From: an uncultured Rhodospirillaceae bacterium | GTDB lineage: Bacteria; Pseudomonadota; Alphaproteobacteria; Rhodospirillales; UBA2165 | Assembly (NCBI GenBank): GCA_964643045.1 | Contig: CAZXSC010000001.1 | Coordinates: forward strand, 66,296-130,295 | Reading direction: 5' to 3' | DNA: 64,000 nucleotides | Notes under the pieces: generated by a model | The model's input: the letters and a program-made list of their open reading frames with translations, nothing else | What the model was told of the DNA's origin: nothing | The model's database searches: none | Shown: positions 1 to 64,000 of the stretch, piece after piece | Layout of the letters: each line of letters opens with the position of its first letter | Numbering within the stretch: position 1 is the first letter of the stretch | Made by a program: the position numbers and the translations under genes

Positions 1-440
1 GAATAGGCAAAACTGTGTTTTCCACCACCAAATTTAGTCCCAATACTAGATCCATGGACAATTCGTCCGAATTTCTTTTGTATCATGTTGGGTCCAATTG
101 CCTGCATAATTAGAAGGCCAGGTAGAAGATTTATACCCAATGTGTTAAGGATGTCAGTTGAAGATGCATTTGCAAACTCAATATCGGTTAAACTCGCTGC
201 TAAATTTACAAAAGCGTCGACATTAGAGATTTCAGCTACATTATTCTTTATGTCCTTTTCCAACGCAGATATGTCAGAAAAATTACAGCACCAATCTGCA
301 AATTGTTTCCCTCTAAATTGATTTAATTCTGGTCTATCTGTTCGAAAGTGACCAATAACAAACCAATCAGATTCCTGATATTTTTGAACTAATGAGAGCC
401 CAATATCTGAACTGGCGCCCGTGATCAATACTCGTTTCAT
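1..440 (-). CDS. Short-chain dehydrogenase/reductase (classical SDR); C-terminus lies beyond the window edge
   Basis: Not in the ORF track because it runs off the edge. Manual reverse translation from ATG at 440-438 gives MKRVLITGASSDIGLSLVQKYQ...IVHGSSIGTKFGG, open to base 1. It has a TGxxxxIG Rossmann motif and an xxSSxxG strand. The SDR-next-to-cytidylyltransferase arrangement resembles ptmA/ptmB of C. jejuni. Confidence 0.7.
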   Translation of the reverse strand, partial: MKRVLITGASSDIGLSLVQKYQESDWFVIGHFRTDRPELNQFRGKQFADWCCNFSDISALEKDIKNNVAEISNVDAFVNLAASLTDIEFANASSTDILNTLGINLLPGLLIMQAIGPNMIQKKFGRIVHGSSIGTKFGGGKHSFAY

Positions 441-458
441 AGCCTTAATCAAAAATAC

Positions 459-1205
459 TCATTTTCGTTCAGTGAAATTGTGTTGACGCAACCACCCGAT
501 AGCTTGAGGCAGCTGCCAATCAAAATCAACGTCTAATCCTCCGACATTTTTGATTGGATAGATATTTTGGCCCATCCATTTTTGCGGAAGTAAACCATCC
601 TCGAGGTTGTCAAGATTTTTTGGTCGGATAATGGAAACACCCATATCAGCAAACCACACATCTCCTTGTGAATCACGGTCACAGTTGAGTGTTTTGGGGT
701 CTCCAAAAGTTTCAAACGGGACGAATGGGTCTAAAAGGCCATTCTTGTTAATACGTCGGGCTCGTAAAGGGCTCCACATGTTATAACATGATACTGTTAC
801 TGCTGAATCTAAATTTGGATCAATTTGTAGTGCAGAGATACCTTCTTCTATTTGATCCGAACTTACTGTTGGAGAGTTAGCCATTAAAAGCACATAAATT
901 TCTGGGGTCAATCCTTCTCTAACAGTTTCTTGATTAATTACATTATGAGCGTGAACATATGCATCTTCTCCCAATGCTTCGTTGGTGCAAAGGTATTCTG
1001 GGCGATCAATTATATGAGCATCATAGCCATTAGCTAATTTTATCAATTCGGGTGAGTCCGTTGAAAGGTATAAACGATCAATACTTTTGGTTTGTTTTGC
1101 TACCATCAGTGGATATTCTGCCAGAGGGCGCCCCAGTACAGGTATTGTATTTTTGCCTGGGAGCCCGGAAGATCCTGCGCGTCCAATTAATATAGCTATA
1201 TTCAT
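459..1205 (-). CDS. Acylneuraminate (CMP-nonulosonate) cytidylyltransferase family protein
   Basis: 248-aa ORF. N-terminal IAILIGRAGSSGLPGKN matches the ARxxSxxxPxKN motif of NeuA/PtmB-type CMP-sugar synthetases. Confidence 0.8.
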   Translation of the reverse strand: MNIAILIGRAGSSGLPGKNTIPVLGRPLAEYPLMVAKQTKSIDRLYLSTDSPELIKLANGYDAHIIDRPEYLCTNEALGEDAYVHAHNVINQETVREGLTPEIYVLLMANSPTVSSDQIEEGISALQIDPNLDSAVTVSCYNMWSPLRARRINKNGLLDPFVPFETFGDPKTLNCDRDSQGDVWFADMGVSIIRPKNLDNLEDGLLPQKWMGQNIYPIKNVGGLDVDFDWQLPQAIGWLRQHNFTERK

Positions 1206-1425
1206 TTTCTACTTTCTAAGTACATAGGAACCGATAGTTATAGTTTCTATCGAATGGGGTCTCATTAAACATAATTAAGTGGCTTTTTGAACTAAGGGCA
1301 GAACCACTATTGACAACTTGTTTTAGAACTTCGTCCGGATATTTGGGCCTTTTGGAGTCTAACTCTATAGATTGCAATTTCAAGCGTTTATCTAGTAAGG
1401 TTTTTTTGCACCATCAATAATCTTC

Positions 1426-2301
1426 TCATTCAGCGTCATTTTTTTGATGCTGGTGTTCAATCAAGTTTAATATTCCAAGTCCAATATCAATATACGATTC
1501 TCGAATAATTTTTCGACCAAGTTTTGGCATATAACTATAAGGTGTTTGAATATAATGACCCACCATTCCTCCTGTATTCACGTTGATATTGACATCAGTT
1601 CCTAATATTTCTGCAATCATGTCCATCATATTGCGTGTGGTTATACGCTCATTACCTGTCAAGTGGATGATTTGATTTTCGAATTCGGACTTTAACATTT
1701 CGATAGCAGCGGCGGCTCCATCCGAGACATGGATATATTCTCTAATTTCATCGCCGGTGCCCCTGTATGATATGGTATTTGTTTCCAAAGCTTGTTTAAT
1801 CATTTGGAAAACAGCATTTGTTTCATCTGCTCGGGGACCATACAAGCTTCCGAATCTCAAAATGGTGTAGTTCAGTCCAAATTGTGAATGATAGTCTTCA
1901 ATTAGTTGTTCGCAGGTTTTCTTTGAAGTACGATAAAAAGCTCCCTGTTTACTGTAAACATAAATAGAGCTTGCAAAAATTACGCGGCCGACCTTATGGA
2001 GACGGGCCGCTTCTAAAATATTTAAGGTGCCCATAACATTTATTTGGAAGGTTATAATTGGTTCGGCCGTTGCTTTCTCAATGTCAGCAATAGCTGCAAA
2101 ATGGTATATGAAATCACAACCTTCGGCGGCTGAAAAAACAGTATCTTGATCTGTAATGTTTCCCTCAATGAAAACAGAACCATCTGTGAGAAAATTTGAA
2201 GGCTTCTCATCAAAAACAATTACTTCATGATTCGCCTTGACAAGTTCATCAACCAAGTGACTACCCACAAATCCCGATCCACCTGTAACTAGGACTTTCA
2301 T
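1426..2301 (-). CDS. NAD-dependent epimerase/dehydratase (extended SDR)
   Basis: MKVLVTGGSGFVGSHLVDEL GxxGxxG motif and YRTSK (YxxxK) catalytic motif; 291 aa. Confidence 0.85.
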   Translation of the reverse strand: MKVLVTGGSGFVGSHLVDELVKANHEVIVFDEKPSNFLTDGSVFIEGNITDQDTVFSAAEGCDFIYHFAAIADIEKATAEPIITFQINVMGTLNILEAARLHKVGRVIFASSIYVYSKQGAFYRTSKKTCEQLIEDYHSQFGLNYTILRFGSLYGPRADETNAVFQMIKQALETNTISYRGTGDEIREYIHVSDGAAAAIEMLKSEFENQIIHLTGNERITTRNMMDMIAEILGTDVNINVNTGGMVGHYIQTPYSYMPKLGRKIIRESYIDIGLGILNLIEHQHQKNDAE

Positions 2302-2474
2302 TCGATTTTATCCCTTTTTAAGTAGTCAAGTAGCTTTCTGGCAAACATAGTTATCTCCTTGTTTAAAACAACGGGTGGATTTGAAAAGACTAAAGAAGCC
2401 TTATTCTCAGGATCAATATGATCAACCTCAGGTGGATCTGGAACATATTGGCGAATTTGCTCTAAGGCCGCCAC
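2298..2474 (-). CDS. Candidate small ORF (58 aa, GTG start), unknown function
   Basis: Manual translation gives VAALEQIRQYVPDPPEVDHIDPENKASLVFSNPPVVLNKEITMFARKLLDYLKRDKIE. Its TGA overlaps the ATG of the downstream SDR gene (ATGA at 2301-2298). It is below the 60-aa cutoff of the ORF track and I recognise no family. Confidence 0.25.
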   Translation of the reverse strand: MAALEQIRQYVPDPPEVDHIDPENKASLVFSNPPVVLNKEITMFARKLLDYLKRDKIE

Positions 2475-2495
2475 AATTATAACTTTTCATAGAAA

Positions 2496-3494
2496 TTACT
2501 TTTCATCGATAAAATTTAATATTTCATCACTAGTTAGCCACTGATCATTTTTGCTACTTTCATAGCGAAAACCCGCGGGAACACTTTTACCTTTATGAGG
2601 GATACGATCCCAAAAGCAAAACTCAGGTTCTATTACATATCTATCATTTTGATCTAACGTATGCCTAGCATTATCCTCTGAAATCATGATTTCATGCAAT
2701 TTTTCTCCCGGCCTAATTCCGGTGATTCTTTGATCTAAGTTTGGTGCCATTGCTCGTGCTAGGTCAGAAATTGTCATACTTGGAATTTTAGGAATAAATA
2801 TTTCACCACCATGCATAGTTTTTAAGCAAGAAAGTACAAAGTTCACGCTTTGATCAAGTGTAATCCAGAATCTACTCATTCGTGGATCGGTAATGGGAAG
2901 GTGATCGGCGCCAGCATTAATTAATTTACTAAAAATAGGTATTACACTTCCTCTTGAACCTATTACGTTACCGTAACGTACAGATGTAAATATCGTATCT
3001 AAATTGCCACTAAGGTTATTCGCCGCGATAAAAATCTTTTCTGCCGCCAGTTTGGTCGCTCCATATAAATTGATAGGATTCACAGCTTTATCAGTTGATA
3101 GAGAAATTACACGCTTGACATTTGCGGAAAGGGCGGCTGATACAATATTTTGTGCGCCTACTACATTGGTTGCAATACATTCAAATGGATTGTATTCGGC
3201 GGCCATAACTTGTTTCATCGCGGCAGCATGAATGACACAATCAATGTTTTGCATTGCCATGCGTAGTCGGTCTTGATCGCGGACGTCTCCAATAAAGTAT
3301 CGGATACAGGAATGGTCTTCAGGTGAGAAAAGTTGGGCCATTTCGTATTGCTTAAGTTCATCTCTCGAAAAAACAATTAGTTTATTCGGGCTAAAATTAG
3401 AAATTACAGTCTCAATAAATTTATGGCCGAATGAACCCGTTCCGCCCGTAATTAAGATGTTTTTGCCGTCTAGGTTAAAAGATTTTGATGACAT
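2496..3494 (-). CDS. pseB: UDP-N-acetylglucosamine 4,6-dehydratase (inverting), PseB/FlaA1 type
   Basis: 332 aa with ILITGGTGSFGHKF and DKAVNPINLYGATKLAAEK, typical of the CapD/FlaA1 subfamily. It sits immediately upstream of a DegT aminotransferase and cytidylyltransferase in pse order. Confidence 0.88.
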   Translation of the reverse strand: MSSKSFNLDGKNILITGGTGSFGHKFIETVISNFSPNKLIVFSRDELKQYEMAQLFSPEDHSCIRYFIGDVRDQDRLRMAMQNIDCVIHAAAMKQVMAAEYNPFECIATNVVGAQNIVSAALSANVKRVISLSTDKAVNPINLYGATKLAAEKIFIAANNLSGNLDTIFTSVRYGNVIGSRGSVIPIFSKLINAGADHLPITDPRMSRFWITLDQSVNFVLSCLKTMHGGEIFIPKIPSMTISDLARAMAPNLDQRITGIRPGEKLHEIMISEDNARHTLDQNDRYVIEPEFCFWDRIPHKGKSVPAGFRYESSKNDQWLTSDEILNFIDEK

Positions 3495-3568
3495 TTGGCC
3501 TTTCCTTCTTTGTCAGCATATATAAAATAGGTAAGTTTTCAGTGAGTTTACCAACGATAAGCACGAGT

Positions 3569-4732
3569 TTAAATTTCAAAGGCTTTTTTAATATTTATGA
3601 CAACCCGCTCAACATCCTCGTCCGTCATGGCTGCGAATAGGGGTAGACTTAGGCATCCATTATAATAATGCTCGGCTGCAGAAAAAACACCCGGTTCATA
3701 TTTGTGAGATCGAGCATAATAGGGCTGCAGGTGAATTGGAATATAATGGACTTGAGTGTTGATATTATTTTTAGATAAGTTTTGCATGAAATCGGCGCGG
3801 TTTATTTCTAAATTTTCCCAATCAATATGGATTAAATAAAGATGCAGACCAGATCTATTTCTTTGGGCCGGGCTCGAGTGAAATATTCTGAAAGGCAATG
3901 ATGAAAAAGCCTCATCATAGTGGAGGGCAATCTCTCTCCGCCGGCAGCAAAATTTTTCAAGTTTATTTAGTTGGGATAATCCCAAGGCAGCCTGTATATC
4001 ACTTAACCGATAGTTAAATCCAAGAGATTGTTGTTCATAAAACCACGGGGGAAAATTTCCTCGTTGATCACTGTTAGCCTCAAAATACCCAGGGTCACGT
4101 TCAATACCATGATTCCGCAGAAGGCGGAGGCGATGGGCATAATTGTCATTATTAGTTACAACCAAACCTCCCTCGCCGGTTGTGATGGGTTTGATTGCGT
4201 GAAATGAGAAAACCGACATATCCGAGTATTTACCACAGCCAACAGGGCTTCCATCATCATATGTTCCTCCCAACGCGTGGCATGCATCTTCAATTATGCA
4301 GCTCGACTGGGACATTTCTTTGATTTCTCGGCTATTTGATGCTAAGCCAGCGAAATGCACCGGAATAACAATATCTATGTTTTTTTTGGTTAGAACCTGC
4401 TCCAGTTTAGTGGTCGCTATGCCAAGTGTTTTTGGGTCAATATCGGTTAAATGAGCTTCCATCCCGGCATATAATAAGCAATTTGCTGAAGCAACAAATG
4501 ATAATGTTGATGTTATACCGCGACCTTCCGGCGATACTCCGGCAGCTAAACATGCCAGGTGTAACCCTGCTGTGCCATTACTCACAGCAACCGCATGTTT
4601 TGCGCCAACGCGTTCTGCGATGGCATCTTCGAATTTTTTTACCGTGGGACCTTGAGTAAGATAATCACTATGTAAAACCTCTATGACCGCGGTGACGTCG
4701 TCTTCATCTATGCTTTGTTTGCTGTAATTCAT
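3569..4732 (-). CDS. pseC: DegT/DnrJ/EryC1-family PLP aminotransferase, PseC type
   Basis: 387 aa with a PLP-lysine region SFHAIKPITTGEGG. The N-terminal IDEDDVTAVIEVLHSDYLTQGP is typical of PseC. The start codon directly abuts the pseF stop. Confidence 0.85.
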   Translation of the reverse strand: MNYSKQSIDEDDVTAVIEVLHSDYLTQGPTVKKFEDAIAERVGAKHAVAVSNGTAGLHLACLAAGVSPEGRGITSTLSFVASANCLLYAGMEAHLTDIDPKTLGIATTKLEQVLTKKNIDIVIPVHFAGLASNSREIKEMSQSSCIIEDACHALGGTYDDGSPVGCGKYSDMSVFSFHAIKPITTGEGGLVVTNNDNYAHRLRLLRNHGIERDPGYFEANSDQRGNFPPWFYEQQSLGFNYRLSDIQAALGLSQLNKLEKFCCRRREIALHYDEAFSSLPFRIFHSSPAQRNRSGLHLYLIHIDWENLEINRADFMQNLSKNNINTQVHYIPIHLQPYYARSHKYEPGVFSAAEHYYNGCLSLPLFAAMTDEDVERVVINIKKAFEI

Positions 4733-5470
4733 CTAATTTCTTTTCTTGGTGGGGTGTTTCGATACGGCTTGGTTGTTATATAAAATTTCTGCAAGTAACC
4801 AATCATCCTCGGTATCAATATCAACTGCCCGTTGGGACGGTAACTCATATCCAACAAAATTATTATAATTACCGGCGTCGATTGATTCTTTAATTACAGA
4901 TGCAGGAAAAAGGTAGAATTGGCCGGCATCATAATAATTTTCAGGTAAGTCCTGTGAGCGTTTTGGCATTTCTTTGGGAAAATTAGGATCAAGAAAATTA
5001 TTGGAAATCATAGTATATGAGCGAGCAATAGGAGCGGGAAACTTGCAAACACTAATGACACCGCTGGCGCTTGGTGTTAAATTTGCCAAATTAATTGCAC
5101 CATGTAAGTCCTCTGGCAAAACGAGCGGTGCACAGGCCATCAATAATATAACCTGGTTAAAAACCTCACCCATATTTTCATACTGTTCTAGTACGAATCG
5201 TAGAACGGGCATTAACGGGGTGTGATCATTAGCAAGATCTGGAGGGCGGACAAACTCCGGAGTGTGTCCGAAATCTGTGGCAATATTAGAAATTTTAATT
5301 TCATCTGTAGAGATATGAATTTTATCAAAGAGATTGCTTGCTTCAGCACACTCAATTGAATAGCCAATAATAGGCTTTCCGCAAAAGGTTCGTAAGTTTT
5401 TATGTGGAATGCGTTTTGAGCCTCCGCGCGCTGGGATGATACATAAGCGCCTGTTTTTATATGAATTCAT
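4733..5470 (-). CDS. pseF: Pseudaminic acid cytidylyltransferase (PseF type)
   Basis: CIIPARGGSKRIPHKN motif. I prefer the ATG at 5470 (MNSYKNRRLCIIPARGG), which has AGGAG upstream, over the GTG at 5512 used by the ORF track. Confidence 0.8.
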   Translation of the reverse strand: MNSYKNRRLCIIPARGGSKRIPHKNLRTFCGKPIIGYSIECAEASNLFDKIHISTDEIKISNIATDFGHTPEFVRPPDLANDHTPLMPVLRFVLEQYENMGEVFNQVILLMACAPLVLPEDLHGAINLANLTPSASGVISVCKFPAPIARSYTMISNNFLDPNFPKEMPKRSQDLPENYYDAGQFYLFPASVIKESIDAGNYNNFVGYELPSQRAVDIDTEDDWLLAEILYNNQAVSKHPTKKRN

Positions 5471-5562
5471 TGGACCAATTAATCTCCTGTTCTGGCGATA
5501 ATAATGGTACACATTATTTTGCTAATTTTTTGCTATGGTTTTGTGCTAAGGGTCGTGTACGT

Positions 5563-6273
5563 TTAAATTTTATTATTTTGAATGATTCCGCCTAGATTCA
5601 ATATTGGCTGTAACACCGGGATTAAGTAGTCTTTATTTTTCTTTAGAAATTGTTTTAAGTCATTTGGGGATATTATAGCTAATTTTTCATATTCATTGGT
5701 AGCGTAATTTTTATGACTGTGATGAATATCCCTAGCCGTCATTTTAGACTTTAACCTCAATACAATATCAATTACTCCAGTTTCCACATTTTCAACAAGG
5801 CCCAAAACCAACGGAACAGTAACTTGGGAGCGCTTTAAGCCTAATTCTTCTTCAAGTTCTTCTAAGATTTGAATCTTTGGGTCTCGGTTGGCTAACCCCC
5901 CAGCGGGGGCCGTTTCCCAGTATCCTTTATCAGATATCACAGTTTTGCTTCGAAGACCGAGCACTAAGCCATCTGCGCATGTTAATATTCCGGCGACAGC
6001 AGCCGGGCGTACCGTAAGCCCTAACTCAAAAAGTTCTGGCGCCCGCCGTCTAGCTAAAGCCTCTTTGTAGTTTATGGCTTGTAGCGTAATACTGTTGAAT
6101 TTATACTCAACTAGCGAATACATTGTATTATTTTTTAGGTTTGATCCTCGCCGGGCTTTCTCATTAGCCCAAATGTTTTCTATATGGTGTACTATTCTAT
6201 CTGGCAGAGCAAATGGAGCTTGTACAATTATTTTACATGATTCATCGATAGAAAATGTTGCCGTTTTTGTCAC
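5563..6273 (-). CDS. Hypothetical protein with a degenerate Nudix-like box
   Basis: 236 aa with a GTG start. GGLANRDPKIQILEELEEELGL loosely fits Gx5Ex7REUxEExGU, with substitutions at the first Glu and the Arg. Confidence 0.4.
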   Translation of the reverse strand: MTKTATFSIDESCKIIVQAPFALPDRIVHHIENIWANEKARRGSNLKNNTMYSLVEYKFNSITLQAINYKEALARRRAPELFELGLTVRPAAVAGILTCADGLVLGLRSKTVISDKGYWETAPAGGLANRDPKIQILEELEEELGLKRSQVTVPLVLGLVENVETGVIDIVLRLKSKMTARDIHHSHKNYATNEYEKLAIISPNDLKQFLKKNKDYLIPVLQPILNLGGIIQNNKI

Positions 6274-6345
6274 TTGAGATTTTTATTGAATTTCGTAATT
6301 AAAGTCGGTTTTTAATCTAGATCAATATTTTATGGTAAATTATTC

Positions 6346-6993
6346 TTAGATGTGGTGATTTAATTCATTTAAATTCGATACGAACGTACATCCCGGTGGC
6401 CATTCGCTTTTATTGGTTGGAGGTGTATGTAAGACGATTGTTTGGAGACCCGCTGAACTTGAAGAATGTGCCCCTGCTGGTGTGTCTTCAATTCCTATGG
6501 AAAAGTTTGCGCTAACTTGAGCTTGATGAAGGGCTTTTAGATAAGGCTCTGGCGAGGGCTTACCATTCTTTACGTTTTCTGCGGCGATTACAAAGCTGAT
6601 CCACTTCGAAAGACCGGTTTTGTTTAACCAATAAGTTGTTAAATCTTGATTGTTTGAGGTTACTATTGCGTTGATCCAGCCCCTTTTATGGGTGCACGCC
6701 AAGAGGCTATATGCTCCTGCTGAAGGTTTTACGTTGCTGTAATTTTCTTTGATAAGAACCTGATAAAACGATAAAAGTTCACTTATATTTTCCGTTATAC
6801 CGTGGGTTTCTTTTAAATAACTTATTGCTTCAGTTAATGGTGGTCCATTCAGTAAATCAAATTCACTTTGGCTGGGAATACGATCAAAATGCGTGAGAAA
6901 AGATTCATAGACCATCTGTAGAATACCTTTGCTGTTTGCTAATGTCCCATCTAAGTCAAAAAATAACCCCCGTTTAATTTTTTTTTGAGTCAT
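6346..6993 (-). CDS. HAD-superfamily hydrolase (phosphatase/beta-phosphoglucomutase-like)
   Basis: The FFDLDGTLANS motif I (DxDxT) and IGIEDTPAGA motif IV region are present; 215 aa. Confidence 0.8.
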   Translation of the reverse strand: MTQKKIKRGLFFDLDGTLANSKGILQMVYESFLTHFDRIPSQSEFDLLNGPPLTEAISYLKETHGITENISELLSFYQVLIKENYSNVKPSAGAYSLLACTHKRGWINAIVTSNNQDLTTYWLNKTGLSKWISFVIAAENVKNGKPSPEPYLKALHQAQVSANFSIGIEDTPAGAHSSSSAGLQTIVLHTPPTNKSEWPPGCTFVSNLNELNHHI

Positions 6994-7060
6994 GTTAAAT
7001 TAGAAATATATAAGCATTTTGCGTTGAGTTATTGGACATTAAAGTTGGGCCTATAAGATT

Positions 7061-7888
7061 TCATTTAATTTTTTGAAAAACATAAAGGCGATTCTGACCA
7101 AACTTGCCAAATTGATCCTTTGATGTTTCCGAAATGGCTATGTTTACCGCTGTTGCCGCTTCCACGAGTGGATGCGAATAATCAACCTCGCCATTATTAA
7201 TTAAAGGTGTCAATACGTATAGGACAATATCATGCAGGCTGATAAAATCTTCGATCTCAATCAATTTCATGTTTTGAGCTTCAGTATGAGGTAGGATTAC
7301 GTTTTCATCTAAAAACAAATTATATTCTGCTGGTGTTCTAGGTGGAAGGCCAACGGCCATGCGAGTTTCATTTTGTAAGGCGTAGGTTTGTTGTGAATTT
7401 TCTATTAGAAGTATGTAGCCCCCCACTTGAAGTTTTGTGCAGAGTAGAGTTATAGCTTGTTTTTGGAGCTCTATCTTGTTCAGATTTATTAGGCATCTAA
7501 CCGAGAAGATGATGTCATACATCGATGAAAGGTGTTCTAATTTGGTAACATCATTTACGGCGAAGGATAATCTTTTATCAGGTATTTTGAGGGATGTTTT
7601 TTTTCTATTAGCAGCGTCAATCATGTCAGGTATATAATCAAAGCCCTCGAATTTAAGATTTTGGAATTCCTGGGCTAATGGAATGCTATTTTGTCCATTT
7701 CCACAGCCAACTTCCAACACAGATTTTAAATTATTTTTGGCTTTTAATATTTGACGAAATGCACGGATCAGCGCATTAATTTCCATATCTTTCGCGCTAG
7801 AGGTCTTGGTTGTTGCCAACGTACCTTGTCCATGCTCTTGTGCGAGCCGTAGCCAGTGTTTTTTGATTTGATCAAGTGACAATGGCAT
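7061..7888 (-). CDS. Class I SAM-dependent methyltransferase
   Basis: VLEVGCGNGQNS is a SAM-binding motif I; 275 aa. Confidence 0.8.
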   Translation of the reverse strand: MPLSLDQIKKHWLRLAQEHGQGTLATTKTSSAKDMEINALIRAFRQILKAKNNLKSVLEVGCGNGQNSIPLAQEFQNLKFEGFDYIPDMIDAANRKKTSLKIPDKRLSFAVNDVTKLEHLSSMYDIIFSVRCLINLNKIELQKQAITLLCTKLQVGGYILLIENSQQTYALQNETRMAVGLPPRTPAEYNLFLDENVILPHTEAQNMKLIEIEDFISLHDIVLYVLTPLINNGEVDYSHPLVEAATAVNIAISETSKDQFGKFGQNRLYVFQKIK

Positions 7889-7930
7889 TAATTTCTCTTC
7901 TGATAGTATTGTGAAGTCGGCAGAGTGTAT

Positions 7931-8989
7931 TTAATTTTGAACATGTTTCCACGTTAAAGCGGTCCCCTTAAAAAGGTCGCGCGTAGCACACAGACCTATA
8001 ATTTTTGGCAAGTTATTTGGAGGAAGACCAAAACCCGGTCGTATAGAACGCACGTTCTCTGGTGTTATCTTTTCACCTTTTTTGATATTTTTAGTGACAT
8101 AGAGTGAGGGGCGGAGCAGGATGTTATCTTTTTCGGCTTCGATCGCATCTACTTTAATTTCGCCCATCGATTCCCATGCTAGTCGGCAATCGTTGACTAA
8201 TTGTTTCAACTCGTGGGGCTCCAAGGAGAATGATGAATCTACTCCGCCATCTTGCCGGGAAAGTGTTAAGTGTTTTTCAATAATACATGCTCCCATTGGG
8301 ATTGATGCCACTGCAGTAGCGGTTCCAGGTGAATGGTCAGATAAACCAATTGGAATGTTATATGTTGATTGTAAAAATGGAATAGTGCGTAAATTATAGT
8401 CTTTTGAGTTTGCTGGATAAGCACTGACACAATGAAGAAGGGCTATCCCGGTAGCACCACCTTCTGTTGCTGTTTTTACGGCCTCCGAAATTTCTATCTG
8501 ATTTGCTAGGCCAGTTGAAATTATAAGGGGTTTTTTTGTTTGAGAACATTTAAGTATTAATGGAGTGTCAATGCATTCAAAAGAAGCGATTTTGTAAGCA
8601 GGGCAGTCAAGTTCCTCCAGAAAATCAACAGCGGTTTCGTCAAAAGGGCTACTGAAAATTATCAGACCTAATTCTTTTGCCCGAACAAATAGTTGCGGAT
8701 GCCAGTCCCAGGGCGTATGAGCTTCTTGGTAAAGATCGTAGAGGCGTCTACCTTTCCACGGCCCATCGGTTATCATAAACTCCGGCCCGTCATGGTCCAG
8801 CGTAAGAGTATCTGCTGTATATGTTTGTAGTTTTATGGCATCAACACCAGCTTCGGCGGCAAGTTCGATAAGTTTGATGGCTCGGCTTAAGTCGCCGTTA
8901 TGATTACCCGATAATTCAGCAATTATGAATGGGGGTCTGTTTAGTCCAACACTTTTATTGGAGATTTTAAACACCGTTTGATGCTTCAT
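7931..8989 (-). CDS. pseI: Pseudaminic acid synthase (NeuB-family, PseI type)
   Basis: 352 aa containing FIIAELSGNHNGDLSRAIKLIELAAEAGVDAIKLQTY...WKGRRLYDLYQEAHTPWDW...PAYKIASFE. The signature is PseI-like rather than NeuB/LegI-like. Confidence 0.88.
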   Translation of the reverse strand: MKHQTVFKISNKSVGLNRPPFIIAELSGNHNGDLSRAIKLIELAAEAGVDAIKLQTYTADTLTLDHDGPEFMITDGPWKGRRLYDLYQEAHTPWDWHPQLFVRAKELGLIIFSSPFDETAVDFLEELDCPAYKIASFECIDTPLILKCSQTKKPLIISTGLANQIEISEAVKTATEGGATGIALLHCVSAYPANSKDYNLRTIPFLQSTYNIPIGLSDHSPGTATAVASIPMGACIIEKHLTLSRQDGGVDSSFSLEPHELKQLVNDCRLAWESMGEIKVDAIEAEKDNILLRPSLYVTKNIKKGEKITPENVRSIRPGFGLPPNNLPKIIGLCATRDLFKGTALTWKHVQN

Positions 8990-9097
8990 ATCTTATTTGT
9001 CATGTAATTATAAATCCATATTGAAAAACTATATTACTTTACTTGTAGATTTAACAGATCAATTAAAAAATTGTTTGAAAAAAATTAATTTAAGAAA

Positions 9098-11005
9098 TTA
9101 ACACTTAAGAAGTTCCAGAATGGTGTCTTTGATATATCTCTGGGGATCGTTAATTTCACCTTTCCCATAGTAGTCCCTCTGCATTTTTTTTAGTTTATCT
9201 TTTGGCATATATCTGCTGTGTTCGATGAAGTTTTTTACTCGCTGTCGTAAAATTTTTTCATCAAATACCATGATAGGATAGGGGCTATAATCATGTAAAT
9301 AAGATGTAATAGGGTCGCCATTTGCCATGGCATCAAAAGCAAAAACAGGAATATCTTCAGCTAAACATTGGTCGCATAGTGAAGTTAACCGGGCTATAAC
9401 AAAATCTGACATGGCAGCTATCTGATATGATCTTTCGCTGATGTCGTAATTTGTGTCAATCTCTAGGTTTGGGATCAGCGAAATGGAATTCTTAATGTGC
9501 AAGAATGCCGGTATTTCAAGCCAATCGCAATTTTTTCCCCTGATTATAAAAACACAGCTCGTATTTTCTTTAGCGATTGCTATGATTGTATTATAAAAAT
9601 ATAGATTATCAACCCAGCCAATTCCTGGGCTACAGGCATTTGTAAACGGATCTGGTAACGAGTGAAAATCTAAAACGAGGCAAACCTTAGAATATTGGCC
9701 AAATCTATTTTTGCGTTCAATCTGAGCCACTCTTTTATGAGAAGGTATTCTTTGGTGCATTGGATCACCAGATATAATGATGTCTTGTAATACTGCATAG
9801 GCGCGATTTTCCATCGCTTTCTGTGTTATTTTCCCATGTACAAAAAATACATCGAGAATTGGTGCGAAGCATAACATAAAAGGCAGGAAAAACCGTTCTT
9901 GAACGGCAATTGTTTTGATGCCCATTGTCTGTAAGGCGATTGCGGCGGGTTTTGGAAACAGAAATGAATATCCAATCAGCGCAAGTTTTGAGCCTTTAAA
10001 TAATTCAAAGGATTTTACATATCTGTTTATTTGTAATGTGGTCAAAGCTAGGATGAATGCTCGATGTAAGGTATTTTTGTTTTTATTAAGAGTACGAATA
10101 TTTTTTATAAACAGCTGGATCAAATTCAAAACACTTATTGGATTTTTATCGATAAATGTTGGTTCAATATTGTTGCGACGGTAATCGTTAGAAATACTTA
10201 TGCGCTCGTTTGCGGTAATGTTTTCAGTTAACTCAATGTGGCATATTTGATTGCGGTGGAGCGGATTTTCTAGCTCGGTTGAATAGAAAATATCTTTTTG
10301 AAAAAGATTAGAGTAAGAAATACCTTTATGAGGGAAATAAAGAATATTTGCTTTTTTTTCTCGCCCACTTTCTCGGATCTCCGTGATTTGTTTTTTATTT
10401 GTGAGTTCACCGAGGTGAACCTTGTTCACAATATTTTGTGGTATTTTGATGTACTTACCTGAGTTTTTATATATGCGGTTAATTAATCCTATGAAATCTT
10501 GATTAACCCAAAAAGGGCATAAGTTTTTAATGTTTGTATACTGCGATAGTTTTAGTATAGAAAATACGGTTGTTCGAGGTTGATAAATGCGTGCGTTATA
10601 ACCTAGTTTTTTAAAATGATCAGCTGTGGCATAGGCTAGCGAGTAGGGACGAATGATATTATAAATAGTATCAAATAAAACCGACCTTGCTTTGTTTTTG
10701 GTTGAAGCTGGAACTATTGCTGAGAGAAAAGAAAAATCACTATTAACAAATTGTTTTTTTATTAGTATGTCGGCATATCTTGCGGGTAGGATTAGGTAGG
10801 CGGATACGTCGTAACTTTTCAAGGATCCATAATCTACCCAATCCACGCCTAATTTTTTTAATCTGTCCACCCAGCTTAAATCTCTGATCATACCTTTTGG
10901 TTCGATAAAAATAATATTATTGCCTATGAGTTTTAAGAAGCAGGCTACAGGAATGGTTGCAAGCGTCAGCCACCGGAAAACGACAATTTTTTTCTGTCTA
11001 CCCAA
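9098..11005 (-). CDS. Hypothetical 635-aa protein; the C-terminal half resembles a Rossmann/GT-B-type transferase domain
   Basis: Long uninterrupted ORF with a TTG start. I recognise no family motif. C-terminal pattern: LALIGYSFLFP...IKTIAVQER...VCLVLD...IIRGK...SDFVIARLTSL...IPVFAFD. Confidence 0.45.
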   Translation of the reverse strand: MGRQKKIVVFRWLTLATIPVACFLKLIGNNIIFIEPKGMIRDLSWVDRLKKLGVDWVDYGSLKSYDVSAYLILPARYADILIKKQFVNSDFSFLSAIVPASTKNKARSVLFDTIYNIIRPYSLAYATADHFKKLGYNARIYQPRTTVFSILKLSQYTNIKNLCPFWVNQDFIGLINRIYKNSGKYIKIPQNIVNKVHLGELTNKKQITEIRESGREKKANILYFPHKGISYSNLFQKDIFYSTELENPLHRNQICHIELTENITANERISISNDYRRNNIEPTFIDKNPISVLNLIQLFIKNIRTLNKNKNTLHRAFILALTTLQINRYVKSFELFKGSKLALIGYSFLFPKPAAIALQTMGIKTIAVQERFFLPFMLCFAPILDVFFVHGKITQKAMENRAYAVLQDIIISGDPMHQRIPSHKRVAQIERKNRFGQYSKVCLVLDFHSLPDPFTNACSPGIGWVDNLYFYNTIIAIAKENTSCVFIIRGKNCDWLEIPAFLHIKNSISLIPNLEIDTNYDISERSYQIAAMSDFVIARLTSLCDQCLAEDIPVFAFDAMANGDPITSYLHDYSPYPIMVFDEKILRQRVKNFIEHSRYMPKDKLKKMQRDYYGKGEINDPQRYIKDTILELLKC

Positions 11006-11150
11006 TATTAAATTTTCTTGTCATACGGTGATCTGATCTAATGATTTGTTTTGAATTTATATATCTAACTTTCAATATTTTTCTTAGCCAGGTTTTCTAA
11101 AACAACTGATAACGGATAGTTATTTTAAATATCTTTTGGATTTCAAATTC

Positions 11151-12773
11151 TTAGACAGGGGAGTTATTAACATTAGCTAATAGCTTCGCTTGAGATTTGA
11201 TTTCAGCCCGGCGGTTTTTTGCAATTTCTCGAAAAGAATGGAGGACGTCTTTATTTTTAAGATCACCTGCAATATTCTTAGTTTCATCAGGACTTTGTTG
11301 AAGGTCTATTAGAATTTCAGTTGCTGGGGGGCTAGCGTCATGCTCTGAGATTCGTTCTTTAATTATATATTTATAACGGTCATTTCGAAAACACTGATAG
11401 ATTGGGCCTTCTAAGGGGTCACATGGTCCGCGATGGGTATGCTCAGCAACTACAAAATCAGTTTTTTGCGTGTTGCTCAATAGTGACTTACCACAAAACC
11501 CGGGGTCGATTGGGAGATCTAAAGCTTCACAGATTGTGGGGGCTACGTCGATGCTACTGGCTAAAGTTTGGTGACGTTCTATTGGGACGCCCGGACCATT
11601 AAGCAGAAATGGTATATGCAGATATTTATCATGAAAACAACCAGTAACAGATGTGCTAGAAAGAGCATGCTGGCCCTTGAATCTGACCGCTCCGTGATCG
11701 CTGGTGATGGCGACAACTGTATCTTTCACAATATGGTTTGGTAGAGATTTAAGAAAATTATTTAAATTAGTATCTACATAATTAAGTGCCATGTCGTAAG
11801 TATACTGTTCACGATTACACGCGCCAAGACCCTGTCTTGATTGGTATGATTGTGTCGGCCGCATTACATATTGATGCTCTGAACAAATATTGTCATGTAT
11901 GTCCATCAGATGAACCACAGCAGCAAAATGTGCACCATTTAATGTATTAATCCATTTGAATATTATATCGAAAGCTGCTGCCGATGAAATTTGTTTATCA
12001 TAGGTTCGCATTCTAAGGTCGGTACCGGGAATTCGTTTGTGGTCCAAAGGCCTGAGGAGTTTATTTAAGTGGCGATATATTGGCTGAATTTTAAGAAAAC
12101 CCTCCAGACTATTGTTTGTAATACGATCAATATTTCTTTCTATGTATGCTTGGGGATCTGTGTTCAAGTGATCTCTATGTTCAAGTACAAGGTTGTGGAT
12201 AGTCTGAAAGTCATAACAAAAAATAGGGGTGTTGAGATTTCCAACAAACTCTGGAAGATTAATCCAGCGTTGTGTGTAATCTAAAATAAAGTCATAAAAC
12301 CAACTGACAACTTTTATTATTTCTCTTTGAACTGCCACATGTCCAATCTGTTCTTTTTTTCTTAGAATATGCCATAAGAAAGTTCGCCGCATACAGCGCC
12401 ATATCAACTCAATATCATAAAAACTTAGCGTAAAATCAGCGCCAGCATCAAAACCGTAGAGAGAATCAAGTATGTACGTTTTTGTTAGAAGACAGGTTGA
12501 ATATCCGTGGGTCTTTAAATAATTCAACAGGCTGGCTTTTCGCGTTGACATTCCTTGCATATATCCGCCCCTATCGAGCGGCAGTGAGGAGCTAAATATT
12601 GACGCCATGCTGAATTCTGTCGGGTTGCCATGGGAGTAAAAATTTTCACACCAAAGCCCTGAATTTGCGAGGTTTATTATAGTGGGGCAAATATCGGCTC
12701 GTGGGCCAGTCAGCGGAATACGGCTAGGTGTAGCGCTATCTGCTATGATAAGGATGAGATTTTTATTTTTCAT
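11151..12773 (-). CDS. Sulfatase-like alkaline-phosphatase-superfamily hydrolase/transferase, probably Thr-nucleophile type, soluble
   Basis: 540 aa. It has a metal-ligand strand LILIIADS and an ITSDHG motif. The nucleophile region HGNPTEFSMASIFSS aligns with G-x-x-T-x-(Y/F)-S-x-x-x-(M/I)-F-S of EptA/LtaS-type phosphotransferases, not with C/S-x-P-x-R. No N-terminal TM block. Confidence 0.7.
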   Translation of the reverse strand: MKNKNLILIIADSATPSRIPLTGPRADICPTIINLANSGLWCENFYSHGNPTEFSMASIFSSSLPLDRGGYMQGMSTRKASLLNYLKTHGYSTCLLTKTYILDSLYGFDAGADFTLSFYDIELIWRCMRRTFLWHILRKKEQIGHVAVQREIIKVVSWFYDFILDYTQRWINLPEFVGNLNTPIFCYDFQTIHNLVLEHRDHLNTDPQAYIERNIDRITNNSLEGFLKIQPIYRHLNKLLRPLDHKRIPGTDLRMRTYDKQISSAAAFDIIFKWINTLNGAHFAAVVHLMDIHDNICSEHQYVMRPTQSYQSRQGLGACNREQYTYDMALNYVDTNLNNFLKSLPNHIVKDTVVAITSDHGAVRFKGQHALSSTSVTGCFHDKYLHIPFLLNGPGVPIERHQTLASSIDVAPTICEALDLPIDPGFCGKSLLSNTQKTDFVVAEHTHRGPCDPLEGPIYQCFRNDRYKYIIKERISEHDASPPATEILIDLQQSPDETKNIAGDLKNKDVLHSFREIAKNRRAEIKSQAKLLANVNNSPV

Positions 12774-12802
12774 TGTAGTCTTTTAGGGTGTGTGAAAGAA
12801 CC

Positions 12803-13510
12803 TTATTCTATGTACGATTCCAAGGGCTGATCAGAGAGAGCAAAGCGTAATTTCATTTTGTCGTAACCGACAGAGGTTTTAAAAGTTCTAACTAGCATTT
12901 TATCGACCTCGTCAAGGTCAATCTTATCACTATTATTACTTAATATAACAAATTGCACCTCTGAATGATCAACGTCGGCCTCTTGGTGACAGATGAAAAG
13001 TTCGAGCTCTTCTTCAGTAAAGCCGCGTTTTCTATATTCGTCCTCAAAAAATCTAGAGACGGGAGCATACCATTCTTCAATTGCTGCTGTTACTGCCATT
13101 AAAGAAAATAAAGAGCTCTCTTCGCACACTGCCACCCATTCATTGTTAATGGATTCAAGGTCTTCATTGTAACGAATAGACGATTGGCGTGATACCGGCG
13201 TTCCTGCGAAAAGTTTGAATCGCATGTCGAGATGGTCTATATGTTCATCGGTTTCGCCTTCGTCATCAATTATCTCTTCCATTCTACTTACATCGTTGGT
13301 AGTGATTTGGTTCTTCGTTGAACCCGATTGAAGTTTCGATTTATACATATCCTGAATTTTTTGGCGAGTATTAAGTGCACGGTAGAGCTCAACGATCTCA
13401 GCACAAAGAATTTTTTGGCGGTCAAACTTGTTTTCTAAGAGAGCTGTGCAAAAAGGCATAGTTTCCAATGCGGGTTGTCTTTCCCGGATTAGGTCAAATA
13501 CATCAGTCAT
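12803..13510 (-). CDS. Hypothetical helical protein, possibly heme-oxygenase-like/TenA/PqqC-fold metalloenzyme
   Basis: Start reassigned to the ATG at 13510 (MTDVFDLIRERQ), 8 nt overlapping the upstream stop. It has a His/acid-rich helix ICHQEADVDHSEVQF and EEWYAPVSRFFEDEY. The family assignment is weak. Confidence 0.35.
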   Translation of the reverse strand: MTDVFDLIRERQPALETMPFCTALLENKFDRQKILCAEIVELYRALNTRQKIQDMYKSKLQSGSTKNQITTNDVSRMEEIIDDEGETDEHIDHLDMRFKLFAGTPVSRQSSIRYNEDLESINNEWVAVCEESSLFSLMAVTAAIEEWYAPVSRFFEDEYRKRGFTEEELELFICHQEADVDHSEVQFVILSNNSDKIDLDEVDKMLVRTFKTSVGYDKMKLRFALSDQPLESYIE

Positions 13511-14390
13511 TTTTTTTCCTTTTGGCCCGGTTTTTATTGTCACGTTCTTTATTAGCAAGACCCGAGATACGCCAGGCAGCAAAGCGCCACTTAAGTGTAT
13601 CCATCTGTTCCATATTTAGCTCAGCCATATTCTTGCGATCCACATCATACCAAGAGTAAAAAGGGTCATCTTCCAAAAATTCAGGAAATTGATCGCTAAT
13701 AAGTTCAATATTATCAAATCTCGAGGCCAATAATGTTGGGATCCTTGCAAAAAGCGGCTCGCCCCGGTTGTCGTTAATGGGTTTGATTGGTTCGAGCCCA
13801 ATTTTGCGGCGATTAATATTTATGATCGGCTCATAGACATGTTCATAATTTTGATTTGCATCATCTACGCAAACTAACGAATTTTCCTCGTATAAAGGCA
13901 ATAATGCTTCAATCTCTTGGCTGACTGTATTCCAAGTATGATCTGAATCATGGTGAGAAAAATGAATTTTTTTTGTCAGCTCACCTATAATAGCCAAGCC
14001 AATATAAGGGTCAGTAGAGTCTCCTGAGATAAAAGTCCAATGCTCACTAATTGATTTGTTATGGACTTTTTCCAGAGTATCAGCGCAGACTGAGCGAATA
14101 AATGAGGCTTTTGAAGCATTCGTATCCCACGAAAATACATGACCACCTGTCATCATCGCGTGGTGAATGAGAAGGAGTGTGCTTGCTCCTACACCAGTTT
14201 CAACCAAATTGGCAGAACGCTCAAACACTGGATTCTCTAAGTATTTTTTTAGCAATCTAAACTCTGAATCTGGCAATGAATTTGCCCATCTTGGTAGGCT
14301 ATGCTTAACCGCGATCAGGTATTGATCAAGGTCCGACATGATACTTTCCCGTGAACCATAATAAAAGTCATGCATCAGATTTTGTTGCAC
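13503..14390 (-). CDS. Class I methyltransferase-fold protein (TylF/CmcI-like)
   Basis: LVETGVGASTLLL resembles the ETGVxxGxS motif of TylF/MycF-type O-methyltransferases. The start is uncertain (GTG 14390 or ATG 14375). Confidence 0.5.
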   Translation of the reverse strand: MQQNLMHDFYYGSRESIMSDLDQYLIAVKHSLPRWANSLPDSEFRLLKKYLENPVFERSANLVETGVGASTLLLIHHAMMTGGHVFSWDTNASKASFIRSVCADTLEKVHNKSISEHWTFISGDSTDPYIGLAIIGELTKKIHFSHHDSDHTWNTVSQEIEALLPLYEENSLVCVDDANQNYEHVYEPIININRRKIGLEPIKPINDNRGEPLFARIPTLLASRFDNIELISDQFPEFLEDDPFYSWYDVDRKNMAELNMEQMDTLKWRFAAWRISGLANKERDNKNRAKRKKND

Positions 14391-14393
14391 GTA

Positions 14394-15131
14394 TTAAACG
14401 CGTTTACAAGGATCATTGTGAGCATAACGCAACGCCAAATTTTTTAATACCGGATGGATTATAAAATGGCTCGGTGAATCTGGTGGGAGTGTATTACTGA
14501 CTTCAGCGGGGAATATGCCGTTTGATCTAAAATGGTCAAGAATGTTAGCGAGTAAATCGGCGCGGAAAACAGGATCCAATATGTAGTCGATATCCATTTT
14601 GGGCATTGGTTGATACCAGGCGCGGGAAATTATATTACCTGTGTCTATTCCCTCATTTACCCAGAATGCAGTCATTCCGAGTTGCCCATCCTTTAGCAGA
14701 CCGTAGTAAAATCCAGTTGCGCCACGGTCCCTTGGTAAATAACCACCATGAATGTGTATAAATTTTGTTTTAAGTTTGAGGAGAACCGGTTTAAGTAAAA
14801 TTCGCGGAAACCCAGAGTAAACAAGTACTGGCATACTCAGTGCGGATATTTCAGAGACACCTTCTATTGAATTTATGTCCTTATTCTTCAAATACCCAAC
14901 GGGACAATCGACAGAACTAAGAGATTCAGTTATGGATTGTGCGGGTCTAAAGGTAAAATCTAATGTTTTGAGGTAAATAGATTGGCTTCCTGACCAACTT
15001 GGCTCTTCGCCGGGCATGACGTATATACTGCCTAGATTAATTTCACGTTTAATTAACATCTGCACATAAGCACGTGAACGAATGGTAGGTGCAAGAATCA
15101 ACCCAACATCGTTGAGTGTTTTGGCAATCAT
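14394..15131 (-). CDS. Formyltransferase-fold protein with a variant catalytic motif
   Basis: FIHIHGGYLPRDRGA compares with canonical NxHxSLLPxxRG, and the VNEGIDTGNII Asp motif is retained. Start placed at ATG 15131, which forms an ATGA overlap with the upstream stop. Confidence 0.55.
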   Translation of the reverse strand: MIAKTLNDVGLILAPTIRSRAYVQMLIKREINLGSIYVMPGEEPSWSGSQSIYLKTLDFTFRPAQSITESLSSVDCPVGYLKNKDINSIEGVSEISALSMPVLVYSGFPRILLKPVLLKLKTKFIHIHGGYLPRDRGATGFYYGLLKDGQLGMTAFWVNEGIDTGNIISRAWYQPMPKMDIDYILDPVFRADLLANILDHFRSNGIFPAEVSNTLPPDSPSHFIIHPVLKNLALRYAHNDPCKRV

Positions 15132-15703
15132 CGTGTTTTTATTTCCCACGTTGCTACTAGTTGTTTCTCAACCTTTATGAGTTGGGCGAGCTTTTCAGCT
15201 ACCGAAGGCGTGTAATAATTGGCTGGGATTGCACAAAGGGCATCTGTTAGTTTTAGAAGCGTTGAAAGATATTGTGGTTCCTCGAAAACTCGCGTAGCAA
15301 TCGATAAGGCCTGACCAAATAGGACTAGTTCGCTGATTGAGGCAACTGATGAGCCAATAGCTTTGTTTAGGGATGGTGTGTAAAATGAAAACAAGCGCCG
15401 AAAAATCTCAAACTTCGAAAGCAATGCATCTATAGTCTTGCGGCCGTCATCGAGTGTTGTGGAGTAATTTTCCATATTATTGATAGCGGTTGTCAAAAGT
15501 GATTCTAAAGATACACCCTCTGGTATTGATTTTTTTTCAGTTAATAGACAACCTTCGGTTTTTGCTTCGCGGACAATACGCGTTATAGCGTTATCGCGGC
15601 TTTCTTTCCAAGCATCTAAAAAAGACTGGCCTTCGCACTTTGCAAATTCGTACCTTTCCGGATTCTTGAAAGCATCAGGTCTTTCGTAAGGATATTTTTT
15701 CAA
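15128..15703 (-). CDS. Hypothetical protein (191 aa, predicted helical)
   Basis: The ORF is translationally coupled at both ends (TTGA at 15703-15700, ATGA at 15131-15128). No motif recognised. Confidence 0.5.
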   Translation of the reverse strand: MKKYPYERPDAFKNPERYEFAKCEGQSFLDAWKESRDNAITRIVREAKTEGCLLTEKKSIPEGVSLESLLTTAINNMENYSTTLDDGRKTIDALLSKFEIFRRLFSFYTPSLNKAIGSSVASISELVLFGQALSIATRVFEEPQYLSTLLKLTDALCAIPANYYTPSVAEKLAQLIKVEKQLVATWEIKTR

Positions 15704-16230
15704 GGCGAAGATTTTCGCGGCGTTGAGACGATCTGGGAATATATCAGTTCTGCGATCTCACCTGGATCGGCGAAGATCTCCGGTTTTTTAATTATGAGAT
15801 CAGGATTAACAGGCCGAGGGAACGGTATATCAATTCCTACAACATCTGAAATGATCCCGTTCCGAACTTTTTTATAAAGACCCTTAGAATCCCTTGATTT
15901 GATTATGTCGATGGGCGTGTCGAGAAAAACTTCAAAATACCGCTCGAAATTTTGTCGGTTCCACTCTTGTAAATCCGGAAAAATAGATAAAGCAGCGACA
16001 ATAATAATCAACTCTGATTCTTGGTCTAGCATCTTGCATAGATTGGAGAATCGCAGATGATTCTTTCTTCGGCCAGCTGCATTGAATTCTAGGTCCTCTT
16101 CCCAGAGTGAACGAAGCTTATCACCGTCTAGGAAAAGTACTTTATGTTGCTGATTACGGAAGATGCTAACCAATTCTCGGGAAACAGTAGTTTTACCTGC
16201 GCCGGATAATCCAATGATCCAAATTATCAT
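15700..16230 (-). CDS. Adenylylsulfate-kinase-fold P-loop kinase; candidate cytidine diphosphoramidate 3'-kinase (Cj1415-like)
   Basis: 176 aa with IIWIIGLSGAGKTT Walker A, as in CysC. It is the last gene of a four-gene set syntenic with cj1418c-cj1415c. Confidence 0.65.
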   Translation of the reverse strand: MIIWIIGLSGAGKTTVSRELVSIFRNQQHKVLFLDGDKLRSLWEEDLEFNAAGRRKNHLRFSNLCKMLDQESELIIIVAALSIFPDLQEWNRQNFERYFEVFLDTPIDIIKSRDSKGLYKKVRNGIISDVVGIDIPFPRPVNPDLIIKKPEIFADPGEIAELIYSQIVSTPRKSSP

Positions 16231-16242
16231 ATATTAATCAAT

Positions 16243-17013
16243 CTAGTCTAAGCGGCCATTTGTAGAAAGTTTTTGTGCAATCACGAGATCTTGCGGACTG
16301 TCAATTTCTACCCAACCCCCATCTATCTCAATTGCATTGGGTCTATAGCCATTCGTGATCATACCCTGTAGTAGGTCTGTCATGTATAGGTTTTTTAAAT
16401 CTCGCGAACAATTAAATGGGGTCAATCCTTTCTTATTGGCATCTTGAGCTATTGAATATACAGCCTTAAGTTGGTCGATAGCTTTACCTCGGAATATGGT
16501 CATACCAATATATTGGGATTGAATTTGCGATAGATTTCTTGAGTTCTGACCAATTTCTATAATTTCCCTTTTTTTATTTAAGAGAAGTGTTTCAGCATCA
16601 GATAAGGGATCTTCGAAGCGCAGTTTCCAATAGTTCAACCAATCATTATCTATAACAACACCAAAAGAAATTGAAGAATTTAATACTTTTTTAAAAACGC
16701 GCCGTGAATAAGCTATGTCTCCATAACTAACTATAAAATCGCAATCAAAATAACTTTTTGCACAAAATAGTGAATAAACCATATTTGTGGTTTTATAATT
16801 TTCATTCATCACTATTCTTGCTTGGTTGCTAGGTAAGTGATCGGCTCTATAACCACCAACAATAATGATATCATCAACGCCGAGTGATTTGGCAACTTCA
16901 ATTTGTCGATGGATAAGCGGTTGTCCGTTTAGTTCAACCATGCATTTTGGCATAGTCTTTGTTAAAGGTAATAGTCGGGTCCCTTGGCCTGCGGCAAGGA
17001 TTATTAAGCGCAT
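16243..17013 (-). CDS. Nucleotidyltransferase (LicC/GlmU-N-like); candidate CTP:L-glutamine-phosphate cytidylyltransferase (Cj1416-like)
   Basis: 256 aa with the MRLIILAAGQGTRLLPLTKTMPKCMV motif. Its position in the cassette supports the call. Confidence 0.65.
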   Translation of the reverse strand: MRLIILAAGQGTRLLPLTKTMPKCMVELNGQPLIHRQIEVAKSLGVDDIIIVGGYRADHLPSNQARIVMNENYKTTNMVYSLFCAKSYFDCDFIVSYGDIAYSRRVFKKVLNSSISFGVVIDNDWLNYWKLRFEDPLSDAETLLLNKKREIIEIGQNSRNLSQIQSQYIGMTIFRGKAIDQLKAVYSIAQDANKKGLTPFNCSRDLKNLYMTDLLQGMITNGYRPNAIEIDGGWVEIDSPQDLVIAQKLSTNGRLD

Positions 17014-17642
17014 TTTTTAATCCATTGGGAAAATAATTCGTGATCGATCTGTTCTGACGGGCTCTCACGCTCCGGATGCCACTGGACGGCGATAATGGGT
17101 AAGTTCGGGTGGACCAGGCCCTCTATAATTTGGTCATCGCTGATGGCAAAACTCTTTAGCGAAGATGCAAGTTGTCCAATTTTTACGCCTTGATTATGAT
17201 AGCTATTCACCGTTAATAACACATCACTATCAGCGCTGGAAAACTTTTCATCCATGGTGATTGTATGATTGATAGCGACATGATTTTCAGTCAATTGTCT
17301 GCTTAGTCCCCCACCGAAAAAGCGGTTGATAACTTGTAAGCCGCGGCAAACACCGAATACGGGCAGACCTATTTGTGTTGCCTTTGCTAACAATCTTTCT
17401 TCGGCCTGGTCTCGTTCGGACAGCTGCTTCCTTTCACCAAGGCTATTGCCGCCGGTAAGAAGTAATCCGGCCGGTGAGACGGCATCAAAGTAAATAGTAG
17501 GATCGGGTAGGTTGTTAGGTATAAAAATAGGCACGACATTATATTTTGATAGGAACTTAACCCAATCGTGTGCAATAGCGTCTCGACGTTCGATATAGGA
17601 AGTGTTTTCGGAGATACGCATCGAGACAAGGATATTAATCAC
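17004..17642 (-). CDS. Class I glutamine amidotransferase/peptidase C26 (PuuD-like); candidate CDP-L-glutamine hydrolase (Cj1417-like)
   Basis: 212 aa with the nucleophile elbow GVCRGLQVIN and VQWHPE His motif. A GTGA overlap links it to the upstream gene. Confidence 0.65.
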   Translation of the reverse strand: MINILVSMRISENTSYIERRDAIAHDWVKFLSKYNVVPIFIPNNLPDPTIYFDAVSPAGLLLTGGNSLGERKQLSERDQAEERLLAKATQIGLPVFGVCRGLQVINRFFGGGLSRQLTENHVAINHTITMDEKFSSADSDVLLTVNSYHNQGVKIGQLASSLKSFAISDDQIIEGLVHPNLPIIAVQWHPERESPSEQIDHELFSQWIKKCA

Positions 17643-20600
17643 AACCTTTTTACCGTTCCGTTCTGGCCATCAATTTCGATTTCACTACAGCCACGAAGGC
17701 TTTCGAATAATGTTTGGCCGCAGCCGATAGCGGCCGGCAAGCTAAATTCTGCAGCCCTGATGCTCATGTGTGAACCGATGCCGCCGTACTGTGTCAATAG
17801 ACCTACTAAAGAGTGGCTAAAAATCCAGTCGTAACCTGGATCAGCGGAGCGGATTGCTACGATAGCCCCTTCAAGATCGTAGGGTGGTTTTTGATCATCT
17901 AACCATACTATGCGAGCTCTTACGCATTTATGAGTAACGAAATTTGGCTGATGAAGAATGACCTCGAATGCTGAAACATCGTTGACAGTGCGTATCAGCT
18001 CTGGCAGGCGTATGGCACAGGTCAGCACCCATCTTTTTTCATTAAATTCCACCATACGCCGAAAATAACTAGTTTGGGCATTGTTGAAGCTGTCGGTGCC
18101 AAGGCGGAAATATTCGTCAATCGGGATAAAAGCCAGTTGATTGCGGCTAAAGCCTATTTTTTCCCCAAGTAAAGCTACGTTCTCTAGGGCGTCGTTAAGG
18201 TTACGCATAAATTGGAATTTTGCTGATTCCCGTGCTGAAATTGCGCTTCTAACAAAATCGATAAATTTATCAAAACTAATGTTCAATCCTAAATCGCTGA
18301 AACATTTCTCAATATTGCTTGCTTTGTCAGAAAGCACCTCCGCAATGTCCTTGTCTACGGGCGCTTGCAGATGGTCACAAGTACTCTTGAGCATTCTTTG
18401 TTTATTGAAAATTTGCTCTATATCAGAGGAATAGTTGGGTGAGTTGATATCATATGAATGTGGACGCAGATGACCGTAGCGTTCTATCATCTTATCCAAT
18501 TCAAGGCGGTCTTCAGCATAAGCCAACATATCTTCAGAGAAGCGGCTGGCCACTGTCGGAATGCCAAGTAGCACGTTTTCAAACTCCACTTCCTCTATGA
18601 CTCCACAATCCCGCAATCCTCTCAGTAAGGTCATAGCAATAAAAGCGTAGCGCGCTAGGATAGAAAAAGACACAATCCCATAATTTTGGCAATCTTTAAG
18701 CAAATTTCGAATATGCCGTGCAATGTCAGCGACTGTCTCGTGCGGCTCTTCTATTAGTTGATTGCGACGATCTTCTAGTATATTGAGTGAATTTTGAAGG
18801 TCTATGATAGGTTCTACACTTCCATTAACGATATTTTGCGTAAGTTCTCTTAAACAGAACTTGAAGGTTTCAATTTGTTCAGGACTGAGACCAGCTTCTT
18901 GCATACGTTTAGCTTGTTGTGGCCAATCAGGCGCTAGACAAGTGGCAGCAATTTCAAACTCTATTTTGTCGTGAAGATGAGGTTGTTGGCACAGGCGCTC
19001 AATGTTAGCGTTAATCCAATTTTCGGCAATTGAAGTTTCTAAACCATCAGGTAGGAAAGAATTCAAGCTGGCACGCACATCGACATAGGGTCTACCTGCG
19101 ACGGAAACAATAAGAGCCTCAGGATCAACTTTCCTATAACCAATCCGAGCACGTGCTTTGGCCCAACTCAAGTCGCCAATTAAAGTTTGGTAAATGCTCA
19201 AGGCTAATGGATTAGGTGTTTCTCCGAGCATTTCGACTGGATTCCAATCCGGCATCGAACCAAGGACTGATGTTTTGCCCAATACCCCATTGCGGGGCCT
19301 CATTAAGGACCGAATAAATTCCTGAGCACCAGTCACCATGTCAAAAAAATCATCTTCGGCAATTGGCAAATTTTTGGTGTTCGTCAGTGGCCTAATTTGG
19401 AAAAGATGACAGGTACTATTTCGGTCGATTCCGTATTCAATATTCAATGTATTGATGTGAGACAGCGCCATCATCTCTTGGCCCAGCTTAAAAGTTTTCT
19501 GTGCCGTTTGAGGGAGGTGCGATATGTCGTGTCCAGGTAAAGCATAATATGTTTTAAGATTTCCCTTGCCTCCCGAGGTAACCAGATCTGAGCGTCCGGT
19601 AGTCTCGTCTGCATTAATAATGAGATAGGGGGCTCCGCTTCGTGGATCTTCAGTTAGTAAAACACCACTTGAAAGTAAACCTTCTACTTGAGGTTGTATC
19701 AGAACTTCATCTTTAGTAGACCTAATTCGACCATTTCTGGAAAAGCTGTTTATGACCTGCTGGATCGCGTTAGTGAGTTGCTTTTTATTGGTGGGATCAA
19801 CGTCAAGAATTGAATCAAAAGCACCCGCAGCCGAAAACTCATATTGGTCCTCGCTTGTAGTGGAGCTGCGGACGATTAAAGGTCCTTTGGGGAAAGCTTT
19901 TTTTATGGATACTAATATCTTCGTTGCGTTATTTTCCCAGCGGGCAACCGAAAAACGCTCTCTTGCTAGGACCCGTGCTTCTTTTGCTAGTGGCGCAATA
20001 TGATCCAGTGTTTGTGCTTTACCTTTAAATACAGTTTGTGAAATTTTGACTTTGTCAGTGATTAAAGCGGCTAAGTCATCAAGGTCAACGTTTTTACTCG
20101 TGTTACCAATCAGGGCCTGCTGAAGGTCATTAAAGTTAGCTAAGGGATCTTTTTTGACTAATTTTTTTGCGGCTGATAAGAATAGATCGAATGACCCTGA
20201 CCTAACGCGCATAGCAACTGTCACTTGATTGTTAGAAGATGTACGAACATTTCCAAAAGTTATGCCTTGTCCAGAATGTAGGTTAAGGAAGAATTTTGGC
20301 AGGTAAAGGACGTCTGCGCGGACGATAATTGTTTCAAGGGGCTTGTCTGTTGCTAGCAGCATAGATACTAGGTCCCCCTGATTCAGGCGGTCTTTTTGAT
20401 AAATCAATTTAAGGTTGGGATAACTCTGAAGCACTTTTTCAATGTGATAGCCACCGACATATGAAATGCCACAGTCATCTAAATTTTTTAATGCGTGGAG
20501 CAACCATTCCATTACGGGCTTGTTGAAGGTTTTATCTCGATCAAGAGAGTGCGGTTGGCTTTTTTGAGGGTCTAGACGGCGTGTGCCTTCGGCTGGCTCA

Positions 20601-20683
20601 ATGATGATCACGGCAGGTGCGCTTTCCCTGTCCGGGGGCTCGGCAAGATTATTGGTGAAGTTATTATGTTGTTGTTTAGTCAT
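17639..20683 (-). CDS. PEP-utilising-enzyme family protein (PpsA/PPDK architecture) with an N-terminal nucleotidyltransferase-like extension; candidate L-glutamine kinase (Cj1418-like)
   Basis: 1014 aa. ATP-grasp region LIVRSSTTSEDQYEFSAAGAFDSILDV. C-terminal phospho-His swivel domain GGIGSHMSIRAAEFSLPAAIGCG. About 215 N-terminal residues contain VIIIEPAEGTRRL, a degenerate LAAGxGTRL. Confidence 0.65.
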   Translation of the reverse strand: MTKQQHNNFTNNLAEPPDRESAPAVIIIEPAEGTRRLDPQKSQPHSLDRDKTFNKPVMEWLLHALKNLDDCGISYVGGYHIEKVLQSYPNLKLIYQKDRLNQGDLVSMLLATDKPLETIIVRADVLYLPKFFLNLHSGQGITFGNVRTSSNNQVTVAMRVRSGSFDLFLSAAKKLVKKDPLANFNDLQQALIGNTSKNVDLDDLAALITDKVKISQTVFKGKAQTLDHIAPLAKEARVLARERFSVARWENNATKILVSIKKAFPKGPLIVRSSTTSEDQYEFSAAGAFDSILDVDPTNKKQLTNAIQQVINSFSRNGRIRSTKDEVLIQPQVEGLLSSGVLLTEDPRSGAPYLIINADETTGRSDLVTSGGKGNLKTYYALPGHDISHLPQTAQKTFKLGQEMMALSHINTLNIEYGIDRNSTCHLFQIRPLTNTKNLPIAEDDFFDMVTGAQEFIRSLMRPRNGVLGKTSVLGSMPDWNPVEMLGETPNPLALSIYQTLIGDLSWAKARARIGYRKVDPEALIVSVAGRPYVDVRASLNSFLPDGLETSIAENWINANIERLCQQPHLHDKIEFEIAATCLAPDWPQQAKRMQEAGLSPEQIETFKFCLRELTQNIVNGSVEPIIDLQNSLNILEDRRNQLIEEPHETVADIARHIRNLLKDCQNYGIVSFSILARYAFIAMTLLRGLRDCGVIEEVEFENVLLGIPTVASRFSEDMLAYAEDRLELDKMIERYGHLRPHSYDINSPNYSSDIEQIFNKQRMLKSTCDHLQAPVDKDIAEVLSDKASNIEKCFSDLGLNISFDKFIDFVRSAISARESAKFQFMRNLNDALENVALLGEKIGFSRNQLAFIPIDEYFRLGTDSFNNAQTSYFRRMVEFNEKRWVLTCAIRLPELIRTVNDVSAFEVILHQPNFVTHKCVRARIVWLDDQKPPYDLEGAIVAIRSADPGYDWIFSHSLVGLLTQYGGIGSHMSIRAAEFSLPAAIGCGQTLFESLRGCSEIEIDGQNGTVKRL

Positions 20684-20689
20684 AGAAAT

Positions 20690-22702
20690 CTAAGGCATAT
20701 TTTCACTATAAAGGAAATAAAAGAAATCATCATAATCGGTATATTTAAATAACTCTTTCAGGTTTTTCCACTCCAATTGATAAGCTTTCCGGCGGTGCTT
20801 CAAATAATCTTGCCTATTAGGCAGATCCGTTACTAATTCGGCAAGGCAATTCTCATTCCCAGAGCGTTCGACGATAGTATTATCAAGTACCACTGCATCC
20901 ATTTCGGAATAGGCCATGAATCTAAGTAAGTCCGCAAAGTCGATAATTATGCTCTCGCCTGACATGTTAAGGCTGGTATTCATGAGAACGCCAACACCAG
21001 TTTGCTGTTTGAATTCATTGAGGATAGAAAAAAGTTTGGGGTTAAAGTCCTGTTCCAATGTTTGTACACGTGCCGTAAGGTCATGATGAATAACAGCACC
21101 AAGACAGTCACGCGCTTCATTATTCATTCTTGGTGCAAGTAACATGTATGGACTGTCAGTGACCTCACTTTCGTTACCCCAATATTTTTCAGCTTCTTGT
21201 TTTAGCATTACCGGGGCAAATGGGCGAAAGTCCTCTCTATGTTTAATAGTTTTGTTGACTCGTGGCCAGTTTTCATAAGGCCGTGGATCTGCAAGGATTG
21301 AACGGAAACCAAGGGCTCTGGGACCGAATTCATATCGGCCTGACATATACCCAATCACGTTGCCTTTGGCTATTAAGCTAGCCACGTTTTTCGGCGTAAA
21401 ATCAGTGTATTTGAAACCCTTTTTATCGAGAAATTTTTTGATCTGTTGAGGATCATTTCTTGTGCCATAATTGTTAAAATAACGTAGCCGTTTCTCTCTT
21501 TTAGCCCGCTGATTACCATTTAGTTCATTGTGGCGTAGAAGAAGAGCCGCCCCTAGCGCGGTGCCATCATCGCCGCAAGGTGGAATCAAAAAAGGTTTGA
21601 TTTTTAATTTGGCGCGTAACTTTTCGTTCATTACACAATTCAGGGACAGACCACCCGAAAAAACAACATTCCGTGTATTGAGCATTTTACAGGCGTTTTT
21701 GACCAATTGGGCACAAACTCGTTCAGTGGTTTTTTGTACTGCGTATGCGATTGCCATGTGGCGGTCATTTATTGATTCGTCGTCCTTTCGTTTAGGACCA
21801 ATTATTTTTATAAGTAATTTCTTGAAATTGAGTCGCTGGCTTTGTGAATAGGATAACAATTCGTCGTTGAACGTAAAATCAAATTGTTTATTATCGACCT
21901 TAATTAGTTGATCAATTATTGATACAAATCGATTATCACCATAAGCAGCTAAGCCCATCAATTTGCCTGGACCTTCAATGCGACTGAAGCCAACATATTC
22001 TGCAAACACTTCATAAAACGTTCCGATAGACAAGGGGTGTTGGATCTCAGCTACGCGGACCATTTTTTCTCCCTTACCGTGAGTAAGCACTGTACTATCG
22101 AATTCACCCCGGCCATCCCACGTCACTATGGCAGCATTATCGAAGGGGCTTGCAAAGTAAGTGGCGGCGTGAGTATCGTGATGGCGAAATCCAGTTATTG
22201 GCACCGTAGGCAGGAATCGTGAGATGTTTATCTCGGTGGCCAATTCGTTTAGATAGCGTACAAGCAGATAACAGATATTCTTTCGTAGAGACAGATTATC
22301 ACTCGCCGATGGCAGTCCACTTATTAGTCCCTTAATTTTTTCTGGCAGGAAGTCAATGTGTGGAAATGCTTCGTCGCTACGGTTGAGAATAGTCGCAAGC
22401 TCATGGCGCAGCCGTCGTTCTGTTTTGGCATCAAAACTACCTTCAAAGTATGACTGCGGAGGGAATTTGAAACAATTACGATCGCGGGAATAGGCTACGG
22501 CAGAAATGTTTTCAGCCCCAATTTGCTCTATCGCCAATTTTAGCGATTTAAAAGGAAAACCAAAATGATGAGATATTCCTGAATGACGATCTTCGGATAA
22601 AAGCAGTACTGGTTCATTCATCTCTGCACTAAGTACACAAACCGCGGCATCGTGAAACGATCCATTTATGCCAATGACGTAAGGTTTTGCCAGTGTTGAC
22701 AT
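20690..22702 (-). CDS. Carbamoyltransferase (NodU/CmcH family)
   Basis: About 670 aa with YVIGINGSFHDAAVCVL and GFRHHDTHAATYFASPFDNAAIVTWDGRGE, typical of the carbamoyltransferase N domain, plus a long C domain. The ATG at 22702 is preferred over the TTG at 22705. Confidence 0.8.
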   Translation of the reverse strand: MSTLAKPYVIGINGSFHDAAVCVLSAEMNEPVLLLSEDRHSGISHHFGFPFKSLKLAIEQIGAENISAVAYSRDRNCFKFPPQSYFEGSFDAKTERRLRHELATILNRSDEAFPHIDFLPEKIKGLISGLPSASDNLSLRKNICYLLVRYLNELATEINISRFLPTVPITGFRHHDTHAATYFASPFDNAAIVTWDGRGEFDSTVLTHGKGEKMVRVAEIQHPLSIGTFYEVFAEYVGFSRIEGPGKLMGLAAYGDNRFVSIIDQLIKVDNKQFDFTFNDELLSYSQSQRLNFKKLLIKIIGPKRKDDESINDRHMAIAYAVQKTTERVCAQLVKNACKMLNTRNVVFSGGLSLNCVMNEKLRAKLKIKPFLIPPCGDDGTALGAALLLRHNELNGNQRAKREKRLRYFNNYGTRNDPQQIKKFLDKKGFKYTDFTPKNVASLIAKGNVIGYMSGRYEFGPRALGFRSILADPRPYENWPRVNKTIKHREDFRPFAPVMLKQEAEKYWGNESEVTDSPYMLLAPRMNNEARDCLGAVIHHDLTARVQTLEQDFNPKLFSILNEFKQQTGVGVLMNTSLNMSGESIIIDFADLLRFMAYSEMDAVVLDNTIVERSGNENCLAELVTDLPNRQDYLKHRRKAYQLEWKNLKELFKYTDYDDFFYFLYSENMP

Positions 22703-22786
22703 CAATTTCTATTCGATTTTGGTAAATTATTTGATGATGTTTGTAGCAAGGACGTGTATCAATCTATTCGAGTGTTTCTTTTACAG

Positions 22787-22803
22787 CGTTCAAGCTTTGA
22801 ACA
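22787..22803. promoter_or_regulatory. Palindromic site cGTTC-N7-GAACA (copy 4) in the gap upstream of the carbamoyltransferase gene
   Basis: The sequence read directly is cGTTCaagctttGAACA. It is also an extended palindrome GTTCAA-gct-TTGAAC. Confidence 0.3.
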
Positions 22804-22856
22804 AAAGTGTTAGTGATTATAAATATTTTTTCCGCAATTCTTAGCTTACTTCAACT

Positions 22857-24155
22857 TTATTTTATAAGTTGTTCATGTCGATTTAGGAAGCTTGGTGCTA
22901 TTGGTGAACGTGCATCTGAATCTTCGAACTGGCCATCTTCTAAAGACAACCCATGGTTTTCGGGATAAAGTGAAAAGAAACGATGTTCTAATTCATCTCG
23001 TTCACAACCAACGATGCTTCCAGAATTCATTTTATTTAAGATATCTAATGCTGCTTCTGTCAATTCTAATCCTGTGTTGTAAACAATTCTAATTTTTTCC
23101 TTTCTAAAGTCATCTGTTCGACCGAACGTTAGAATACCGCGTTTAATCGCTTCGCTGTAAGTAATGATTCTGTTTGAATCAATATCAAGATACTTGACTG
23201 GTAAAGACATAAAATTTGGCCACGGTGCATATAAATCAGCAATATTTAGATTTGTGCGCAATCCACAGCCGCCTTGGGCGTGAGATAGATGGCCAATACC
23301 AGCTGAATCACAGATGAATAATGTACAGTATGAAGCAAGGAAAACATCTCCAAAATCGGTTCGGTGGTGTGTCGAATAATCAATTATTCGCGGATGTTGG
23401 GTTAAAAGAGGGCTTGCAACAATCGATCCCATTCGAACTAGCCAATAGCCCTGATCTGCTAAATTTTCAGCCATTTCTACATATGCGTCAAAATCAGGAT
23501 TACGATAGCTATGATAATCCCAGCCGTTCTCGTTACCCGTTACAAAAGACTTTTCCATATAAGCCTGGTCACGTACAGCGAAAGTGATAACAGGCGCTCC
23601 ACTTGGAATGCCCATTTGTTTGAGTAGGGTTTGGCCGTTCTTTTTCTGTTCCTCTGTTAAGCAAAAAGGCGCTGGAGTGTTGTTAAAAATATCTGGGGCA
23701 TAAACGATATGTGGCATAACATAAATGGCAGGATGTTTTGGTTTAATCCGAAATACCATTTTAATTAGATGTCTCAAAAAATCACTACAAACAACAGGTA
23801 TGTATTGGCGGGTCATTTCCACAATAGTTCTGTTAGATAGCGCTCCGTCGCATAGCAAAACATCATAAGCTGTCCCATAACCTTGATCTAAATTTTTTCG
23901 GCGGAGGTAGTAGTCCATCGCCCCTAGAAAATGACCGATCCGGCCATCCATTGAAATAATGATATTATCACCGCTGTTGGATTTATAACCACCAACAATC
24001 ATGAAACGGTATGGACGGTAAAACTTGAGAGCAAAAAGAATTAGAATACCAAAGTAACCCGAAAGGTTCACTTTAACTTGATAATAACAAAAACGAGCTA
24101 GTCGATGTAAAGCACTCGGTTTTATCGAAGAATTCATGAGTAATGCTTTAATCAA
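22857..24155 (-). CDS. Hypothetical 432-aa protein, possible non-canonical glycosyltransferase
   Basis: No canonical GT motif. The pattern ITFAVRDQAYM...WDYHSYRNPD...GYWLVRMGS...LFICDSAGIGHL recalls, from memory only, TIGR04372-type putative glycosyltransferases. Confidence 0.35.
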   Translation of the reverse strand: MIKALLMNSSIKPSALHRLARFCYYQVKVNLSGYFGILILFALKFYRPYRFMIVGGYKSNSGDNIIISMDGRIGHFLGAMDYYLRRKNLDQGYGTAYDVLLCDGALSNRTIVEMTRQYIPVVCSDFLRHLIKMVFRIKPKHPAIYVMPHIVYAPDIFNNTPAPFCLTEEQKKNGQTLLKQMGIPSGAPVITFAVRDQAYMEKSFVTGNENGWDYHSYRNPDFDAYVEMAENLADQGYWLVRMGSIVASPLLTQHPRIIDYSTHHRTDFGDVFLASYCTLFICDSAGIGHLSHAQGGCGLRTNLNIADLYAPWPNFMSLPVKYLDIDSNRIITYSEAIKRGILTFGRTDDFRKEKIRIVYNTGLELTEAALDILNKMNSGSIVGCERDELEHRFFSLYPENHGLSLEDGQFEDSDARSPIAPSFLNRHEQLIK

Positions 24156-25107
24156 AAAGAGAAGATTCGTAGAAATCGTTCAAGACAGGGAAATCGAGAC
24201 CAAATATTTTCTTGTATGCATCTTGAATATAATTTTTTTCCATACTGGGAAGGTAACTAATCGCCTTAAAAAGTAGAGCTACACGTTTATTTAAATCGCG
24301 AAATAAAGGTTGGTTTATAAATGTGGCATAGGAGACGCCCTCTTTTTCAACGGCACGAAGTAGAACTTCCAGAGCTACATCGGTCGCGTTGTTGAGCATT
24401 AAGAACAAAGCCATCCGGATAGTATTGGGAGCGACATCATTGCGTGTTCGATCAAATAGGCGTTTTGATGAAATAACCCATACACCATCTGTGGACATTA
24501 GTTTCCCAAATTTATCAGGAAGGGTAAATGGGCTTCTCGCGCTTCCCCGGCCATCATAATCCAAATTCAAGAGCTCAAAACCGTGTTCGTACATAAAATT
24601 GTTAATTTCGCCGAATGTTGGGCAATCTTTGAGAATTGGAGCAAAGGGTACCTCTGCACGAACACCCAAAACGGTATCCATTATTTTTGATTTTGCACCA
24701 TTAAGAACTTCAAGTTCAGCCCCTTCGGTGTCAATTTTTAGGAAATGGATTTCTTGGTTAGAAAAGAGGCTATCAATTGATCTTGCCTCTACGGTATATT
24801 CTCTAATATTTTCATGCTCGATCCGCATATAATCTTCGTCTGAGAGAAATGCTTCATTAATGTCATAGTGTGAATTTAATGCACGATGGTGTCGTTCCTT
24901 GAATGTAAGAGTTGTATCTTTACTGAATAGCGCTAAATTCTCGACAGTAATATTTTTTCTATCAATATACTTCTTTTTTAAGCGATTAACTTCTTTGTCG
25001 TCGGCTTCAAATAGAAAAAAATTGACCAAAGTTTCCATGGACTGCCAAGATGGATGTAAACCATAACGGGCTCCGGCATCAATTACATTACAATCAAGCT
25101 GAGGCAT
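24148..25107 (-). CDS. FkbM-family methyltransferase
   Basis: VIDAGARYGLHPSW and FLKIDTEGAELEVLNGA motifs; 319 aa. Confidence 0.8.
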   Translation of the reverse strand: MPQLDCNVIDAGARYGLHPSWQSMETLVNFFLFEADDKEVNRLKKKYIDRKNITVENLALFSKDTTLTFKERHHRALNSHYDINEAFLSDEDYMRIEHENIREYTVEARSIDSLFSNQEIHFLKIDTEGAELEVLNGAKSKIMDTVLGVRAEVPFAPILKDCPTFGEINNFMYEHGFELLNLDYDGRGSARSPFTLPDKFGKLMSTDGVWVISSKRLFDRTRNDVAPNTIRMALFLMLNNATDVALEVLLRAVEKEGVSYATFINQPLFRDLNKRVALLFKAISYLPSMEKNYIQDAYKKIFGLDFPVLNDFYESSLFD

Positions 25108-25152
25108 TGATTTTTAGCTCCCTTGTTTGCGGTTAATATTGGTAAAGCAGAG

Positions 25153-26028
25153 TTACTCACAAAAGGCGTCAAGTGCATCTTCAATGCCGGTTGGATTAAA
25201 ACCAAGCTTCCTAGCTGAAGAAAAATTAATTGTAAATGAAGATTTGTCAAGAAGTCGTGTTTTTACTTTAGAGCTTGATCCTGTTCGAGTTATAATTCGT
25301 TTGACAGCATTTTCGATTGTTATGAATCCCGATGAAGCTATGGGAAATACATGTGATCCTCGAAAACTTGAATTAGCGAGGTGAAGAATAAAGTTACTTA
25401 ACGCGTTTACATCTACAGCATTGTTAAACCTGTTTTCTGGATTGAATATTGTAATATCTTGATGTTTGAGTGCACGTTCGCGAACCTTCGCCAGCCAATG
25501 ATTTTTGGCACCAATACCAAGCACGCTTGGAAGACGAATAGCAAAGGAAGATAATACAGAAGCCTTCTCGTGCAACAACATTTCGCCGGCCAGCTTGCTA
25601 AGGCCGTAGGTGTTGGGGTTCACAATCGGCGTATTTGAATCAATAGGGTCGACGTTTATTTCACCATGAACAGAAATACTGGAGGTAAATATGAAGCGAT
25701 CTGCACCCGCTACCAACGCATAATCTAGAAGGTTTTGCATTCCATGTACGTTAGTTTTTATTATATCTGAAGCTGAGGATTCACTGGATGCAGCAGCAAT
25801 GTGGATAATTGTAGAAACACGTTTCGGAAGGTGTTTGAAAGAAACGGAATCACTCAAATCCAAATGTATGACGTTTACATTTTTTAACCTTCGCATAGGA
25901 TCGTCGTCGTCAATCGGTGAGCGGGTTGTTGCAACTAGGTTAGTACCAGATCGTGAAATTTGGTTTGATACATGCCTACCAATAAACGCTGTCGCGCCAA
26001 TTAACAAGATTTCGGCTTCAGGAATCAT
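25153..26028 (-). CDS. NAD-dependent epimerase/dehydratase family protein
   Basis: Start reassigned to ATG 26028 (MIPEAEILLIGATAFIGRHV). The track's longer form overlaps the upstream gene by 77 nt. YGLSK fits YxxxK. Confidence 0.75.
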   Translation of the reverse strand: MIPEAEILLIGATAFIGRHVSNQISRSGTNLVATTRSPIDDDDPMRRLKNVNVIHLDLSDSVSFKHLPKRVSTIIHIAAASSESSASDIIKTNVHGMQNLLDYALVAGADRFIFTSSISVHGEINVDPIDSNTPIVNPNTYGLSKLAGEMLLHEKASVLSSFAIRLPSVLGIGAKNHWLAKVRERALKHQDITIFNPENRFNNAVDVNALSNFILHLANSSFRGSHVFPIASSGFITIENAVKRIITRTGSSSKVKTRLLDKSSFTINFSSARKLGFNPTGIEDALDAFCE

Positions 26029-26056
26029 ATGGTGAATATTTGCATTTATAGTTAGA

Positions 26057-26977
26057 CTAGGGACGGTTAATTTCTTCGCTGATGCTTTCGATATCGAGCC
26101 CGTGCTTTGATAACAATTCCAAGTGATTTCCATAAAAATGAATAAATTCGTCCTTTAAGGAAAAACATTTTAAACTACAATTGGCCTTCATTTCCCATGC
26201 AATTTCTTTTACCCGTGAGCCTAGTCCACCATGAGGAACGTGCTCCTCAATTACTGCTATTTGATTGTGGGTCGCTAAGATTTTTTGTATGCCTTCTGTA
26301 TCAAGGGGCTTAATAGTATGGCAAGAGTATACAGATACAGATTTCCCGGTTGAAGAAATCTGTTTGGCAACACTGAGAGCCATATCAACTGTTATGCCAT
26401 ATGATAGTATTGCAACATTTGCCCCCTGTTGAAGACATCTTACTTTCCCAATTTTAAATGGATCGATAGCTTTACTAGTTAAATCTGGCTCGCCTGCTTT
26501 ACCTAGTCGCATGTAAACTGGACCCAGACTTTCCGTCGCACACCAAGTTGTTGCCAAGCGCATTTCGTCTGGGTCGCATGGTGCGAGGACGGTTAAATTG
26601 GGAATTGCGGAAGCGATTGCGATGTCTTCAATTGTATGGTGGGTACCACCAAGTGTGGAGTAAATAACCCCAGCCCCCATACCGATAACTGTTACCGGTA
26701 AATTTTGATAGCACAAATCATCACGGACCATTTCAAATGGACGATAAAGACTGAACGTGGCAATCGTATAACAAAACGGGCGCATCCCGTTTAAAGCCAT
26801 TCCAGCAGCAATTCCAATCATTGATTGCTCGGCAACACCACAATTAATAAATCGGTCTGGGAAATCCTCGCGAAAATTAATCATTGAGCCAGCTGGCGAT
26901 AGATCTGCCACTAAGGCGCAAATACGATCATCTTTTTTGCCAATCTCGTAAATAGCATCTGCAAATTTATTTCTCAC
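26057..26977 (-). CDS. Transketolase, C-terminal (pyrimidine-binding) subunit
   Basis: 306 aa with GVAEQSMIGIAAGMALNGMRPF. It is paired with the N-terminal subunit by a 4-nt overlap. Confidence 0.85.
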   Translation of the reverse strand: MRNKFADAIYEIGKKDDRICALVADLSPAGSMINFREDFPDRFINCGVAEQSMIGIAAGMALNGMRPFCYTIATFSLYRPFEMVRDDLCYQNLPVTVIGMGAGVIYSTLGGTHHTIEDIAIASAIPNLTVLAPCDPDEMRLATTWCATESLGPVYMRLGKAGEPDLTSKAIDPFKIGKVRCLQQGANVAILSYGITVDMALSVAKQISSTGKSVSVYSCHTIKPLDTEGIQKILATHNQIAVIEEHVPHGGLGSRVKEIAWEMKANCSLKCFSLKDEFIHFYGNHLELLSKHGLDIESISEEINRP

Positions 26978-27801
26978 GATGATATCTCCGTTAGCTCATT
27001 AATTGCTTGGGCGTATTCCTCAGGGTTTGGCGAACGGTAGTGCCAAATTGGCTGTCCTTCCATAAATGATACACCGCGACCCTTGACCGTGTTGCAAATT
27101 AGCATAAACGGCTTCCCGCCTGCCCGGTTTGTTATTGCGTCAAAAACAGCCTCAGAATCGTGACCATTAACTTCTGCAGTTTCCCAGCCAAAAGCGTTTA
27201 TTTTTTCGCTGATAGGATAGAATTTAGGGTGGGTTTCAATTGTGTCACCAAAGGATTGCATGCCATTATGATCTAAACAAATTATCAAATTATCTGTATT
27301 TAGGTTTGCCGCCATCATCAAGGCCTCCCAAGTTGATCCCTCTTGAAGTTCGCCATCGCTTATTATAACAAAAATTTTACCAGGACCCCTTTTAATATAT
27401 TGTTCGGTATATGCCATGCCAGTTGCCATTGCTGCGCCGTGCCCTAGGGATCCTGTGGAGGCTTCTATGCCCGGTGTCCCAAAATCTGGGTGACATCCAA
27501 GCCGTCCGTCTGGTTTGCAATATAAGTCTAAGTCTTTTTTGCTTAGGATACCCAGATCCTCTAATATTACGTATTGGACCATACAACCATGGCCCTTCGA
27601 CATGATAAATTTATCAATAGGGTCTTTATTGTCGCCGCGATTCATCAGACCGTTATAAATACAATCAGTCATTTCCATAGCAGAAAAAGCTGCGGCAGCG
27701 TGCAGTGCGCCAACTTGTTGTGAAATATCGAGGATTCGTCGTCGATAAGATTTGCAGCGACTTTGCGCTAGCATTTTGTCAAAAGAATTAGTTAAGTTCA
27801 T
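26974..27801 (-). CDS. Transketolase, N-terminal (TPP-binding) subunit
   Basis: 275 aa with MSKGHG and VIISDGELQEGSTWEA (TPP/metal motif). Confidence 0.85.
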   Translation of the reverse strand: MNLTNSFDKMLAQSRCKSYRRRILDISQQVGALHAAAAFSAMEMTDCIYNGLMNRGDNKDPIDKFIMSKGHGCMVQYVILEDLGILSKKDLDLYCKPDGRLGCHPDFGTPGIEASTGSLGHGAAMATGMAYTEQYIKRGPGKIFVIISDGELQEGSTWEALMMAANLNTDNLIICLDHNGMQSFGDTIETHPKFYPISEKINAFGWETAEVNGHDSEAVFDAITNRAGGKPFMLICNTVKGRGVSFMEGQPIWHYRSPNPEEYAQAINELTEISS

Positions 27802-27845
27802 TTTCTATCTCTTAATAATTATGGGTGTAGTTGGAGTTTTGTATT

Positions 27846-28496
27846 TCAAGAGATTATTGTCCAATACCAATCACCGGAGTATCCGGCTTCTTCAAAAAGT
27901 TTTATCCAACCATCGGGATAGTCGTGAAAATAGGCTGTTAATACCCAGCTTTCAAAAATTTTCTTCTGCTCAGATGTGAAATAGCTATCAACTTGGACAA
28001 ATCCTTTATTTGGCGCTAGGCGTTCTATTTCACCCAAAGCAACTTTACACAAGTCTCGCGGTAAATTATGCAAGCTATTGATGCAGAGCACAGCGCTGAA
28101 ACTGCCATCTGGGAACGGCAGATCTTCAGCACTACCTATTTGGAGTCGACCGACGACCTCTGGTTCACAATTCATTAGAGCATATTTGGAAACATCTACC
28201 CCATAGGCATCGATTCCGAGAGCCAAGAGATCTTTAACCAGAAACCCTTTTGCGCATCCAATATCGAGCACTTTATCTCCTGATTTTAACCTAAAATGAT
28301 CGACAATATCCTGAGCGACAGGTTGCCAACGCCCATCATAACTGTAACCGCCATATCCATATTCACGCGGACCATCGAAATACATTTTTCCATATTCCCG
28401 GGAAACGCGAATATGCTCTTCTGTTTTTTCGGTTTCGCGAGCTTTGACATTGCGTTTTCCTTTAGGAAGAGAACGCAGGAGTTCAACTTCAGCCAT
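27846..28496 (-). CDS. Class I SAM-dependent methyltransferase
   Basis: VLDIGCAKGFLVKDL motif I; 216 aa. Confidence 0.8.
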   Translation of the reverse strand: MAEVELLRSLPKGKRNVKARETEKTEEHIRVSREYGKMYFDGPREYGYGGYSYDGRWQPVAQDIVDHFRLKSGDKVLDIGCAKGFLVKDLLALGIDAYGVDVSKYALMNCEPEVVGRLQIGSAEDLPFPDGSFSAVLCINSLHNLPRDLCKVALGEIERLAPNKGFVQVDSYFTSEQKKIFESWVLTAYFHDYPDGWIKLFEEAGYSGDWYWTIIS

Positions 28497-29365
28497 CAGA
28501 TCGTATCCTTTAATCCATCAGAAAGGTTGGTATATTCAAATTTAGGAAAAGCTTTCCGTGTTGCTGTCGGATTGAACGGACGATAGCCGTTATGTGGCAT
28601 AGCGCCAAGTCTTAATGAGCTTTTTATGGTGACAGGCTTTTCAGAAAAATTCACCATCATCTCAGCAATTCTTTTGAATGAGGTAACGGTTCCGGTAGCA
28701 GCATTAAGGATGCCTTTGCTTTTATGCCAAGCGATGAGCCGGATGAGTTCTGCAACATCATCAACCAAAACGTGGTCACGCTGTTCTTCACCTTCTCCAA
28801 AGAGGATTATTTCCTTGCCGTCAGCAACAAGCCGACGGAAACGATTCGGACCATAGCCATTGTGTGGGTCATCGATACCGTAAATGAGTGTAGGGCGCAA
28901 AATTGTTAAGGTGAATTCGGTTGTTTCTTTTAACATAATTTCGCGAGTAAGATGCATGATACCGTGCATTGACGTGGGTTCGGCACTTGAAGTTTCGTTT
29001 AAGGGCTCCATACTATCGGCATAAACTGCATCAGAACTTACATATATAATGTGTGCAGGTTGAGTTCTAGAGATAGCTTCACACACGCCAGCCATCATTT
29101 GGACATTGCGAATAAGCATTGCAGCGTCTTTGCACGGTGCTTCAGCAGAAATTACAATCAGGGTATCCGTCGGCTTAACGAGATCTGTTAGTTTAGATCC
29201 GGCTTCTTCGTCTAATAATTCTATATCATTACGGCTCAGTGGGAGGACTTTCGTGCCTTCTGATTTAAAAGCTCTATGAGTTGCCCCGCCAACAAAACCT
29301 GCGGCTCCTAATATAACAACTCGGCTAGGTTGAGTTTGTTTAGAATTTTTATGTTCGAGCATCAA
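28496..29365 (-). CDS. NAD-dependent epimerase/dehydratase family protein
   Basis: VVILGAAGFVGGA Rossmann motif; 289 aa. Confidence 0.75.
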   Translation of the reverse strand: MMLEHKNSKQTQPSRVVILGAAGFVGGATHRAFKSEGTKVLPLSRNDIELLDEEAGSKLTDLVKPTDTLIVISAEAPCKDAAMLIRNVQMMAGVCEAISRTQPAHIIYVSSDAVYADSMEPLNETSSAEPTSMHGIMHLTREIMLKETTEFTLTILRPTLIYGIDDPHNGYGPNRFRRLVADGKEIILFGEGEEQRDHVLVDDVAELIRLIAWHKSKGILNAATGTVTSFKRIAEMMVNFSEKPVTIKSSLRLGAMPHNGYRPFNPTATRKAFPKFEYTNLSDGLKDTI

Positions 29366-29375
29366 TTACTTCCCT

Positions 29376-30659
29376 TTAAGAGAATGTTGAAAGTTCTGAA
29401 AGACCTAAAGTGAGATAGTCTAACCCGGCGGCTTTAACCATTTTACGATTCAAAATAGCATAGGGATCTAAAATAGTGCGGCCTTTCATATGAGAGGATA
29501 TTCTCTTCAAATTAAGCCCAGCGTATTCCGGCCAGGGGGTCATGATTACCAGGGCGTCTGCATTTTTAGTAGCGTTCTCGGCGCTGTTTGATGATGAAAC
29601 AGGAATTCCCGCTGCATCGGGTGAAACAATAGGGTCGTGGACGCAAACTTCAAATCCATTAAGATGGCTGAGCAAGGCAAGGGAGGGCGAATTCTTTGTG
29701 CTGTGCGTGTTTTCTTTATAGGCCAGCCCCAAGACGCAAATCCGTGCATTTGGATTTGTGCTTAAAACCTTTTTATTTAATATGCGCCAAGCCCATTCTT
29801 TCCGATGCGCACTATTTCTGATCCATGCAGCAACAATACTGCCGTCTGTTTGATGTATCTCGGACAATTGCATAATTGTGTTTAGATCTCTCTCTAAGTT
29901 ACCGCCTGCAATTCCAAGGCCGGGTTTTAAGTAACTGTACTTGCCAATCCGTCTGTCGAGCCTGAGAGAGGGTACAATTTCTGACCAATCAGCGTTAGCA
30001 TTTTCACAAATTTCAGCCATTGTATTGGCGACACCTATTGAAGCGACGAGACACATATTAATTGCTATTTTTGCTAGTTCCGCACTTTCATATCGCATCG
30101 GCATGATTGGACACTTAAACGTACCGAGAAATTCTAACAACCGCGCGTCTATTTTCTGATCCGGATGAGCACAGCCGACAATGAAACGTTCTGGTTTTGT
30201 GGCACGCTCTACAGCTTGGCCAAAAATAAGCGTCTCCACTTGATAATATAAATTCCCTGATCGGCGTGAAATCTGCCGCGTGAATCCAGGTGGCACTTGG
30301 CATAATATAGTTAATAAGGCATCCGGTTTCATTGCCGCTTCACTTAGAGAGATCATTTTCATTATAGTCGTGAGATCACTGTTACCTCGATCATCGGTCG
30401 GGACATCAGCTGATATATAAACTATGTCACACTGAGAAAGTGAATTCACGTCGTCGCTGAAGTTCAGGCGTGGTTTATTTTTCTTTACTAATTCATTAAG
30501 GCCGGGTTCGTTGATAGGAAGTAGCCCATTATTAATTGCAGCGACATATTTGGCGTCGTGATGATAGCCGATCACATCAAAACCATTTTCCGCAGCGGCA
30601 GCAGCTGAGTTTAATCCTAGGTGTGTCAAGCCAGCATAACCAATAATCAAATTAGGCAT
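29376..30659 (-). CDS. Nucleotide-sugar dehydrogenase (UDP-glucose/GDP-mannose dehydrogenase family)
   Basis: 427 aa with an N-terminal IGYAGLTHLGLNSAAAAAENGFDV Rossmann fold and LPINEPGLNELV. Confidence 0.75.
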   Translation of the reverse strand: MPNLIIGYAGLTHLGLNSAAAAAENGFDVIGYHHDAKYVAAINNGLLPINEPGLNELVKKNKPRLNFSDDVNSLSQCDIVYISADVPTDDRGNSDLTTIMKMISLSEAAMKPDALLTILCQVPPGFTRQISRRSGNLYYQVETLIFGQAVERATKPERFIVGCAHPDQKIDARLLEFLGTFKCPIMPMRYESAELAKIAINMCLVASIGVANTMAEICENANADWSEIVPSLRLDRRIGKYSYLKPGLGIAGGNLERDLNTIMQLSEIHQTDGSIVAAWIRNSAHRKEWAWRILNKKVLSTNPNARICVLGLAYKENTHSTKNSPSLALLSHLNGFEVCVHDPIVSPDAAGIPVSSSNSAENATKNADALVIMTPWPEYAGLNLKRISSHMKGRTILDPYAILNRKMVKAAGLDYLTLGLSELSTFS

Positions 30660-31590
30660 TGACAGTTACCCCGGCATTCATAGAAAGATCGGTCAATGTG
30701 CGATTAATCCAAATATCGTTCTCAAGGTTATGCCCACCCCTTTTTTTGCATAGATTAACAAAATGTTTGTATTCGATATTCCAGGTAGGATCTTCTTGTT
30801 CTAACCTATCAAATTTTTCTGGCGGGCGACCACTCGGTAAAATTCTTGTCCGGTGGATAAAAGTACTAGGCCCCCATTTGCAAAGTGAGTTAATGTGGGC
30901 ACTTCCTTTTTCAGCAAATACATCACAAGTAAAGTGATTGCGCCAAGACAACATAGTCATCTCTAGTTGGATGGCGGGTGTGTTATTACTTCCTACAACA
31001 ACATGGTCAAAAGATTTATTTTCATGGGTATAGGCGCCTTGAATTTTGAATTTTGGGTCAAAATTCTCGCCAAACCAAAATCGCAAGGTATCTAACAAGT
31101 GGCTCCCCAGATCTGCCAAAACGCCGGCTCCTGTATCCCGCCACTTGCTGTTCCTGACTAAACGGGCTGTGCCGTTGCCATAAAACATCCGCAGACTATA
31201 GATTTTCCCCAAAGCACCATTTTGAATTAAATTGCGCATTCTAACGAAATGAGGCTCGAACCGATGATTATAAGCGGTATAGCAGACCACATTGTTAGTT
31301 TTGGAAAGTTCGGCAAGGGTTTCAATATCGCTATCATTTTTTGCGAATAGTGGTTTCTCAACCAGAACATGTTTTTTGTTCGCCAACAAATAGCTTATCA
31401 AAGCGACTTTGGGATCATCTGGAATACACAAAATTGCGGCATCGAAGCTATCCAGCGGCACTTCCCGTATATCTTTATAATCGACACCTTCTGCCACAGG
31501 ATCAATCGTAGCGACTATATCATCCTGCGCAGCGCGTTGGCGTTTTGTACCTTGAACGCCCATACCTGCAACAACAACTTTTAACGCCAT
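30652..31590 (-). CDS. Gfo/Idh/MocA-family oxidoreductase
   Basis: LKVVVAGMGVQG Rossmann motif and HVLVEKPL (EKP motif); 312 aa. Confidence 0.8.
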   Translation of the reverse strand: MALKVVVAGMGVQGTKRQRAAQDDIVATIDPVAEGVDYKDIREVPLDSFDAAILCIPDDPKVALISYLLANKKHVLVEKPLFAKNDSDIETLAELSKTNNVVCYTAYNHRFEPHFVRMRNLIQNGALGKIYSLRMFYGNGTARLVRNSKWRDTGAGVLADLGSHLLDTLRFWFGENFDPKFKIQGAYTHENKSFDHVVVGSNNTPAIQLEMTMLSWRNHFTCDVFAEKGSAHINSLCKWGPSTFIHRTRILPSGRPPEKFDRLEQEDPTWNIEYKHFVNLCKKRGGHNLENDIWINRTLTDLSMNAGVTVNA

Positions 31591-33144
31591 TTAGTTCCCG
31601 TAATTTGCCATATTTGCAACTTTACCGATGCGGTTTAGAACGTCGGAGGGTTTGATTGGAATATTACCGTCAAACTCACATTCGCAAGCGGCAGCCATGG
31701 ATCCGAGGATGCTCGCTATAACTTCATTATTCGTCGCAATCATCGCTAATGTAGCATAAGCAAGCAATGCGTCTCCTGCCCCTATGGGATCAACAACATT
31801 TTCAGCAAAGCTATCAATGGAAAAATAACCCCCGACATTTGAATCATTAGTCGGCTTATTAACAAATAACCCTCTCTCACCGAGTTTGAGAAGTAGTAGT
31901 TTACATCCCGTCGCATTAGCAAGCTGACCTGATAAAGCTCCAACAGTAGAATCCTGATCGCCAAGTGCAAACCGGGCTTCACGTTCATTTGGCGTAATGA
32001 GGTCAAAACTCTTAAACTCGATGATATTACCCCATCGGCTAGCAACCTGGCTATCGGCAACGCGATAGGCGTTATTTGGGATAGCTTCTGTCAATAGTGG
32101 AACGGTGTGCTGATTAAATATACCATGACGGAAATCGGCAAAAACAACAGCATCAGTAGAAGCGTCGCGCACGCTATTCAATAAACGCTCCAAAATGGAT
32201 TCTGAAATGGAACGATTATCAAGCGTGTCAACTTTCAGCAGGCGATAACCATTAGCTATGAAAGCATTCTTATTAGTTGTGGGCCGTGTTTCATCTATAA
32301 TTGTGTTGCAGTGAATGCCCGCATCTTTCAATCCAGCGATGACAAACTCACTTAAGGCGTCATTACCGAGTACGCTGGAGAACGTTACATCGGCACCCGC
32401 AGCCCTTAAATGTTGGGCAACAATTCCTGCACCACCTATATAGTTGTCTTGGCCTTGATATTGAACGCTGAATGTTGGGGTTTTTGTTTGCCCACCAATG
32501 AGATTTGTTCGGGTGTAGCTATCGACAATTGTGTCGCCTACTACGTGGACCTTAAATCCAATCATTTTATCCAAGGCCGAACGTAAATCAGAGAAATTGA
32601 GTTTATGGGTATGCATAACAGCTAGGAGTTTTTCCATCTGGATGTCGGGGGCTGACATTTTGATAAATTCTGAAGATGAATAGACTACGTCACCTGGCGT
32701 AAAAATCATCTCGCCGCCAAAGCCTTCAACTACGTTAGCTTCCTCTTGGGTTGCTGCTGGTAAACCGTCGTCGCTATATTCAAAGCCTTTGGCAAAATAA
32801 TCAGGATTTAAAAACTTAAGCAATTCTAGCGGTTTTGCATTTTCGTCGATAATGACGTAATCCACCATTTCGAACGCGGCTAAATTTAAAGCTCGCAGAC
32901 GTTGAGGAATATGAGGCCGATAAACACCCTTTTTAATATGAAGATCTGCGGTGATACTAGCAATAAGAATATCAGCTTTAGTTTTTGCGTACGCTAAATG
33001 CCGAACGTGACCCGGATGGACAACGTCGAAAACACCGTGACACAGGATAACTTTCTTTTCGCGGGGAAATGGGCCTATAAGATCTGCAAGCTCATGCCGA
33101 GTTTTTAGCTTGAATTCGTATTCTTTAAAGAATTCTGCGGTCAT
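31591..33144 (-). CDS. Bifunctional heptose-phosphate nucleotidyltransferase/PfkB sugar kinase (HldE/RfaE-like, domain order reversed)
   Basis: The N-terminal VILCHGVFDVVHPGHVRHLAYAK (HxGH cytidylyltransferase-like) aligns with HldE domain II. The C-terminal VHVVGDTIVDSY...DPIGAGDALLAY (PfkB) aligns with HldE domain I. Confidence 0.75.
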   Translation of the reverse strand: MTAEFFKEYEFKLKTRHELADLIGPFPREKKVILCHGVFDVVHPGHVRHLAYAKTKADILIASITADLHIKKGVYRPHIPQRLRALNLAAFEMVDYVIIDENAKPLELLKFLNPDYFAKGFEYSDDGLPAATQEEANVVEGFGGEMIFTPGDVVYSSSEFIKMSAPDIQMEKLLAVMHTHKLNFSDLRSALDKMIGFKVHVVGDTIVDSYTRTNLIGGQTKTPTFSVQYQGQDNYIGGAGIVAQHLRAAGADVTFSSVLGNDALSEFVIAGLKDAGIHCNTIIDETRPTTNKNAFIANGYRLLKVDTLDNRSISESILERLLNSVRDASTDAVVFADFRHGIFNQHTVPLLTEAIPNNAYRVADSQVASRWGNIIEFKSFDLITPNEREARFALGDQDSTVGALSGQLANATGCKLLLLKLGERGLFVNKPTNDSNVGGYFSIDSFAENVVDPIGAGDALLAYATLAMIATNNEVIASILGSMAAACECEFDGNIPIKPSDVLNRIGKVANMANYGN

Positions 33145-34145
33145 TGTTTTGTCTTTGTATTCATATATTTGAACCAGGGTTTAGTTGCTTCCTTAATACT
33201 ATTTGGATCCCAAAGTGGAGCATCTTTCCAAGTATCAATTTCTACCAGCATTTTTTTAACACCCTCTTCAAACGAAATTTCAGGCTTCCATTCGAGTTCA
33301 GTCAAGGCCTTTGTGATGTCCGCCCAAGTACAATCTGGTTCACCGGGTCGTTTGGGCACATAGACAACATCGCCCTCTAGCAATTCCACAAGTGTATTTA
33401 CTGTTTGCGGATTGCCAGCGCCGATATTGTAAATCTCACCTGACCGATTTGTCATTGCCGCTGCGTAAAATGCCTTAGCAACATCCGTTACGTATATAAA
33501 GTCACGATCTTGCATGCCATCGCCAACGACAGTAAAAGGTTTTCCGGCCAATTTTTGTTTGAAGAAAACGCCGAAAACGGCACCGTATGCGCCAGTTGTT
33601 CGGACCCGCGTACCATAGGCATTGAAAATCCGAACGGCGTTGGCTGGCAAGCCGTAGACATGTTGCCAATGAAAAACAGCTTGTTCACCTTGATATTTGC
33701 TTAATGCATAAGGATATTGTGGTTGGATCGGTTGATCTTCCCTGGTTGGGACATCGGCTAAGCCGTAGCATGACGATGACGCAGCATAGATAAACTTCTG
33801 GACGCCTGCTACCCGAGCACATTCCAATACGCGCACTGTTCCCTGAACATTAACTTCCATATAATCGAGGGGATGTTCGATCGAAGGAACGATGTCACCA
33901 ATACCGGCAAAGTGAAACACGAACCGAGCGTCGTCGAAAATCGATCCTTCTGGATCCAGTCCCCGGATATCGCAGCACTCAAGCGTTACGTTCTCGTTAT
34001 TGGTATGATTAGCGAGGTTTTTTTCATGTCCACCAGTCATGTTATCAATGATGCGAACTCGAAAACCGTTATCAACCAAAAGGTCAACCATGTGGCTACC
34101 GATAAACCCGGCGCCACCAGTAACCATGGCTATAGGCAAACCCAT
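33141..34145 (-). CDS. NAD-dependent nucleotide-sugar epimerase/dehydratase
   Basis: MVTGGAGFIGSHMVDLL and YALSKYQGE (YxxxK); 334 aa. Confidence 0.85.
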   Translation of the reverse strand: MGLPIAMVTGGAGFIGSHMVDLLVDNGFRVRIIDNMTGGHEKNLANHTNNENVTLECCDIRGLDPEGSIFDDARFVFHFAGIGDIVPSIEHPLDYMEVNVQGTVRVLECARVAGVQKFIYAASSSCYGLADVPTREDQPIQPQYPYALSKYQGEQAVFHWQHVYGLPANAVRIFNAYGTRVRTTGAYGAVFGVFFKQKLAGKPFTVVGDGMQDRDFIYVTDVAKAFYAAAMTNRSGEIYNIGAGNPQTVNTLVELLEGDVVYVPKRPGEPDCTWADITKALTELEWKPEISFEEGVKKMLVEIDTWKDAPLWDPNSIKEATKPWFKYMNTKTKQ

Positions 34146-35159
34146 TTAAGCAGCGCTGATCTTTTTCATTGTGCGGACATTGAAGTAATTATCATTATCG
34201 AAGCTATCAGGTAATTTGCCGTCACGGAATGCCTTGCATAATCCGCGAATAGCATCTTCTACACTATATTGAGGCTTGAAGCCAAGAACTTCAGTAACCT
34301 TGTCTGAGTTGATATGATATGAACGCAAATCATCTGACGATGTTACTTCTATATTAATTTCGTCTTTATCCGGAAATTCTTCGGCCACGACCCGTTTGAC
34401 CGTTTTGGCAATTTTCATGATACTCATGTTCTCGTAGCCACAATTGAAAATCTCATTAGCGATTTTTTCATCTGGTGCTTCAAGCAGAACTTTACAAAGA
34501 TCAGCATAATCCTGAATATGGAGGTTTGGGCGCAACTGACTGCCGCCAAAGACAGTGATATTGCCTTTATTGACGGCAAGATTGGTCAAAATATTGACCG
34601 ATACATCAAGCCTTTGACGCGGCCCGTAGCCACATACGGTTGCCGGCCGATAAACCACACCGACAAAGTTTTCATCAGTGTGATTGAACAGGATCGGCTC
34701 ACACGCCCCTTTGTATTTGTTGTAAAGCGTCAGCGGTACCAATGGGTGGTCTTCTTTAACATTAGGTTCTTCACTAATACCGTAAACTGAACTTGATGAC
34801 GCATAAATAAAGCGTTTAACACCGGCTTTCTTTGCAGCGATAACAATTGGTTCAAAAGCATTCATGTTTACGGTCGTCGAAAGGTTTTCGTCTAATTCAA
34901 AGCTGGCATCATTTGAAATACAAGCCAGATGGAGAACTGCGTCTACACCCGCCATAAGTGGTTCTAGCTTCCCAATATCTCTGATATCGCCTTGAATAAC
35001 CGTCAAATTTGGATTGTCCAAGGGTAAAAAATTAGATCCATAATACTGGATGTCATAAACGGTTACGTTGTAACCCATGTCCAACATTTGTGGCACTAAC
35101 ACGCTACCACAGTATCCTGCTCCGCCGGTCACAAGAACATGATTAAATTTAGGTGTCAT
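34146..35159 (-). CDS. NAD-dependent nucleotide-sugar epimerase/dehydratase
   Basis: VLVTGGAGYCGSVLVPQML and YNKYK (YxxxK); 337 aa. Confidence 0.8.
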   Translation of the reverse strand: MTPKFNHVLVTGGAGYCGSVLVPQMLDMGYNVTVYDIQYYGSNFLPLDNPNLTVIQGDIRDIGKLEPLMAGVDAVLHLACISNDASFELDENLSTTVNMNAFEPIVIAAKKAGVKRFIYASSSSVYGISEEPNVKEDHPLVPLTLYNKYKGACEPILFNHTDENFVGVVYRPATVCGYGPRQRLDVSVNILTNLAVNKGNITVFGGSQLRPNLHIQDYADLCKVLLEAPDEKIANEIFNCGYENMSIMKIAKTVKRVVAEEFPDKDEINIEVTSSDDLRSYHINSDKVTEVLGFKPQYSVEDAIRGLCKAFRDGKLPDSFDNDNYFNVRTMKKISAA

Positions 35160-35183
35160 AATTTTGATAACTCCAATTTGGAT

Positions 35184-35921
35184 TTACTCGCTTTTTTTGG
35201 TTATGTTTATTGTGTATCCGGCTGCTTTTGCATCGTCATAGAACATTCGCACAGTTTCTAGGCTAAACTCAGCGAGGTCTTTTTCAAGTGATTTCAGTTT
35301 GCCCAGAACATCTGCCGTTGCCGTTATAATATGGCAGCCAACTTCATTGGCTTGAATAATATTTAAAAGCTCGCGTGGGCTAGCCCATAACAGCTCAGCT
35401 TTCGGTAAAAATTTTAAGACTTCCACACACTCGCGCATAATTGGCATAGGGTCCAATCCGGTATCTGCGATCCTGCCCGCAAAAACAGAAACAATGGCCG
35501 ATGTTCCAGGTGATAAATTTTCAGCGACAGCTTTAACTTGCTCAAGTGTCATGATAGCGGTGATGTTTAACTGAACGCCGTTTGTCGAAAGTTCTTTTAT
35601 AATTGGGCCTGTAAATTCGCCTTGGGTATTTGTTACGGGGATCTTCACATTCACGTTTGAACCCCAGGAAGCGATTACTTTAGCTTGGGCCAACATATCA
35701 GCTAAGTCATCAGCAAAAACTTCAAAACTAACGGGGCGATCGGGTATGGCAGCTAGAACCTGTTTGGCAAAATTTTCATAATTCGTGATTCCAACTTTAT
35801 TCATCAGCGTTGGGTTGGTAGTAAAACCCTTTATTTTAGGGTTTTTATAAAGGGTTACCATGCTATCTAGGTCTGCCCCATCGGCAAATAATTTTACTTT
35901 TAATTGGTCTACACTTGGCAT
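35184..35921 (-). CDS. Transaldolase-family protein (short TalC/FSA type)
   Basis: KLFADGADLDSMVTLYKNPKIKGFTTNPTLM matches the short transaldolase N-terminus; 245 aa. Confidence 0.8.
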   Translation of the reverse strand: MPSVDQLKVKLFADGADLDSMVTLYKNPKIKGFTTNPTLMNKVGITNYENFAKQVLAAIPDRPVSFEVFADDLADMLAQAKVIASWGSNVNVKIPVTNTQGEFTGPIIKELSTNGVQLNITAIMTLEQVKAVAENLSPGTSAIVSVFAGRIADTGLDPMPIMRECVEVLKFLPKAELLWASPRELLNIIQANEVGCHIITATADVLGKLKSLEKDLAEFSLETVRMFYDDAKAAGYTINITKKSE

Positions 35922-36482
35922 CTATTTGTCCATGTTACGTGAAAGGATCGTATCTACTGCGTCTATCAAGGAAGAAACTATAACATCCGGCTGATCGACT
36001 ATTTTTTCAGCATAATTATTGTTGATAAAAATTGTGGTGCAACCTGCCGCGTTACCGGCTGAAATATCGCTCCATCTGTCGCCGATCATATAACTGTTGG
36101 AAACGTCAGCGTGTAAGTCGCCTGCAGCCTCTAAAATCATACCGGGCTTCGGTTTTCTGCAATAGCAGCCATCTGTTTTAGCATGATAGCATACCTTAAC
36201 AATATCGATCGGAAGCTTTGAAAGTAATTTGGTATTCATCTGATCAATTATTTTTTTCTCAACTGTACCGTTTCCGACATCAGGTTGGTTAGTTACAACG
36301 GCCAAGGCAAACCCATTTTTTTTTAAAGCCGAAAGCGCTTCAAGGGTGCCGGAAAGGATATTGAAATCTTCAAATTTTTTTGGTGCATACGGCTTACCAT
36401 CTATGACCTCAGTATGATTCAAAACACCGTCGCGGTCGAGGAAAATAGTCGGTCGGACTGGATTGTCGACCTTGGCTACCAT
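35922..36482 (-). CDS. gmhB: D-glycero-D-manno-heptose 1,7-bisphosphate phosphatase (HAD-IIIA)
   Basis: IFLDRDGVLN, VVTNQPDVG and GDRWSDISAGNAAG motifs; 186 aa. It lies next to gmhA. Confidence 0.85.
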   Translation of the reverse strand: MVAKVDNPVRPTIFLDRDGVLNHTEVIDGKPYAPKKFEDFNILSGTLEALSALKKNGFALAVVTNQPDVGNGTVEKKIIDQMNTKLLSKLPIDIVKVCYHAKTDGCYCRKPKPGMILEAAGDLHADVSNSYMIGDRWSDISAGNAAGCTTIFINNNYAEKIVDQPDVIVSSLIDAVDTILSRNMDK

Positions 36483-37060
36483 TTAGTACCTTTTATTTGA
36501 AGTTTTGGGTGCGACACCAAGCAGTGCCACACAACGGCCTGAAAAGCTTCGGTGTGTGGTGTGATATGATTTGCCGCAACCGTCGGGACGACGATCACTT
36601 CATCGCCTATCATTTTTGTATGTCCCGTTTCTCGTCCGACAACGCCAAATATTTTCATTTTGCGTGATTTAGCTTCATCTAAGGCTTTTACAATATTCAC
36701 GCTCACATTGTGTTTTGCGTCACCGCCGCCAACGGAGAATACCAATACCGCATCATTGGCCGTGGCCTGGCTTCCTTGAAGCCAGGCTGAAAATACTGTG
36801 TCCCATCCTTCGTCATTGGTCCGCGCGGTCAGCTCTGAAACATTGTCAACTGGCGAATAAGTTTCGATGCCACATAGTTTCCGAAAATCGTTTACAGCAT
36901 GCGAAGAATTTGCGGCGCTCCCACCAACCCCAATTATAAATAATCTGCCACCGGACTCACGTAGAGCAAGAAGTTCATTCGCCAATCTTTCAATAGCAAT
37001 GTGATCAATAGATTTTGCAATATCTGATACCTGTTTAAAATATATTTCAGTATGTGTCAT
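36476..37060 (-). CDS. gmhA: Phosphoheptose (sedoheptulose-7-phosphate) isomerase, SIS domain
   Basis: RLFIIGVGGSAANSSHAVNDFRK; 194 aa. Confidence 0.85.
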   Translation of the reverse strand: MTHTEIYFKQVSDIAKSIDHIAIERLANELLALRESGGRLFIIGVGGSAANSSHAVNDFRKLCGIETYSPVDNVSELTARTNDEGWDTVFSAWLQGSQATANDAVLVFSVGGGDAKHNVSVNIVKALDEAKSRKMKIFGVVGRETGHTKMIGDEVIVVPTVAANHITPHTEAFQAVVWHCLVSHPKLQIKGTKW

Positions 37061-37075
37061 ATTATCAAAAGACCC

Positions 37076-38839
37076 TTATAATTTTTGCATTTTCACTAAT
37101 TTGGAAAAATGGCCGCCGTTATTTATTAGCTGACTAAAATTCCCACTCTCAATAATTTTTCCACTGTCAAGTACATATATGCTATTTGCCTTTTTAATGG
37201 TTGATAATCGATGAGCAATAATGAGCAAAGTTGTTTTGCGGGCAATTTTTTCAATCGAATCTTGAATTAACCGCTCGCTCTCGGTGTCTAGAGCACTTGT
37301 TGCTTCATCTAATAAAAGCAGATCAGGTTTACGTACCAAAGCCCTTGCTAAGGCGATTCGTTGCACTTGCCCGCCGGATAATTGGACACCGCGATCACCT
37401 ACGATCGTTTCAAGGCCGTTTTCAAGCTCGTTGATGAATTCGTTTGCATTCGCCTGACGACAGGCTTCTATTATATCATCGTTTGAAGCGGTTGGTTGAG
37501 CCCATAAAATATTTTTTCGGACAGACTCGTTGAAAAGAGAACTTTGTTGGGGCACGTAACCAAGACATTTTTTATATGATGTGATATCAAATTTATCGAA
37601 GGTTAAATCATTGATAATTATTTTTCCGTCGCTGATTTCATGAAGACCTAAGAGTATATCAGCAATAGTTGACTTGCCTGCACCAGAGGCTCCAACTAAT
37701 GCGGTTATTTCGTTCTTTGGGATAATTAAATTAATGTTTTCAAGAACGTTCTTCTTACCGGTATATGAAAAAGTGACATTATTAAATATTATAGGTTTTT
37801 TTAAATTGTCGAACTTGATTGTTCCAAAATTTGGCCGGTTAGTTTTTGCCTCGCTTCGTATATTGTTAATCTTCTCATAGCTAGGAACAAGTGTTAGCAG
37901 CTGATTCATGTTTGTTGATATTGCTCTTAATACGGCTGAAAGCCTATGGAAGGCTAGCAACATGACCACCGTTTCTGATATGCCAATGTTCAATTTTTGA
38001 CCAATTATATATGTGAAGAAAACTAAAATGATGCCAATAGGGTTATAGGCATAGAATACGGCGGACTGAATTATTTGAAGATTAATAGAAGTTTTGCGAA
38101 CTTTAGAGAATGATTTATCTAGTCGTTCTACTTCTTGAGTTTCATTTGCAAATCCAGAAATAATGCCGATATTTGAGAGAATTTCTTGTAATGTTGAACT
38201 AAATTCATTTGATACTTCAACATTTTTTTTCCCCCAATTGTATAGATGTTTTTGAGCTATCCTTAGGGGTGAAATTAATATGATAGCAAAAAAAATTGCT
38301 AGTGCTGATGTTTGTACGGAAATGTAAAAAGGTATAGCCAATAATACACCAGCTTGGATAAAGGGAGCAATTGATCGCGAAAGGGAGGTGAATGCATCTG
38401 CAACCTGCGCCACCTCTTTTATCATCACATTTATAAAATCACCTTGTCTCTTTCGATTTATGAAATTCATGCTGGAATAAAGCAAATCCTCGCATAAACC
38501 CAATGTGTAGGCTCTTCTAACGATAAATTGGCTCTTCAAAAGAAAATAAGTAATACCTACAGATATAAGACTACTAGCGACGCTCAAGGATACAAAAAGC
38601 GATATAAATCCCACTAAATTATCCGGCTGAATTCCAAAACTCTGGCATACATCAAAAATGGATTTGGCAATACCTTGAGGTGCATTTTCATTAGTAACTA
38701 ATGCGACGATCGGAGCGATTGAAATTACGTTGGCTGTATCAACAATAACGAGGAGCAAAGCCAAGCCTATATTAACAATAAATAAGCGAGGAAACTTGTT
38801 AAACAAGCCTGAGCAAAAGAAAAATAATAATTTAAGCAT
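37076..38839 (-). CDS. Fused ABC exporter (TMD-NBD, MsbA/PglK-like)
   Basis: 587 aa with six predicted N-terminal TM helices. Walker A GASGAGKST, signature LSGGQVQRIALARAL, Walker B LLLLDEATSALD. Confidence 0.88.
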   Translation of the reverse strand: MLKLLFFFCSGLFNKFPRLFIVNIGLALLLVIVDTANVISIAPIVALVTNENAPQGIAKSIFDVCQSFGIQPDNLVGFISLFVSLSVASSLISVGITYFLLKSQFIVRRAYTLGLCEDLLYSSMNFINRKRQGDFINVMIKEVAQVADAFTSLSRSIAPFIQAGVLLAIPFYISVQTSALAIFFAIILISPLRIAQKHLYNWGKKNVEVSNEFSSTLQEILSNIGIISGFANETQEVERLDKSFSKVRKTSINLQIIQSAVFYAYNPIGIILVFFTYIIGQKLNIGISETVVMLLAFHRLSAVLRAISTNMNQLLTLVPSYEKINNIRSEAKTNRPNFGTIKFDNLKKPIIFNNVTFSYTGKKNVLENINLIIPKNEITALVGASGAGKSTIADILLGLHEISDGKIIINDLTFDKFDITSYKKCLGYVPQQSSLFNESVRKNILWAQPTASNDDIIEACRQANANEFINELENGLETIVGDRGVQLSGGQVQRIALARALVRKPDLLLLDEATSALDTESERLIQDSIEKIARKTTLLIIAHRLSTIKKANSIYVLDSGKIIESGNFSQLINNGGHFSKLVKMQKL

Positions 38840-38880
38840 TATATCTTGCCGGGTTTAGTAAGCTCTAGTTTCAGAATCAT

Positions 38881-40116
38881 TTATCGATAGGTAGAGTGAT
38901 CGGATGGGCGTTCGTAGATGTTGGCCAATAGTTCCCAAGATGCTTCGCCTTTAGATGTCGGAGAACGTAAAAAAGAATCCTCATATTTTTTATAAAGGGT
39001 TTCATCAACATGCGGTATTTTAAATTCCGAAGAAACACTTGATACATGGTCGATGTTTAGTCTTTTTTGACCAAACCAACTTGAACCACAAATTATATCT
39101 TTTTTAAACCATTTTGAATTAGGTAATGCTTCTATCTCATTGCTGGTTAGAAAAATTATTGGTTTCCGGTAAAGCGAAACATAGGAAAGGGCGGTGCTGA
39201 AGTGAGATAAGGTGAGTATGGATTGTTTTATTAATTCTGCTGTTTTATCTGTTATAATTTTCCGCCCCCCAAAAATATTTTTGTTCTTTTGGTTTGTATA
39301 CGTAGTTTTCGGATGCGCAGCAATTATCACTTCGCAGCTTAAGTCTTTTTCTATTTTGTCAAATACTTTGCAAAGTGCAGGGTAATATGCCGCCTCTGAA
39401 ACTGGGGGAATGGCATTTAAAATTTCATAATCGGGATGATTTGTTAAACCGGAGTCTATAAATACAGCAAATGCCGTATTAGCGAAATTAGTTGGCTTGT
39501 TGGTTTTAAATTGAATGAGTTCAACATCTGAGCTTGCTACATCGAGTATTTTGGCACGCCATTTGTGTGGTGCCGCGTTTACGTTATGTGGATTAACGAA
39601 GCCTGCTCTCATCCAAACGTAAGGAGGCGGTAACCTCCAATATGTCATACCTATTTTGATAATAAAGAAAAGACGATGAAAAATCCTCTCCGAGAGTGCT
39701 TTGACGCAATTAATTTGATAGTAAACATACTCAAATAGATTAATGGAACCAGAAAAGTTTGGTAAAAAGCTATTTGGCACATTACCGAGCGAGGAGTGTA
39801 CGTAGCGCAACTTTCTTTCTTTTATAGCTTCATAAATCCAAACATTTGATGTAACTGGAACAAATAAGCGAATAATATCCTGGTATGAAAGACCGTCTAA
39901 TAGTTTGCCTACCTCATCAAAGTTCTTGGGTGTTTTTGCTTCGGGATGGCTTTTAAAATCACCCCGACTCAGTTTATCTGTATCGTATTGGAGCAATTTG
40001 CTAAATTGGATAATCGTTATTTGATAGCCAAGTTTTTTCATTTCCTCACACCCGAATCGCCTCCAGTCACGTTCGGTGAAAATGTGTGGAAAAATTAAAA
40101 CATAATGTTTGGGCAT
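38881..40116 (-). CDS. Hypothetical 411-aa protein; possible nonulosonate/Kdo-type (HP-motif) glycosyltransferase
   Basis: No canonical GT motif. VFIDSGLTNHPDY and EVIIAAHPKTTY followed by SHFSTALSYVSLYRKPIIFL recall the HP motif region of bacterial sialyltransferase and capsule-synthesis families. Confidence 0.35.
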   Translation of the reverse strand: MPKHYVLIFPHIFTERDWRRFGCEEMKKLGYQITIIQFSKLLQYDTDKLSRGDFKSHPEAKTPKNFDEVGKLLDGLSYQDIIRLFVPVTSNVWIYEAIKERKLRYVHSSLGNVPNSFLPNFSGSINLFEYVYYQINCVKALSERIFHRLFFIIKIGMTYWRLPPPYVWMRAGFVNPHNVNAAPHKWRAKILDVASSDVELIQFKTNKPTNFANTAFAVFIDSGLTNHPDYEILNAIPPVSEAAYYPALCKVFDKIEKDLSCEVIIAAHPKTTYTNQKNKNIFGGRKIITDKTAELIKQSILTLSHFSTALSYVSLYRKPIIFLTSNEIEALPNSKWFKKDIICGSSWFGQKRLNIDHVSSVSSEFKIPHVDETLYKKYEDSFLRSPTSKGEASWELLANIYERPSDHSTYR

Positions 40117-40149
40117 AAAAATTTGATAAAGTCTTTTAGGCTATAGTTA

Positions 40150-41187
40150 TTACGTATTATCCTTTGCCCGCTCCATGTCCTCAAATCGTCCAATATCTAT
40201 CCAATATTCATGTATAGGAAAGGCCACACATTTTTTGCCATCTTTTATCAGGTGTTCGAAGAACGAAGGCATATCTATGGCCAGACCTTCTGGCAATTTT
40301 TTTAGAGTTTCTGGTTGTAGAATATAAATCCCCCCATTTACAAGAAATTGATGTATGGGCTTCTCATCAATTGATAAAATTGCCCCGTTATCAACTTCGA
40401 CAACACCAAACGGCACCTGATGATCATATTCCCGGACACCCATTGTAGCCTTGGCGTTGCTCTGGATATGAAAATTAAGCATCTCACTAATATTTACTTT
40501 GGTTACCAGATCACCATTCATGACGATGATTGGTTGACCCCGAGCGTCGTCGATTAAACCTAAGGCTCCAGCAGTACCCAAGGGCGTATCTTCATCAAGG
40601 TAACGAATTTCGGATCCCCATTTTTCACCATTCCCAAAGTGTTTTTTAATCATATCACCTTTATAATTCACAGATATGTAGAATTTTCGGAAACCATATG
40701 AAATAAAATTCTCAATAATATTCTCAAGAAGCGGTTTTCCTCTAACTTCGATTAAAGGTTTTGGTTTTGCTTTGGTTAAAGGAAGTAAGCGTGTTCCTAA
40801 CCCGCCAGCCATTAACACCACCCAGTTATTCCGTTTAATTTTTTTGTTATACAAAAGGTCTATAGTTACCAGATCAATAACGTTGTCATTTTCGTTGACG
40901 ACAGGTACTTGATGAACTTTCCGTTCATTCATAGCTGCAAGAAGCTCATCCCTGTTGTAATTGGGCGTTATGCAAAAAGGTGATTTATTCATCACATTTT
41001 TAACAAAATTATCGATCGAAATTCCCTTCAATATACCTCTTCGAATGTCGCCGTCTGTTACTGTTCCAATAAGACATTTATTCTGATCGATGACCAAGGC
41101 GATCTGTAAAGCCGATTCTTCAATTATTTCAATCACGCTGCGAATTGGTGTATCAGGGGGTACAACTATTTGTTGCCAATTAGACAT
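40150..41187 (-). CDS. CBS-pair-containing sugar-phosphate nucleotidyltransferase (PtmE-like)
   Basis: Start reassigned to ATG 41187 (MSNWQQIVVPP), overlapping the upstream stop by 8 nt. Two CBS motifs are followed by VVLMAGGLGTRLLPLTKAKPKPLI. Confidence 0.75.
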   Translation of the reverse strand: MSNWQQIVVPPDTPIRSVIEIIEESALQIALVIDQNKCLIGTVTDGDIRRGILKGISIDNFVKNVMNKSPFCITPNYNRDELLAAMNERKVHQVPVVNENDNVIDLVTIDLLYNKKIKRNNWVVLMAGGLGTRLLPLTKAKPKPLIEVRGKPLLENIIENFISYGFRKFYISVNYKGDMIKKHFGNGEKWGSEIRYLDEDTPLGTAGALGLIDDARGQPIIVMNGDLVTKVNISEMLNFHIQSNAKATMGVREYDHQVPFGVVEVDNGAILSIDEKPIHQFLVNGGIYILQPETLKKLPEGLAIDMPSFFEHLIKDGKKCVAFPIHEYWIDIGRFEDMERAKDNT

Positions 41188-42181
41188 TATAGTCCCCGGG
41201 TTTATAACTGGCGATATTTTCTGAGTTTCTAAACCAATCGATTGTTTTGGTAATACCTTTTTTGAAACCGGAAAGATTTGCGTAAGCTGGCTGCCAGCCA
41301 ATCAACTCTTTGGCGAGACTATTGTCTGCCCAAAGTCGCTCAACTTCACTTAATTCTGGCCTCTTTCTTTTCTTGTCCTCTTCAATGTCTAGTGTGCAAC
41401 CAATTAAATCAGCTATAATCCGCGCCATATCGCCAATTGCAATTTCGAAATTACTACCGAGGTTTATTACTTTCCCCGAAATGTTTTCTGTTTTCAACAT
41501 CGCAAGAAATCCACCAACTGTATCAGTTATAAAACTGAAATCCCGTGTGGGGTGAGTAGCACCCAGTTTTATACAACCGCTTCCAGATAACATTTGTAAT
41601 ATTATCGTTGGAATTATAGCTCGGGCAGATTGGCGTGGTCCGTAGGTGTTAAATGGGCGAATGATATTTACTGGGGTTTCGAATGATCGTTGAAAAGCTA
41701 ATGCCATTTGATCCGCTGCAATTTTGGTGGCGGAATAAGGGGACTGTCCTTGTAGAGGGTGTGCTTCGGTTATTGGGACAAATTGAGCCGTGCCATAAAC
41801 CTCGCTGGTGGAGGTGTGGATTATTTTACTAACGGATAAATCTCTTCCAGCTTGTAAAACATTTAAAGTTCCCATTACATTTGTTTCAACATATGTTGCC
41901 GGTGAATGGTATGAATAAGGAATGCCGATCAAAGCCGCTAGATGAATTACGGCGTCACAATTTTTGATTGCCTGTCTTACACCAAAGGGATCCCTAATAT
42001 CCCCAGAAAAAATATCGAGAGAATTTTTGATGTCGTTATCAATTTGATCAAGCCATCCGCACGAATTAAAAGAATTGTAAAATACAAACGCACGAACATC
42101 ATAACCATCTCGAACTAAGGCTTCGGTTAAATGAGAGCCAATAAAACCATCTGCACCAGTTATAAGCACTTTTTTAATCAT
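41180..42181 (-). CDS. NAD-dependent nucleotide-sugar 4,6-dehydratase (LegB-like)
   Basis: MIKKVLITGADGFIGSHLTEALVRDGYDVRAFVFYNSFNSCGWLD and YSATK; 333 aa. It sits between a PtmE-like gene and a LegC-family gene. Confidence 0.7.
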   Translation of the reverse strand: MIKKVLITGADGFIGSHLTEALVRDGYDVRAFVFYNSFNSCGWLDQIDNDIKNSLDIFSGDIRDPFGVRQAIKNCDAVIHLAALIGIPYSYHSPATYVETNVMGTLNVLQAGRDLSVSKIIHTSTSEVYGTAQFVPITEAHPLQGQSPYSATKIAADQMALAFQRSFETPVNIIRPFNTYGPRQSARAIIPTIILQMLSGSGCIKLGATHPTRDFSFITDTVGGFLAMLKTENISGKVINLGSNFEIAIGDMARIIADLIGCTLDIEEDKKRKRPELSEVERLWADNSLAKELIGWQPAYANLSGFKKGITKTIDWFRNSENIASYKPGDYNV

Positions 42182-42193
42182 GATAGGATGTCA

Positions 42194-43405
42194 TCAACTA
42201 TTGTTTGACCTAAGCTCAATAGGTTTTTTGCGGATCAAAAATGGGCTGCTTGGTAAGTTAATTATTGATTTTTCTATTTTTTCAGCTATTGGCATCTCTG
42301 CCATTCGCGGAGAATTTCGATAAGGTATTAATTTGTGTAGTAAGCGCCAAGATGGCCTAGAATAAAATTTTGCATCATTTAACACCTGAAGTAATTGATC
42401 TTTGATATGGTAGTGTTTCTCATTAATCTTTATAGCATTCAACCAATAATTACTTCTGGAATTTTTTGGTTCCAAAACGAAGTCAATCTCCTTTATATTT
42501 TTAAATGCTTGCTTATATTTTTCCGCTAATACCCTTTTTTCTAAAACTGATTCTTCAAGCGATTCTAATTGTGCGCATCCCAAGGCGGCATTGATATTTG
42601 GCATACGATAATTGAAGCCAATCTTATCATGTATATAAGACCACGAATGTGATTTTTTTGCCGTAGTGCTTAGGTGCTTGGCTTCTTTAGCAATTTTTTT
42701 GTCGTTTGTAAGAATAGCGCCTCCCCCTCCTGTAGTTATGATTTTGTTGCCATTAAAACTAAGGGCTGCAGCAAGCCCAAATGTTCCGCAGTGCCGATTC
42801 TGATAATTTGATCCTAACGCTTCTGCGGCATCTTCTATCAATGTAATATTAAAATGATTGCTGATTTCGACTAAACTTTCAATCTCTACAGGATGGCCAA
42901 AGGTGTGCATCGGTAAAATGGCTTTTATGCGCCTTCCGGTAATTTTATTTCGTAATCCATTGGTAGTTTTTTCAGAAATCTCATCTAAATATGATTTAAG
43001 TAACTTAGGGTCTAAACCCAGAGTTTCTTCGCTAATATCTGAGAAATGTGCGAATGCATTACAATAACTTACGGCATTTGCTGTTGCTATGAAACTCAAT
43101 GCTGGAACAACGACCTCATCATTTGGTTTTACCCCAGCAAGAATTAAAGATAGGTGTAAAGCTGCAGTCCCATTTACTGTTGCGATAGCATATTTTGCTC
43201 CGGTATAGTCACAAAGATCTTTTTCAAACCGATCAACGTAGGAGCCCGCAGAAGATACCCAACCGGTGTCAAGACACTCTTTGATATATTCCCATTCATT
43301 CCCTTTAAATTCAGGCTCGTGAAGGACAATTTTATTGTCTGCAGGCCCAATTGTCCTTTGGATAGCTGAAAGTATTCTTTGGGTTAACTGGTTTGCTTTA
43401 TCCAT
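42194..43405 (-). CDS. DegT-family aminotransferase, LegC family
   Basis: IVLHEPEFKGNEWEYIKECLDTGWVSSAGSYVDRFEKDL is the N-terminal signature I associate with LegC. The SFNGNKIITTGGGG PLP-Lys region is present; 403 aa. Confidence 0.7.
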   Translation of the reverse strand: MDKANQLTQRILSAIQRTIGPADNKIVLHEPEFKGNEWEYIKECLDTGWVSSAGSYVDRFEKDLCDYTGAKYAIATVNGTAALHLSLILAGVKPNDEVVVPALSFIATANAVSYCNAFAHFSDISEETLGLDPKLLKSYLDEISEKTTNGLRNKITGRRIKAILPMHTFGHPVEIESLVEISNHFNITLIEDAAEALGSNYQNRHCGTFGLAAALSFNGNKIITTGGGGAILTNDKKIAKEAKHLSTTAKKSHSWSYIHDKIGFNYRMPNINAALGCAQLESLEESVLEKRVLAEKYKQAFKNIKEIDFVLEPKNSRSNYWLNAIKINEKHYHIKDQLLQVLNDAKFYSRPSWRLLHKLIPYRNSPRMAEMPIAEKIEKSIINLPSSPFLIRKKPIELRSNNS

Positions 43406-43443
43406 AGGTGAAATTATTGTGTATCTTAAAAAGTCGAATGTGG

Positions 43444-44391
43444 CTATGCATTGGAGAATTCATTTTTTATAGCCTGATTTAATGAAAGTGGGCTCCAAGA
43501 AAGCTGAGATATTGTTTTTTTTGGGTTTCCTAATATAACATTGGGCTCTCCTTTTCGGAGTGGAATTTTGCCGAACTTCAGAAGCTTTTCATCGGCATCG
43601 ATGCAATTAGCCGTCATTATCAAAAATTTTCTTAATTTTGTAGCACGTCCTGAGCACACATTATAAATATCAAAATTTCCGCGGCTTAAATCATCTGCAA
43701 TTTTACGGTAAACTTCACAAACGTCGCTGATAGCGATAAAATCCCGCTTTTGGTTACAGTGTGATAAATCAATTGACTTATTATTTCTTAATGCTTCGAC
43801 TACCTGTGGGATAATTTTTCTGGGATTGTCAAGTGAGCCAAATGGGAGAAATATTCGGGCTACTCTGGTTGGAATATCATAATAGTTTGATAGATGTTTT
43901 GCTGTTATTGTTTGTGTGAGTTTTGTAATTCCATAAAGTGAACTTGGATTTGGTTTTTTATTTTCAGCGTGTGCTTTATTAGATGGACCATACTCAGCTT
44001 CCGTACCAGTAATTATTATTCCACATCCTTTATCCTTTAAGACTTGAAAAAGAATTGGGATTGATCCGGAGTTTATTATTAAACCATTTTTAAAATCATA
44101 GTCATTGCTATTATAGTTATATGCAAATCCAGCATGTTGTATCCATAAATTAGGTTTATACTTATCAACAATTTTCGTCAGTGCTAATTTATTGCAAATA
44201 TCAAAATGCTCAAATTTAACTATTTTAGAGATATTAGAAACTCGCTTCGATTGAGGATCAGAATAACTATCAAGGGTTTTTGAATGTCCAGCTATTACGT
44301 GCCAATTATTTCGTGTAAACATTTGACATAGATGCATGCCAACAAAACTGGTTGCGCCAGTTATAATTACTGTCTTTCTGGCTCTATTCAT
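43444..44391 (-). CDS. NAD(P)-dependent nucleotide-sugar reductase/epimerase (SDR)
   Basis: VIITGATSFVGMHL and YGITK (YxxxK); 315 aa. It is the last gene of the CDP-hexose module. Confidence 0.75.
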   Translation of the reverse strand: MNRARKTVIITGATSFVGMHLCQMFTRNNWHVIAGHSKTLDSYSDPQSKRVSNISKIVKFEHFDICNKLALTKIVDKYKPNLWIQHAGFAYNYNSNDYDFKNGLIINSGSIPILFQVLKDKGCGIIITGTEAEYGPSNKAHAENKKPNPSSLYGITKLTQTITAKHLSNYYDIPTRVARIFLPFGSLDNPRKIIPQVVEALRNNKSIDLSHCNQKRDFIAISDVCEVYRKIADDLSRGNFDIYNVCSGRATKLRKFLIMTANCIDADEKLLKFGKIPLRKGEPNVILGNPKKTISQLSWSPLSLNQAIKNEFSNA

Positions 44392-44393
44392 CC

Positions 44394-44849
44394 CTAGTTT
44401 GTTGTCCAGCTGAAATCAATTACGGAATTCTCAATATTTAATTGTTCTGATTCCTCTGGGTTATGTGGAATAGTTGCACAGTTAGCTAAAAAAGCATCAG
44501 TGGGTCCAATATTTTGAAACCCATACCACAACATCGGTGGAATAGTAATCAAAGCATACAGATCACTAGGCCCAAGTAGAAACTCGTTGAATATTTTGGT
44601 TGAGGGACTGTTTTCTCGATCGTCATAAGCTACTAGGCGCACTCTCCCAATTGGAACAGCAATATTTAATGTCATTTCTTTGTGTCGTTTCCATGCTTTA
44701 ATAACATTTGGACGTATCATAGAAAAATACACCTCACCAAATTTTATAAAATGTGGTTCATTAGCTCTCAGCATGTGCATCACGGCCCCTCGATTGTCCT
44801 CAATTATCTCCAGTGGGCTAATAATTATCCCGCGAATAGGTGGCGTCAT
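44394..44849 (-). CDS. RmlC-like cupin (sugar 3,5-epimerase / ketoisomerase family)
   Basis: 151 aa. LEIIEDNRGAVMHML...GEVYFSMIRPNVIKAWKRHK resembles the dTDP-4-dehydrorhamnose 3,5-epimerase-like fold. Confidence 0.6.
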   Translation of the reverse strand: MTPPIRGIIISPLEIIEDNRGAVMHMLRANEPHFIKFGEVYFSMIRPNVIKAWKRHKEMTLNIAVPIGRVRLVAYDDRENSPSTKIFNEFLLGPSDLYALITIPPMLWYGFQNIGPTDAFLANCATIPHNPEESEQLNIENSVIDFSWTTN

Positions 44850-45925
44850 TCTTCAGAGTCTGAAATATAGGATGATATTTGAGCCATTGTCAGGTCGATG
44901 GGATTTTTGCCGTCATCGACGTTTTTGTACCAATCGATGGTTTCTGTTACGCAGCGTTCAAAATTCCAAACAGGCCTCCAGGCTAATTGGGATTTAGCTT
45001 TGTCGCTGGATAACATGAGTAAGTTTGATTCATGTGGTGAAGTTGGTTCTTCGGTTATTTTTACCGAGCCCTCTCCCCAAACCTTCACCGCAAATCTAGC
45101 AAGATCTTCAACAGAGTGTACATTTTCGGTGTCGGGTCCAAAATTCCAGGACCCTTTTATACTTTCCGAGTTTTCAAGAATTTTGGCTGCCAAAGTCAAG
45201 TAACCGGATAGTGGTTCTAATACATGTTGCCAGGGCCTTGTAGCTCCAGGGTTTCTGATTTCAATAGGGTATCTGCCTTTGATGGCGCGAACGCAATCAG
45301 GAACAATTCTATTGCTTGATAAATCGCCTCCGCCTATTACGTTGCCTGCGCGTGTAGTTACTGCCCCAATATTTTTCTTTTCTTTCAGAAATGACTGATA
45401 ATATCCCTCAAAAACATTTTCGGTGGCAGCCTTTGATGCAGAATAAGGATCCTGACCACCAAGCTCATCATTTTCTCGGTAACCCCATAACCATTCTTTA
45501 TTCTTGTAACATTTGTCGGAAGTTATAAAAATCAAAGCCCTGACATTGTTACAATTACGCACTGATTCCAATAAATTTATACTGCCTCCAATATTTGTGT
45601 CGAATGTTTCTTTAGGGTTTTGATAACCATGTCTAACCAGTGCTTGGGCTGCAAGGTGGATAATTATTTCTGGTTTAGTTTTCTCAATCACATTATTAAT
45701 AGAATCATATTGACGGATATCACCATTATATTGGGCTATTCGACTGTCTAATTTAAGTTGTTCAAATAATGGCGCGTCAGGTTTCGGCGGTAGAGCAAAA
45801 CCTGAAACGTTTGCACCCAAATCAATTAACCAAGTGCAGAGCCAACTTCCCTTAAAGCCAGTTGATCCAGTTACTAGAACACGCTTTCCTTTGAGCTTAT
45901 TTAAACTGTTGAGCGAAATTGTCAT
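44846..45925 (-). CDS. rfbG: CDP-glucose 4,6-dehydratase
   Basis: KGKRVLVTGSTGFKGSWLCTWLIDLGANV and YSASKAATE; 359 aa. A 4-nt overlap links it to rfbF. Confidence 0.85.
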   Translation of the reverse strand: MTISLNSLNKLKGKRVLVTGSTGFKGSWLCTWLIDLGANVSGFALPPKPDAPLFEQLKLDSRIAQYNGDIRQYDSINNVIEKTKPEIIIHLAAQALVRHGYQNPKETFDTNIGGSINLLESVRNCNNVRALIFITSDKCYKNKEWLWGYRENDELGGQDPYSASKAATENVFEGYYQSFLKEKKNIGAVTTRAGNVIGGGDLSSNRIVPDCVRAIKGRYPIEIRNPGATRPWQHVLEPLSGYLTLAAKILENSESIKGSWNFGPDTENVHSVEDLARFAVKVWGEGSVKITEEPTSPHESNLLMLSSDKAKSQLAWRPVWNFERCVTETIDWYKNVDDGKNPIDLTMAQISSYISDSEE

Positions 45926-46719
45926 TTAAACCAATGTGCTTTGCCGTCGCCATAGATTTGGTTTAGTAATTCATAGTCCCTTCTAGTATCCATACATTGC
46001 CAAAAGCCATCATGAGCATACATCATCATTTGACCATCTTTAGCAATTTTGCGCATAGGATCCGCTTCAAGGGTTTCGTCTAATCTGTGGGTATCGAGAT
46101 AGTCAAAAATTGAGCTCTGGCATACAAAATAGCCGCCTGAAATTCGCCCCCCAGAGGTTTGTGGTTTTTCGTTAAATTTGGTTACTTGGCCCAGTTTATT
46201 TTCTTGCAACTCGCCAAAACGGCCAGGTGGACGGACACCGCAAACAGTCATTATCTTGCCGTGATCTTTGTGAAAAGATATGAGAGCTTCTATATCAACA
46301 TCGCTTAGCCCGTCACCATAGGTTAGCATAAAGCACTCATCAGTTCCAATAAAGCTGCGGATTTGTGAAACTCGAGAGCCTGTTAGTGTCTCTATACCTG
46401 TTTCAACAAATGTTATTTTCCAGTCCAAAGATTTTTCTTCGTCATGATATAAAATTTTCTCCTGGTTGCTGAAATCAACTGTAAAATTACTTGTTAGTGT
46501 TCGATAGTTCAGAAAAAATTCTTTTATTATTTCGGATTTATAACCTAGGCATAAAATAAATTCTTTATAACCAAAATCTGCATAGGACTTCATAACATGC
46601 CAAATTATTGGATAATTTCCGATCGGTATCATGGGTTTGGGTAGATTCTCATTGACATCTTTTATACGGGTTCCTTTTCCACCACAAAGGATAACGACTT
46701 TCATTGAATTTTCTATCAT
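45922..46719 (-). CDS. rfbF: Glucose-1-phosphate cytidylyltransferase
   Basis: MKVVILCGGKGTRIKDVNENLPKPMIPIGNYPIIWHVM. The ATG at 46719 has AGGAAG upstream; the alternative start is 46704. Confidence 0.85.
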   Translation of the reverse strand: MIENSMKVVILCGGKGTRIKDVNENLPKPMIPIGNYPIIWHVMKSYADFGYKEFILCLGYKSEIIKEFFLNYRTLTSNFTVDFSNQEKILYHDEEKSLDWKITFVETGIETLTGSRVSQIRSFIGTDECFMLTYGDGLSDVDIEALISFHKDHGKIMTVCGVRPPGRFGELQENKLGQVTKFNEKPQTSGGRISGGYFVCQSSIFDYLDTHRLDETLEADPMRKIAKDGQMMMYAHDGFWQCMDTRRDYELLNQIYGDGKAHWFK

Positions 46720-46742
46720 GGGTTTGTCTTCCTTTTTTGCGG

Positions 46743-47648
46743 TCAGGTAATTTTGCGCAGTTGTTCGCGAAAAGTTTTGGCAATTACGTATGCGAATATG
46801 GAAAATGGAGACTCTAATATAACCTCGCCAAATAATTTTATTCCATCACCTATTTTTTCAGCCTGGATGAGATTTAGAGCCAATCTGAATTTAGCCTTCG
46901 TTATATGATGTTGTCCCTTTGAATGGGATGTCCTCGTTAAGAAGGGCAAATCTTGGGCATATTTTAATAAATTCAGAAAATCTTGATTAAATAAAATATT
47001 GGCACCTGGTTGTTTTGATTCTTGATTATTATGCTGCCGCATTTTTACTAGCGGTTCTCCAATGGAACAAATTTTTCCTCCTGCATACAAAATATCGAGT
47101 GCCATTCGATAATCACATGCGAGAGAATATCTAGTATTGTACCCACCAAATTGACTGGCAAGTGACCGACGAAACATAACACTAGAATGGGCCAATGGGT
47201 TCATCCAAGCATATTGTTGCATCAAGTTAGCGGATTGAACAGGTGGCGAGTAAAAAAAAAGGTGATTGCCATTTTCGTTAATCCATTCGACACTAGTACC
47301 AACCAGCCCGATATCGGGTCTATTTTCCAGCAGTTGCACTTGTTTTTGGATTCTGTTTTTATCTGAGATATCGTCACTATCCTGAACAGAAATAAAATCA
47401 CCCGTTGCAGCATTAAACGCTTTAGAAATACCCGAGGCGAAGGTGCTATTAAGCTTTGGGTGAACTGAAATAACTTTTAGGCGGGGGTAATTAAATTCAT
47501 CCAATATTCTAGCGGTTCCATCCGTTGAGCCATTATTAACAACGATTATTTCCGTATCGATGAATGATTGTGCCGATAAACTGTGAAGAGCATCTGCTAG
47601 AAATTGTTCCCCATTTCGGACCGTCATAATTTGGCTTACGCGTGGCAT
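46743..47648 (-). CDS. Family 2 glycosyltransferase
   Basis: SQIMTVRNGEQFLADALHSLSAQSF, IIVVNNGSTDGT and the QDSDD DxD motif; 301 aa. Confidence 0.85.
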   Translation of the reverse strand: MPRVSQIMTVRNGEQFLADALHSLSAQSFIDTEIIVVNNGSTDGTARILDEFNYPRLKVISVHPKLNSTFASGISKAFNAATGDFISVQDSDDISDKNRIQKQVQLLENRPDIGLVGTSVEWINENGNHLFFYSPPVQSANLMQQYAWMNPLAHSSVMFRRSLASQFGGYNTRYSLACDYRMALDILYAGGKICSIGEPLVKMRQHNNQESKQPGANILFNQDFLNLLKYAQDLPFLTRTSHSKGQHHITKAKFRLALNLIQAEKIGDGIKLFGEVILESPFSIFAYVIAKTFREQLRKIT

Positions 47649-47794
47649 TAACTTGGATCTATTCTAAATAAGGGATAATTTACCCCAACTGTTAAGATAT
47701 TAAATGGGTATGATGGGAGATTTTTACGCAGAAAATTTATTTGGAAGATAAGACTAGTAAACCTAGAAAGGGTCAAATATGACATGATAAAAAC

Positions 47795-48292
47795 TTAAAT
47801 ATTTATTGCTGATGAAGGTAGACGCACGCGCACGGGACGCCCCATTAGGTTAAGCAAAATAACTACGCGTTCGTCATCATTCTGACATTCGAAAATGCCG
47901 ATGTGTTCGTTAAAAGCACCAGCAGTGATTTGTACTTGGTCCCCAGGTTTAATATTTAATTGTCTATTTAGAGAAACAATACCTTCATCGTCTTCCCGAG
48001 CTCGAATTTCATCTAGTAATTCTGTTGGAACTGGAGTTGGCAAAGCGCCAAATTGGACGAGTTTTTTCACGCCGATTGTAGAATTAATGCAGGACCAGTT
48101 TTCCTTATTGAGGTCAAATTCAACGAATAAATATTTTGGGAAAAGAGGTGCCAAGACACTATCTATGCGGCGTGCATGGCGTCTATGTTTTTTATATTGT
48201 GGTAAATATACTTTGAATTTCTGTTGTTTTAAATTAAGAAGAGCTTTGGGCTCTTCCCGTGACTTGGTGTTAACAACGAACCATTGTTTCAT
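47795..48292 (-). CDS. rfaH: RfaH-like specialised NusG paralog (operon-specific transcription antiterminator)
   Basis: 165 aa. WFVVNTKSREE, PLFPKYLFVEFD, VQFGALPTPVP and the KOW segment PGDQVQITAGAFNEHIGIF, ILLNL closely parallel my recollection of E. coli RfaH (PLFPNYLFVEFD, VRFGASPAIVP, PGDKVIITEGAFEGFQAIF, LLLNL). Confidence 0.75.
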   Translation of the reverse strand: MKQWFVVNTKSREEPKALLNLKQQKFKVYLPQYKKHRRHARRIDSVLAPLFPKYLFVEFDLNKENWSCINSTIGVKKLVQFGALPTPVPTELLDEIRAREDDEGIVSLNRQLNIKPGDQVQITAGAFNEHIGIFECQNDDERVVILLNLMGRPVRVRLPSSAINI

Positions 48293-48978
48293 TTTATGTA
48301 GTTCAAATTAGAGGTGTTTTCGGATTCATATTTTGCTTGATCCCGAACAATACCTAGTATGGGAGCTGTTAGAATCTGGTCACGCGGAAAAAATTGCACT
48401 GCTTTATCAAATGTTTCCTGCGGTTTTCTCATATCGGTTATAAGAAGAACGTGTAGGGGATTTAGCTCGGCGAGTTTACCCACAACAGGTAAATCCATAT
48501 AAGTGGATGTTGAGGAAGCGGCCTCGGCATCAATAATGCCAGCCAATTTAATTTTTAGTTCGACCGCACTCAAGATAGTTATTTCAGTCAGATCACTTTT
48601 TCCTACTAGGGCGATTCGGTTCCATCCTTTTTCATTACAACTTTGTAAAAGTTCTACTGATTGGGCTCGTGCAAGCCGAAAGAAATCAAATGATTGTTTT
48701 AGGTATTCTGCTGTAAGCCGGCCTTTTTCTGCAAATCCACGGGGTGTAAGATAATAAGCATATCTATTCGAGGGTATTTGTTGTACCTTGATAAGGCCTT
48801 TTTTGGCGCATCTTTTCAGATACGAATTGGTTAGGCCAAGGGCCACACCTAATTCGGCAGATAAAGAGCGCTGAGTAATTGTGCTATTTTCTCCAACAAC
48901 GTCGAGCAAGTTAAGTGTAATCCGCTCATCATTCTTTAAATTTTCATGTGATGGGTTTGAATCTGGCACCGGTTTCAT
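48289..48978 (-). CDS. Winged-helix (MarR-like, EPS-associated type) transcriptional regulator with a C-terminal Rossmann-like domain
   Basis: ITQRSLSAELGVALGLTNSYLKRCAKKGLIKVQQIPSNRYAYYLTPRGFAEKGRL is the wHTH. The C-terminus reads IALVGKSDLTEI...LPVVGKLAEL...VLLITD. It is the first gene after the control region, with GAGG upstream of the ATG. Confidence 0.65.
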   Translation of the reverse strand: MKPVPDSNPSHENLKNDERITLNLLDVVGENSTITQRSLSAELGVALGLTNSYLKRCAKKGLIKVQQIPSNRYAYYLTPRGFAEKGRLTAEYLKQSFDFFRLARAQSVELLQSCNEKGWNRIALVGKSDLTEITILSAVELKIKLAGIIDAEAASSTSTYMDLPVVGKLAELNPLHVLLITDMRKPQETFDKAVQFFPRDQILTAPILGIVRDQAKYESENTSNLNYIK

Positions 48979-49098
48979 ATTGCCTCAAGAAATTAATTGT
49001 GATGTCTGCTGATAGATTTTTTGGCAGATACTTTTCGCTATTGTCACTATTCTCAGTAGAGATTTCCAATCAGATCTTTAATACGATTTTTAATTAGG

Positions 49099-49110
49099 CA
49101 CGCTACCGCA
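49099..49110 (-). promoter_or_regulatory. ops-like (JUMPstart core) RfaH recruitment element
   Basis: The minus strand reads TGCGGTAGCGTG, matching 11 of 12 bases of the E. coli ops consensus GGCGGTAGCGTG. It lies in the non-template strand of the leader, about 120 nt upstream of the first gene. Confidence 0.5.
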
Positions 49111-49257
49111 CTTCGGGTGAAAAGCAGAATTCCAAAGCACTAATTAAACACCCATTTTTGTTCAAACATTGCGCTTAAAGCGTCTATCGCCCAAAGGAGG
49201 ACGGTTTTCTCCAGATGTATATTTCTACATCCTATTTGTGGACAACTCACAATCATG

Positions 49258-49274
49258 TGTTCGGCCGTTGAACA
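49258..49274. promoter_or_regulatory. Palindromic operator-like site TGTTC-N7-GAACA (copy 1)
   Basis: The sequence read directly is TGTTCggccgttGAACA. Confidence 0.4.
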
Positions 49275-49384
49275 ATGCCTTTATTTACCAGAAAAAACTC
49301 TAAAATTATGGTTAGTTTTAGGTTTTTCGGTAGAAAAATCCCTAGATCTCAACGTAAATAAATTTTTTACGGTTTAAATAAGGT

Positions 49385-49401
49385 TGTTCATAGAATGAAC
49401 A
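49385..49401. promoter_or_regulatory. Palindromic operator-like site TGTTC-N7-GAACA (copy 2, overlaps the predicted -10)
   Basis: The sequence read directly is TGTTCatagaatGAACA. Confidence 0.4.
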
Positions 49402-49426
49402 TACAGTTTTGGCTAGATGCTGTCAA
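49398..49426 (-). promoter_or_regulatory. Candidate sigma70-type promoter for the leftward operon
   Basis: The minus strand reads TTGACA (49426-49421), then a 17-nt spacer, then TATGTT (49403-49398). This is a prediction by eye only. Confidence 0.3.
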
Positions 49427-49429
49427 TAT

Positions 49430-49446
49430 TGTTCGTAATGTGAACG
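49430..49446. promoter_or_regulatory. Palindromic operator-like site TGTTC-N7-GAACg (copy 3, just upstream of the predicted -35)
   Basis: The sequence read directly is TGTTCgtaatgtGAACg, with one mismatch at the last base. Confidence 0.35.
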
Positions 49447-49574
49447 CGTGGCTTGTTTTAACAAATTGGGTCAATATTAATTGAATTTAATGATATGTTT
49501 GACGCTAAATGCCATTGGAGATTTGTAGTTGAATTTATTCTATCAGATTATTTATTTTGATCGGGATAAACCGG

Positions 49575-50201
49575 TCATGGTTTCTTAGTGTGAAAACGAG
49601 CAGCCGTTGGAACGTCTTTGATCACTATTTCTCCGGCCCTGATAAACGCGCCAGCCCCAATTTGAATATTCTCAATTACACTGGCCCCGGTTCCGACATG
49701 TACGTTATTGCTAGTGCATACGTTGCCAGAAAACGTAACTCCTGGAGCTAAATGGTTGAAGGGACCAATTTTACAGTGGTGGTCAACACTTGTCCTAGTA
49801 TTAATAATTGTACCGCTACTAATTTCCACGTAACTTTGTACCACAACCCCCGCCATGATTTGGACGCTTTCTTTGATTATGGCACTATCGGCAATTATTG
49901 AGCTCGGGTGAATTACGGTCTCGAATAGGAACCCTTTGGCCTTTAAATTTGTTTCCACCTCGCTGCGGATTGTTGATGGTTTTACCGACCCGATACCGTT
50001 AATCAGAGCTATATTAGCCGGATCAACACCATCTAATATGTCGTCACCACCGAGGACTTCTACAGGGTATTGCAGATGTTTTCCGACCGGTAAATTTGGG
50101 TCGCATATACCAATAATTTCTTTTCCAAGAGCGTGTAAAGAATCAATAACAACGCCCGCGTGACCACCCCCCCCAATTATAATAATTCCTGACTTATGCA
50201 T
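49575..50201 (-). CDS. NeuD/PglD-family sugar acetyltransferase (hexapeptide repeat)
   Basis: IIIGGGGHAGVVIDSL N-terminal Rossmann-like motif plus a C-terminal left-handed beta-helix (IGAGAFIRAGEIV). The ATG at 50201 is preferred over the TTG at 50228. Confidence 0.8.
   Translation of the reverse strand: MHKSGIIIIGGGGHAGVVIDSLHALGKEIIGICDPNLPVGKHLQYPVEVLGGDDILDGVDPANIALINGIGSVKPSTIRSEVETNLKAKGFLFETVIHPSSIIADSAIIKESVQIMAGVVVQSYVEISSGTIINTRTSVDHHCKIGPFNHLAPGVTFSGNVCTSNNVHVGTGASVIENIQIGAGAFIRAGEIVIKDVPTAARFHTKKP
50167..50174 (-). repeat. G8 homopolymer (C8 on plus strand) in codons 10-12 of the acetyltransferase gene
   Basis: The run cccccccc at 50167-50174 encodes GGGG. It is the longest G/C run I noticed in an otherwise AT-rich window. 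Confidence 0.6.
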
Positions 50202-50323
50202 TTGCTCCTGCTCCAGCTTTCGTCTCAAGATTGATCATTTTTATTGCTAGCTAAATCGAATTAGCGTGATTAATTCAGGTCCTGGAAAATTTTTATTTTC
50301 AGTTTTTGACATTTTTTGCGTTC

Positions 50324-51490
50324 TTAAAATAAATTGGGTAAATCATAAAATATTTTTACCATTGAATTAGGAAGGTCAACATGCTGCAATATTTCGGCTA
50401 TGCGCTTTGATGCTCCACCAGCTCCATATGGCGAATCACATTTTAGTGACATAGTTCTAAATTTAGGATCGAGGGCCGAATTAATACCCATCTCGATTTC
50501 CTCTATCTCAGTCCCACATGAAATAATCGACGGGGCACATAGTCGACCATGTTGGCGATTCCCAATATTGACCGTCGGCGTACCGACAGTAGGTGCCTCG
50601 ATAATACCACTTGAAGAATTTCCAACTATTGCGGAAGCATATCGCATAAGGCTTAGATAACGTTGTCTCCCAAGTGATGCAATAGTGATGACCCGTTTAG
50701 GGTGTTTGCGTGCGATTGCTGTAATATCTCTGTTTATTTTTTTCCCACCGGCATCTGCATTTGCCATTGTGATTACACATGATAAATCACTTCTTTTTTC
50801 GATTACAGAAAGCAATGAGTTTAAGCCATGGAGCCCGCCATCTTGGTTCCTTGTTACTGGGTGATATGTAACTAATAAAAATGGTTCATTAAGAGACAAA
50901 TTTAGTTTAGTGAAAAGTTCTTCTTTTTTCAGTACAGGCAATGTTAAAACATTGTCAATGCCAGGCGCACCAACATTGAAGACCCGCTCCGGCACTTCGC
51001 CCATTTGTATAACGCGGCGACGATATACCTCTGTCGCTGTAAAGTGCAAGTAGGCCATTTTTGTAATAGAATGACGAATAGATTCGTCTATGGTACCTTC
51101 CGTTGCTTCCCCGCCATGAATATGGGCGATCGGAATATTCATCATTAGCGCGCTCTGGGCAGCTGCGAGGATTTCATATCTATCCCCCAGCAACACAACC
51201 AAATCTGGGGATAACCGATCAAAAACATCAACGAGGCCGTTTATGCCATCAGCGATGGATTTACCTTTTGACACGGCATCATCGCCTTTTTGCAGGACAT
51301 TGACCTTAGATATAATTTCATGGCCATCAGCCTCGATCTCAATTACAGTTTTGCCAAATTCATTTTCGAGATGCGATCCGGTTACGACTAATTGGGTTGT
51401 AACTTCCTTCGTCTTCTTTAATATTTCTATCAATGGTGCTAACAAGCCATACTCTGCTCGAGAACCGGTAACTATACAAATCCGTCTCAA
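50324..51490 (-). CDS. Hydrolysing UDP/GDP-N-acetylhexosamine 2-epimerase (NeuC/LegG family)
   Basis: MRRICIVTGSRAEYGLLAPLIEIL, HIHGGE and a GNSSSGIIEAP C-terminal motif; 388 aa with a TTG start. Confidence 0.85.
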   Translation of the reverse strand: MRRICIVTGSRAEYGLLAPLIEILKKTKEVTTQLVVTGSHLENEFGKTVIEIEADGHEIISKVNVLQKGDDAVSKGKSIADGINGLVDVFDRLSPDLVVLLGDRYEILAAAQSALMMNIPIAHIHGGEATEGTIDESIRHSITKMAYLHFTATEVYRRRVIQMGEVPERVFNVGAPGIDNVLTLPVLKKEELFTKLNLSLNEPFLLVTYHPVTRNQDGGLHGLNSLLSVIEKRSDLSCVITMANADAGGKKINRDITAIARKHPKRVITIASLGRQRYLSLMRYASAIVGNSSSGIIEAPTVGTPTVNIGNRQHGRLCAPSIISCGTEIEEIEMGINSALDPKFRTMSLKCDSPYGAGGASKRIAEILQHVDLPNSMVKIFYDLPNLF

Positions 51491-51712
51491 TAATTATCCC
51501 CAGTTTGGTAAACGTCCAAAAAACTAATCCACTAAAATATCCATCAACGAATAAAAAATTTATTTATCGGATAATATCCGAAAAACGGTCATCCATGACT
51601 AAAAACTTGTTTTTTAATTAGTTAAATTATGAGTGCATACTAGCAGACTTTTGTTTAACAGTCCGATTGTGCATCACGACAGTCCTTTATCTGCATTTTC
51701 AGTCCAGAGCTT

Positions 51713-52396
51713 TTATTCATTCAGAACTGATTTGGCTATTTTCCAATCCCACTCTGTATCAATATCGATGCACTCAGCAGGATGGTCCATTACTAACGGG
51801 ACCAAACCATCTTTAAAAAAAGAATTGTTTGTCCGCAGGTCTCTAGGGGAAATAAGGAAGAACGCACCGTTAACGGAGTAGGCGGGTGACAATTCTTGGG
51901 ATTGCAGGTGCAAGCCACCGCCACTAATGTATGGTTTCATCATTTGGCCCTCTATTTTAAAACACCACATGGGATGTGAATTGGCAGGCGATACGCCTAT
52001 GACAGAGTGGTTTTGATTGTTTTTGAAAAGTGCGATGCCACGCAATACGGTGTCTCGACTGCGAAAAGGTGATGTTGGTTGTAGTAATAATAGTCCATCA
52101 ACGTTGCCTTTCTTACGTTCATACCAATCAAGTGCATGCAATACAACAGCTGCAGAGGAAGCCGTATCACTGGCTAACTTTGTGGGTCGTAACCAGGGAA
52201 CTAGCGCTCCACTTTTTTCGGAAATTATTGCAATCTCCTTGTCGTCGGTAGAAACTAAAATGTCGCAAATGTCTTTGATGCCTTTCGCAACATCGATGCT
52301 CCAAACGATCAAAGGTTTTTCACCCAGAAGTTTAATGTTTTTTCCTGGGAGTCGTTTTGAACCGCCTCTGGCTGTGATAACTGTAAGTATTCTCAT
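51713..52396 (-). CDS. CMP-nonulosonate synthetase (NeuA/LegF-type cytidylyltransferase)
   Basis: Start reassigned to ATG 52396 (MRILTVITARGGSKRLPGKN), forming an ATGA overlap with the upstream stop. Confidence 0.8.
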   Translation of the reverse strand: MRILTVITARGGSKRLPGKNIKLLGEKPLIVWSIDVAKGIKDICDILVSTDDKEIAIISEKSGALVPWLRPTKLASDTASSAAVVLHALDWYERKKGNVDGLLLLQPTSPFRSRDTVLRGIALFKNNQNHSVIGVSPANSHPMWCFKIEGQMMKPYISGGGLHLQSQELSPAYSVNGAFFLISPRDLRTNNSFFKDGLVPLVMDHPAECIDIDTEWDWKIAKSVLNE

Positions 52397-53040
52397 AGTG
52401 TTAAAAACCGTTTCAGCACTTTCAAGCCTACCTCCCCACTTTTCTCTGGATGAAATTGGCAACCTATCACATTGTCGCGTGCTATAAGCACCGAAATTGA
52501 ATTGTCTCCATAAATACAATCAGCTACACGATGGTCGTCGTCATTGGGAATTGCCATAAAGGAATGTACAAAATAAACTGTATCACTCGAATTAATATCT
52601 TGTAGCACAGTGTTTCCCCAGTTTTTTCGGCCCTGTGCCAAAACTAGAACGTTCCAACCTATATGTGGAATTTTCTGAATGTGACCAGTTACAGTGGTTG
52701 TTGGTATCGCAATTACGCGGCCTGGGATCAACCCCAGCCCTTTGGTTATGCCAAACTCCTCGCTTTCATCGAGTAACAATTGCATACCAAGACAAATACC
52801 CATCAGCGGTATTCCGCGACCAGCGACCTTTCGCACTACCTCATCAAGGCGTAGCCGATGGAGTTCCATCATAGCATTACCGAACGCGCCTACACCGGGT
52901 AGCACTACGTGTGAGGAAGAAAGTATGGTATTGGGATCGGCAGTTACGGTGACCATTGCACCACAATGTTCCAGCCCACGGCGCACGCTGAGTAGATTGC
53001 CCATGCCGTAGTCGATTACCGCAACATCAGGTAGGCTCAT
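52393..53040 (-). CDS. HisH-like glutamine amidotransferase subunit (WbuY-type, glycan amidation)
   Basis: VAVIDYGMGNLLSV, catalytic GICLGMQLL and GCQFHPEKS. The start is 53040 (MSLPD) or 53055. Confidence 0.8.
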   Translation of the reverse strand: MSLPDVAVIDYGMGNLLSVRRGLEHCGAMVTVTADPNTILSSSHVVLPGVGAFGNAMMELHRLRLDEVVRKVAGRGIPLMGICLGMQLLLDESEEFGITKGLGLIPGRVIAIPTTTVTGHIQKIPHIGWNVLVLAQGRKNWGNTVLQDINSSDTVYFVHSFMAIPNDDDHRVADCIYGDNSISVLIARDNVIGCQFHPEKSGEVGLKVLKRFLTL

Positions 53041-53797
53041 AATTTCGCACCTCAATTCTTGCCGCTTTAGCTGCTTTCCTAATATTAGCTACCGTAGCAC
53101 GGCCGTAATGCAATATATCGGCCATAGCTACAGCATCTGCGCCACCTTGTTTGATTGCATCTACCAAGTCAGTCGGTTCACCTACACCGCCACTGGCTAT
53201 CACTGGTACGGAAACTTCCGCTGTCACAGCACTTACTAGCGCAAGGTCAAGGCCCTTTCGAGTGCCTTCCCGGTCGACCGATGTAAGTAATATTTCACCC
53301 GCACCCATCTTTACTCCGCGCTTTACCCAATCAATAACGTCTAAACCTGTCCGCTCTCTACCATTATCTGTATAAACTTCCCAGCTTTCAGGAGCCACCT
53401 GTTTGGCTTCGATCGAAAGCACCATGCACTGACTGCCATAACATCTAGCTATATTGGTAATTAATTGGGGATCAGCAACAGCTGCGGTATTTATCGCAAC
53501 TTTGTCGGCTCCCGATCGTAGTATTTGCATAGCGTCGTCTGTCGATCGTATGCCACCACCTACCGTCATTGGAACGAAGATGTTTCTTGCTGCAGCACTA
53601 ACTATAGCGCCCAGGTGATTGCGGCCATAAAGACTTGCCACACAATCCATATAAATTAACTCGTCTATCCCTTGTAGATAATAACGCAACGCGTGCTCGT
53701 TGGGTGAGCCAATAACGCGAAGGCCTTCAAGGTGAACACTTTTGATAAGATTAGGTCCCTTGATATCGAGACGAGCGATTAGCCGGATATTTCGCAT
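53027..53797 (-). CDS. HisF-like cyclase subunit (WbuZ-type, glycan amidation)
   Basis: RLIARLDIKGPNLIKSV, GADKVAINTAAV and GAGEILLTSVDREGT; 256 aa. Confidence 0.8.
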   Translation of the reverse strand: MRNIRLIARLDIKGPNLIKSVHLEGLRVIGSPNEHALRYYLQGIDELIYMDCVASLYGRNHLGAIVSAAARNIFVPMTVGGGIRSTDDAMQILRSGADKVAINTAAVADPQLITNIARCYGSQCMVLSIEAKQVAPESWEVYTDNGRERTGLDVIDWVKRGVKMGAGEILLTSVDREGTRKGLDLALVSAVTAEVSVPVIASGGVGEPTDLVDAIKQGGADAVAMADILHYGRATVANIRKAAKAARIEVRNYEPT

Positions 53798-53810
53798 ATT
53801 AATCTATCTC

Positions 53811-54968
53811 TTAGTCGTTTGATACCGAGTAACGCAATTTCCATTCGCCACAGTTATCTTGAAACCACAGATGATCTGAGCGCCAACTATCAATTATTTT
53901 GTGTACTTCTTCATCCTTTAAAGAGCAGAATTCTAAAAACTCTTTGTAATATTTCTTCGGGAATTCATGGTCGTATCGCTCAACCAAGGCTACACCCTCC
54001 TCACGGGTAATTTTCCCATCACGTATTTCGTGAGCCGTGTCCGAGGTAGCGCGGCCTATTCCGAACTTAATAAAAGAGAGATAGTAGTGCATGCCATCAA
54101 GTTCATCATCAATGCTTGCATATTTTGAATAGGTTCCTTCCGACCGCTCTGAATTGGGGGTAAATCCAGTATGCTCTTTACAGTAATAATAATTTTCTTG
54201 AGGATCCCACAATTTATAATAACCAAAAAAATGAATTTTGGTGCCATTTTCCTTAATGTCTTGAAATTTTGGTGCCATGAAAGGAGAAAGGTCTGTTAAT
54301 GGTATGCCATGTTCTTGCCAAAACTCTGGGGGAAGACCTGAAAAATAGTGTTTATCGTGGTCGTGAATCTCACGATTTGGTTGGAGTGCATTCTTCATAT
54401 CCCCACCATATTCAACCTCTCCATTTTCGCCGTACATAATTAATTGGACTTTATATTTTACTGCCATATGGAGAGGAAAGTTGGCTTGGCCATATATGAA
54501 AGGTTGAAAAGGATCACCTAAATGCTTAAAAGAAAGGTGCGTGAGATCGCGGGTGATTTGTGGATTAGGGGTCCCTAAAATATGGTTAAACCCAGCTGCT
54601 ATGAAAGCATCAAGGTTTTGACGGCCAATCTTACTAGCTTTTAAAGGTGACCATGTAACAGCTAGAGGATTCATACCATATTTATACTTCAATTGATGCG
54701 CAACAAATCCGCCATCTTTTCCACCACTACATGGCACAATAACATCATATTCACCACTATTCTTTCGATGTATATCACACAGCTGAACTAGTTCTTGTTC
54801 GCGCTTTTCCCAGTCGACATTCGTTTGTTTATATCTGGCGAAATTGCATGCGGAACATACACCGCGTTCGTCAAATGAAATACGCGGCCGTTGGTTGGAC
54901 ATCGTACATTTTTTACAAAATTTAACTTCTTGTGGCAGGTTGTATTGCTCGATCAAATCTCTTTTCAT
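53811..54968 (-). CDS. N-acetyl sugar amidotransferase (PP-loop ATPase; WbuX/PseA type)
   Basis: Zn-ribbon FCKKCTMSNQRP...GVCSACNF and PP-loop VIVPCSGGKDG; 385 aa. Confidence 0.8.
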   Translation of the reverse strand: MKRDLIEQYNLPQEVKFCKKCTMSNQRPRISFDERGVCSACNFARYKQTNVDWEKREQELVQLCDIHRKNSGEYDVIVPCSGGKDGGFVAHQLKYKYGMNPLAVTWSPLKASKIGRQNLDAFIAAGFNHILGTPNPQITRDLTHLSFKHLGDPFQPFIYGQANFPLHMAVKYKVQLIMYGENGEVEYGGDMKNALQPNREIHDHDKHYFSGLPPEFWQEHGIPLTDLSPFMAPKFQDIKENGTKIHFFGYYKLWDPQENYYYCKEHTGFTPNSERSEGTYSKYASIDDELDGMHYYLSFIKFGIGRATSDTAHEIRDGKITREEGVALVERYDHEFPKKYYKEFLEFCSLKDEEVHKIIDSWRSDHLWFQDNCGEWKLRYSVSND

Positions 54969-55602
54969 CTACTCGTCTCTTTATTTTTAAGCTTTCTTAT
55001 GCTTTAGGGATTCTTATTCAATACAAGAAAAGTTTCATTTTATTCATCAGCATGACAACTCTCAATATATGCTACATTTAGTAACTTTTTGCAAATTAGC
55101 TTTGAGCGTAAATTAGAATTATGAGCTCAAAAGGTGTTACGTCAGATACGGATTTAATGTTGGTTGGCTTTTTTAGTTATTTTTAAAAGGTTTGCGTTGC
55201 TTAATGCGTTTAAATAGACGCGTCGTAGTTAGTCGTAATTTAGTATATTTGGATAGTGGAACAGGATCAACTAATGCCAATTTTGAATCATAAGAATTAG
55301 GGAAAGTTATCTAATGAACAAGTCAATTGATTAAAAATCAAATATCTGGGACATCGAGAACACATGGTATTTGAGGGCTAATCAAGAAAGAGTGGCAACG
55401 TTGATACAAACTATTGTAGTTCAGATCAATCATACAAAGGGAACTATTACCGCCGATATACTTCTCAGAGCCTAGTATATCATAAAGTTTTTGATAAATA
55501 TTGTCGTTTCTCATAGAAACGAATAGAGTTGATTATCGCCTAAGAATTTCTGACTAATTATAGCGGTCTTGTTTAATGGTTAACTGAGGAATAATTATAG
55601 TG

Positions 55603-56115
55603 ATGAGTAGAGGTGGCATTAAAAATTATAATGTAATAGTGCAAAAAGTTGATAATAAATTTCATCTTACTATTGCAGAATTAATGATTTCAGTTTCTGG
55701 TGAGGATCTTGTTGAGGTTTATCACGGGCTTGAGTCCAAAAAGGAAGAAGCCCTTCGGTCGATGAAAGAATCTGGCATGGATTACATAATACCTTCCCCC
55801 AATATACACCACAATGTTAGTCTACCAACAGGTCGACGTTTGTTTTGGGATGAAATTCTCATGTTTCTCGCAAAATTGACGATTCTCGGATTAATAATTG
55901 CACTTCTTGGCGGTATTTTTTATCAATTCGGTAAGCCCTTGATAACTGGATTTACACATAAAATAAAAATGATACCAAATAAAATGACAAAAATACCACA
56001 AGATAAAGTTATCGATGCCGCTGAAAAAACAAAAGAGTTAATAAAAAAGTTCTCACCAATATTAGATGAGATCAAACCTTTGTACGACCCTGAACCGGCG
56101 AATAGAAAAAAATAG
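55603..56115 (+). CDS. Hypothetical single-pass membrane protein (170 aa)
   Basis: The ATG at 55603 follows GAGGA. There is one hydrophobic helix, ILMFLAKLTILGLIIALLGGIFY. The N-terminal approximately 60 aa has a beta-alpha pattern faintly like HicB/UPF0150. Confidence 0.5.
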   Translation: MSRGGIKNYNVIVQKVDNKFHLTIAELMISVSGEDLVEVYHGLESKKEEALRSMKESGMDYIIPSPNIHHNVSLPTGRRLFWDEILMFLAKLTILGLIIALLGGIFYQFGKPLITGFTHKIKMIPNKMTKIPQDKVIDAAEKTKELIKKFSPILDEIKPLYDPEPANRKK

Positions 56116-56165
56116 GAAAGCTGTTTGTGGCTTTTAGGCCCCTTTTTTGAGTAATAATTTAATAA

Positions 56166-58046
56166 ATGGTTCGATTCAATTTACACCCTAGTATCAGGTT
56201 GGATGGAATACCAACCAACTCCTACAATTTACGTGTGAGGGTTTTGGTTTTTATAGCTTTTTTATTTTTCACCTTGGTTTTAGCTGGGATAACGCAAATT
56301 CCCGTTTTGGGGATTTGGGAAAGTTTTACATTTTTTCACAATTTTTCACCTGTTGATGCCCATCTGTCATTTAGGATTAGTGCTCGAGCCAATATTGCGG
56401 GTCAAGGTTATGCGTTGCTTGATATTTCAAGAATGATATCCGATTGGTTTGGATGGTCCATAATGACGTTTAGGCTGCCTTCATTGGTCATCGGCTGGAT
56501 TGGTTTGGGTTTCTTCTTCACAATAGCCGCGCGTATAGTTGGATTCTTGCCCGCTTTGTTGGCGTCGATTCTTCTTGCCACCAATGAAGCTTTTGTTGTT
56601 TTTCAAAGCCAACTAATTGTTTCAATGGTAACTTTCACCCTTTGCTTAATTTTAGTTGAGCGTATTCAGGCACTTGAAGCAAATTCACGGATCAATCAAA
56701 ATGTTATATTGTTGGGCATTTTTACCGCAATAACGGGCACATATTATTCGATGGGGCGTTTCTTTGCACTATTTTTAGTTTCTTTTTTTATTCTAAAATT
56801 CATATATTTAGGCTTTAAGAATTTACCTAGAACATTTGCGATAAAAGAATCAAAAACATTAATTAGCACGCTGTTGCTGTCCGTAATAATTTCGTTTTTC
56901 ATACTATCGCCATTAAACGTAATAGATTTTTTGAGCTTTCCTTCATTTTTTTTCCCAACAAACAGTGAAGTTCATTTTGTATCAGCTGGCTTACTGGATA
57001 CGATTTTTACAAACATAATACTTTTGTTAAAATCACTCACTTATTTAGATGGTTTGCGGCAATCAGCTGATTCGACCGAGTCCCTCGCAAACGTAAATAT
57101 TACGCTGATTTTTCCTTTGTTTTTGCCATTTGTGATTTTGGGGATGATAAAATCCCTGGCCAATAATTATAAGGTTTATTATGGCACATATGCCCCTTAT
57201 GGATTGATAAATTTTCTATTCATAATTACGCTGGTTCCTCCTCTTTTTTCAGCGATTCATAATGGAATACCAACATTCTCGACATTTAGGACTTTTAACA
57301 TTTTAATACCTGCTTATCTTTATGGTGCTATAGGAATTAACGAGCTAATGAATAAATATTCTAAATATAATGGAGTAGTTTTGGCTTCAATATTGCTATT
57401 ATTCTTTGGCCAGATATATTTGCTTGTTTCGGATCGATTAAGGTTTTCAAATGCGGTTTCAGAATTTGTTTTTGAATTACCGTTAACAAATACAAACACA
57501 AATACTTTGTTTCAAACCTCTGAAATTACTAAAGCTCGGGCAAGGAACAGGAAGTTCATTGCTGATCAGGTGATATATAAAAAATATGCTGAGAAATTCG
57601 TAAAAAATATTTCGGATAAGGAAACCACACTTTTCACGATAGACCTTGGTGAACTATCAAAAAATTCCCTATATCCTCATGGACTGCATTACCTGAAAAA
57701 TAAAAACTACCATTCAACTTTTCTCGCCTTTTATGCATCGGATTTAGGGCTTAATTTAGCATACGTTCAAGCCATTGACGAAAACAGTAGCCAACCAATA
57801 TATGGTAGTGGTTACCGCGGAAAAAAACGCATATTTCCAGCAGAATTTGAGCTTAGAGGTATTCGTCCAGTATACAAAAACCCTGAGAATTTAGAATTTC
57901 AACTAAGGTCAACTGGTCGTGGAAAAATTAAAGCTTATCTTTCGACTACTAAAGAGGAATTAAATTGGACCCTGAAATATTTAGAAAATAAAGGAGAGGC
58001 ATTTAGTGTCGTAAAGATATCTTATCAGAATGGTCCTGATAGATGA
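56166..58046 (+). CDS. Polytopic membrane protein (626 aa) with a C-terminal soluble domain; possible GT-C-type glycosyltransferase or polymerase
   Basis: There are at least 10 hydrophobic segments in residues 25-430, then a hydrophilic approximately 190-aa tail. No motif recognised with certainty. Confidence 0.45.
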   Translation: MVRFNLHPSIRLDGIPTNSYNLRVRVLVFIAFLFFTLVLAGITQIPVLGIWESFTFFHNFSPVDAHLSFRISARANIAGQGYALLDISRMISDWFGWSIMTFRLPSLVIGWIGLGFFFTIAARIVGFLPALLASILLATNEAFVVFQSQLIVSMVTFTLCLILVERIQALEANSRINQNVILLGIFTAITGTYYSMGRFFALFLVSFFILKFIYLGFKNLPRTFAIKESKTLISTLLLSVIISFFILSPLNVIDFLSFPSFFFPTNSEVHFVSAGLLDTIFTNIILLLKSLTYLDGLRQSADSTESLANVNITLIFPLFLPFVILGMIKSLANNYKVYYGTYAPYGLINFLFIITLVPPLFSAIHNGIPTFSTFRTFNILIPAYLYGAIGINELMNKYSKYNGVVLASILLLFFGQIYLLVSDRLRFSNAVSEFVFELPLTNTNTNTLFQTSEITKARARNRKFIADQVIYKKYAEKFVKNISDKETTLFTIDLGELSKNSLYPHGLHYLKNKNYHSTFLAFYASDLGLNLAYVQAIDENSSQPIYGSGYRGKKRIFPAEFELRGIRPVYKNPENLEFQLRSTGRGKIKAYLSTTKEELNWTLKYLENKGEAFSVVKISYQNGPDR

Positions 58047-58064
58047 TTTGGCCATTACTATTTA

Positions 58065-58078
58065 AGAAAACGTTTTCT
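58065..58078. terminator. Short perfect palindrome between convergent genes (weak bidirectional terminator candidate)
   Basis: AGAAAACGTTTTCT lies 19 nt after the plus-strand stop. The stem is AT-rich with no loop, so it is a weak candidate. Confidence 0.2.
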
Positions 58079-58140
58079 GAATTTAGGCACTATCAGGAGA
58101 GCACCAATATATTAAGTTAAGTTTGTAATAGTTAATTTGT

Positions 58141-59013
58141 TTAAACTCTCTTTTTAAATAATACCGCCGAACTGTGCGGTGAATTGAGAATTAGTTTAAT
58201 GCCAGCATCGGATGGAAAGTAATTAATAATTGATTCCGCAAAAGTACCTCTATGAAGCTGTTCAATTGTAAATTTATTTTTTTTACTAACAATCTCTGGG
58301 CCGCCAATAATAATCACTGAAATATTAGCAATTCTTACTAGCTCAGAAATTATAGTCTTTCTTAATTTTATCGTGCTGGAAAGACCATCATTAAGAATTA
58401 ATGAAAATACATGTGACATTATGATATGATCGTAAGAATTCTCTTTAAATTTTTTAAGAGCCTGAGTGTTTTTTATGTCAATGTTCTGAAGTTTTAAATT
58501 TTCACTTTTCACAGCAAGATTAATAATGCCGATGGCTTCTTTGCTTATATCAATTCCGTGAACAAAGGAATTACTATATTTTTCTAGCAACACCTTTATG
58601 TTTTGTCCTCGACCGCAGCCGACATCAAAAAAACTATCACCGTCTTGGTAGTTGAGAATTGATGTGTAATCGTTTATAAATTGGGTGATTCTACCCTCTG
58701 GATGGCCGTATAATTCTAATTTTTCGTCAAATGTTAAATTTTCATATGCAAAATAACCTCGGCCATTTTTACTGTAATGGAATAGGATATAGTTGCTATA
58801 TTTTTTCATAGCATAATTTGTAAATTCCCGCTGAAAAATTCTCTTCAAATAACCCGCGGCACGTGTCAAGAAATATACTGGCTGGAAAATCAGAAGTGGT
58901 TTTAACTTTGGGTTTTTTATTTTATATAGAAATATTTGATCTTTGAAAAATCGAGCTAAATAAAAATACGGAATGATAATACTAATCCGAATAAATAATT
59001 GAATCAATTTCAT
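58141..59013 (-). CDS. Class I SAM-dependent methyltransferase with a hydrophobic N-terminus
   Basis: FFDVGCGRGQNIKVLL motif I; 290 aa. Confidence 0.75.
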   Translation of the reverse strand: MKLIQLFIRISIIIPYFYLARFFKDQIFLYKIKNPKLKPLLIFQPVYFLTRAAGYLKRIFQREFTNYAMKKYSNYILFHYSKNGRGYFAYENLTFDEKLELYGHPEGRITQFINDYTSILNYQDGDSFFDVGCGRGQNIKVLLEKYSNSFVHGIDISKEAIGIINLAVKSENLKLQNIDIKNTQALKKFKENSYDHIIMSHVFSLILNDGLSSTIKLRKTIISELVRIANISVIIIGGPEIVSKKNKFTIEQLHRGTFAESIINYFPSDAGIKLILNSPHSSAVLFKKRV

Positions 59014-59380
59014 CTTCTAATAACTCATTATGTTCTAATTATATGGTTTCAAATATGCCAAGAATAAGTCGCCATAATTTCAAGGTTGCCCTAATATAGG
59101 GTGTTAGAGAGTGCAAAACTTAGAATATTCTTTCCTCTTGTTAAATATTGATAACCCCGTTTTGTATTTTAGGTTTCATAAAATTGTAGCAAGATACCTT
59201 TCCTGATTAATTTTGAATATGGTAACAGAAACTCCAAATGTTTGTTAGCTCTATTCAACGACAAAATAATTTCTTGAATAATATACAAATTTTTAAGCCA
59301 CTTATTATTTTTTATCCTTCATTAATTTTACCAATGGCCTAGTAAGGGAGTAATTTTTAGCTACTTTATAGTGTTCATTA

Positions 59381-61297
59381 TTATTTCTTTTGTTTATTGG
59401 GATCAATATATTCATTCCACCAAAGAGCAAAATTGAGTAGATACCAAATTTGCCGTGCATTCTTACTTTTGATGATTTTTTCAACCCCTTTGGGATCGAG
59501 AAAATCTGTATCTAGGACAAATTTTCTAAGTATACTGCATGCTTCTTTACCAAGTTTATCAAGTAGCCAATCATTTATTGGCACGGCAAATCCTTGTTTT
59601 TTCCGTCTAAGAATTTTTTCTGGTATTAGTCCATCTAGTGCTCTCTTCAAAATATATTTAAGTTCACCGCCACTTGTCTTTAGCCTTGGTGAGATGCCGA
59701 GCGCATAACAAATAAATTTGTGGTCAAGAAATGGAACTCGTGCTTCTATACCGGCCGCCATACTCATCTTATCGATTCGCATTAATAAAAGTTCAGGTAA
59801 TCGCAGGTTAAGGTCCAGATAAGACATCCAACTGAGTGGAGATTTATCCAAAGTATTTTCCTCGAAACGTGCCCGTATTGGTTGAATTACCTCCCAAGAA
59901 CTTCGCCCAGAAAATTGTTTTTTTAATCTTTTGGATAATATACTCCATTTTGCATTTTCCGGGAAAGCTTCTGCTCCTCCCCAAAAAATTGGCAGCCCCA
60001 AGCTAGCTCGACGCAGGAATTCAGTATAAAGTTTTGCTCCTAACCCAAGTGCGTTAAGGGCTCTAAAACTAAGTTTTTTAATTAACAGGGGCACCGGCCA
60101 CGAATTTGCACGCTCCAATTGCAAGAACGTCTTCCAACTTGGGTATCCCCATAATAACTCATCGGCACCTTCGCCTACTTGGCAGACGGTTACTCCTTTG
60201 TTGCGGGCAAGCTGTGAGACATAATAAACAGGGATACAAACCGGATCAGCAATGGGCTCATCCTGATGTCTTATCATGTCGGGCAGAAAGTCGAGAAGAT
60301 CATCTTGGCTAATCAAATATTCATAATGATCAGCGCCTATTTCTTCTGCAATCATTCGCGCATAGGGAAGCTCGTCGGCAACGGTTTTTTGTTTACCCAT
60401 ATAGCCAACAGAAAACGTTTTGACAGGACTAGTTGCCTTTTCAGCAAAAAGTACAACATTGGCGCTGGAATCGATTCCACCTGATAAAAATACCCCAATG
60501 GGGACATCTCCAATTTTTCGGTGGCTCACGGATTCTCTTAAGCTGGTTAGGAGTTTTTGAGCAACAACTTCACCTGATTCAGATAAACTAGGTTCAACAT
60601 CATCCAACGCATCCCACCATTTTTCACTATTCACATCACCCGTTTGTTTTATGTGGGTCCAGGTACCGGCCGCGAGTTTATTTATGCCCTCGAAGAGGGT
60701 CATTGGCGCGGGCGTTGTTAAAAAAGACAGATAGTGAAATAAGGCCTCCTCGTTTACCGCTCGATTTCTGGCCGGTCCAGCCAAGATTGCTTTTATTTCG
60801 GAAGCAAAAACAATGCCACGTTTATCTATAGCATAATACAGCGGTTTTATACCGACCCTATCTCTAACGAGCCATAATTCTTTTTTTGGTTCATCCCATA
60901 TGGCGATAGCAAACATACCATTAAAACGCTTGACGCAATCAATACCCCATTCTCGAAAGGCATGTAATATCATCTCAGTATCGGAGTGGTCTGTTTGCCA
61001 ATCTGTATGTCCGAGTTCTATTAATTCTTGTCGAAGAATTTCGTGATTATAAATTTCACCGTTGAAAACTATGCTTATTGATTCATCGTCCAAACTCATG
61101 GGCTGCAGGGCAGCCTCGGAAAGATCTATAATAGCAAGGCGTCGATGCCCGAAGCCAACACTTGAACTTCTATTTATCCATACTCCTGATCCATCGGGAC
61201 CACGATGAATCATTGTTTCGCGCATATCAATTATTGTATTTTTGTCTACTGGCCATAGTTTTGGCGAAAAAGATAGTATTCCAGTGATTCCACACAT
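59381..61297 (-). CDS. Asparagine synthase (glutamine-hydrolysing) family amidotransferase (WbpS-like context)
   Basis: The ATG at 61297 gives MCGITG, placing the Cys nucleophile at residue 2. The track's TTG start would bury it. The IGVFLSGGIDSS PP-loop is present. Confidence 0.85.
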   Translation of the reverse strand: MCGITGILSFSPKLWPVDKNTIIDMRETMIHRGPDGSGVWINRSSSVGFGHRRLAIIDLSEAALQPMSLDDESISIVFNGEIYNHEILRQELIELGHTDWQTDHSDTEMILHAFREWGIDCVKRFNGMFAIAIWDEPKKELWLVRDRVGIKPLYYAIDKRGIVFASEIKAILAGPARNRAVNEEALFHYLSFLTTPAPMTLFEGINKLAAGTWTHIKQTGDVNSEKWWDALDDVEPSLSESGEVVAQKLLTSLRESVSHRKIGDVPIGVFLSGGIDSSANVVLFAEKATSPVKTFSVGYMGKQKTVADELPYARMIAEEIGADHYEYLISQDDLLDFLPDMIRHQDEPIADPVCIPVYYVSQLARNKGVTVCQVGEGADELLWGYPSWKTFLQLERANSWPVPLLIKKLSFRALNALGLGAKLYTEFLRRASLGLPIFWGGAEAFPENAKWSILSKRLKKQFSGRSSWEVIQPIRARFEENTLDKSPLSWMSYLDLNLRLPELLLMRIDKMSMAAGIEARVPFLDHKFICYALGISPRLKTSGGELKYILKRALDGLIPEKILRRKKQGFAVPINDWLLDKLGKEACSILRKFVLDTDFLDPKGVEKIIKSKNARQIWYLLNFALWWNEYIDPNKQKK

Positions 61298-61299
61298 TC

Positions 61300-62316
61300 T
61301 CAAATACCAATTTTAAAATATTCTTGATACCACGCTACAAAGTTTTTTATTCCCTCTTCTATAGAAGTTTTTGGCATATAACCTGTACTCTGGCCTAGTT
61401 CCCCAATATTTGCCCAGGTTTCTTGCATGTCTCCAGGTTGTAAAGGCAGATAATACTTTATGGCCTTTTTACCCAGTTCGTTTTCTAAAATTTTGATAAA
61501 TTTGTTTAGTTCAATTGGTACGCCATTGCCAATATTGTAGATGCGAGAAGCTGCTATTCCACTTGTCGTGGACTCAGGTTGGTTACTATCCCAATCAAGA
61601 TTGATACTAGGTTCTTTGTTGAGACAGCTAACTACCCCCTCAACAATATCGTCAATATATGTGAAATCTCGTTTCATATTCCCGTTGTTATAAATTTGTA
61701 TTGGTTTATTTTGGATAATGGCGTTAGCAAACAACATGGGTGCCATATCCGGGCGTCCCCATGGACCATAAACTGTAAAAAAGCGCAGACCGGTAACTGG
61801 AAAATTAAAAAGGTGACTATATGAATGCGCCATTAATTCATTAGCTTTCTTCGTTGCAGCATATAAACTTTTCGGATGATTAGTATTGTCTTTCTCGTAG
61901 AACGGCATTTTTGTATTTGCACCATATACTGAACTCGTTGATGCATAAACTAAATGCTCGATGTCAAAATTCCTACATACCTCAAGTATATTCAAAAACC
62001 CCGAAAGATTAGAATCTATATAATCGCGTGGTGCGTTTATACTGTGTCTAACGCCAGCCTGTGCAGCTAAGTGGATAATTTTATTAGGGTGATGAGTTTT
62101 GAAAATTTGATCCAATTTTGATTGATCATTTAAATCAAACGTATAGTCCTTGTAATTGTTATTTGACAATAGCCGTTTTACTCTGTCACTTTTCAGACTT
62201 ACACGGTAATAATCACTTAGGTTATCAACTCCTATAACTTCATGACCTTGATTCAATAATTTTAAGGCAACATGATTACCAATAAAACCAGCGCTTCCAG
62301 TAACTAAGATTTTCAT
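61300..62316 (-). CDS. NAD-dependent nucleotide-sugar (uronate) 4-epimerase
   Basis: MKILVTGSAGFIGNHVALKLLNQGHEVIGVDNLSDYY and YAATKKANE are typical of UDP-glucuronate/UDP-GlcNAcA 4-epimerases; 338 aa. Confidence 0.8.
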   Translation of the reverse strand: MKILVTGSAGFIGNHVALKLLNQGHEVIGVDNLSDYYRVSLKSDRVKRLLSNNNYKDYTFDLNDQSKLDQIFKTHHPNKIIHLAAQAGVRHSINAPRDYIDSNLSGFLNILEVCRNFDIEHLVYASTSSVYGANTKMPFYEKDNTNHPKSLYAATKKANELMAHSYSHLFNFPVTGLRFFTVYGPWGRPDMAPMLFANAIIQNKPIQIYNNGNMKRDFTYIDDIVEGVVSCLNKEPSINLDWDSNQPESTTSGIAASRIYNIGNGVPIELNKFIKILENELGKKAIKYYLPLQPGDMQETWANIGELGQSTGYMPKTSIEEGIKNFVAWYQEYFKIGI

Positions 62317-62406
62317 TTAATGAATCGCGATGCTATAAACATTTTCATAAGTTACACAACTATTGATTATATTTTGCCTTTTTACTTCTTAAGTTCATAA
62401 ATTAAT

Positions 62407-63741
62407 TTATGCTTTCACTATTTTCTTGGAATTATCCTTAATCAAGCGTGTTGCGTTACGTGTATCAACAACCAGTTTACTATTTTCGACGAGTTCTTCA
62501 TAATTTATATTATCATGATTGGTACAAATTAATGTTGCGTCATATCTTGATAATTCCTCTTTTGACCAATTAATTGATTTCCGGCCAGTCAAGTTTTGGT
62601 GGTTGCGGGTTTTTGTTATTGCTGGAATAAATGGATCAAAGTAAGAAGCAGTAGCACCGGCTTCCTCAATTAATTTCATAAGCATAAATGCTGGGCTCTC
62701 TCGAGTGTCATTTATATTTTTTTTATAAGCTATACCAATTAATAATATATTTGACCCGTTTATATTTTTGTTTTGCTTTTCTTTTAGAGCCTGTATTAAG
62801 GCCGCTACTATCATTTTAGGCATGGAATTATTAATTTCACCGGCAAGCTTTATAAATCTAGTATCTTCACCAAATTGCTTAGCTCGATATGTTAAATAAT
62901 ATGGATCGATGGGAATGCAGTGACCACCAAGTCCCGGGCCTGGATAAAATGGCATGTAGCCAAAAGGTTTACTCTTAGCAGCGTTAACCACCTCCCAGAT
63001 ATCTACACCCATTTTTGAATAAATGACTTTCAGTTCATTTATCATGGCAATATTAACCGAGCGAAAAATATTCTCGGTTAATTTAACGGCCTCGGCCGTT
63101 TTCATTGATGAAACCGGAATTGTCTTGCTGAAAATTTGATCATAAATTGCACAAGCTAATTCTCTTGCTAATGGGTCATCACCTCCAACTATCTTCGGGA
63201 TACTTCCGGTTTTATAATTTAAATTCCCAGGGTCTTCGCGTTCTGGGCTATAAGCTAAAAACAAATTTTCACCATATTTAAATCTATCTTGTTTCAATAT
63301 TGGCTTAAGAACTTCGTCGGTTGTTCCAGGATAAGTTGTGGACTCGAGAACAATAAGCTGATTGTTTTGCAAATTTGGAGCTATTAACTTCCCCGTTGAA
63401 ATAATATACTGTAAGTCCGGCTCTTGGTTATTATTTAACGGGGTCGGCACACAGATTATAACTACACCAACATCTGATATTTTTGAGAAATCGTCGGTGG
63501 GAGAAAAAAGACCACTTGTAATAGCTTGGGATATTACATCTGCTGTAATATGGCTGAGATAAGATTTGCCATTTTTTAACGCATCTATTTTTTCTTTATC
63601 GACGTCAAATCCTATAGTTTCAAAACGATTGCTAACAAAACTTAGGCATAGTGGCAGGCCGACGTATCCTAAACCAATAATACCAATTTTAACGGACCTA
63701 TCTTTAAAGGCCTTTTTTTGTTGGGCAATATCGGTCAACAT
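62407..63741 (-). CDS. Nucleotide-sugar 6-dehydrogenase (WbpA/WbpO/TviB type)
   Basis: VKIGIIGLGYVGLPLCLSFVSNRFETIGFDVDKEKIDALKNGKSYLSHI; 444 aa. Confidence 0.8.
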   Translation of the reverse strand: MLTDIAQQKKAFKDRSVKIGIIGLGYVGLPLCLSFVSNRFETIGFDVDKEKIDALKNGKSYLSHITADVISQAITSGLFSPTDDFSKISDVGVVIICVPTPLNNNQEPDLQYIISTGKLIAPNLQNNQLIVLESTTYPGTTDEVLKPILKQDRFKYGENLFLAYSPEREDPGNLNYKTGSIPKIVGGDDPLARELACAIYDQIFSKTIPVSSMKTAEAVKLTENIFRSVNIAMINELKVIYSKMGVDIWEVVNAAKSKPFGYMPFYPGPGLGGHCIPIDPYYLTYRAKQFGEDTRFIKLAGEINNSMPKMIVAALIQALKEKQNKNINGSNILLIGIAYKKNINDTRESPAFMLMKLIEEAGATASYFDPFIPAITKTRNHQNLTGRKSINWSKEELSRYDATLICTNHDNINYEELVENSKLVVDTRNATRLIKDNSKKIVKA

Positions 63742-63841
63742 TTATGCTATATGCCTTTAGCTAGAATTATATTTTCGGCAAATTAAAGCTTTTTGTGACT
63801 ATTGCAAACTTTATGAATTTGAAGTTAAATTCAAATTATTA

Positions 63842-64000
63842 TCAAATTTGTGTCAGCCGCCATTTAATAACATTATTGGTTTCATTCACTGATCCAAATA
63901 TCACGATTTGCTGGGTACGGCGGCGAGGGCTATTATCGTCAAAATAAATACTTTCTTCGATTTCTATTGTCTGATCTAAGCAGGTAAAGCGCCAACCTGC
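63842..64000 (-). CDS. 3' end of an unidentified CDS entering from beyond the window
   Basis: Manual reverse translation is open from 64000 to the TGA at 63844-63842 and reads ...AGWRFTCLDQTIEIEESIYFDDNSPRRRTQQIVIFGSVNETNNVIKWRLTQI. No family recognised. Confidence 0.4.
   Translation of the reverse strand, partial: AGWRFTCLDQTIEIEESIYFDDNSPRRRTQQIVIFGSVNETNNVIKWRLTQI

Follow-up and report, generated by a model that had tools for sequence, protein, structure and literature searches.

The ops element of E. coli RfaH is a 12-nt signal in non-template DNA, located in the JUMPStart region of LPS, capsule, hemolysin and tra operons. A near-consensus copy of this element is found at the head of a glycan (sugar-coat) gene cluster of an uncultured marine alphaproteobacterium (Rhodospirillaceae). 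The cluster occupies the minus strand of the window, by which we mean the whole 64-kb stretch of DNA that was analysed, and the second gene of the operon encodes an RfaH-like protein. Does this site serve to recruit the factor that the operon itself encodes, and does the arrangement imply positive autoregulation, as a preliminary description of the locus proposed?

The operon and its leader

The features of the operon, apart from the ops region itself, are listed here in the direction of transcription.

49431-49445, minus strand: operator-like palindrome O1, GTTCACATTACGAAC (GTTC-N7-GAAC), directly upstream of the -35 hexamer
49398-49426, minus strand: predicted sigma-70-type promoter, TTGACA (49426-49421), 17 nt, TATGTT (49403-49398)
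49386-49400, minus strand: O2, a second operator-like palindrome, GTTCATTCTATGAAC, that overlaps both the -10 hexamer and the predicted start
49259-49273, minus strand: third GTTC-N7-GAAC palindrome, GTTCAACGGCCGAAC, in the long leader, about 120 nt past the predicted start
48289-48978, minus strand: MarR-like regulator gene, 229 aa, encoding a winged helix, a long helix and a C-terminal alpha/beta domain
47795-48292, minus strand: gene for an RfaH-like NusG paralog, 165 aa, the second gene of the pair
47649-47794, minus strand: spacer that separates the rfaH-like gene from the first biosynthetic gene, the site of hairpin-ops in relatives
459-47648, minus strand: glycan biosynthesis array, 45 ORFs of 150 aa or longer, among them genes for GT2, nucleotidyltransferase, dehydratases and PseB/PseC-type enzymes
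22788-22802, no strand assigned: another GTTC-N7-GAAC palindrome, within an intergenic gap of 151 nt (22706-22856)

From 48978 down to 459, 47 minus-strand ORFs of at least 150 aa were found and none on the plus strand, with a largest gap of 220 nt, and down to 2496 every gap is 151 nt or shorter. The long co-directional array of the preliminary description is thus borne out. The two regulator genes overlap by 4 nt (ATGA, comprising the ATG of the second and the stop of the first), and the gene directly after the rfaH-like gene encodes a GT2 glycosyltransferase. The array is presumed to be the target of the elongation factor. Counts of terminator-like hairpins across positions 1-60000 of the window, which take in the whole array, equal the shuffle expectation and single out no specific antitermination target.

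The locus was compared with 12 other distinct loci that carry both a MarR-like winged-helix gene and an rfaH-like gene, most of them retrieved by exact-protein look-ups. The RfaH-like proteins of these relatives are 45-78% identical to the window protein. Conservation of the ops region was assessed in alignment A2 (13 loci, the window and the 12 relatives), and protein residue frequencies were counted over 91 family members. A metagenome scan with a single protein returned 14 loci, four of them in the family of the window's rfaH-like gene, and a genome scan for orthologous loci among species representatives, a set without the window's own genome, yielded just three loci, all distant and from deltaproteobacterial MAGs. 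A flanking acetyl-CoA synthetase shares 83-87% identity with proteins from MAGs of Rhodospirillales and Rhodospirillaceae. Over 5,825 bases, leader included, the ENA scaffold is matched exactly by a separately made Logan assembly (L005); the unusual position of ops described below is no assembly artefact.

Every family locus has the MarR-like gene immediately upstream of the rfaH-like gene. The winged helix of its product was confirmed by Pfam HTH_24 (36.2 bits, threshold 21.9), and the AlphaFold2 model has a pLDDT of 90. Fold searches gave solid structural matches (MarR family) for the winged helix only, while for the C-terminal domain they gave only low-TM resemblances (winged helix plus Rossmann-type methyltransferases, CggR) and indicated no ligand. 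The protein resembles TIGR04176 (MarR_EPS) in having an N-terminal winged helix of this type and in being encoded in an exopolysaccharide locus. However, its score of 63.6 bits, over residues 18-106 only, does not reach the cut-off of 88, and to a profile of 105 positions it adds a C-terminal alpha/beta domain of about 110 residues.

The placement of ops in the leader of the operon, also proposed beforehand, agrees with the promoter prediction. The best minus-strand match of the region (10/12) lies about 280 nt upstream of ops, with a predicted transcription start near 49391, and the same 17-nt spacing between TTGACA or TTGACT and TATGTT or TACGTT is kept in relatives (L008, L012, L014, L025, L039 and L042), the spacer sequence itself being variable. 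The surrounding palindromes are strongly overrepresented: GTTC-N7-GAAC occurs at five sites in the window against 0.74 expected, and five were reached in 0 of 100 shuffles. Wherever the upstream region of a relative is available, two to three copies are present at the corresponding place ahead of the winged-helix gene, and in L023 a comparable operator and promoter precede its hairpin-ops element. O2, covering the -10 hexamer and the start, would occupy a typical position for autorepression, and the MarR-like protein is presumed to bind the GTTC-N7-GAAC sites. The third palindrome is in the approximately 380-nt promoter-to-start-codon segment that is absent from the relatives. The palindrome at 22788-22802, perhaps a part of the system, may mark an internal regulated promoter.

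A conserved hairpin joined to ops

The ops region itself comprises four overlapping features.

49097-49140, minus strand: whole hairpin-ops element, 44 nt, scored by covariance model R1 at 55.1 bits (E ~1e-13)
49108-49140, minus strand: hairpin 5' of and overlapping ops, with arms GUGCUUUGG (49140-49132) and CCGAAGUGC (49116-49108)
49115-49120, minus strand: invariant TCACCC, mostly in the hairpin loop and at the arm edge
49099-49110, minus strand: ops element TGCGGTAGCGTG, with the core GCGGTAGC invariant in the 13-locus alignment A2

The near-consensus ops first noted at 49110-49099 was confirmed as TGCGGTAGCGTG, which differs from GGCGGTAGCGTG by a single mismatch at position 1 and is the sole match with at most one mismatch on either strand of the window. 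It lies on the coding strand, in the 596-nt gap upstream of the regulator gene pair. Its 8-nt core, GCGGTAGC, recurs in every one of the eight ops sites of E. coli (Saba et al. 2024, PMC11685472). Matches with at most one mismatch are expected 0.09 times per window, and at least one was found somewhere in 9 of 100 window shuffles, which would allow for a chance match; the motif count alone is weak evidence. Position and conservation, in contrast, are strong evidence. Conservation of the 12-mer in orthologous loci had been set beforehand as a test, and beside the orthologous gene pair the hairpin-ops element recurs in 12 further distinct loci, each time on the coding strand and with an invariant core. 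This conservation together with the flanking structure, reflected in the E value of the covariance model, rules out a chance match to the ops consensus for all practical purposes, the odds in its favour being negligible.

The element consists of a covarying hairpin, the invariant TCACCC and the invariant GCGGTAGC, with the 12-mer at its 3' end, and the sequences flanking the two invariant blocks are variable in A2. R1 was built from seven cleanly aligned copies and was then used for re-alignment; MAFFT alignments of the element misplace the 5' arm where bulges occur, and RNAalifold on a MAFFT alignment gave 6 pairs only. Across the 64-kb window, R1 gave no second match better than E 0.75. A 12-mer at 35100-35111 with two mismatches to ops, inside coding sequence and with an R1 E of 0.91, was rejected.

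Of the cells in the alignment of 12 loci fitted by the model, 94.1% are paired; sliding the partner columns lowers this to 27-50%. At three pairs both sides have changed. The covariation score is 0.333 versus 0.209 in shuffles, and 0 of 500 shuffles attain 0.333. Three of the nine pairs in the window hairpin are G-U, and such pairs indicate, from the sequence at least, a stem that forms at the RNA level. With a folding energy of -8.5 kcal/mol, the window hairpin is the weakest of 13, and 24% of the sequences obtained by shuffling the 5' part fold as stably; the hairpin may be in decay since a rearrangement. The 3' arm ends at ops position 3. From the end of the stem to ops position 11 there are 8-9 nt, a distance appropriate for a pause hairpin, and hairpins of that kind have a precedent in Bacteroides, at the ops-like sites that UpxY factors use (Saba et al. 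2024, PMC11685472). Several relatives carry a short second hairpin ahead of the main hairpin.

Since the stem covaries and uses G-U pairs, which implies selection at the RNA level, the element might instead be a JUMPstart-type RNA motif (with a role in processing, stability or attenuation) or the site of another factor, in either case independent of the RfaH-like protein. The second hairpin of several relatives and a weak match to Rfam JUMPstart RF01707 (19.2 bits, E 0.74) are consistent with this. However, that score falls well short of the gathering threshold (35), and the consensus letters matched are mostly those of the ops portion. An RNA motif of this kind would also leave unexplained the linkage to an rfaH-like gene at every locus and the identity of the core to that of the ops DNA hairpin, and we consider it distinctly unlikely. 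The snoRNA matches in the Rfam scan were discarded as noise.

The invariance of TCACCC, despite its location mostly in the hairpin loop and at the arm edge, could also mean that TCACCC-N5-GCGGTAGC acts as duplex DNA, a roadblock or operator to which the MarR-like protein or some other DNA-binding protein attaches, and TTCAC does resemble the operator half-site GTTCA. Yet the element is without the GTTC-N7-GAAC dyad that is kept at the promoters, and recognition of upstream duplex by a NusG paralog, for which UpxY provides a precedent (PMC11685472), explains the same invariance. An operator role for this segment is thus highly improbable.

Position of the element and properties of the factor

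In all 12 relatives the element is downstream of the stop codon of the rfaH-like gene, at 58-87 nt past the stop in 10 of them, whereas in the window alone it is upstream of both regulator genes. The window spacer at 47649-47794 contains no ops and no R1 match at E up to 1, and it includes a weak terminator-like hairpin at 47686-47672. With the exception of the element position, the gene order GT2, NTP-transferase, dehydratase is the same in L012 and L042. Within 3 kb of homologs on cultured alphaproteobacterial plasmids (36-41% identity), no family-type hairpin-ops element was found.

With ops ahead of the regulator genes, the window factor would have to act in trans, in later transcription rounds, whereas an ops past the rfaH-like stop codon, as in the relatives, would allow a fresh factor to load in cis on its own polymerase. 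Because ops precedes the regulator genes only in the window, the positive autoregulation proposed in the preliminary description is plausible for the window but confined to its lineage, and it is no design principle of the family.

The factor itself had been described as a 165-aa NusG paralog that tracks E. coli RfaH, and the segments on which this was based were reproduced in an alignment to PDB 2oug, which is gapless over residues 1-102 (for example, PLFPKYLFVEFD versus PLFPNYLFVEFD). Identity to E. coli-type RfaH is about 30-33%. Pfam NusG NGN matches residues 2-97 with 78.6 bits, superposition of the NGN domain on RfaH gives an rmsd of 1.5-2.5 A, and Foldseek matches include both RfaH and NusG chains. 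The two-domain NGN and KOW architecture of RfaH (~160 aa, with the clamp-helix contacts F56 and Y54) is present. In the AlphaFold2 model (pLDDT 87.8), strands occupy residues 119-159 without a C-terminal helical hairpin, and the C-terminal KOW domain is predicted to be all-beta (beta-barrel). RfaH is the best-scoring NusG-type model among the NCBIfam profiles (134.6 for RfaH TIGR01955, 80.3 for UpxY, 53.4 for NusG and 50.9 for LoaP), although the scores are below the RfaH cut-offs (134.6 versus 144.5 for TIGR01955, 104.4 versus 124 for NF006534), as they are for UpxY NF033644 (80.3 versus 100). Thus, the expected grouping with RfaH rather than with housekeeping NusG holds for the profile scores, which favour RfaH over both NusG and UpxY, but not for the ops-contacting residues, three of four of which are lost, which by the preliminary description's own test counts in part against it.

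In E. coli RfaH, the side chains that contact ops are K10, H20, R23 and R73 (Zuber et al. 2018). The window protein keeps one of these (K10), H20 being replaced by N, R23 by Q and R73 by I. Over the 91 family members, F56 and Y54 are conserved in 100%, Q24 in 98% and K10 in 78%; position 20 is N in 81% and H in 16%, 77% have R23, and at position 73 I, A, L and F occur but R does not. Position 48 is A in the window and in 85% of the family and is never E, and E48A makes E. coli RfaH independent of ops. Because three of the four ops-contacting side chains are replaced and A48 is of the E48A type, the window factor is unlikely to read ops in exactly the manner of E. coli RfaH. Autoinhibition of RfaH involves docking of an alpha-helical C-terminal hairpin on the NGN domain, with E48, I93 and F130 as determinants; in the window protein these are incomplete, with L93 and F130 compatible and E48 absent, and because its C-terminal domain is modelled as beta by AlphaFold2, the factor is probably not autoinhibited. 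A48 and the modelled beta domain together suggest a constitutively active factor for which ops is perhaps unneeded. At the Rho-binding loop, where NusG I164-F165-G166 is replaced in RfaH by L145-I146-N147, the window protein has L-M-G, between NusG and RfaH, and the G is found in 90 of 91 family members.

Such a monomorphic factor could load in cis during translation without any use of ops. The element would then be a hairpin-stabilised pause that buys time for loading, and a rearrangement would have left the window copy as a remnant that is without function or simply tolerated. This recruitment mode is the one proposed by Tabilo-Agurto et al. 2026 in their preprint (PMC13015549), and it accommodates A48 with its known effect on ops dependence, the beta C-terminal domain, the changed contact residues, the location of the element shortly past the stop codon in 10 of 12 relatives, and the degraded window hairpin with its three G-U pairs. 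A mere pause, however, needs neither an invariant GCGGTAGC identical to that of E. coli nor an invariant TCACCC. In the window both are intact, and the element, at 55 bits, ranks fifth of 12 by R1 score, which argues against decay. The one ops variant, GCGGCAGC, occurs in L019, whose protein has Q10, H20 and R73, and this coincidence hints at direct read-out. Together, these observations make ops-independent loading rather unlikely.

We therefore favour, with a probability of roughly 0.65, a reading in which 49140-49097 would work as a composite site, serving both for pausing and for recruitment of the RfaH-like factor, whose gene lies about 800 nt further downstream and belongs to the same transcription unit. 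Under this reading we infer the following course of pausing, binding, antitermination, repression and feedback. Transcription would start at the TTGACA-17-TATGTT promoter, which is probably repressed by the MarR-like protein via the flanking GTTC-N7-GAAC sites. About 280 nt into the leader, the RNA hairpin and the ops consensus pause would hold polymerase at ops position 11. The non-template GCGGTAGC could then fold into a small DNA hairpin to be recognised by the NGN domain of the factor, and TCACCC in the upstream duplex may add specificity. Once loaded, the factor would exclude NusG and suppress pausing and Rho-dependent polarity over the ~48 kb array. The window circuit would thus consist of a trans-acting factor with a positive loop on its own gene, countered by MarR-type autorepression.

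A broader scheme can be put forward only tentatively. The hairpin-ops of the relatives, 58-87 nt past the rfaH-like stop codon, could be a cis self-loading device at which polymerase would pause shortly after the factor's gene and which places ribosome-released factor onto its own polymerase, with ops read specifically by an altered head (N20 and I73 in place of H20 and R73), and the window could be a rearrangement of this device to trans positive feedback gated by a ligand-sensing MarR-like repressor. We regard this extension as possible but doubtful.

Comparison with known systems

To our knowledge, target-finding by specialised NusG paralogs has been worked out in detail for no more than two cases: E. 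coli RfaH and, since 2024, Bacteroides UpxY. The window site shares with E. coli RfaH/ops the same core GCGGTAGC, located on the coding strand of a 5' leader that heads a long polysaccharide operon, and the protein shares the NGN and KOW domains and keeps K10, Q24, Y54, F56, F130 and R138. In contrast, the rfaH gene of E. coli is monocistronic and unlinked to its targets, and its product is autoinhibited, with an alpha-helical C-terminal domain held partly by E48-R138. The window factor is encoded in the operon, has A48 and a modelled beta C-terminal domain, is without H20, R23 and R73, and carries NWSC instead of the HTTT motif and a NusG-like G at position 147. The window site differs from E. 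coli ops by an extra covarying RNA hairpin and the invariant TCACCC. Rfam JUMPstart RF01707 similarly has a hairpin followed by GGCGGTAGCGTG at the 3' end, upstream of polysaccharide genes, but its stem and loop sequences are unrelated to those of the window element, as the score below threshold reflects.

The Bacteroides UpxY/UpxZ system with opsX (PMC11685472) resembles the window in having a recruitment site in the leader before its own paralog gene, at the head of a capsule-type operon. Its multipartite site of ~40 nt, in which an RNA pause hairpin is combined with conserved upstream DNA and a GCG..AGC non-template hairpin, is also similar to the window element. However, the window protein scores better as RfaH than as UpxY, its paralog gene is the second rather than the first of the operon, and its partner is a MarR-like DNA-binding protein, not the anti-factor UpxZ. 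Furthermore, no invertible promoter was seen in the window, and in the relatives the site follows the gene.

RfaH homologs within or beside envelope-polysaccharide operons have been described, including a cluster, CL4, with an HTH regulator (Wang et al. 2020, PMC7593976), and a predicted non-autoinhibited, cis-acting RfaH clade is reported by Tabilo-Agurto et al. 2026 (preprint, PMC13015549). The arrangement that the preliminary description saw as a hybrid is thus one with precedents: the module type, an ops-linked and self-encoded RfaH-like factor, is already known, and what sets the window apart from every relative examined is ops ahead of the factor gene. The monomorphic cis-encoded RfaH homologs and clusters CL2-CL8 share with the window family a beta-barrel C-terminal domain by AlphaFold2, a long envelope-glycan operon, an HTH neighbour (especially in CL4) and an alphaproteobacterial host. 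By the operon definition of PMC13015549 (inside or within 1 kb of a co-directional operon of more than 5 kb with gaps of at most 200 bp), the window gene is operon-encoded, and AlphaFold2 predicts for its product the active beta C-terminal state of that clade. Selectivity is attributed in those studies to cis recruitment and ops is not invoked; the main text of PMC13015549 and the available part of PMC7593976 describe no conserved ops, pause hairpin or operator sites at such loci. What distinguishes the window family from the homologs described there is the strict conservation, next to the gene, of an ops core of the E. coli type.

The family thus offers a direct test of the model in which ancestral non-autoinhibited RfaH homologs were selective by proximity, without ops. 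Its proteins look non-autoinhibited, with A48 and a predicted beta C-terminal domain, yet they are encoded beside a conserved ops within a UpxY-like composite site, and two natural configurations are available, with the site after the gene in the relatives and before the gene in the window. The 44-nt model and GTTC-N7-GAAC provide searchable markers for regulated glycan islands of uncultured marine Alphaproteobacteria. If the element is read specifically, ops recognition would predate both the autoinhibition and the R73 of E. coli RfaH, and the reading head of these factors would be more plastic than thought.

Conserved hairpin-ops element

The preliminary description of this DNA placed ops, the 12-nt non-template-strand recruitment signal for RfaH, in the leader of an operon encoding its own RfaH-like antiterminator. 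The upstream site was borne out as a genuine ops-type element that is conserved in 12 relatives; the interpretation given to it holds in part. The main features are listed here.

49445-49431 (-): first GTTC-N7-GAAC palindrome
49426-49398 (-): promoter match TTGACA-17-TATGTT
49400-49386 (-): second palindrome
49273-49259: third palindrome
49140-49097 (-): 44-nt composite element (hairpin, TCACCC and ops)
49110-49099 (-): ops-like 12-mer, TGCGGTAGCGTG
48289-48978 (-): MarR-like winged-helix ORF, 229 aa
47795-48292 (-): rfaH-like ORF, 165 aa

The 12-mer matches the E. coli ops consensus GGCGGTAGCGTG everywhere but at position 1 and includes the core GCGGTAGC, which Saba et al. 2024 (PMC11685472) report in every one of the eight ops sites of E. 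coli. It lies on the coding strand of a 596-nt intergenic gap (48979-49574), 120 nt 5' of the ATG of the winged-helix ORF. The window contains a single match with one mismatch or fewer (0.09 expected), but since 9 of 100 shuffles contain at least one such match, the motif count by itself is weak evidence.

Homologs of the RfaH-like protein, 43-78% identical and largely of marine metagenomic origin, were located on their contigs. The MarR-like gene lies directly 5' of the rfaH-like gene in every family locus with sufficient flanking DNA. When the element was aligned across 13 distinct loci (the window and 12 others), an invariant TCACCC, five variable bases and an invariant GCGGTAGC were observed. 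In each of the 13 copies, the sequence 5' of ops folds into a hairpin, the 3' arm of which ends at ops position 2-3.

A covariance model was built from seven cleanly aligned copies. The window copy scores 55.1 bits (E about 1e-13), 11 other copies are recovered at E <=1e-5, including a variant in comparison locus L019 missed by the plain pattern, and no second comparable match was found in the window. In the model-fitted alignment, a small sample fitted to the structure, 94.1% of cells form a standard pair (27-50% with partner columns slid), three pairs are changed on both sides (reached by 2 of 500 shuffles), and the covariation score is 0.333, which none of the 500 shuffles attained (shuffle value 0.209). 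The window stem, in which GUGCUUUGG pairs with CCGAAGUGC, is the weakest of the set (-8.5 kcal/mol), and three G-U wobbles keep its pairing, which points to selection at the RNA level. With 19.2 bits from the Rfam JUMPstart model, whose threshold is 35, the element is not a curated JUMPstart member.

A two-mismatch ops-like sequence, TGTGGTAGCGTG, is present at 35100-35111 (-), 48 nt into ORF 34146-35159. It was rejected as a second ops at a chance-level covariance-model score (10.9 bits, E 0.91). Four relatives (L008, L014, L023 and L039) carry a second short GC-rich hairpin in the 10-17 nt directly 5' of the pause hairpin, for example GGC-UCAA-GCC followed by a short U-run in L039. This hairpin, absent from the window, might act in the relatives as an attenuator after the rfaH-like gene.

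Regulatory region and gene order

The winged-helix ORF (HTH_24) overlaps the start of the rfaH-like ORF with its stop as ATGA. Its nearest NCBIfam model is the EPS-associated MarR TIGR04176 (63.6 bits, under the cut-off of 88), and it has more than 3,000 homologs. AlphaFold2 (pLDDT 90) predicts a winged helix, a long helix and, with confidence, a C-terminal alpha/beta domain (about residues 120-215) that matches nothing in Pfam or NCBIfam. Solid structural relatives were found only for the winged helix; other fold matches are low-TM (winged helix plus Rossmann-type methyltransferases, CggR). Ligand sensing by the predicted C-terminal domain is a guess.

The TTGACA-17-TATGTT sequence is the best minus-strand promoter match. 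Low-GC relatives keep the same hexamers and the same 17-nt spacing around unrelated spacer sequence, a phylogenetic footprint. Two GTTC-N7-GAAC palindromes flank the promoter, the second lying over its -10 hexamer and predicted start site. The window holds five such palindromes where 0.74 are expected (five reached by 0 of 100 shuffles), and relatives carry two or three copies directly 5' of the winged-helix gene. These sites are putative operators through which the MarR-like protein would repress its own promoter. A fourth palindrome, GTTCAAGCTTTGAAC, is located at 22788-22802, about 15 nt 3' of a TATAAT, within the only sizeable intergenic gap mid-array (22706-22856), and may mark an internal promoter under the same regulator. 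In the high-GC relative L023, an extra operator and a TTGACG promoter (3502-3708) lie between the rfaH-like gene and the hairpin-ops; the biosynthetic operon of L023 may therefore be under a regulated promoter of its own.

Of the ORFs of at least 150 aa between 48978 and 459, all 47 lie on the minus strand, with gaps of <=220 nt; their products are glycosyltransferases and nucleotide-sugar enzymes. Two plus-strand ORFs (171 and 626 aa; 55600-58046), without an NCBIfam match, break the otherwise minus-strand glycan island. The window belongs to a 206,783-bp metagenomic scaffold, and an independent assembly is identical across 5.8 kb including the leader. An acetyl-CoA synthetase encoded in the flank shares 83-87% identity with Rhodospirillales and Rhodospirillaceae MAG proteins, which makes the host an uncultured marine alphaproteobacterium.

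In all 12 relatives, the hairpin-ops follows the rfaH-like stop and precedes the first biosynthetic gene. Counted from this stop, ops position 11 lies 58-87 nt away in 10 loci, 125 nt away in L019 and 196 nt away in L023, where the extra operator and promoter intervene. This downstream position is shared by the closest relative, L039 (78% identity), and by L012 and L042, whose gene order (GT2, nucleotidyltransferase, dehydratase) is that of the window. No hairpin-ops was found in the window's rfaH-to-GT2 spacer (47794-47649). Here a segment of ~380 nt, containing the third palindrome and the hairpin-ops, separates the promoter from the winged-helix start codon, 3' of the remnant of a short ancestral 5' UTR (GTTGAGATCTAGGGATTTTT, versus GTTGATGACTAGGGATCATTT directly before the ATG in relative L008). 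The difference in order indicates that, in the window lineage, either the loading site was moved ahead of the two regulator genes or these genes were moved downstream of it.

At the spacer where relatives have the hairpin-ops, the window has a weak terminator-like hairpin, GGGGTAAATTATCCC, followed by TTATTT (47672-47686, -). In two deltaproteobacterial MAG loci (L002, 4808-4819; L031, 3193-3204), GGCGGTAGCAT lies 200-310 nt 3' of an rfaH-like gene and before sugar genes; these rfaH-like genes are 35-38% identical, and their upstream neighbour is Ogt/MGMT-like rather than the winged-helix gene. On a Sphingobium baderi plasmid (NZ_CP128178, L045), AGCGGTAGCGAG (1716-1727, coding strand; covariance-model score only 10.3 bits) lies 1.17 kb 5' of an rfaH-like gene; a sugar transferase gene and glmS come next, and the ops-before-factor order is that of the window.

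The RfaH-like factor

The second gene does encode, as described earlier, a 165-aa NusG paralog that tracks RfaH (Pfam NGN, 78.6 bits). Its best NCBIfam match is RfaH TIGR01955, though under the cut-off (134.6 bits versus 144.5), followed by UpxY (80.3), NusG (53.4) and LoaP (50.9). Among PDB sequences, E. coli RfaH is closest to it (E 4.5e-17, gapless over residues 1-102). According to Zuber et al. 2018 (PMC5995543), the K10, H20, R23 and R73 side chains touch ops G5 and T6, and K10A, H20A, R73A and R16A are strongly defective.

Residues of the window protein and 91 family members, in E. coli RfaH numbering.
K10: window K; family K 78%
R16: window K; family K 82%
H20: window N; family N 81%, H 16%
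R23: window Q; family R 77%
Q24: window Q; family Q 98%
R73: window I; family never R
F56 (RNA polymerase binding): window F; family invariant
H65-T68 (HTTT motif): window NWSC; family W66 in 90/91
E48 (autoinhibition): window A; family A 85%, never E
N147 (Rho-loop position): window G; family G 90/91, as NusG

Most ops-contact and autoinhibition residues depart from RfaH. Autoinhibition requires E48, and E48A E. coli RfaH is ops-independent (PMC13015549). AlphaFold2 (pLDDT 87.8) predicts a beta-barrel KOW domain, not an alpha hairpin, and the closest whole-chain structural match, bar an integrative NusG model, is fully recruited, active-state RfaH (8phk).

The main rival reading is a constitutively active factor that is blind to ops, with the element only a pause and, in the window, a relic. 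Three points weigh against it: the core exactly matches the E. coli core that is read base-specifically, the window copy is intact, and the sole ops variant found, GCGGCAGC in L019 (3589-3629; T6 to C, hairpin and TCACCC intact), coincides with a protein (P0086) having Q10, H20 and R73 in place of the usual K10, N20 and I73. This single case may represent a co-change of reading head and site. The reading favoured here is an authentic ops-type site coupled to an RfaH-like factor that the operon itself encodes.

Proposed mechanism and comparison with known systems

From the observed sequence, conservation, covariation, linkage and promoter/operator footprint, we infer the following steps. Transcription from the MarR-controlled promoter would run into the composite site. 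There the ops consensus pause would hold the polymerase together with the newly made RNA hairpin, which ends 8-9 nt short of ops position 11. The RfaH-like NGN domain would then be recruited by the GCGGTAGC hairpin exposed on the non-template strand, perhaps with a contribution from the invariant TCACCC of the upstream duplex, and the loaded factor would promote elongation through the array that is free of pauses and resists Rho. Since terminator-like hairpins are as frequent in the array as chance predicts, intrinsic terminators do not stand out as a target.

The geometry of the relatives suits cis loading of fresh factor onto the polymerase that transcribed its gene, echoing the ancestral mechanism proposed by Belogurov et al. 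2009 (as cited in PMC13015549). In the window, factor would necessarily come from earlier transcripts, so that the gene would feed back positively on itself and be restrained by MarR-type autorepression. The positive autoregulation deduced in the preliminary description from ops lying ahead of its own factor thus agrees with the order in the window, but would be peculiar to this lineage.

The multipartite site resembles Bacteroides opsX, with its pause hairpin, upstream duplex DNA and GCG..AGC hairpin (Saba et al. 2024, PMC11685472). The protein profile matches predicted monomorphic RfaH homologs, which are encoded in or beside long LPS-type operons and show constitutive activity in reporters (Tabilo-Agurto et al. 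2026, PMC13015549). It also matches clusters with envelope-biogenesis neighbours, among which CL4 is associated with an HTH regulator, in a survey placing 18% of RfaH genes in Alphaproteobacteria (Wang et al. 2020, PMC7593976). The cis-encoded arrangement, earlier taken for a hybrid, is already in the literature through the latter two studies. To our knowledge, judged against these papers, what is new is the E. coli-type ops core conserved beside predicted non-autoinhibited RfaH homologs, the composite hairpin, TCACCC and ops architecture, its stereotyped placement shortly 3' of the stop codon of the factor gene, the MarR-like partner and its putative operators, and the inverted order, ops before factor, in the window.

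Follow-up and report, generated by a model that had tools for sequence, protein, structure and literature searches.

Autorepressors of the MarR family (MarR/marO, MexR, FabT) act as winged helix-turn-helix homodimers on a palindrome lying over the -35/-10 region of their own gene, often at two sites, and the same arrangement is expected for the locus described here. Rex repressors combine an N-terminal winged helix with a C-terminal Rossmann-type sensor in a protein of about 210-230 aa, and they are likewise directed to palindromic operators at promoters, the Rex operator being TTGTGAA-N4-TTCACAA. In the antitermination systems of the RfaH/ops (JUMPstart) type, an ops element and a NusG paralogue specialised for the task serve very long polysaccharide operons, and in Bacteroides the paralogue UpxY is encoded within the locus beside a second regulatory gene. 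RfaH paralogues of the clusters CL2-CL8 sit among envelope-polysaccharide genes, and cluster CL4 was associated, in a single sentence, with a neighbouring HTH regulator (Wang et al. 2020, mBio, PMC7593976); the sentence leaves the family of that regulator, its operator, the layout of the promoter and the mechanism unnamed. A literature search with the palindromic motif, and with RfaH in combination with MarR, winged-helix, alphaproteobacteria or Rhodospirillales, revealed no description beyond this CL4 sentence. The pair of a regulator and an RfaH paralogue analysed here fits the description of CL4, of which the paralogue is a putative member.

The window, i.e. the whole 64-kb stretch of DNA that was analysed, contains genes that are nearly all located on the minus strand and involved in sugar and glycan synthesis. 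A regulator of 229 aa (48289-48978, minus strand) heads a surface-sugar gene cluster of about 48 kb. Its gene overlaps by 4 nt with that of an RfaH-like NusG paralogue of 165 aa (47795-48292, minus strand), and the two are followed by a co-directional array of about 45 more genes, reaching to at least position 459. On the other side of the 596-bp gap in front of the regulator gene lies a nonulosonic-acid operon with NeuC-, NeuD-, PseF-, HisH- and HisF-like genes. Judging from the sequences of this and related loci, the palindromes found in this gap and in one further gap are quite probably operators of the adjacent winged-helix regulator, which as a homodimer would repress its own promoter and the glycan array.

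Three palindromes in the control region and a fourth copy inside the cluster had been reported in the original prediction, and the sequences at all these positions match exactly. Copy 1 (49258-49274, TGTTCggccgttGAACA = TGTTCGGCCGTTGAACA, 17.6 bits) is located in the transcribed leader, at about +118 to +134; copy 2 (49385-49401, TGTTCatagaatGAACA = TGTTCATAGAATGAACA, 20.1 bits) occupies about -10 to +7, and copy 3 (49430-49446, TGTTCgtaatgtGAACg = TGTTCGTAATGTGAACG, 18.3 bits) about -55 to -39. Copy 4 (22787-22803, cGTTCaagctttGAACA = CGTTCAAGCTTTGAACA), with 20.5 bits, has the highest matrix score of the window and lies in an intergenic gap of 151 bp. The scores were obtained with a weight matrix trained solely on 42 distant loci (L001-L042) and then run over the 64-kb window.

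The promoter candidate TTGACA-17-TATGTT (minus strand, 49426-49398), which copies 2 and 3 had been proposed to flank and overlap, is the sole sigma-70-like match in the 596-bp gap, and the proposed arrangement was confirmed. Copy 2 overlaps the -10 hexamer TATGTT (49398-49403, minus strand), the last four bases of which (TGTT) are the first four of the palindrome, while copy 3 abuts the -35 hexamer TTGACA (49421-49426, minus strand) on its upstream side, with 4 nt between them. The transcription start was placed at ~49391 from the predicted hexamers and the usual 7-nt distance, and the overlap of the operator with the -10/+1 region is thus read from hexamer matches only. Counted from this start, the ops element described below is found near +283 and the regulator start codon at +414, giving a leader of 413 nt.

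The assignment of the palindrome to the neighbouring 229-aa protein, proposed initially from the window, is now supported by its recurrence beside homologues of that protein. The first set of comparison loci comprised 42 loci from species-representative genomes, all of them MAGs of Alpha- and Gammaproteobacteria with regulators of 38-58% (mostly 38-52%) identity, and a close metagenome relative (L043). The site was found upstream of the regulator gene in all 43 loci, with 62 sites in 15.9 kb of upstream DNA versus 4 in 248.6 kb of flanks, which corresponds to an enrichment of about 240-fold. In an independent metagenome set, each of the 72 loci has the site at most 350 bp ahead of the regulator gene; 26.2 kb of upstream DNA contain 147 sites and 276 kb of other DNA contain 2, an enrichment of about 620-fold. 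Across both sets the regulators are only 38-77% identical and belong to Alpha- and Gammaproteobacteria. The palindrome, for which a lack of conservation in related genomes would have spoken against an operator, thus stands beside the regulator gene in more than 110 distantly related bacteria, part of this conservation being shared ancestry, since the comparison loci are all homologous.

The consensus of the site is YGTTCR-N5-TGAACR, in which GTTC-N7-GAAC is invariant among 58 distinct sites and the N5 and the flanks are variable. Phylogenetic footprinting, suggested earlier as a check, gave the same picture: in an alignment of five control regions with a mean column identity of 33%, the half-sites and the promoter hexamers alone are invariant, the -35 region as ATTGAC. 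The conservation of the promoter and that of the operator are not fully separable, because the -10 hexamer (TATGTT) is partly built from the operator.

Three arrangements of sites and promoter were recognised. In the window clade, formed by close relatives with regulators of 67-74% identity, four loci (L043, L047, L049 and L051) have the same module as the window, site-4nt-TTGACn-17-TATGTTCA...GAAC, in which TATGTTC is kept and, where both sites are intact, their spacing is constantly 45 bp, the distance that also separates copies 2 and 3. One more relative, L048, retains the upstream site and the -35 hexamer, its -10 and second site being degenerate; in all five loci the site resembling copy 3 is found at the same place relative to TTGAC. 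In the Alpha type (20 loci), the -35 hexamer (TTGACG) overlaps the first site, which fills the 18-bp spacer, and the second site begins within the -10 hexamer (TAnGTT or TAnnGT), according to the pattern TTGA:CGTTCA..TGAAC-nnnTAn:GTTC. In the Gamma type (9 loci), the pattern is TTGAnn-17/18-TATAGT:GTTCA, where TATAGT leads directly into GTTCA. The operator lies over the predicted -10 in 29 of the 42 distant loci as well as in the four close relatives, and the sharing of a site over -10/+1 by three clades points to the geometry of a repressor. Among the neighbouring pairs of tandem sites in the relatives, 27 of 38 have a spacing of 22-23 bp, and this, together with the 45 bp of the window clade, suggests an ordered binding of several dimers.

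The half-sites are one helical turn apart, so that the two recognition helices of a homodimer would fit into major grooves that follow one another. When copy 2 is occupied, the dimer would cover the -10 hexamer and the start site and block RNA polymerase, and a second dimer on copy 3, beside the -35 hexamer, may reinforce the block. Copy 1 in the leader, the centre of which is in helical phase at 127 bp from that of copy 2, might strengthen the block further, be it through cooperative binding, through DNA looping or as a roadblock. With the promoter blocked by dimers, the regulator would repress itself, the RfaH paralogue and the co-directional glycan array of about 48 kb. The input is likely to be received by the Rossmann-like C-terminal domain, where a small molecule (a nucleotide or nucleotide-sugar would be a possibility) may free the repressor from its operators; such a ligand is a conjecture. 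We infer the binding itself, the sign of repression, the looping and the role of copy 4 from this layout. By function, the pair of regulator and operator can be placed among the autoregulated palindrome-binding repressors, in that a palindrome accompanies the regulator's own gene across species and overlaps the core promoter, as far as predicted promoters can tell.

The same protein on the same sites might mainly be an activator or have a dual function, copy 3 serving to recruit RNA polymerase and copy 2 only to tune the output. The position of copy 3, centred at about -47 just upstream of the -35 hexamer, the non-consensus -10 (TATGTT) and the bracketing of the promoter by a pair of sites in the window-clade loci are all compatible with such a role, and some MarR-like proteins are activators; nevertheless, the geometry of the other clades makes it unlikely. 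A site over -10/+1 is common to all the types, and polymerase would also be excluded from the 20 Alpha-type promoters by the other site, which fills the spacer between the -35 and -10 hexamers, and from the 9 Gamma-type promoters by the only promoter-proximal site, which covers -10/+1. Moreover, the spacers are of 17-18 bp, as against 19-20 bp at promoters of spacer-binding MerR-type activators, and the protein is not MerR-like.

In the regulator, residues ~16-77 form a winged helix-turn-helix, which is followed by a long helix (79-116) and by a non-canonical, Rossmann-like alpha/beta domain at ~120-205. The AlphaFold2 model (pLDDT 89.5) displays the winged helix-turn-helix, a helix of 38 residues and a five-stranded alpha/beta domain. 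The family search returned 3,150 database matches at E <= 0.001; among the 120 matches listed, the length is 205-267 aa and the identity at least 49%. The names of cluster members gave no information on the family. HTH_24, a generic model, is the sole Pfam model that passes (4.5e-9, 36.2 bits). In 42 homologues, little or no variation is seen at A46, L47, G48, L49, N51, Y53, K55 and C57 of the recognition helix and at P69, R72, Y75 and Y76 of the wing. A near-invariant recognition helix and wing match, in terms of sequence, the invariance of the operator that they are predicted to read.

In fold searches, the N-terminal part of the regulator resembles structures of the MarR family most closely, in alignments of ~80-130 residues only, and the scores for the MarR models of Pfam stay below their cut-offs (PF01047, 16.9 bits, cut-off 24.6; PF12802, 18.9 bits, cut-off 27). 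MarR proteins have about 140-150 aa, compared with 229 aa here, and their N/C-terminal helical dimerisation bundle is absent from the model of the regulator, which possesses the 38-residue helix and the Rossmann-like domain instead. The best NCBIfam match is TIGR04176 (MarR_EPS), which is also tied to exopolysaccharide loci; it covers residues 18-106 with E 1.4e-17 at 63.6 bits, short of the 88 bits set as the cut-off, and the model, with 105 positions, does not include the C-terminal domain. To our knowledge, TIGR04176 has no experimental characterisation. A fold search with the whole protein found only MarR domains and O-methyltransferases, with low TM-score.

When isolated, the C-terminal domain resembles several nucleotide-binding domains: those of diaminopimelate dehydrogenases and Gfo/Idh/MocA enzymes, which bind NAD(P), a domain of the WbaP phosphoglycosyl transferase, and a Rex-family repressor. 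All of these matches are marginal (E 1e-3 to 0.1, TM 0.5-0.6). For the Rex-family protein, RSP (3wg9), the values are TMq 0.56-0.57 and E 0.07-0.12. In spite of the common plan, membership in the Rex family is contradicted by the lack of a Rex-domain Pfam match at E up to 10 and of a PDB sequence match: neither the protein itself nor a profile of 42 sequences found anything significant in the PDB. The glycine loop is also different, GxGxxG in Rex being absent here and replaced by G126-K-S-D-L (G-x-S/T/G-D/E-L in the family consensus), and the site TGTTCA-N5-TGAACA differs from the Rex operator. An acidic residue, D150, is conserved at the end of strand 2, and the conserved polar residues E132, D150, T181 and Q187 hint at a pocket. 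The family, which heads many polysaccharide clusters, was previously without a description; the assignment of an operator to it is new and appears to be well supported.

Linkage alone does not single out the winged-helix protein as the reader of the palindrome, since the RfaH paralogue and the glycan genes accompany the motif as well. It could therefore be asked whether the palindrome is read by another, unlinked global regulator of envelope genes, the winged-helix protein binding something else. This is very improbable, given that the palindrome goes specifically with the beginning of the regulator gene, in the Gamma type even from a position between the upstream rfaH and the regulator, and that it is essentially missing from the about 525 kb of flanking DNA of both sets. 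It also persists over two classes and a wide range of GC content together with the invariant recognition helix, and the loci share no further conserved protein that binds DNA.

In the window itself, the four copies are outliers of the matrix, scoring 17.6-20.5 bits, with the fifth-ranked site at 8.8 bits; shuffled windows contained on average 0.44 sites scoring at least 12 bits with the same relatives-trained matrix. The matrix picks only these four sites, all intergenic, in agreement with the earlier remark that no copies had been found in the other gaps that were read. The enrichment in intergenic DNA, which had been put forward as a check, was evaluated on the window: all four matrix sites fall within the 7% that is intergenic (P = 2.4e-5). 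A core search for GTTC-N7-GAAC gave 5 matches versus 0.74 expected, a number reached by none of 100 shuffles. The loose palindrome with one mismatch has 6 matches versus 2.3 expected, 6 being reached by 4 of 100 shuffles, and taken alone this loose pattern has no significance over the whole window. Two of its matches, 37987-38003 (7.4 bits) and 47053-47069 (3.2 bits), were rejected as sites: they are located in coding DNA and their conserved positions are broken. A half-site TGTTC is present at 49159-49163, as had been noted, and is treated as chance, because it lacks both a partner half-site at the N7 distance and a matrix score; any pentamer is expected ~125 times in 64 kb on both strands.

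A chance origin of the palindromes is excluded by these statistics and by those of the loci, and it is barely credible that the copies are hairpins of a leader RNA and not DNA operators: a short hairpin is possible for every copy, copy 2 folds better than its shuffles (z = -2.8), and the transcript would include copy 1 and part of copy 2, yet the hairpins have little stability (-2.5 to -5.2 kcal/mol), and in three of the four cases shuffled sequences fold just as well. Moreover, copy 3, like most sites of the relatives, is located upstream of the promoter -10, and the stem bases are invariant and never co-vary, which is the mark of protein-DNA recognition and not of RNA pairing.

The second protein of the pair, the RfaH-like paralogue, passes the Pfam model NusG (PF02357) with 5.1e-22 and 78.6 bits. 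TIGR01955 (RfaH) is the best-scoring NusG-paralogue model for this 165-aa protein, at 134.6 against a cut-off of 144.5, and the UpxY model scores 80.3 against a cut-off of 100. The locus differs from that of Bacteroides in the partner of the paralogue, since UpxZ is not a DNA-binding repressor, whereas the partner here is predicted to be a DNA-binding regulator that acts at the level of initiation and has its own operator. A homologue of the RfaH paralogue was found in 45 of 50 loci, adjoining the regulator gene in nearly all; in the Alpha-type loci rfaH follows immediately after the regulator, and in the Gamma-type loci it is upstream, mostly adjoining.

An ops/JUMPstart-like element, TTTCACCCGAAGTGCGGTAGCGTG, is located in the leader at 49099-49123 (minus strand), about 120 nt before the regulator start codon. 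Its core, TGCGGTAGCGTG, at 49110-49099 on the minus strand and thus in the transcribed leader, agrees at 11 of 12 bases with the ops of E. coli, GGCGGTAGCGTG (GGCGGTAGnnTG). The element gives the sole Rfam match, to JUMPstart, which is weak at 19.2 bits, the gathering score being 35. Among related loci with enough sequence, 73 of 93 have an extended ops conserved after the regulator or after the regulator-rfaH pair, and in none of the sampled relatives was an ops seen in the 600 bp ahead of the regulator. In the window, the gap between rfaH and the following GT2 gene (47649-47794) contains no ops, and an alignment with a decayed ops was ambiguous. After initiation, the RfaH paralogue would load at the ops of the leader and carry RNA polymerase through the long operon, and the position of the element in the leader implies that in this organism the loading would precede transcription of the regulator and rfaH genes.

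Two features are particular to the window, namely the ops in the leader before the regulator and the two extra operators, copies 1 and 4. Copy 1 has no counterpart at the same position in the relatives, the leaders of which are short, and neither inspection by eye nor a repeat search revealed a convincing decayed duplicate of the promoter module around it. Copy 4 is located ~26 kb further into the cluster, where the array has one of its rare gaps. The genes downstream of it encode a carbamoyltransferase, a PRK05849-family PEP-utilising enzyme, a gamma-glutamyl-CDP-amidate hydrolase-like protein, a nucleotidyltransferase and an APS-kinase-like protein, a set of five that resembles the phosphoramidate pathway of Campylobacter. 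The same regulator may act at copy 4, in front of this carbamoyltransferase/phosphoramidate-like sub-block, on an internal promoter or as a roadblock. A search for a promoter at copy 4 gave two weak 9/12 matches in poor geometry and nothing convincing, and no internal sites were seen in the two relatives examined over 10 kb (L051-L053 loci, 10-kb flanks). Thus, of the control proposed originally for the main promoter and perhaps an internal one, the former part is upheld by the site over -10/+1, and the latter found no convincing promoter to act upon.

The operator consensus, the promoter architecture and a testable mechanism are now given for a large family of regulators found at the head of polysaccharide clusters in numerous, mostly uncultured members of the Alpha- and Gammaproteobacteria, and substance is thereby added to the one-line association of CL4 RfaH paralogues with an HTH regulator. 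The advance is in the assignment and not in the principle, as a palindromic operator over a promoter is textbook knowledge. Surface-glycan islands are major determinants of the susceptibility of marine bacteria to phages and grazers, and knowledge of the switch would allow the regulon to be predicted from sequence alone and would provide a handle for the heterologous expression of such clusters.

A broader, speculative and somewhat doubtful possibility is that the regulator, the RfaH paralogue and ops together form a conserved two-tier switch of surface glycans, in which the Rossmann-like sensor gates initiation in response to a nucleotide, nucleotide-sugar or redox cofactor and RfaH secures elongation, the ops having been moved upstream in the window and the extra operators reaching the decoration of the glycan. 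If so, the relocated ops would let RfaH boost both itself and the repressor, coupling positive with negative feedback, and the operators in the leader and at copy 4 would extend the control to the phosphoramidate/carbamoyl decoration; such wiring could yield pulsed or bistable expression of the surface glycan in this uncultured marine bacterium. The leader of the window is ~390 nt longer than those of the relatives, and the extra part carries both the ops and copy 1; as a side observation, the move of ops in this lineage deserves further attention.

The leader of the regulator operon carries an ops/JUMPstart-like element, TTTCACCCGAAGTGCGGTAGCGTG (49099-49123, minus strand), which lies upstream of the genes of the winged-helix regulator and the RfaH-like NusG paralogue. 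In 73 of 93 related loci the same element is located downstream of these two genes, and none of the related loci examined has it upstream of them. The arrangement in the window differs in this respect, and its RfaH-like protein would act on its own transcript. The leader itself (48979-49384) is of unusual length, about 413 nt from the putative transcription start to the start codon, while the distance from operator to start codon in the relatives is about 30-180 bp; no counterpart of the extra 390 nt or so was found in the aligned relatives.

A marine metagenome scaffold (L054; ENA ERZ23498633, SUTE22-1_SAMN10231917 scaffold_70, 206,783 bp) is identical to the window base for base over the part compared, which takes in the regulator and rfaH genes with their surroundings and the control region (about 4.5 kb). 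This sequence is absent from species-representative genomes, and the nearest binned regulators, from MAGs of Rhodospirillales and other Alphaproteobacteria, are about 52% identical. The flanks (UDP-glucose dehydrogenase, epimerase and asparagine-synthase-like genes) are syntenic with those of two comparison loci, L051 and L053, but the genes between these flanks and the regulator differ, as expected of a hypervariable glycan island.

Module duplication or second site pairs occur among L001/L002, which lie on one 176-kb Hyphomicrobiales MAG contig, L071/L072 and L130. One MAG contains the regulator-rfaH-ops module twice, the copies being 18 kb apart and their proximal control regions identical. 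In several loci a further site pair, which may serve a gene that is divergent from the regulator or precedes it, is located about 290-315 bp upstream of the regulator.

Downstream of operator copy 4 lies a block (12803-22705, minus strand) with genes for a carbamoyltransferase similar to NodU, a PEP-utilising enzyme of the PRK05849 family (1014 aa), a gamma-glutamyl-CDP-amidate hydrolase-like protein, a nucleotidyltransferase and an APS-kinase-like protein. This set is similar to the O-methyl-phosphoramidate pathway of Campylobacter jejuni (Cj1415-Cj1418); its host here is an uncultured marine bacterium.

Elsewhere in the window, at 54969-58140, two ORFs of 171 and 626 aa on the plus strand come after a gap of 631 bp. 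They have no Pfam match, lie in a region of low GC content (0.33-0.36) and break up an array otherwise on the minus strand. On the minus strand, the ORFs of a PseF-like cytidylyltransferase (51713-52519) and a HisH-like amidotransferase (52393-53055) overlap by 127 bp as listed. Since the family match of the cytidylyltransferase begins only at about residue 42, its real start is probably located further downstream.
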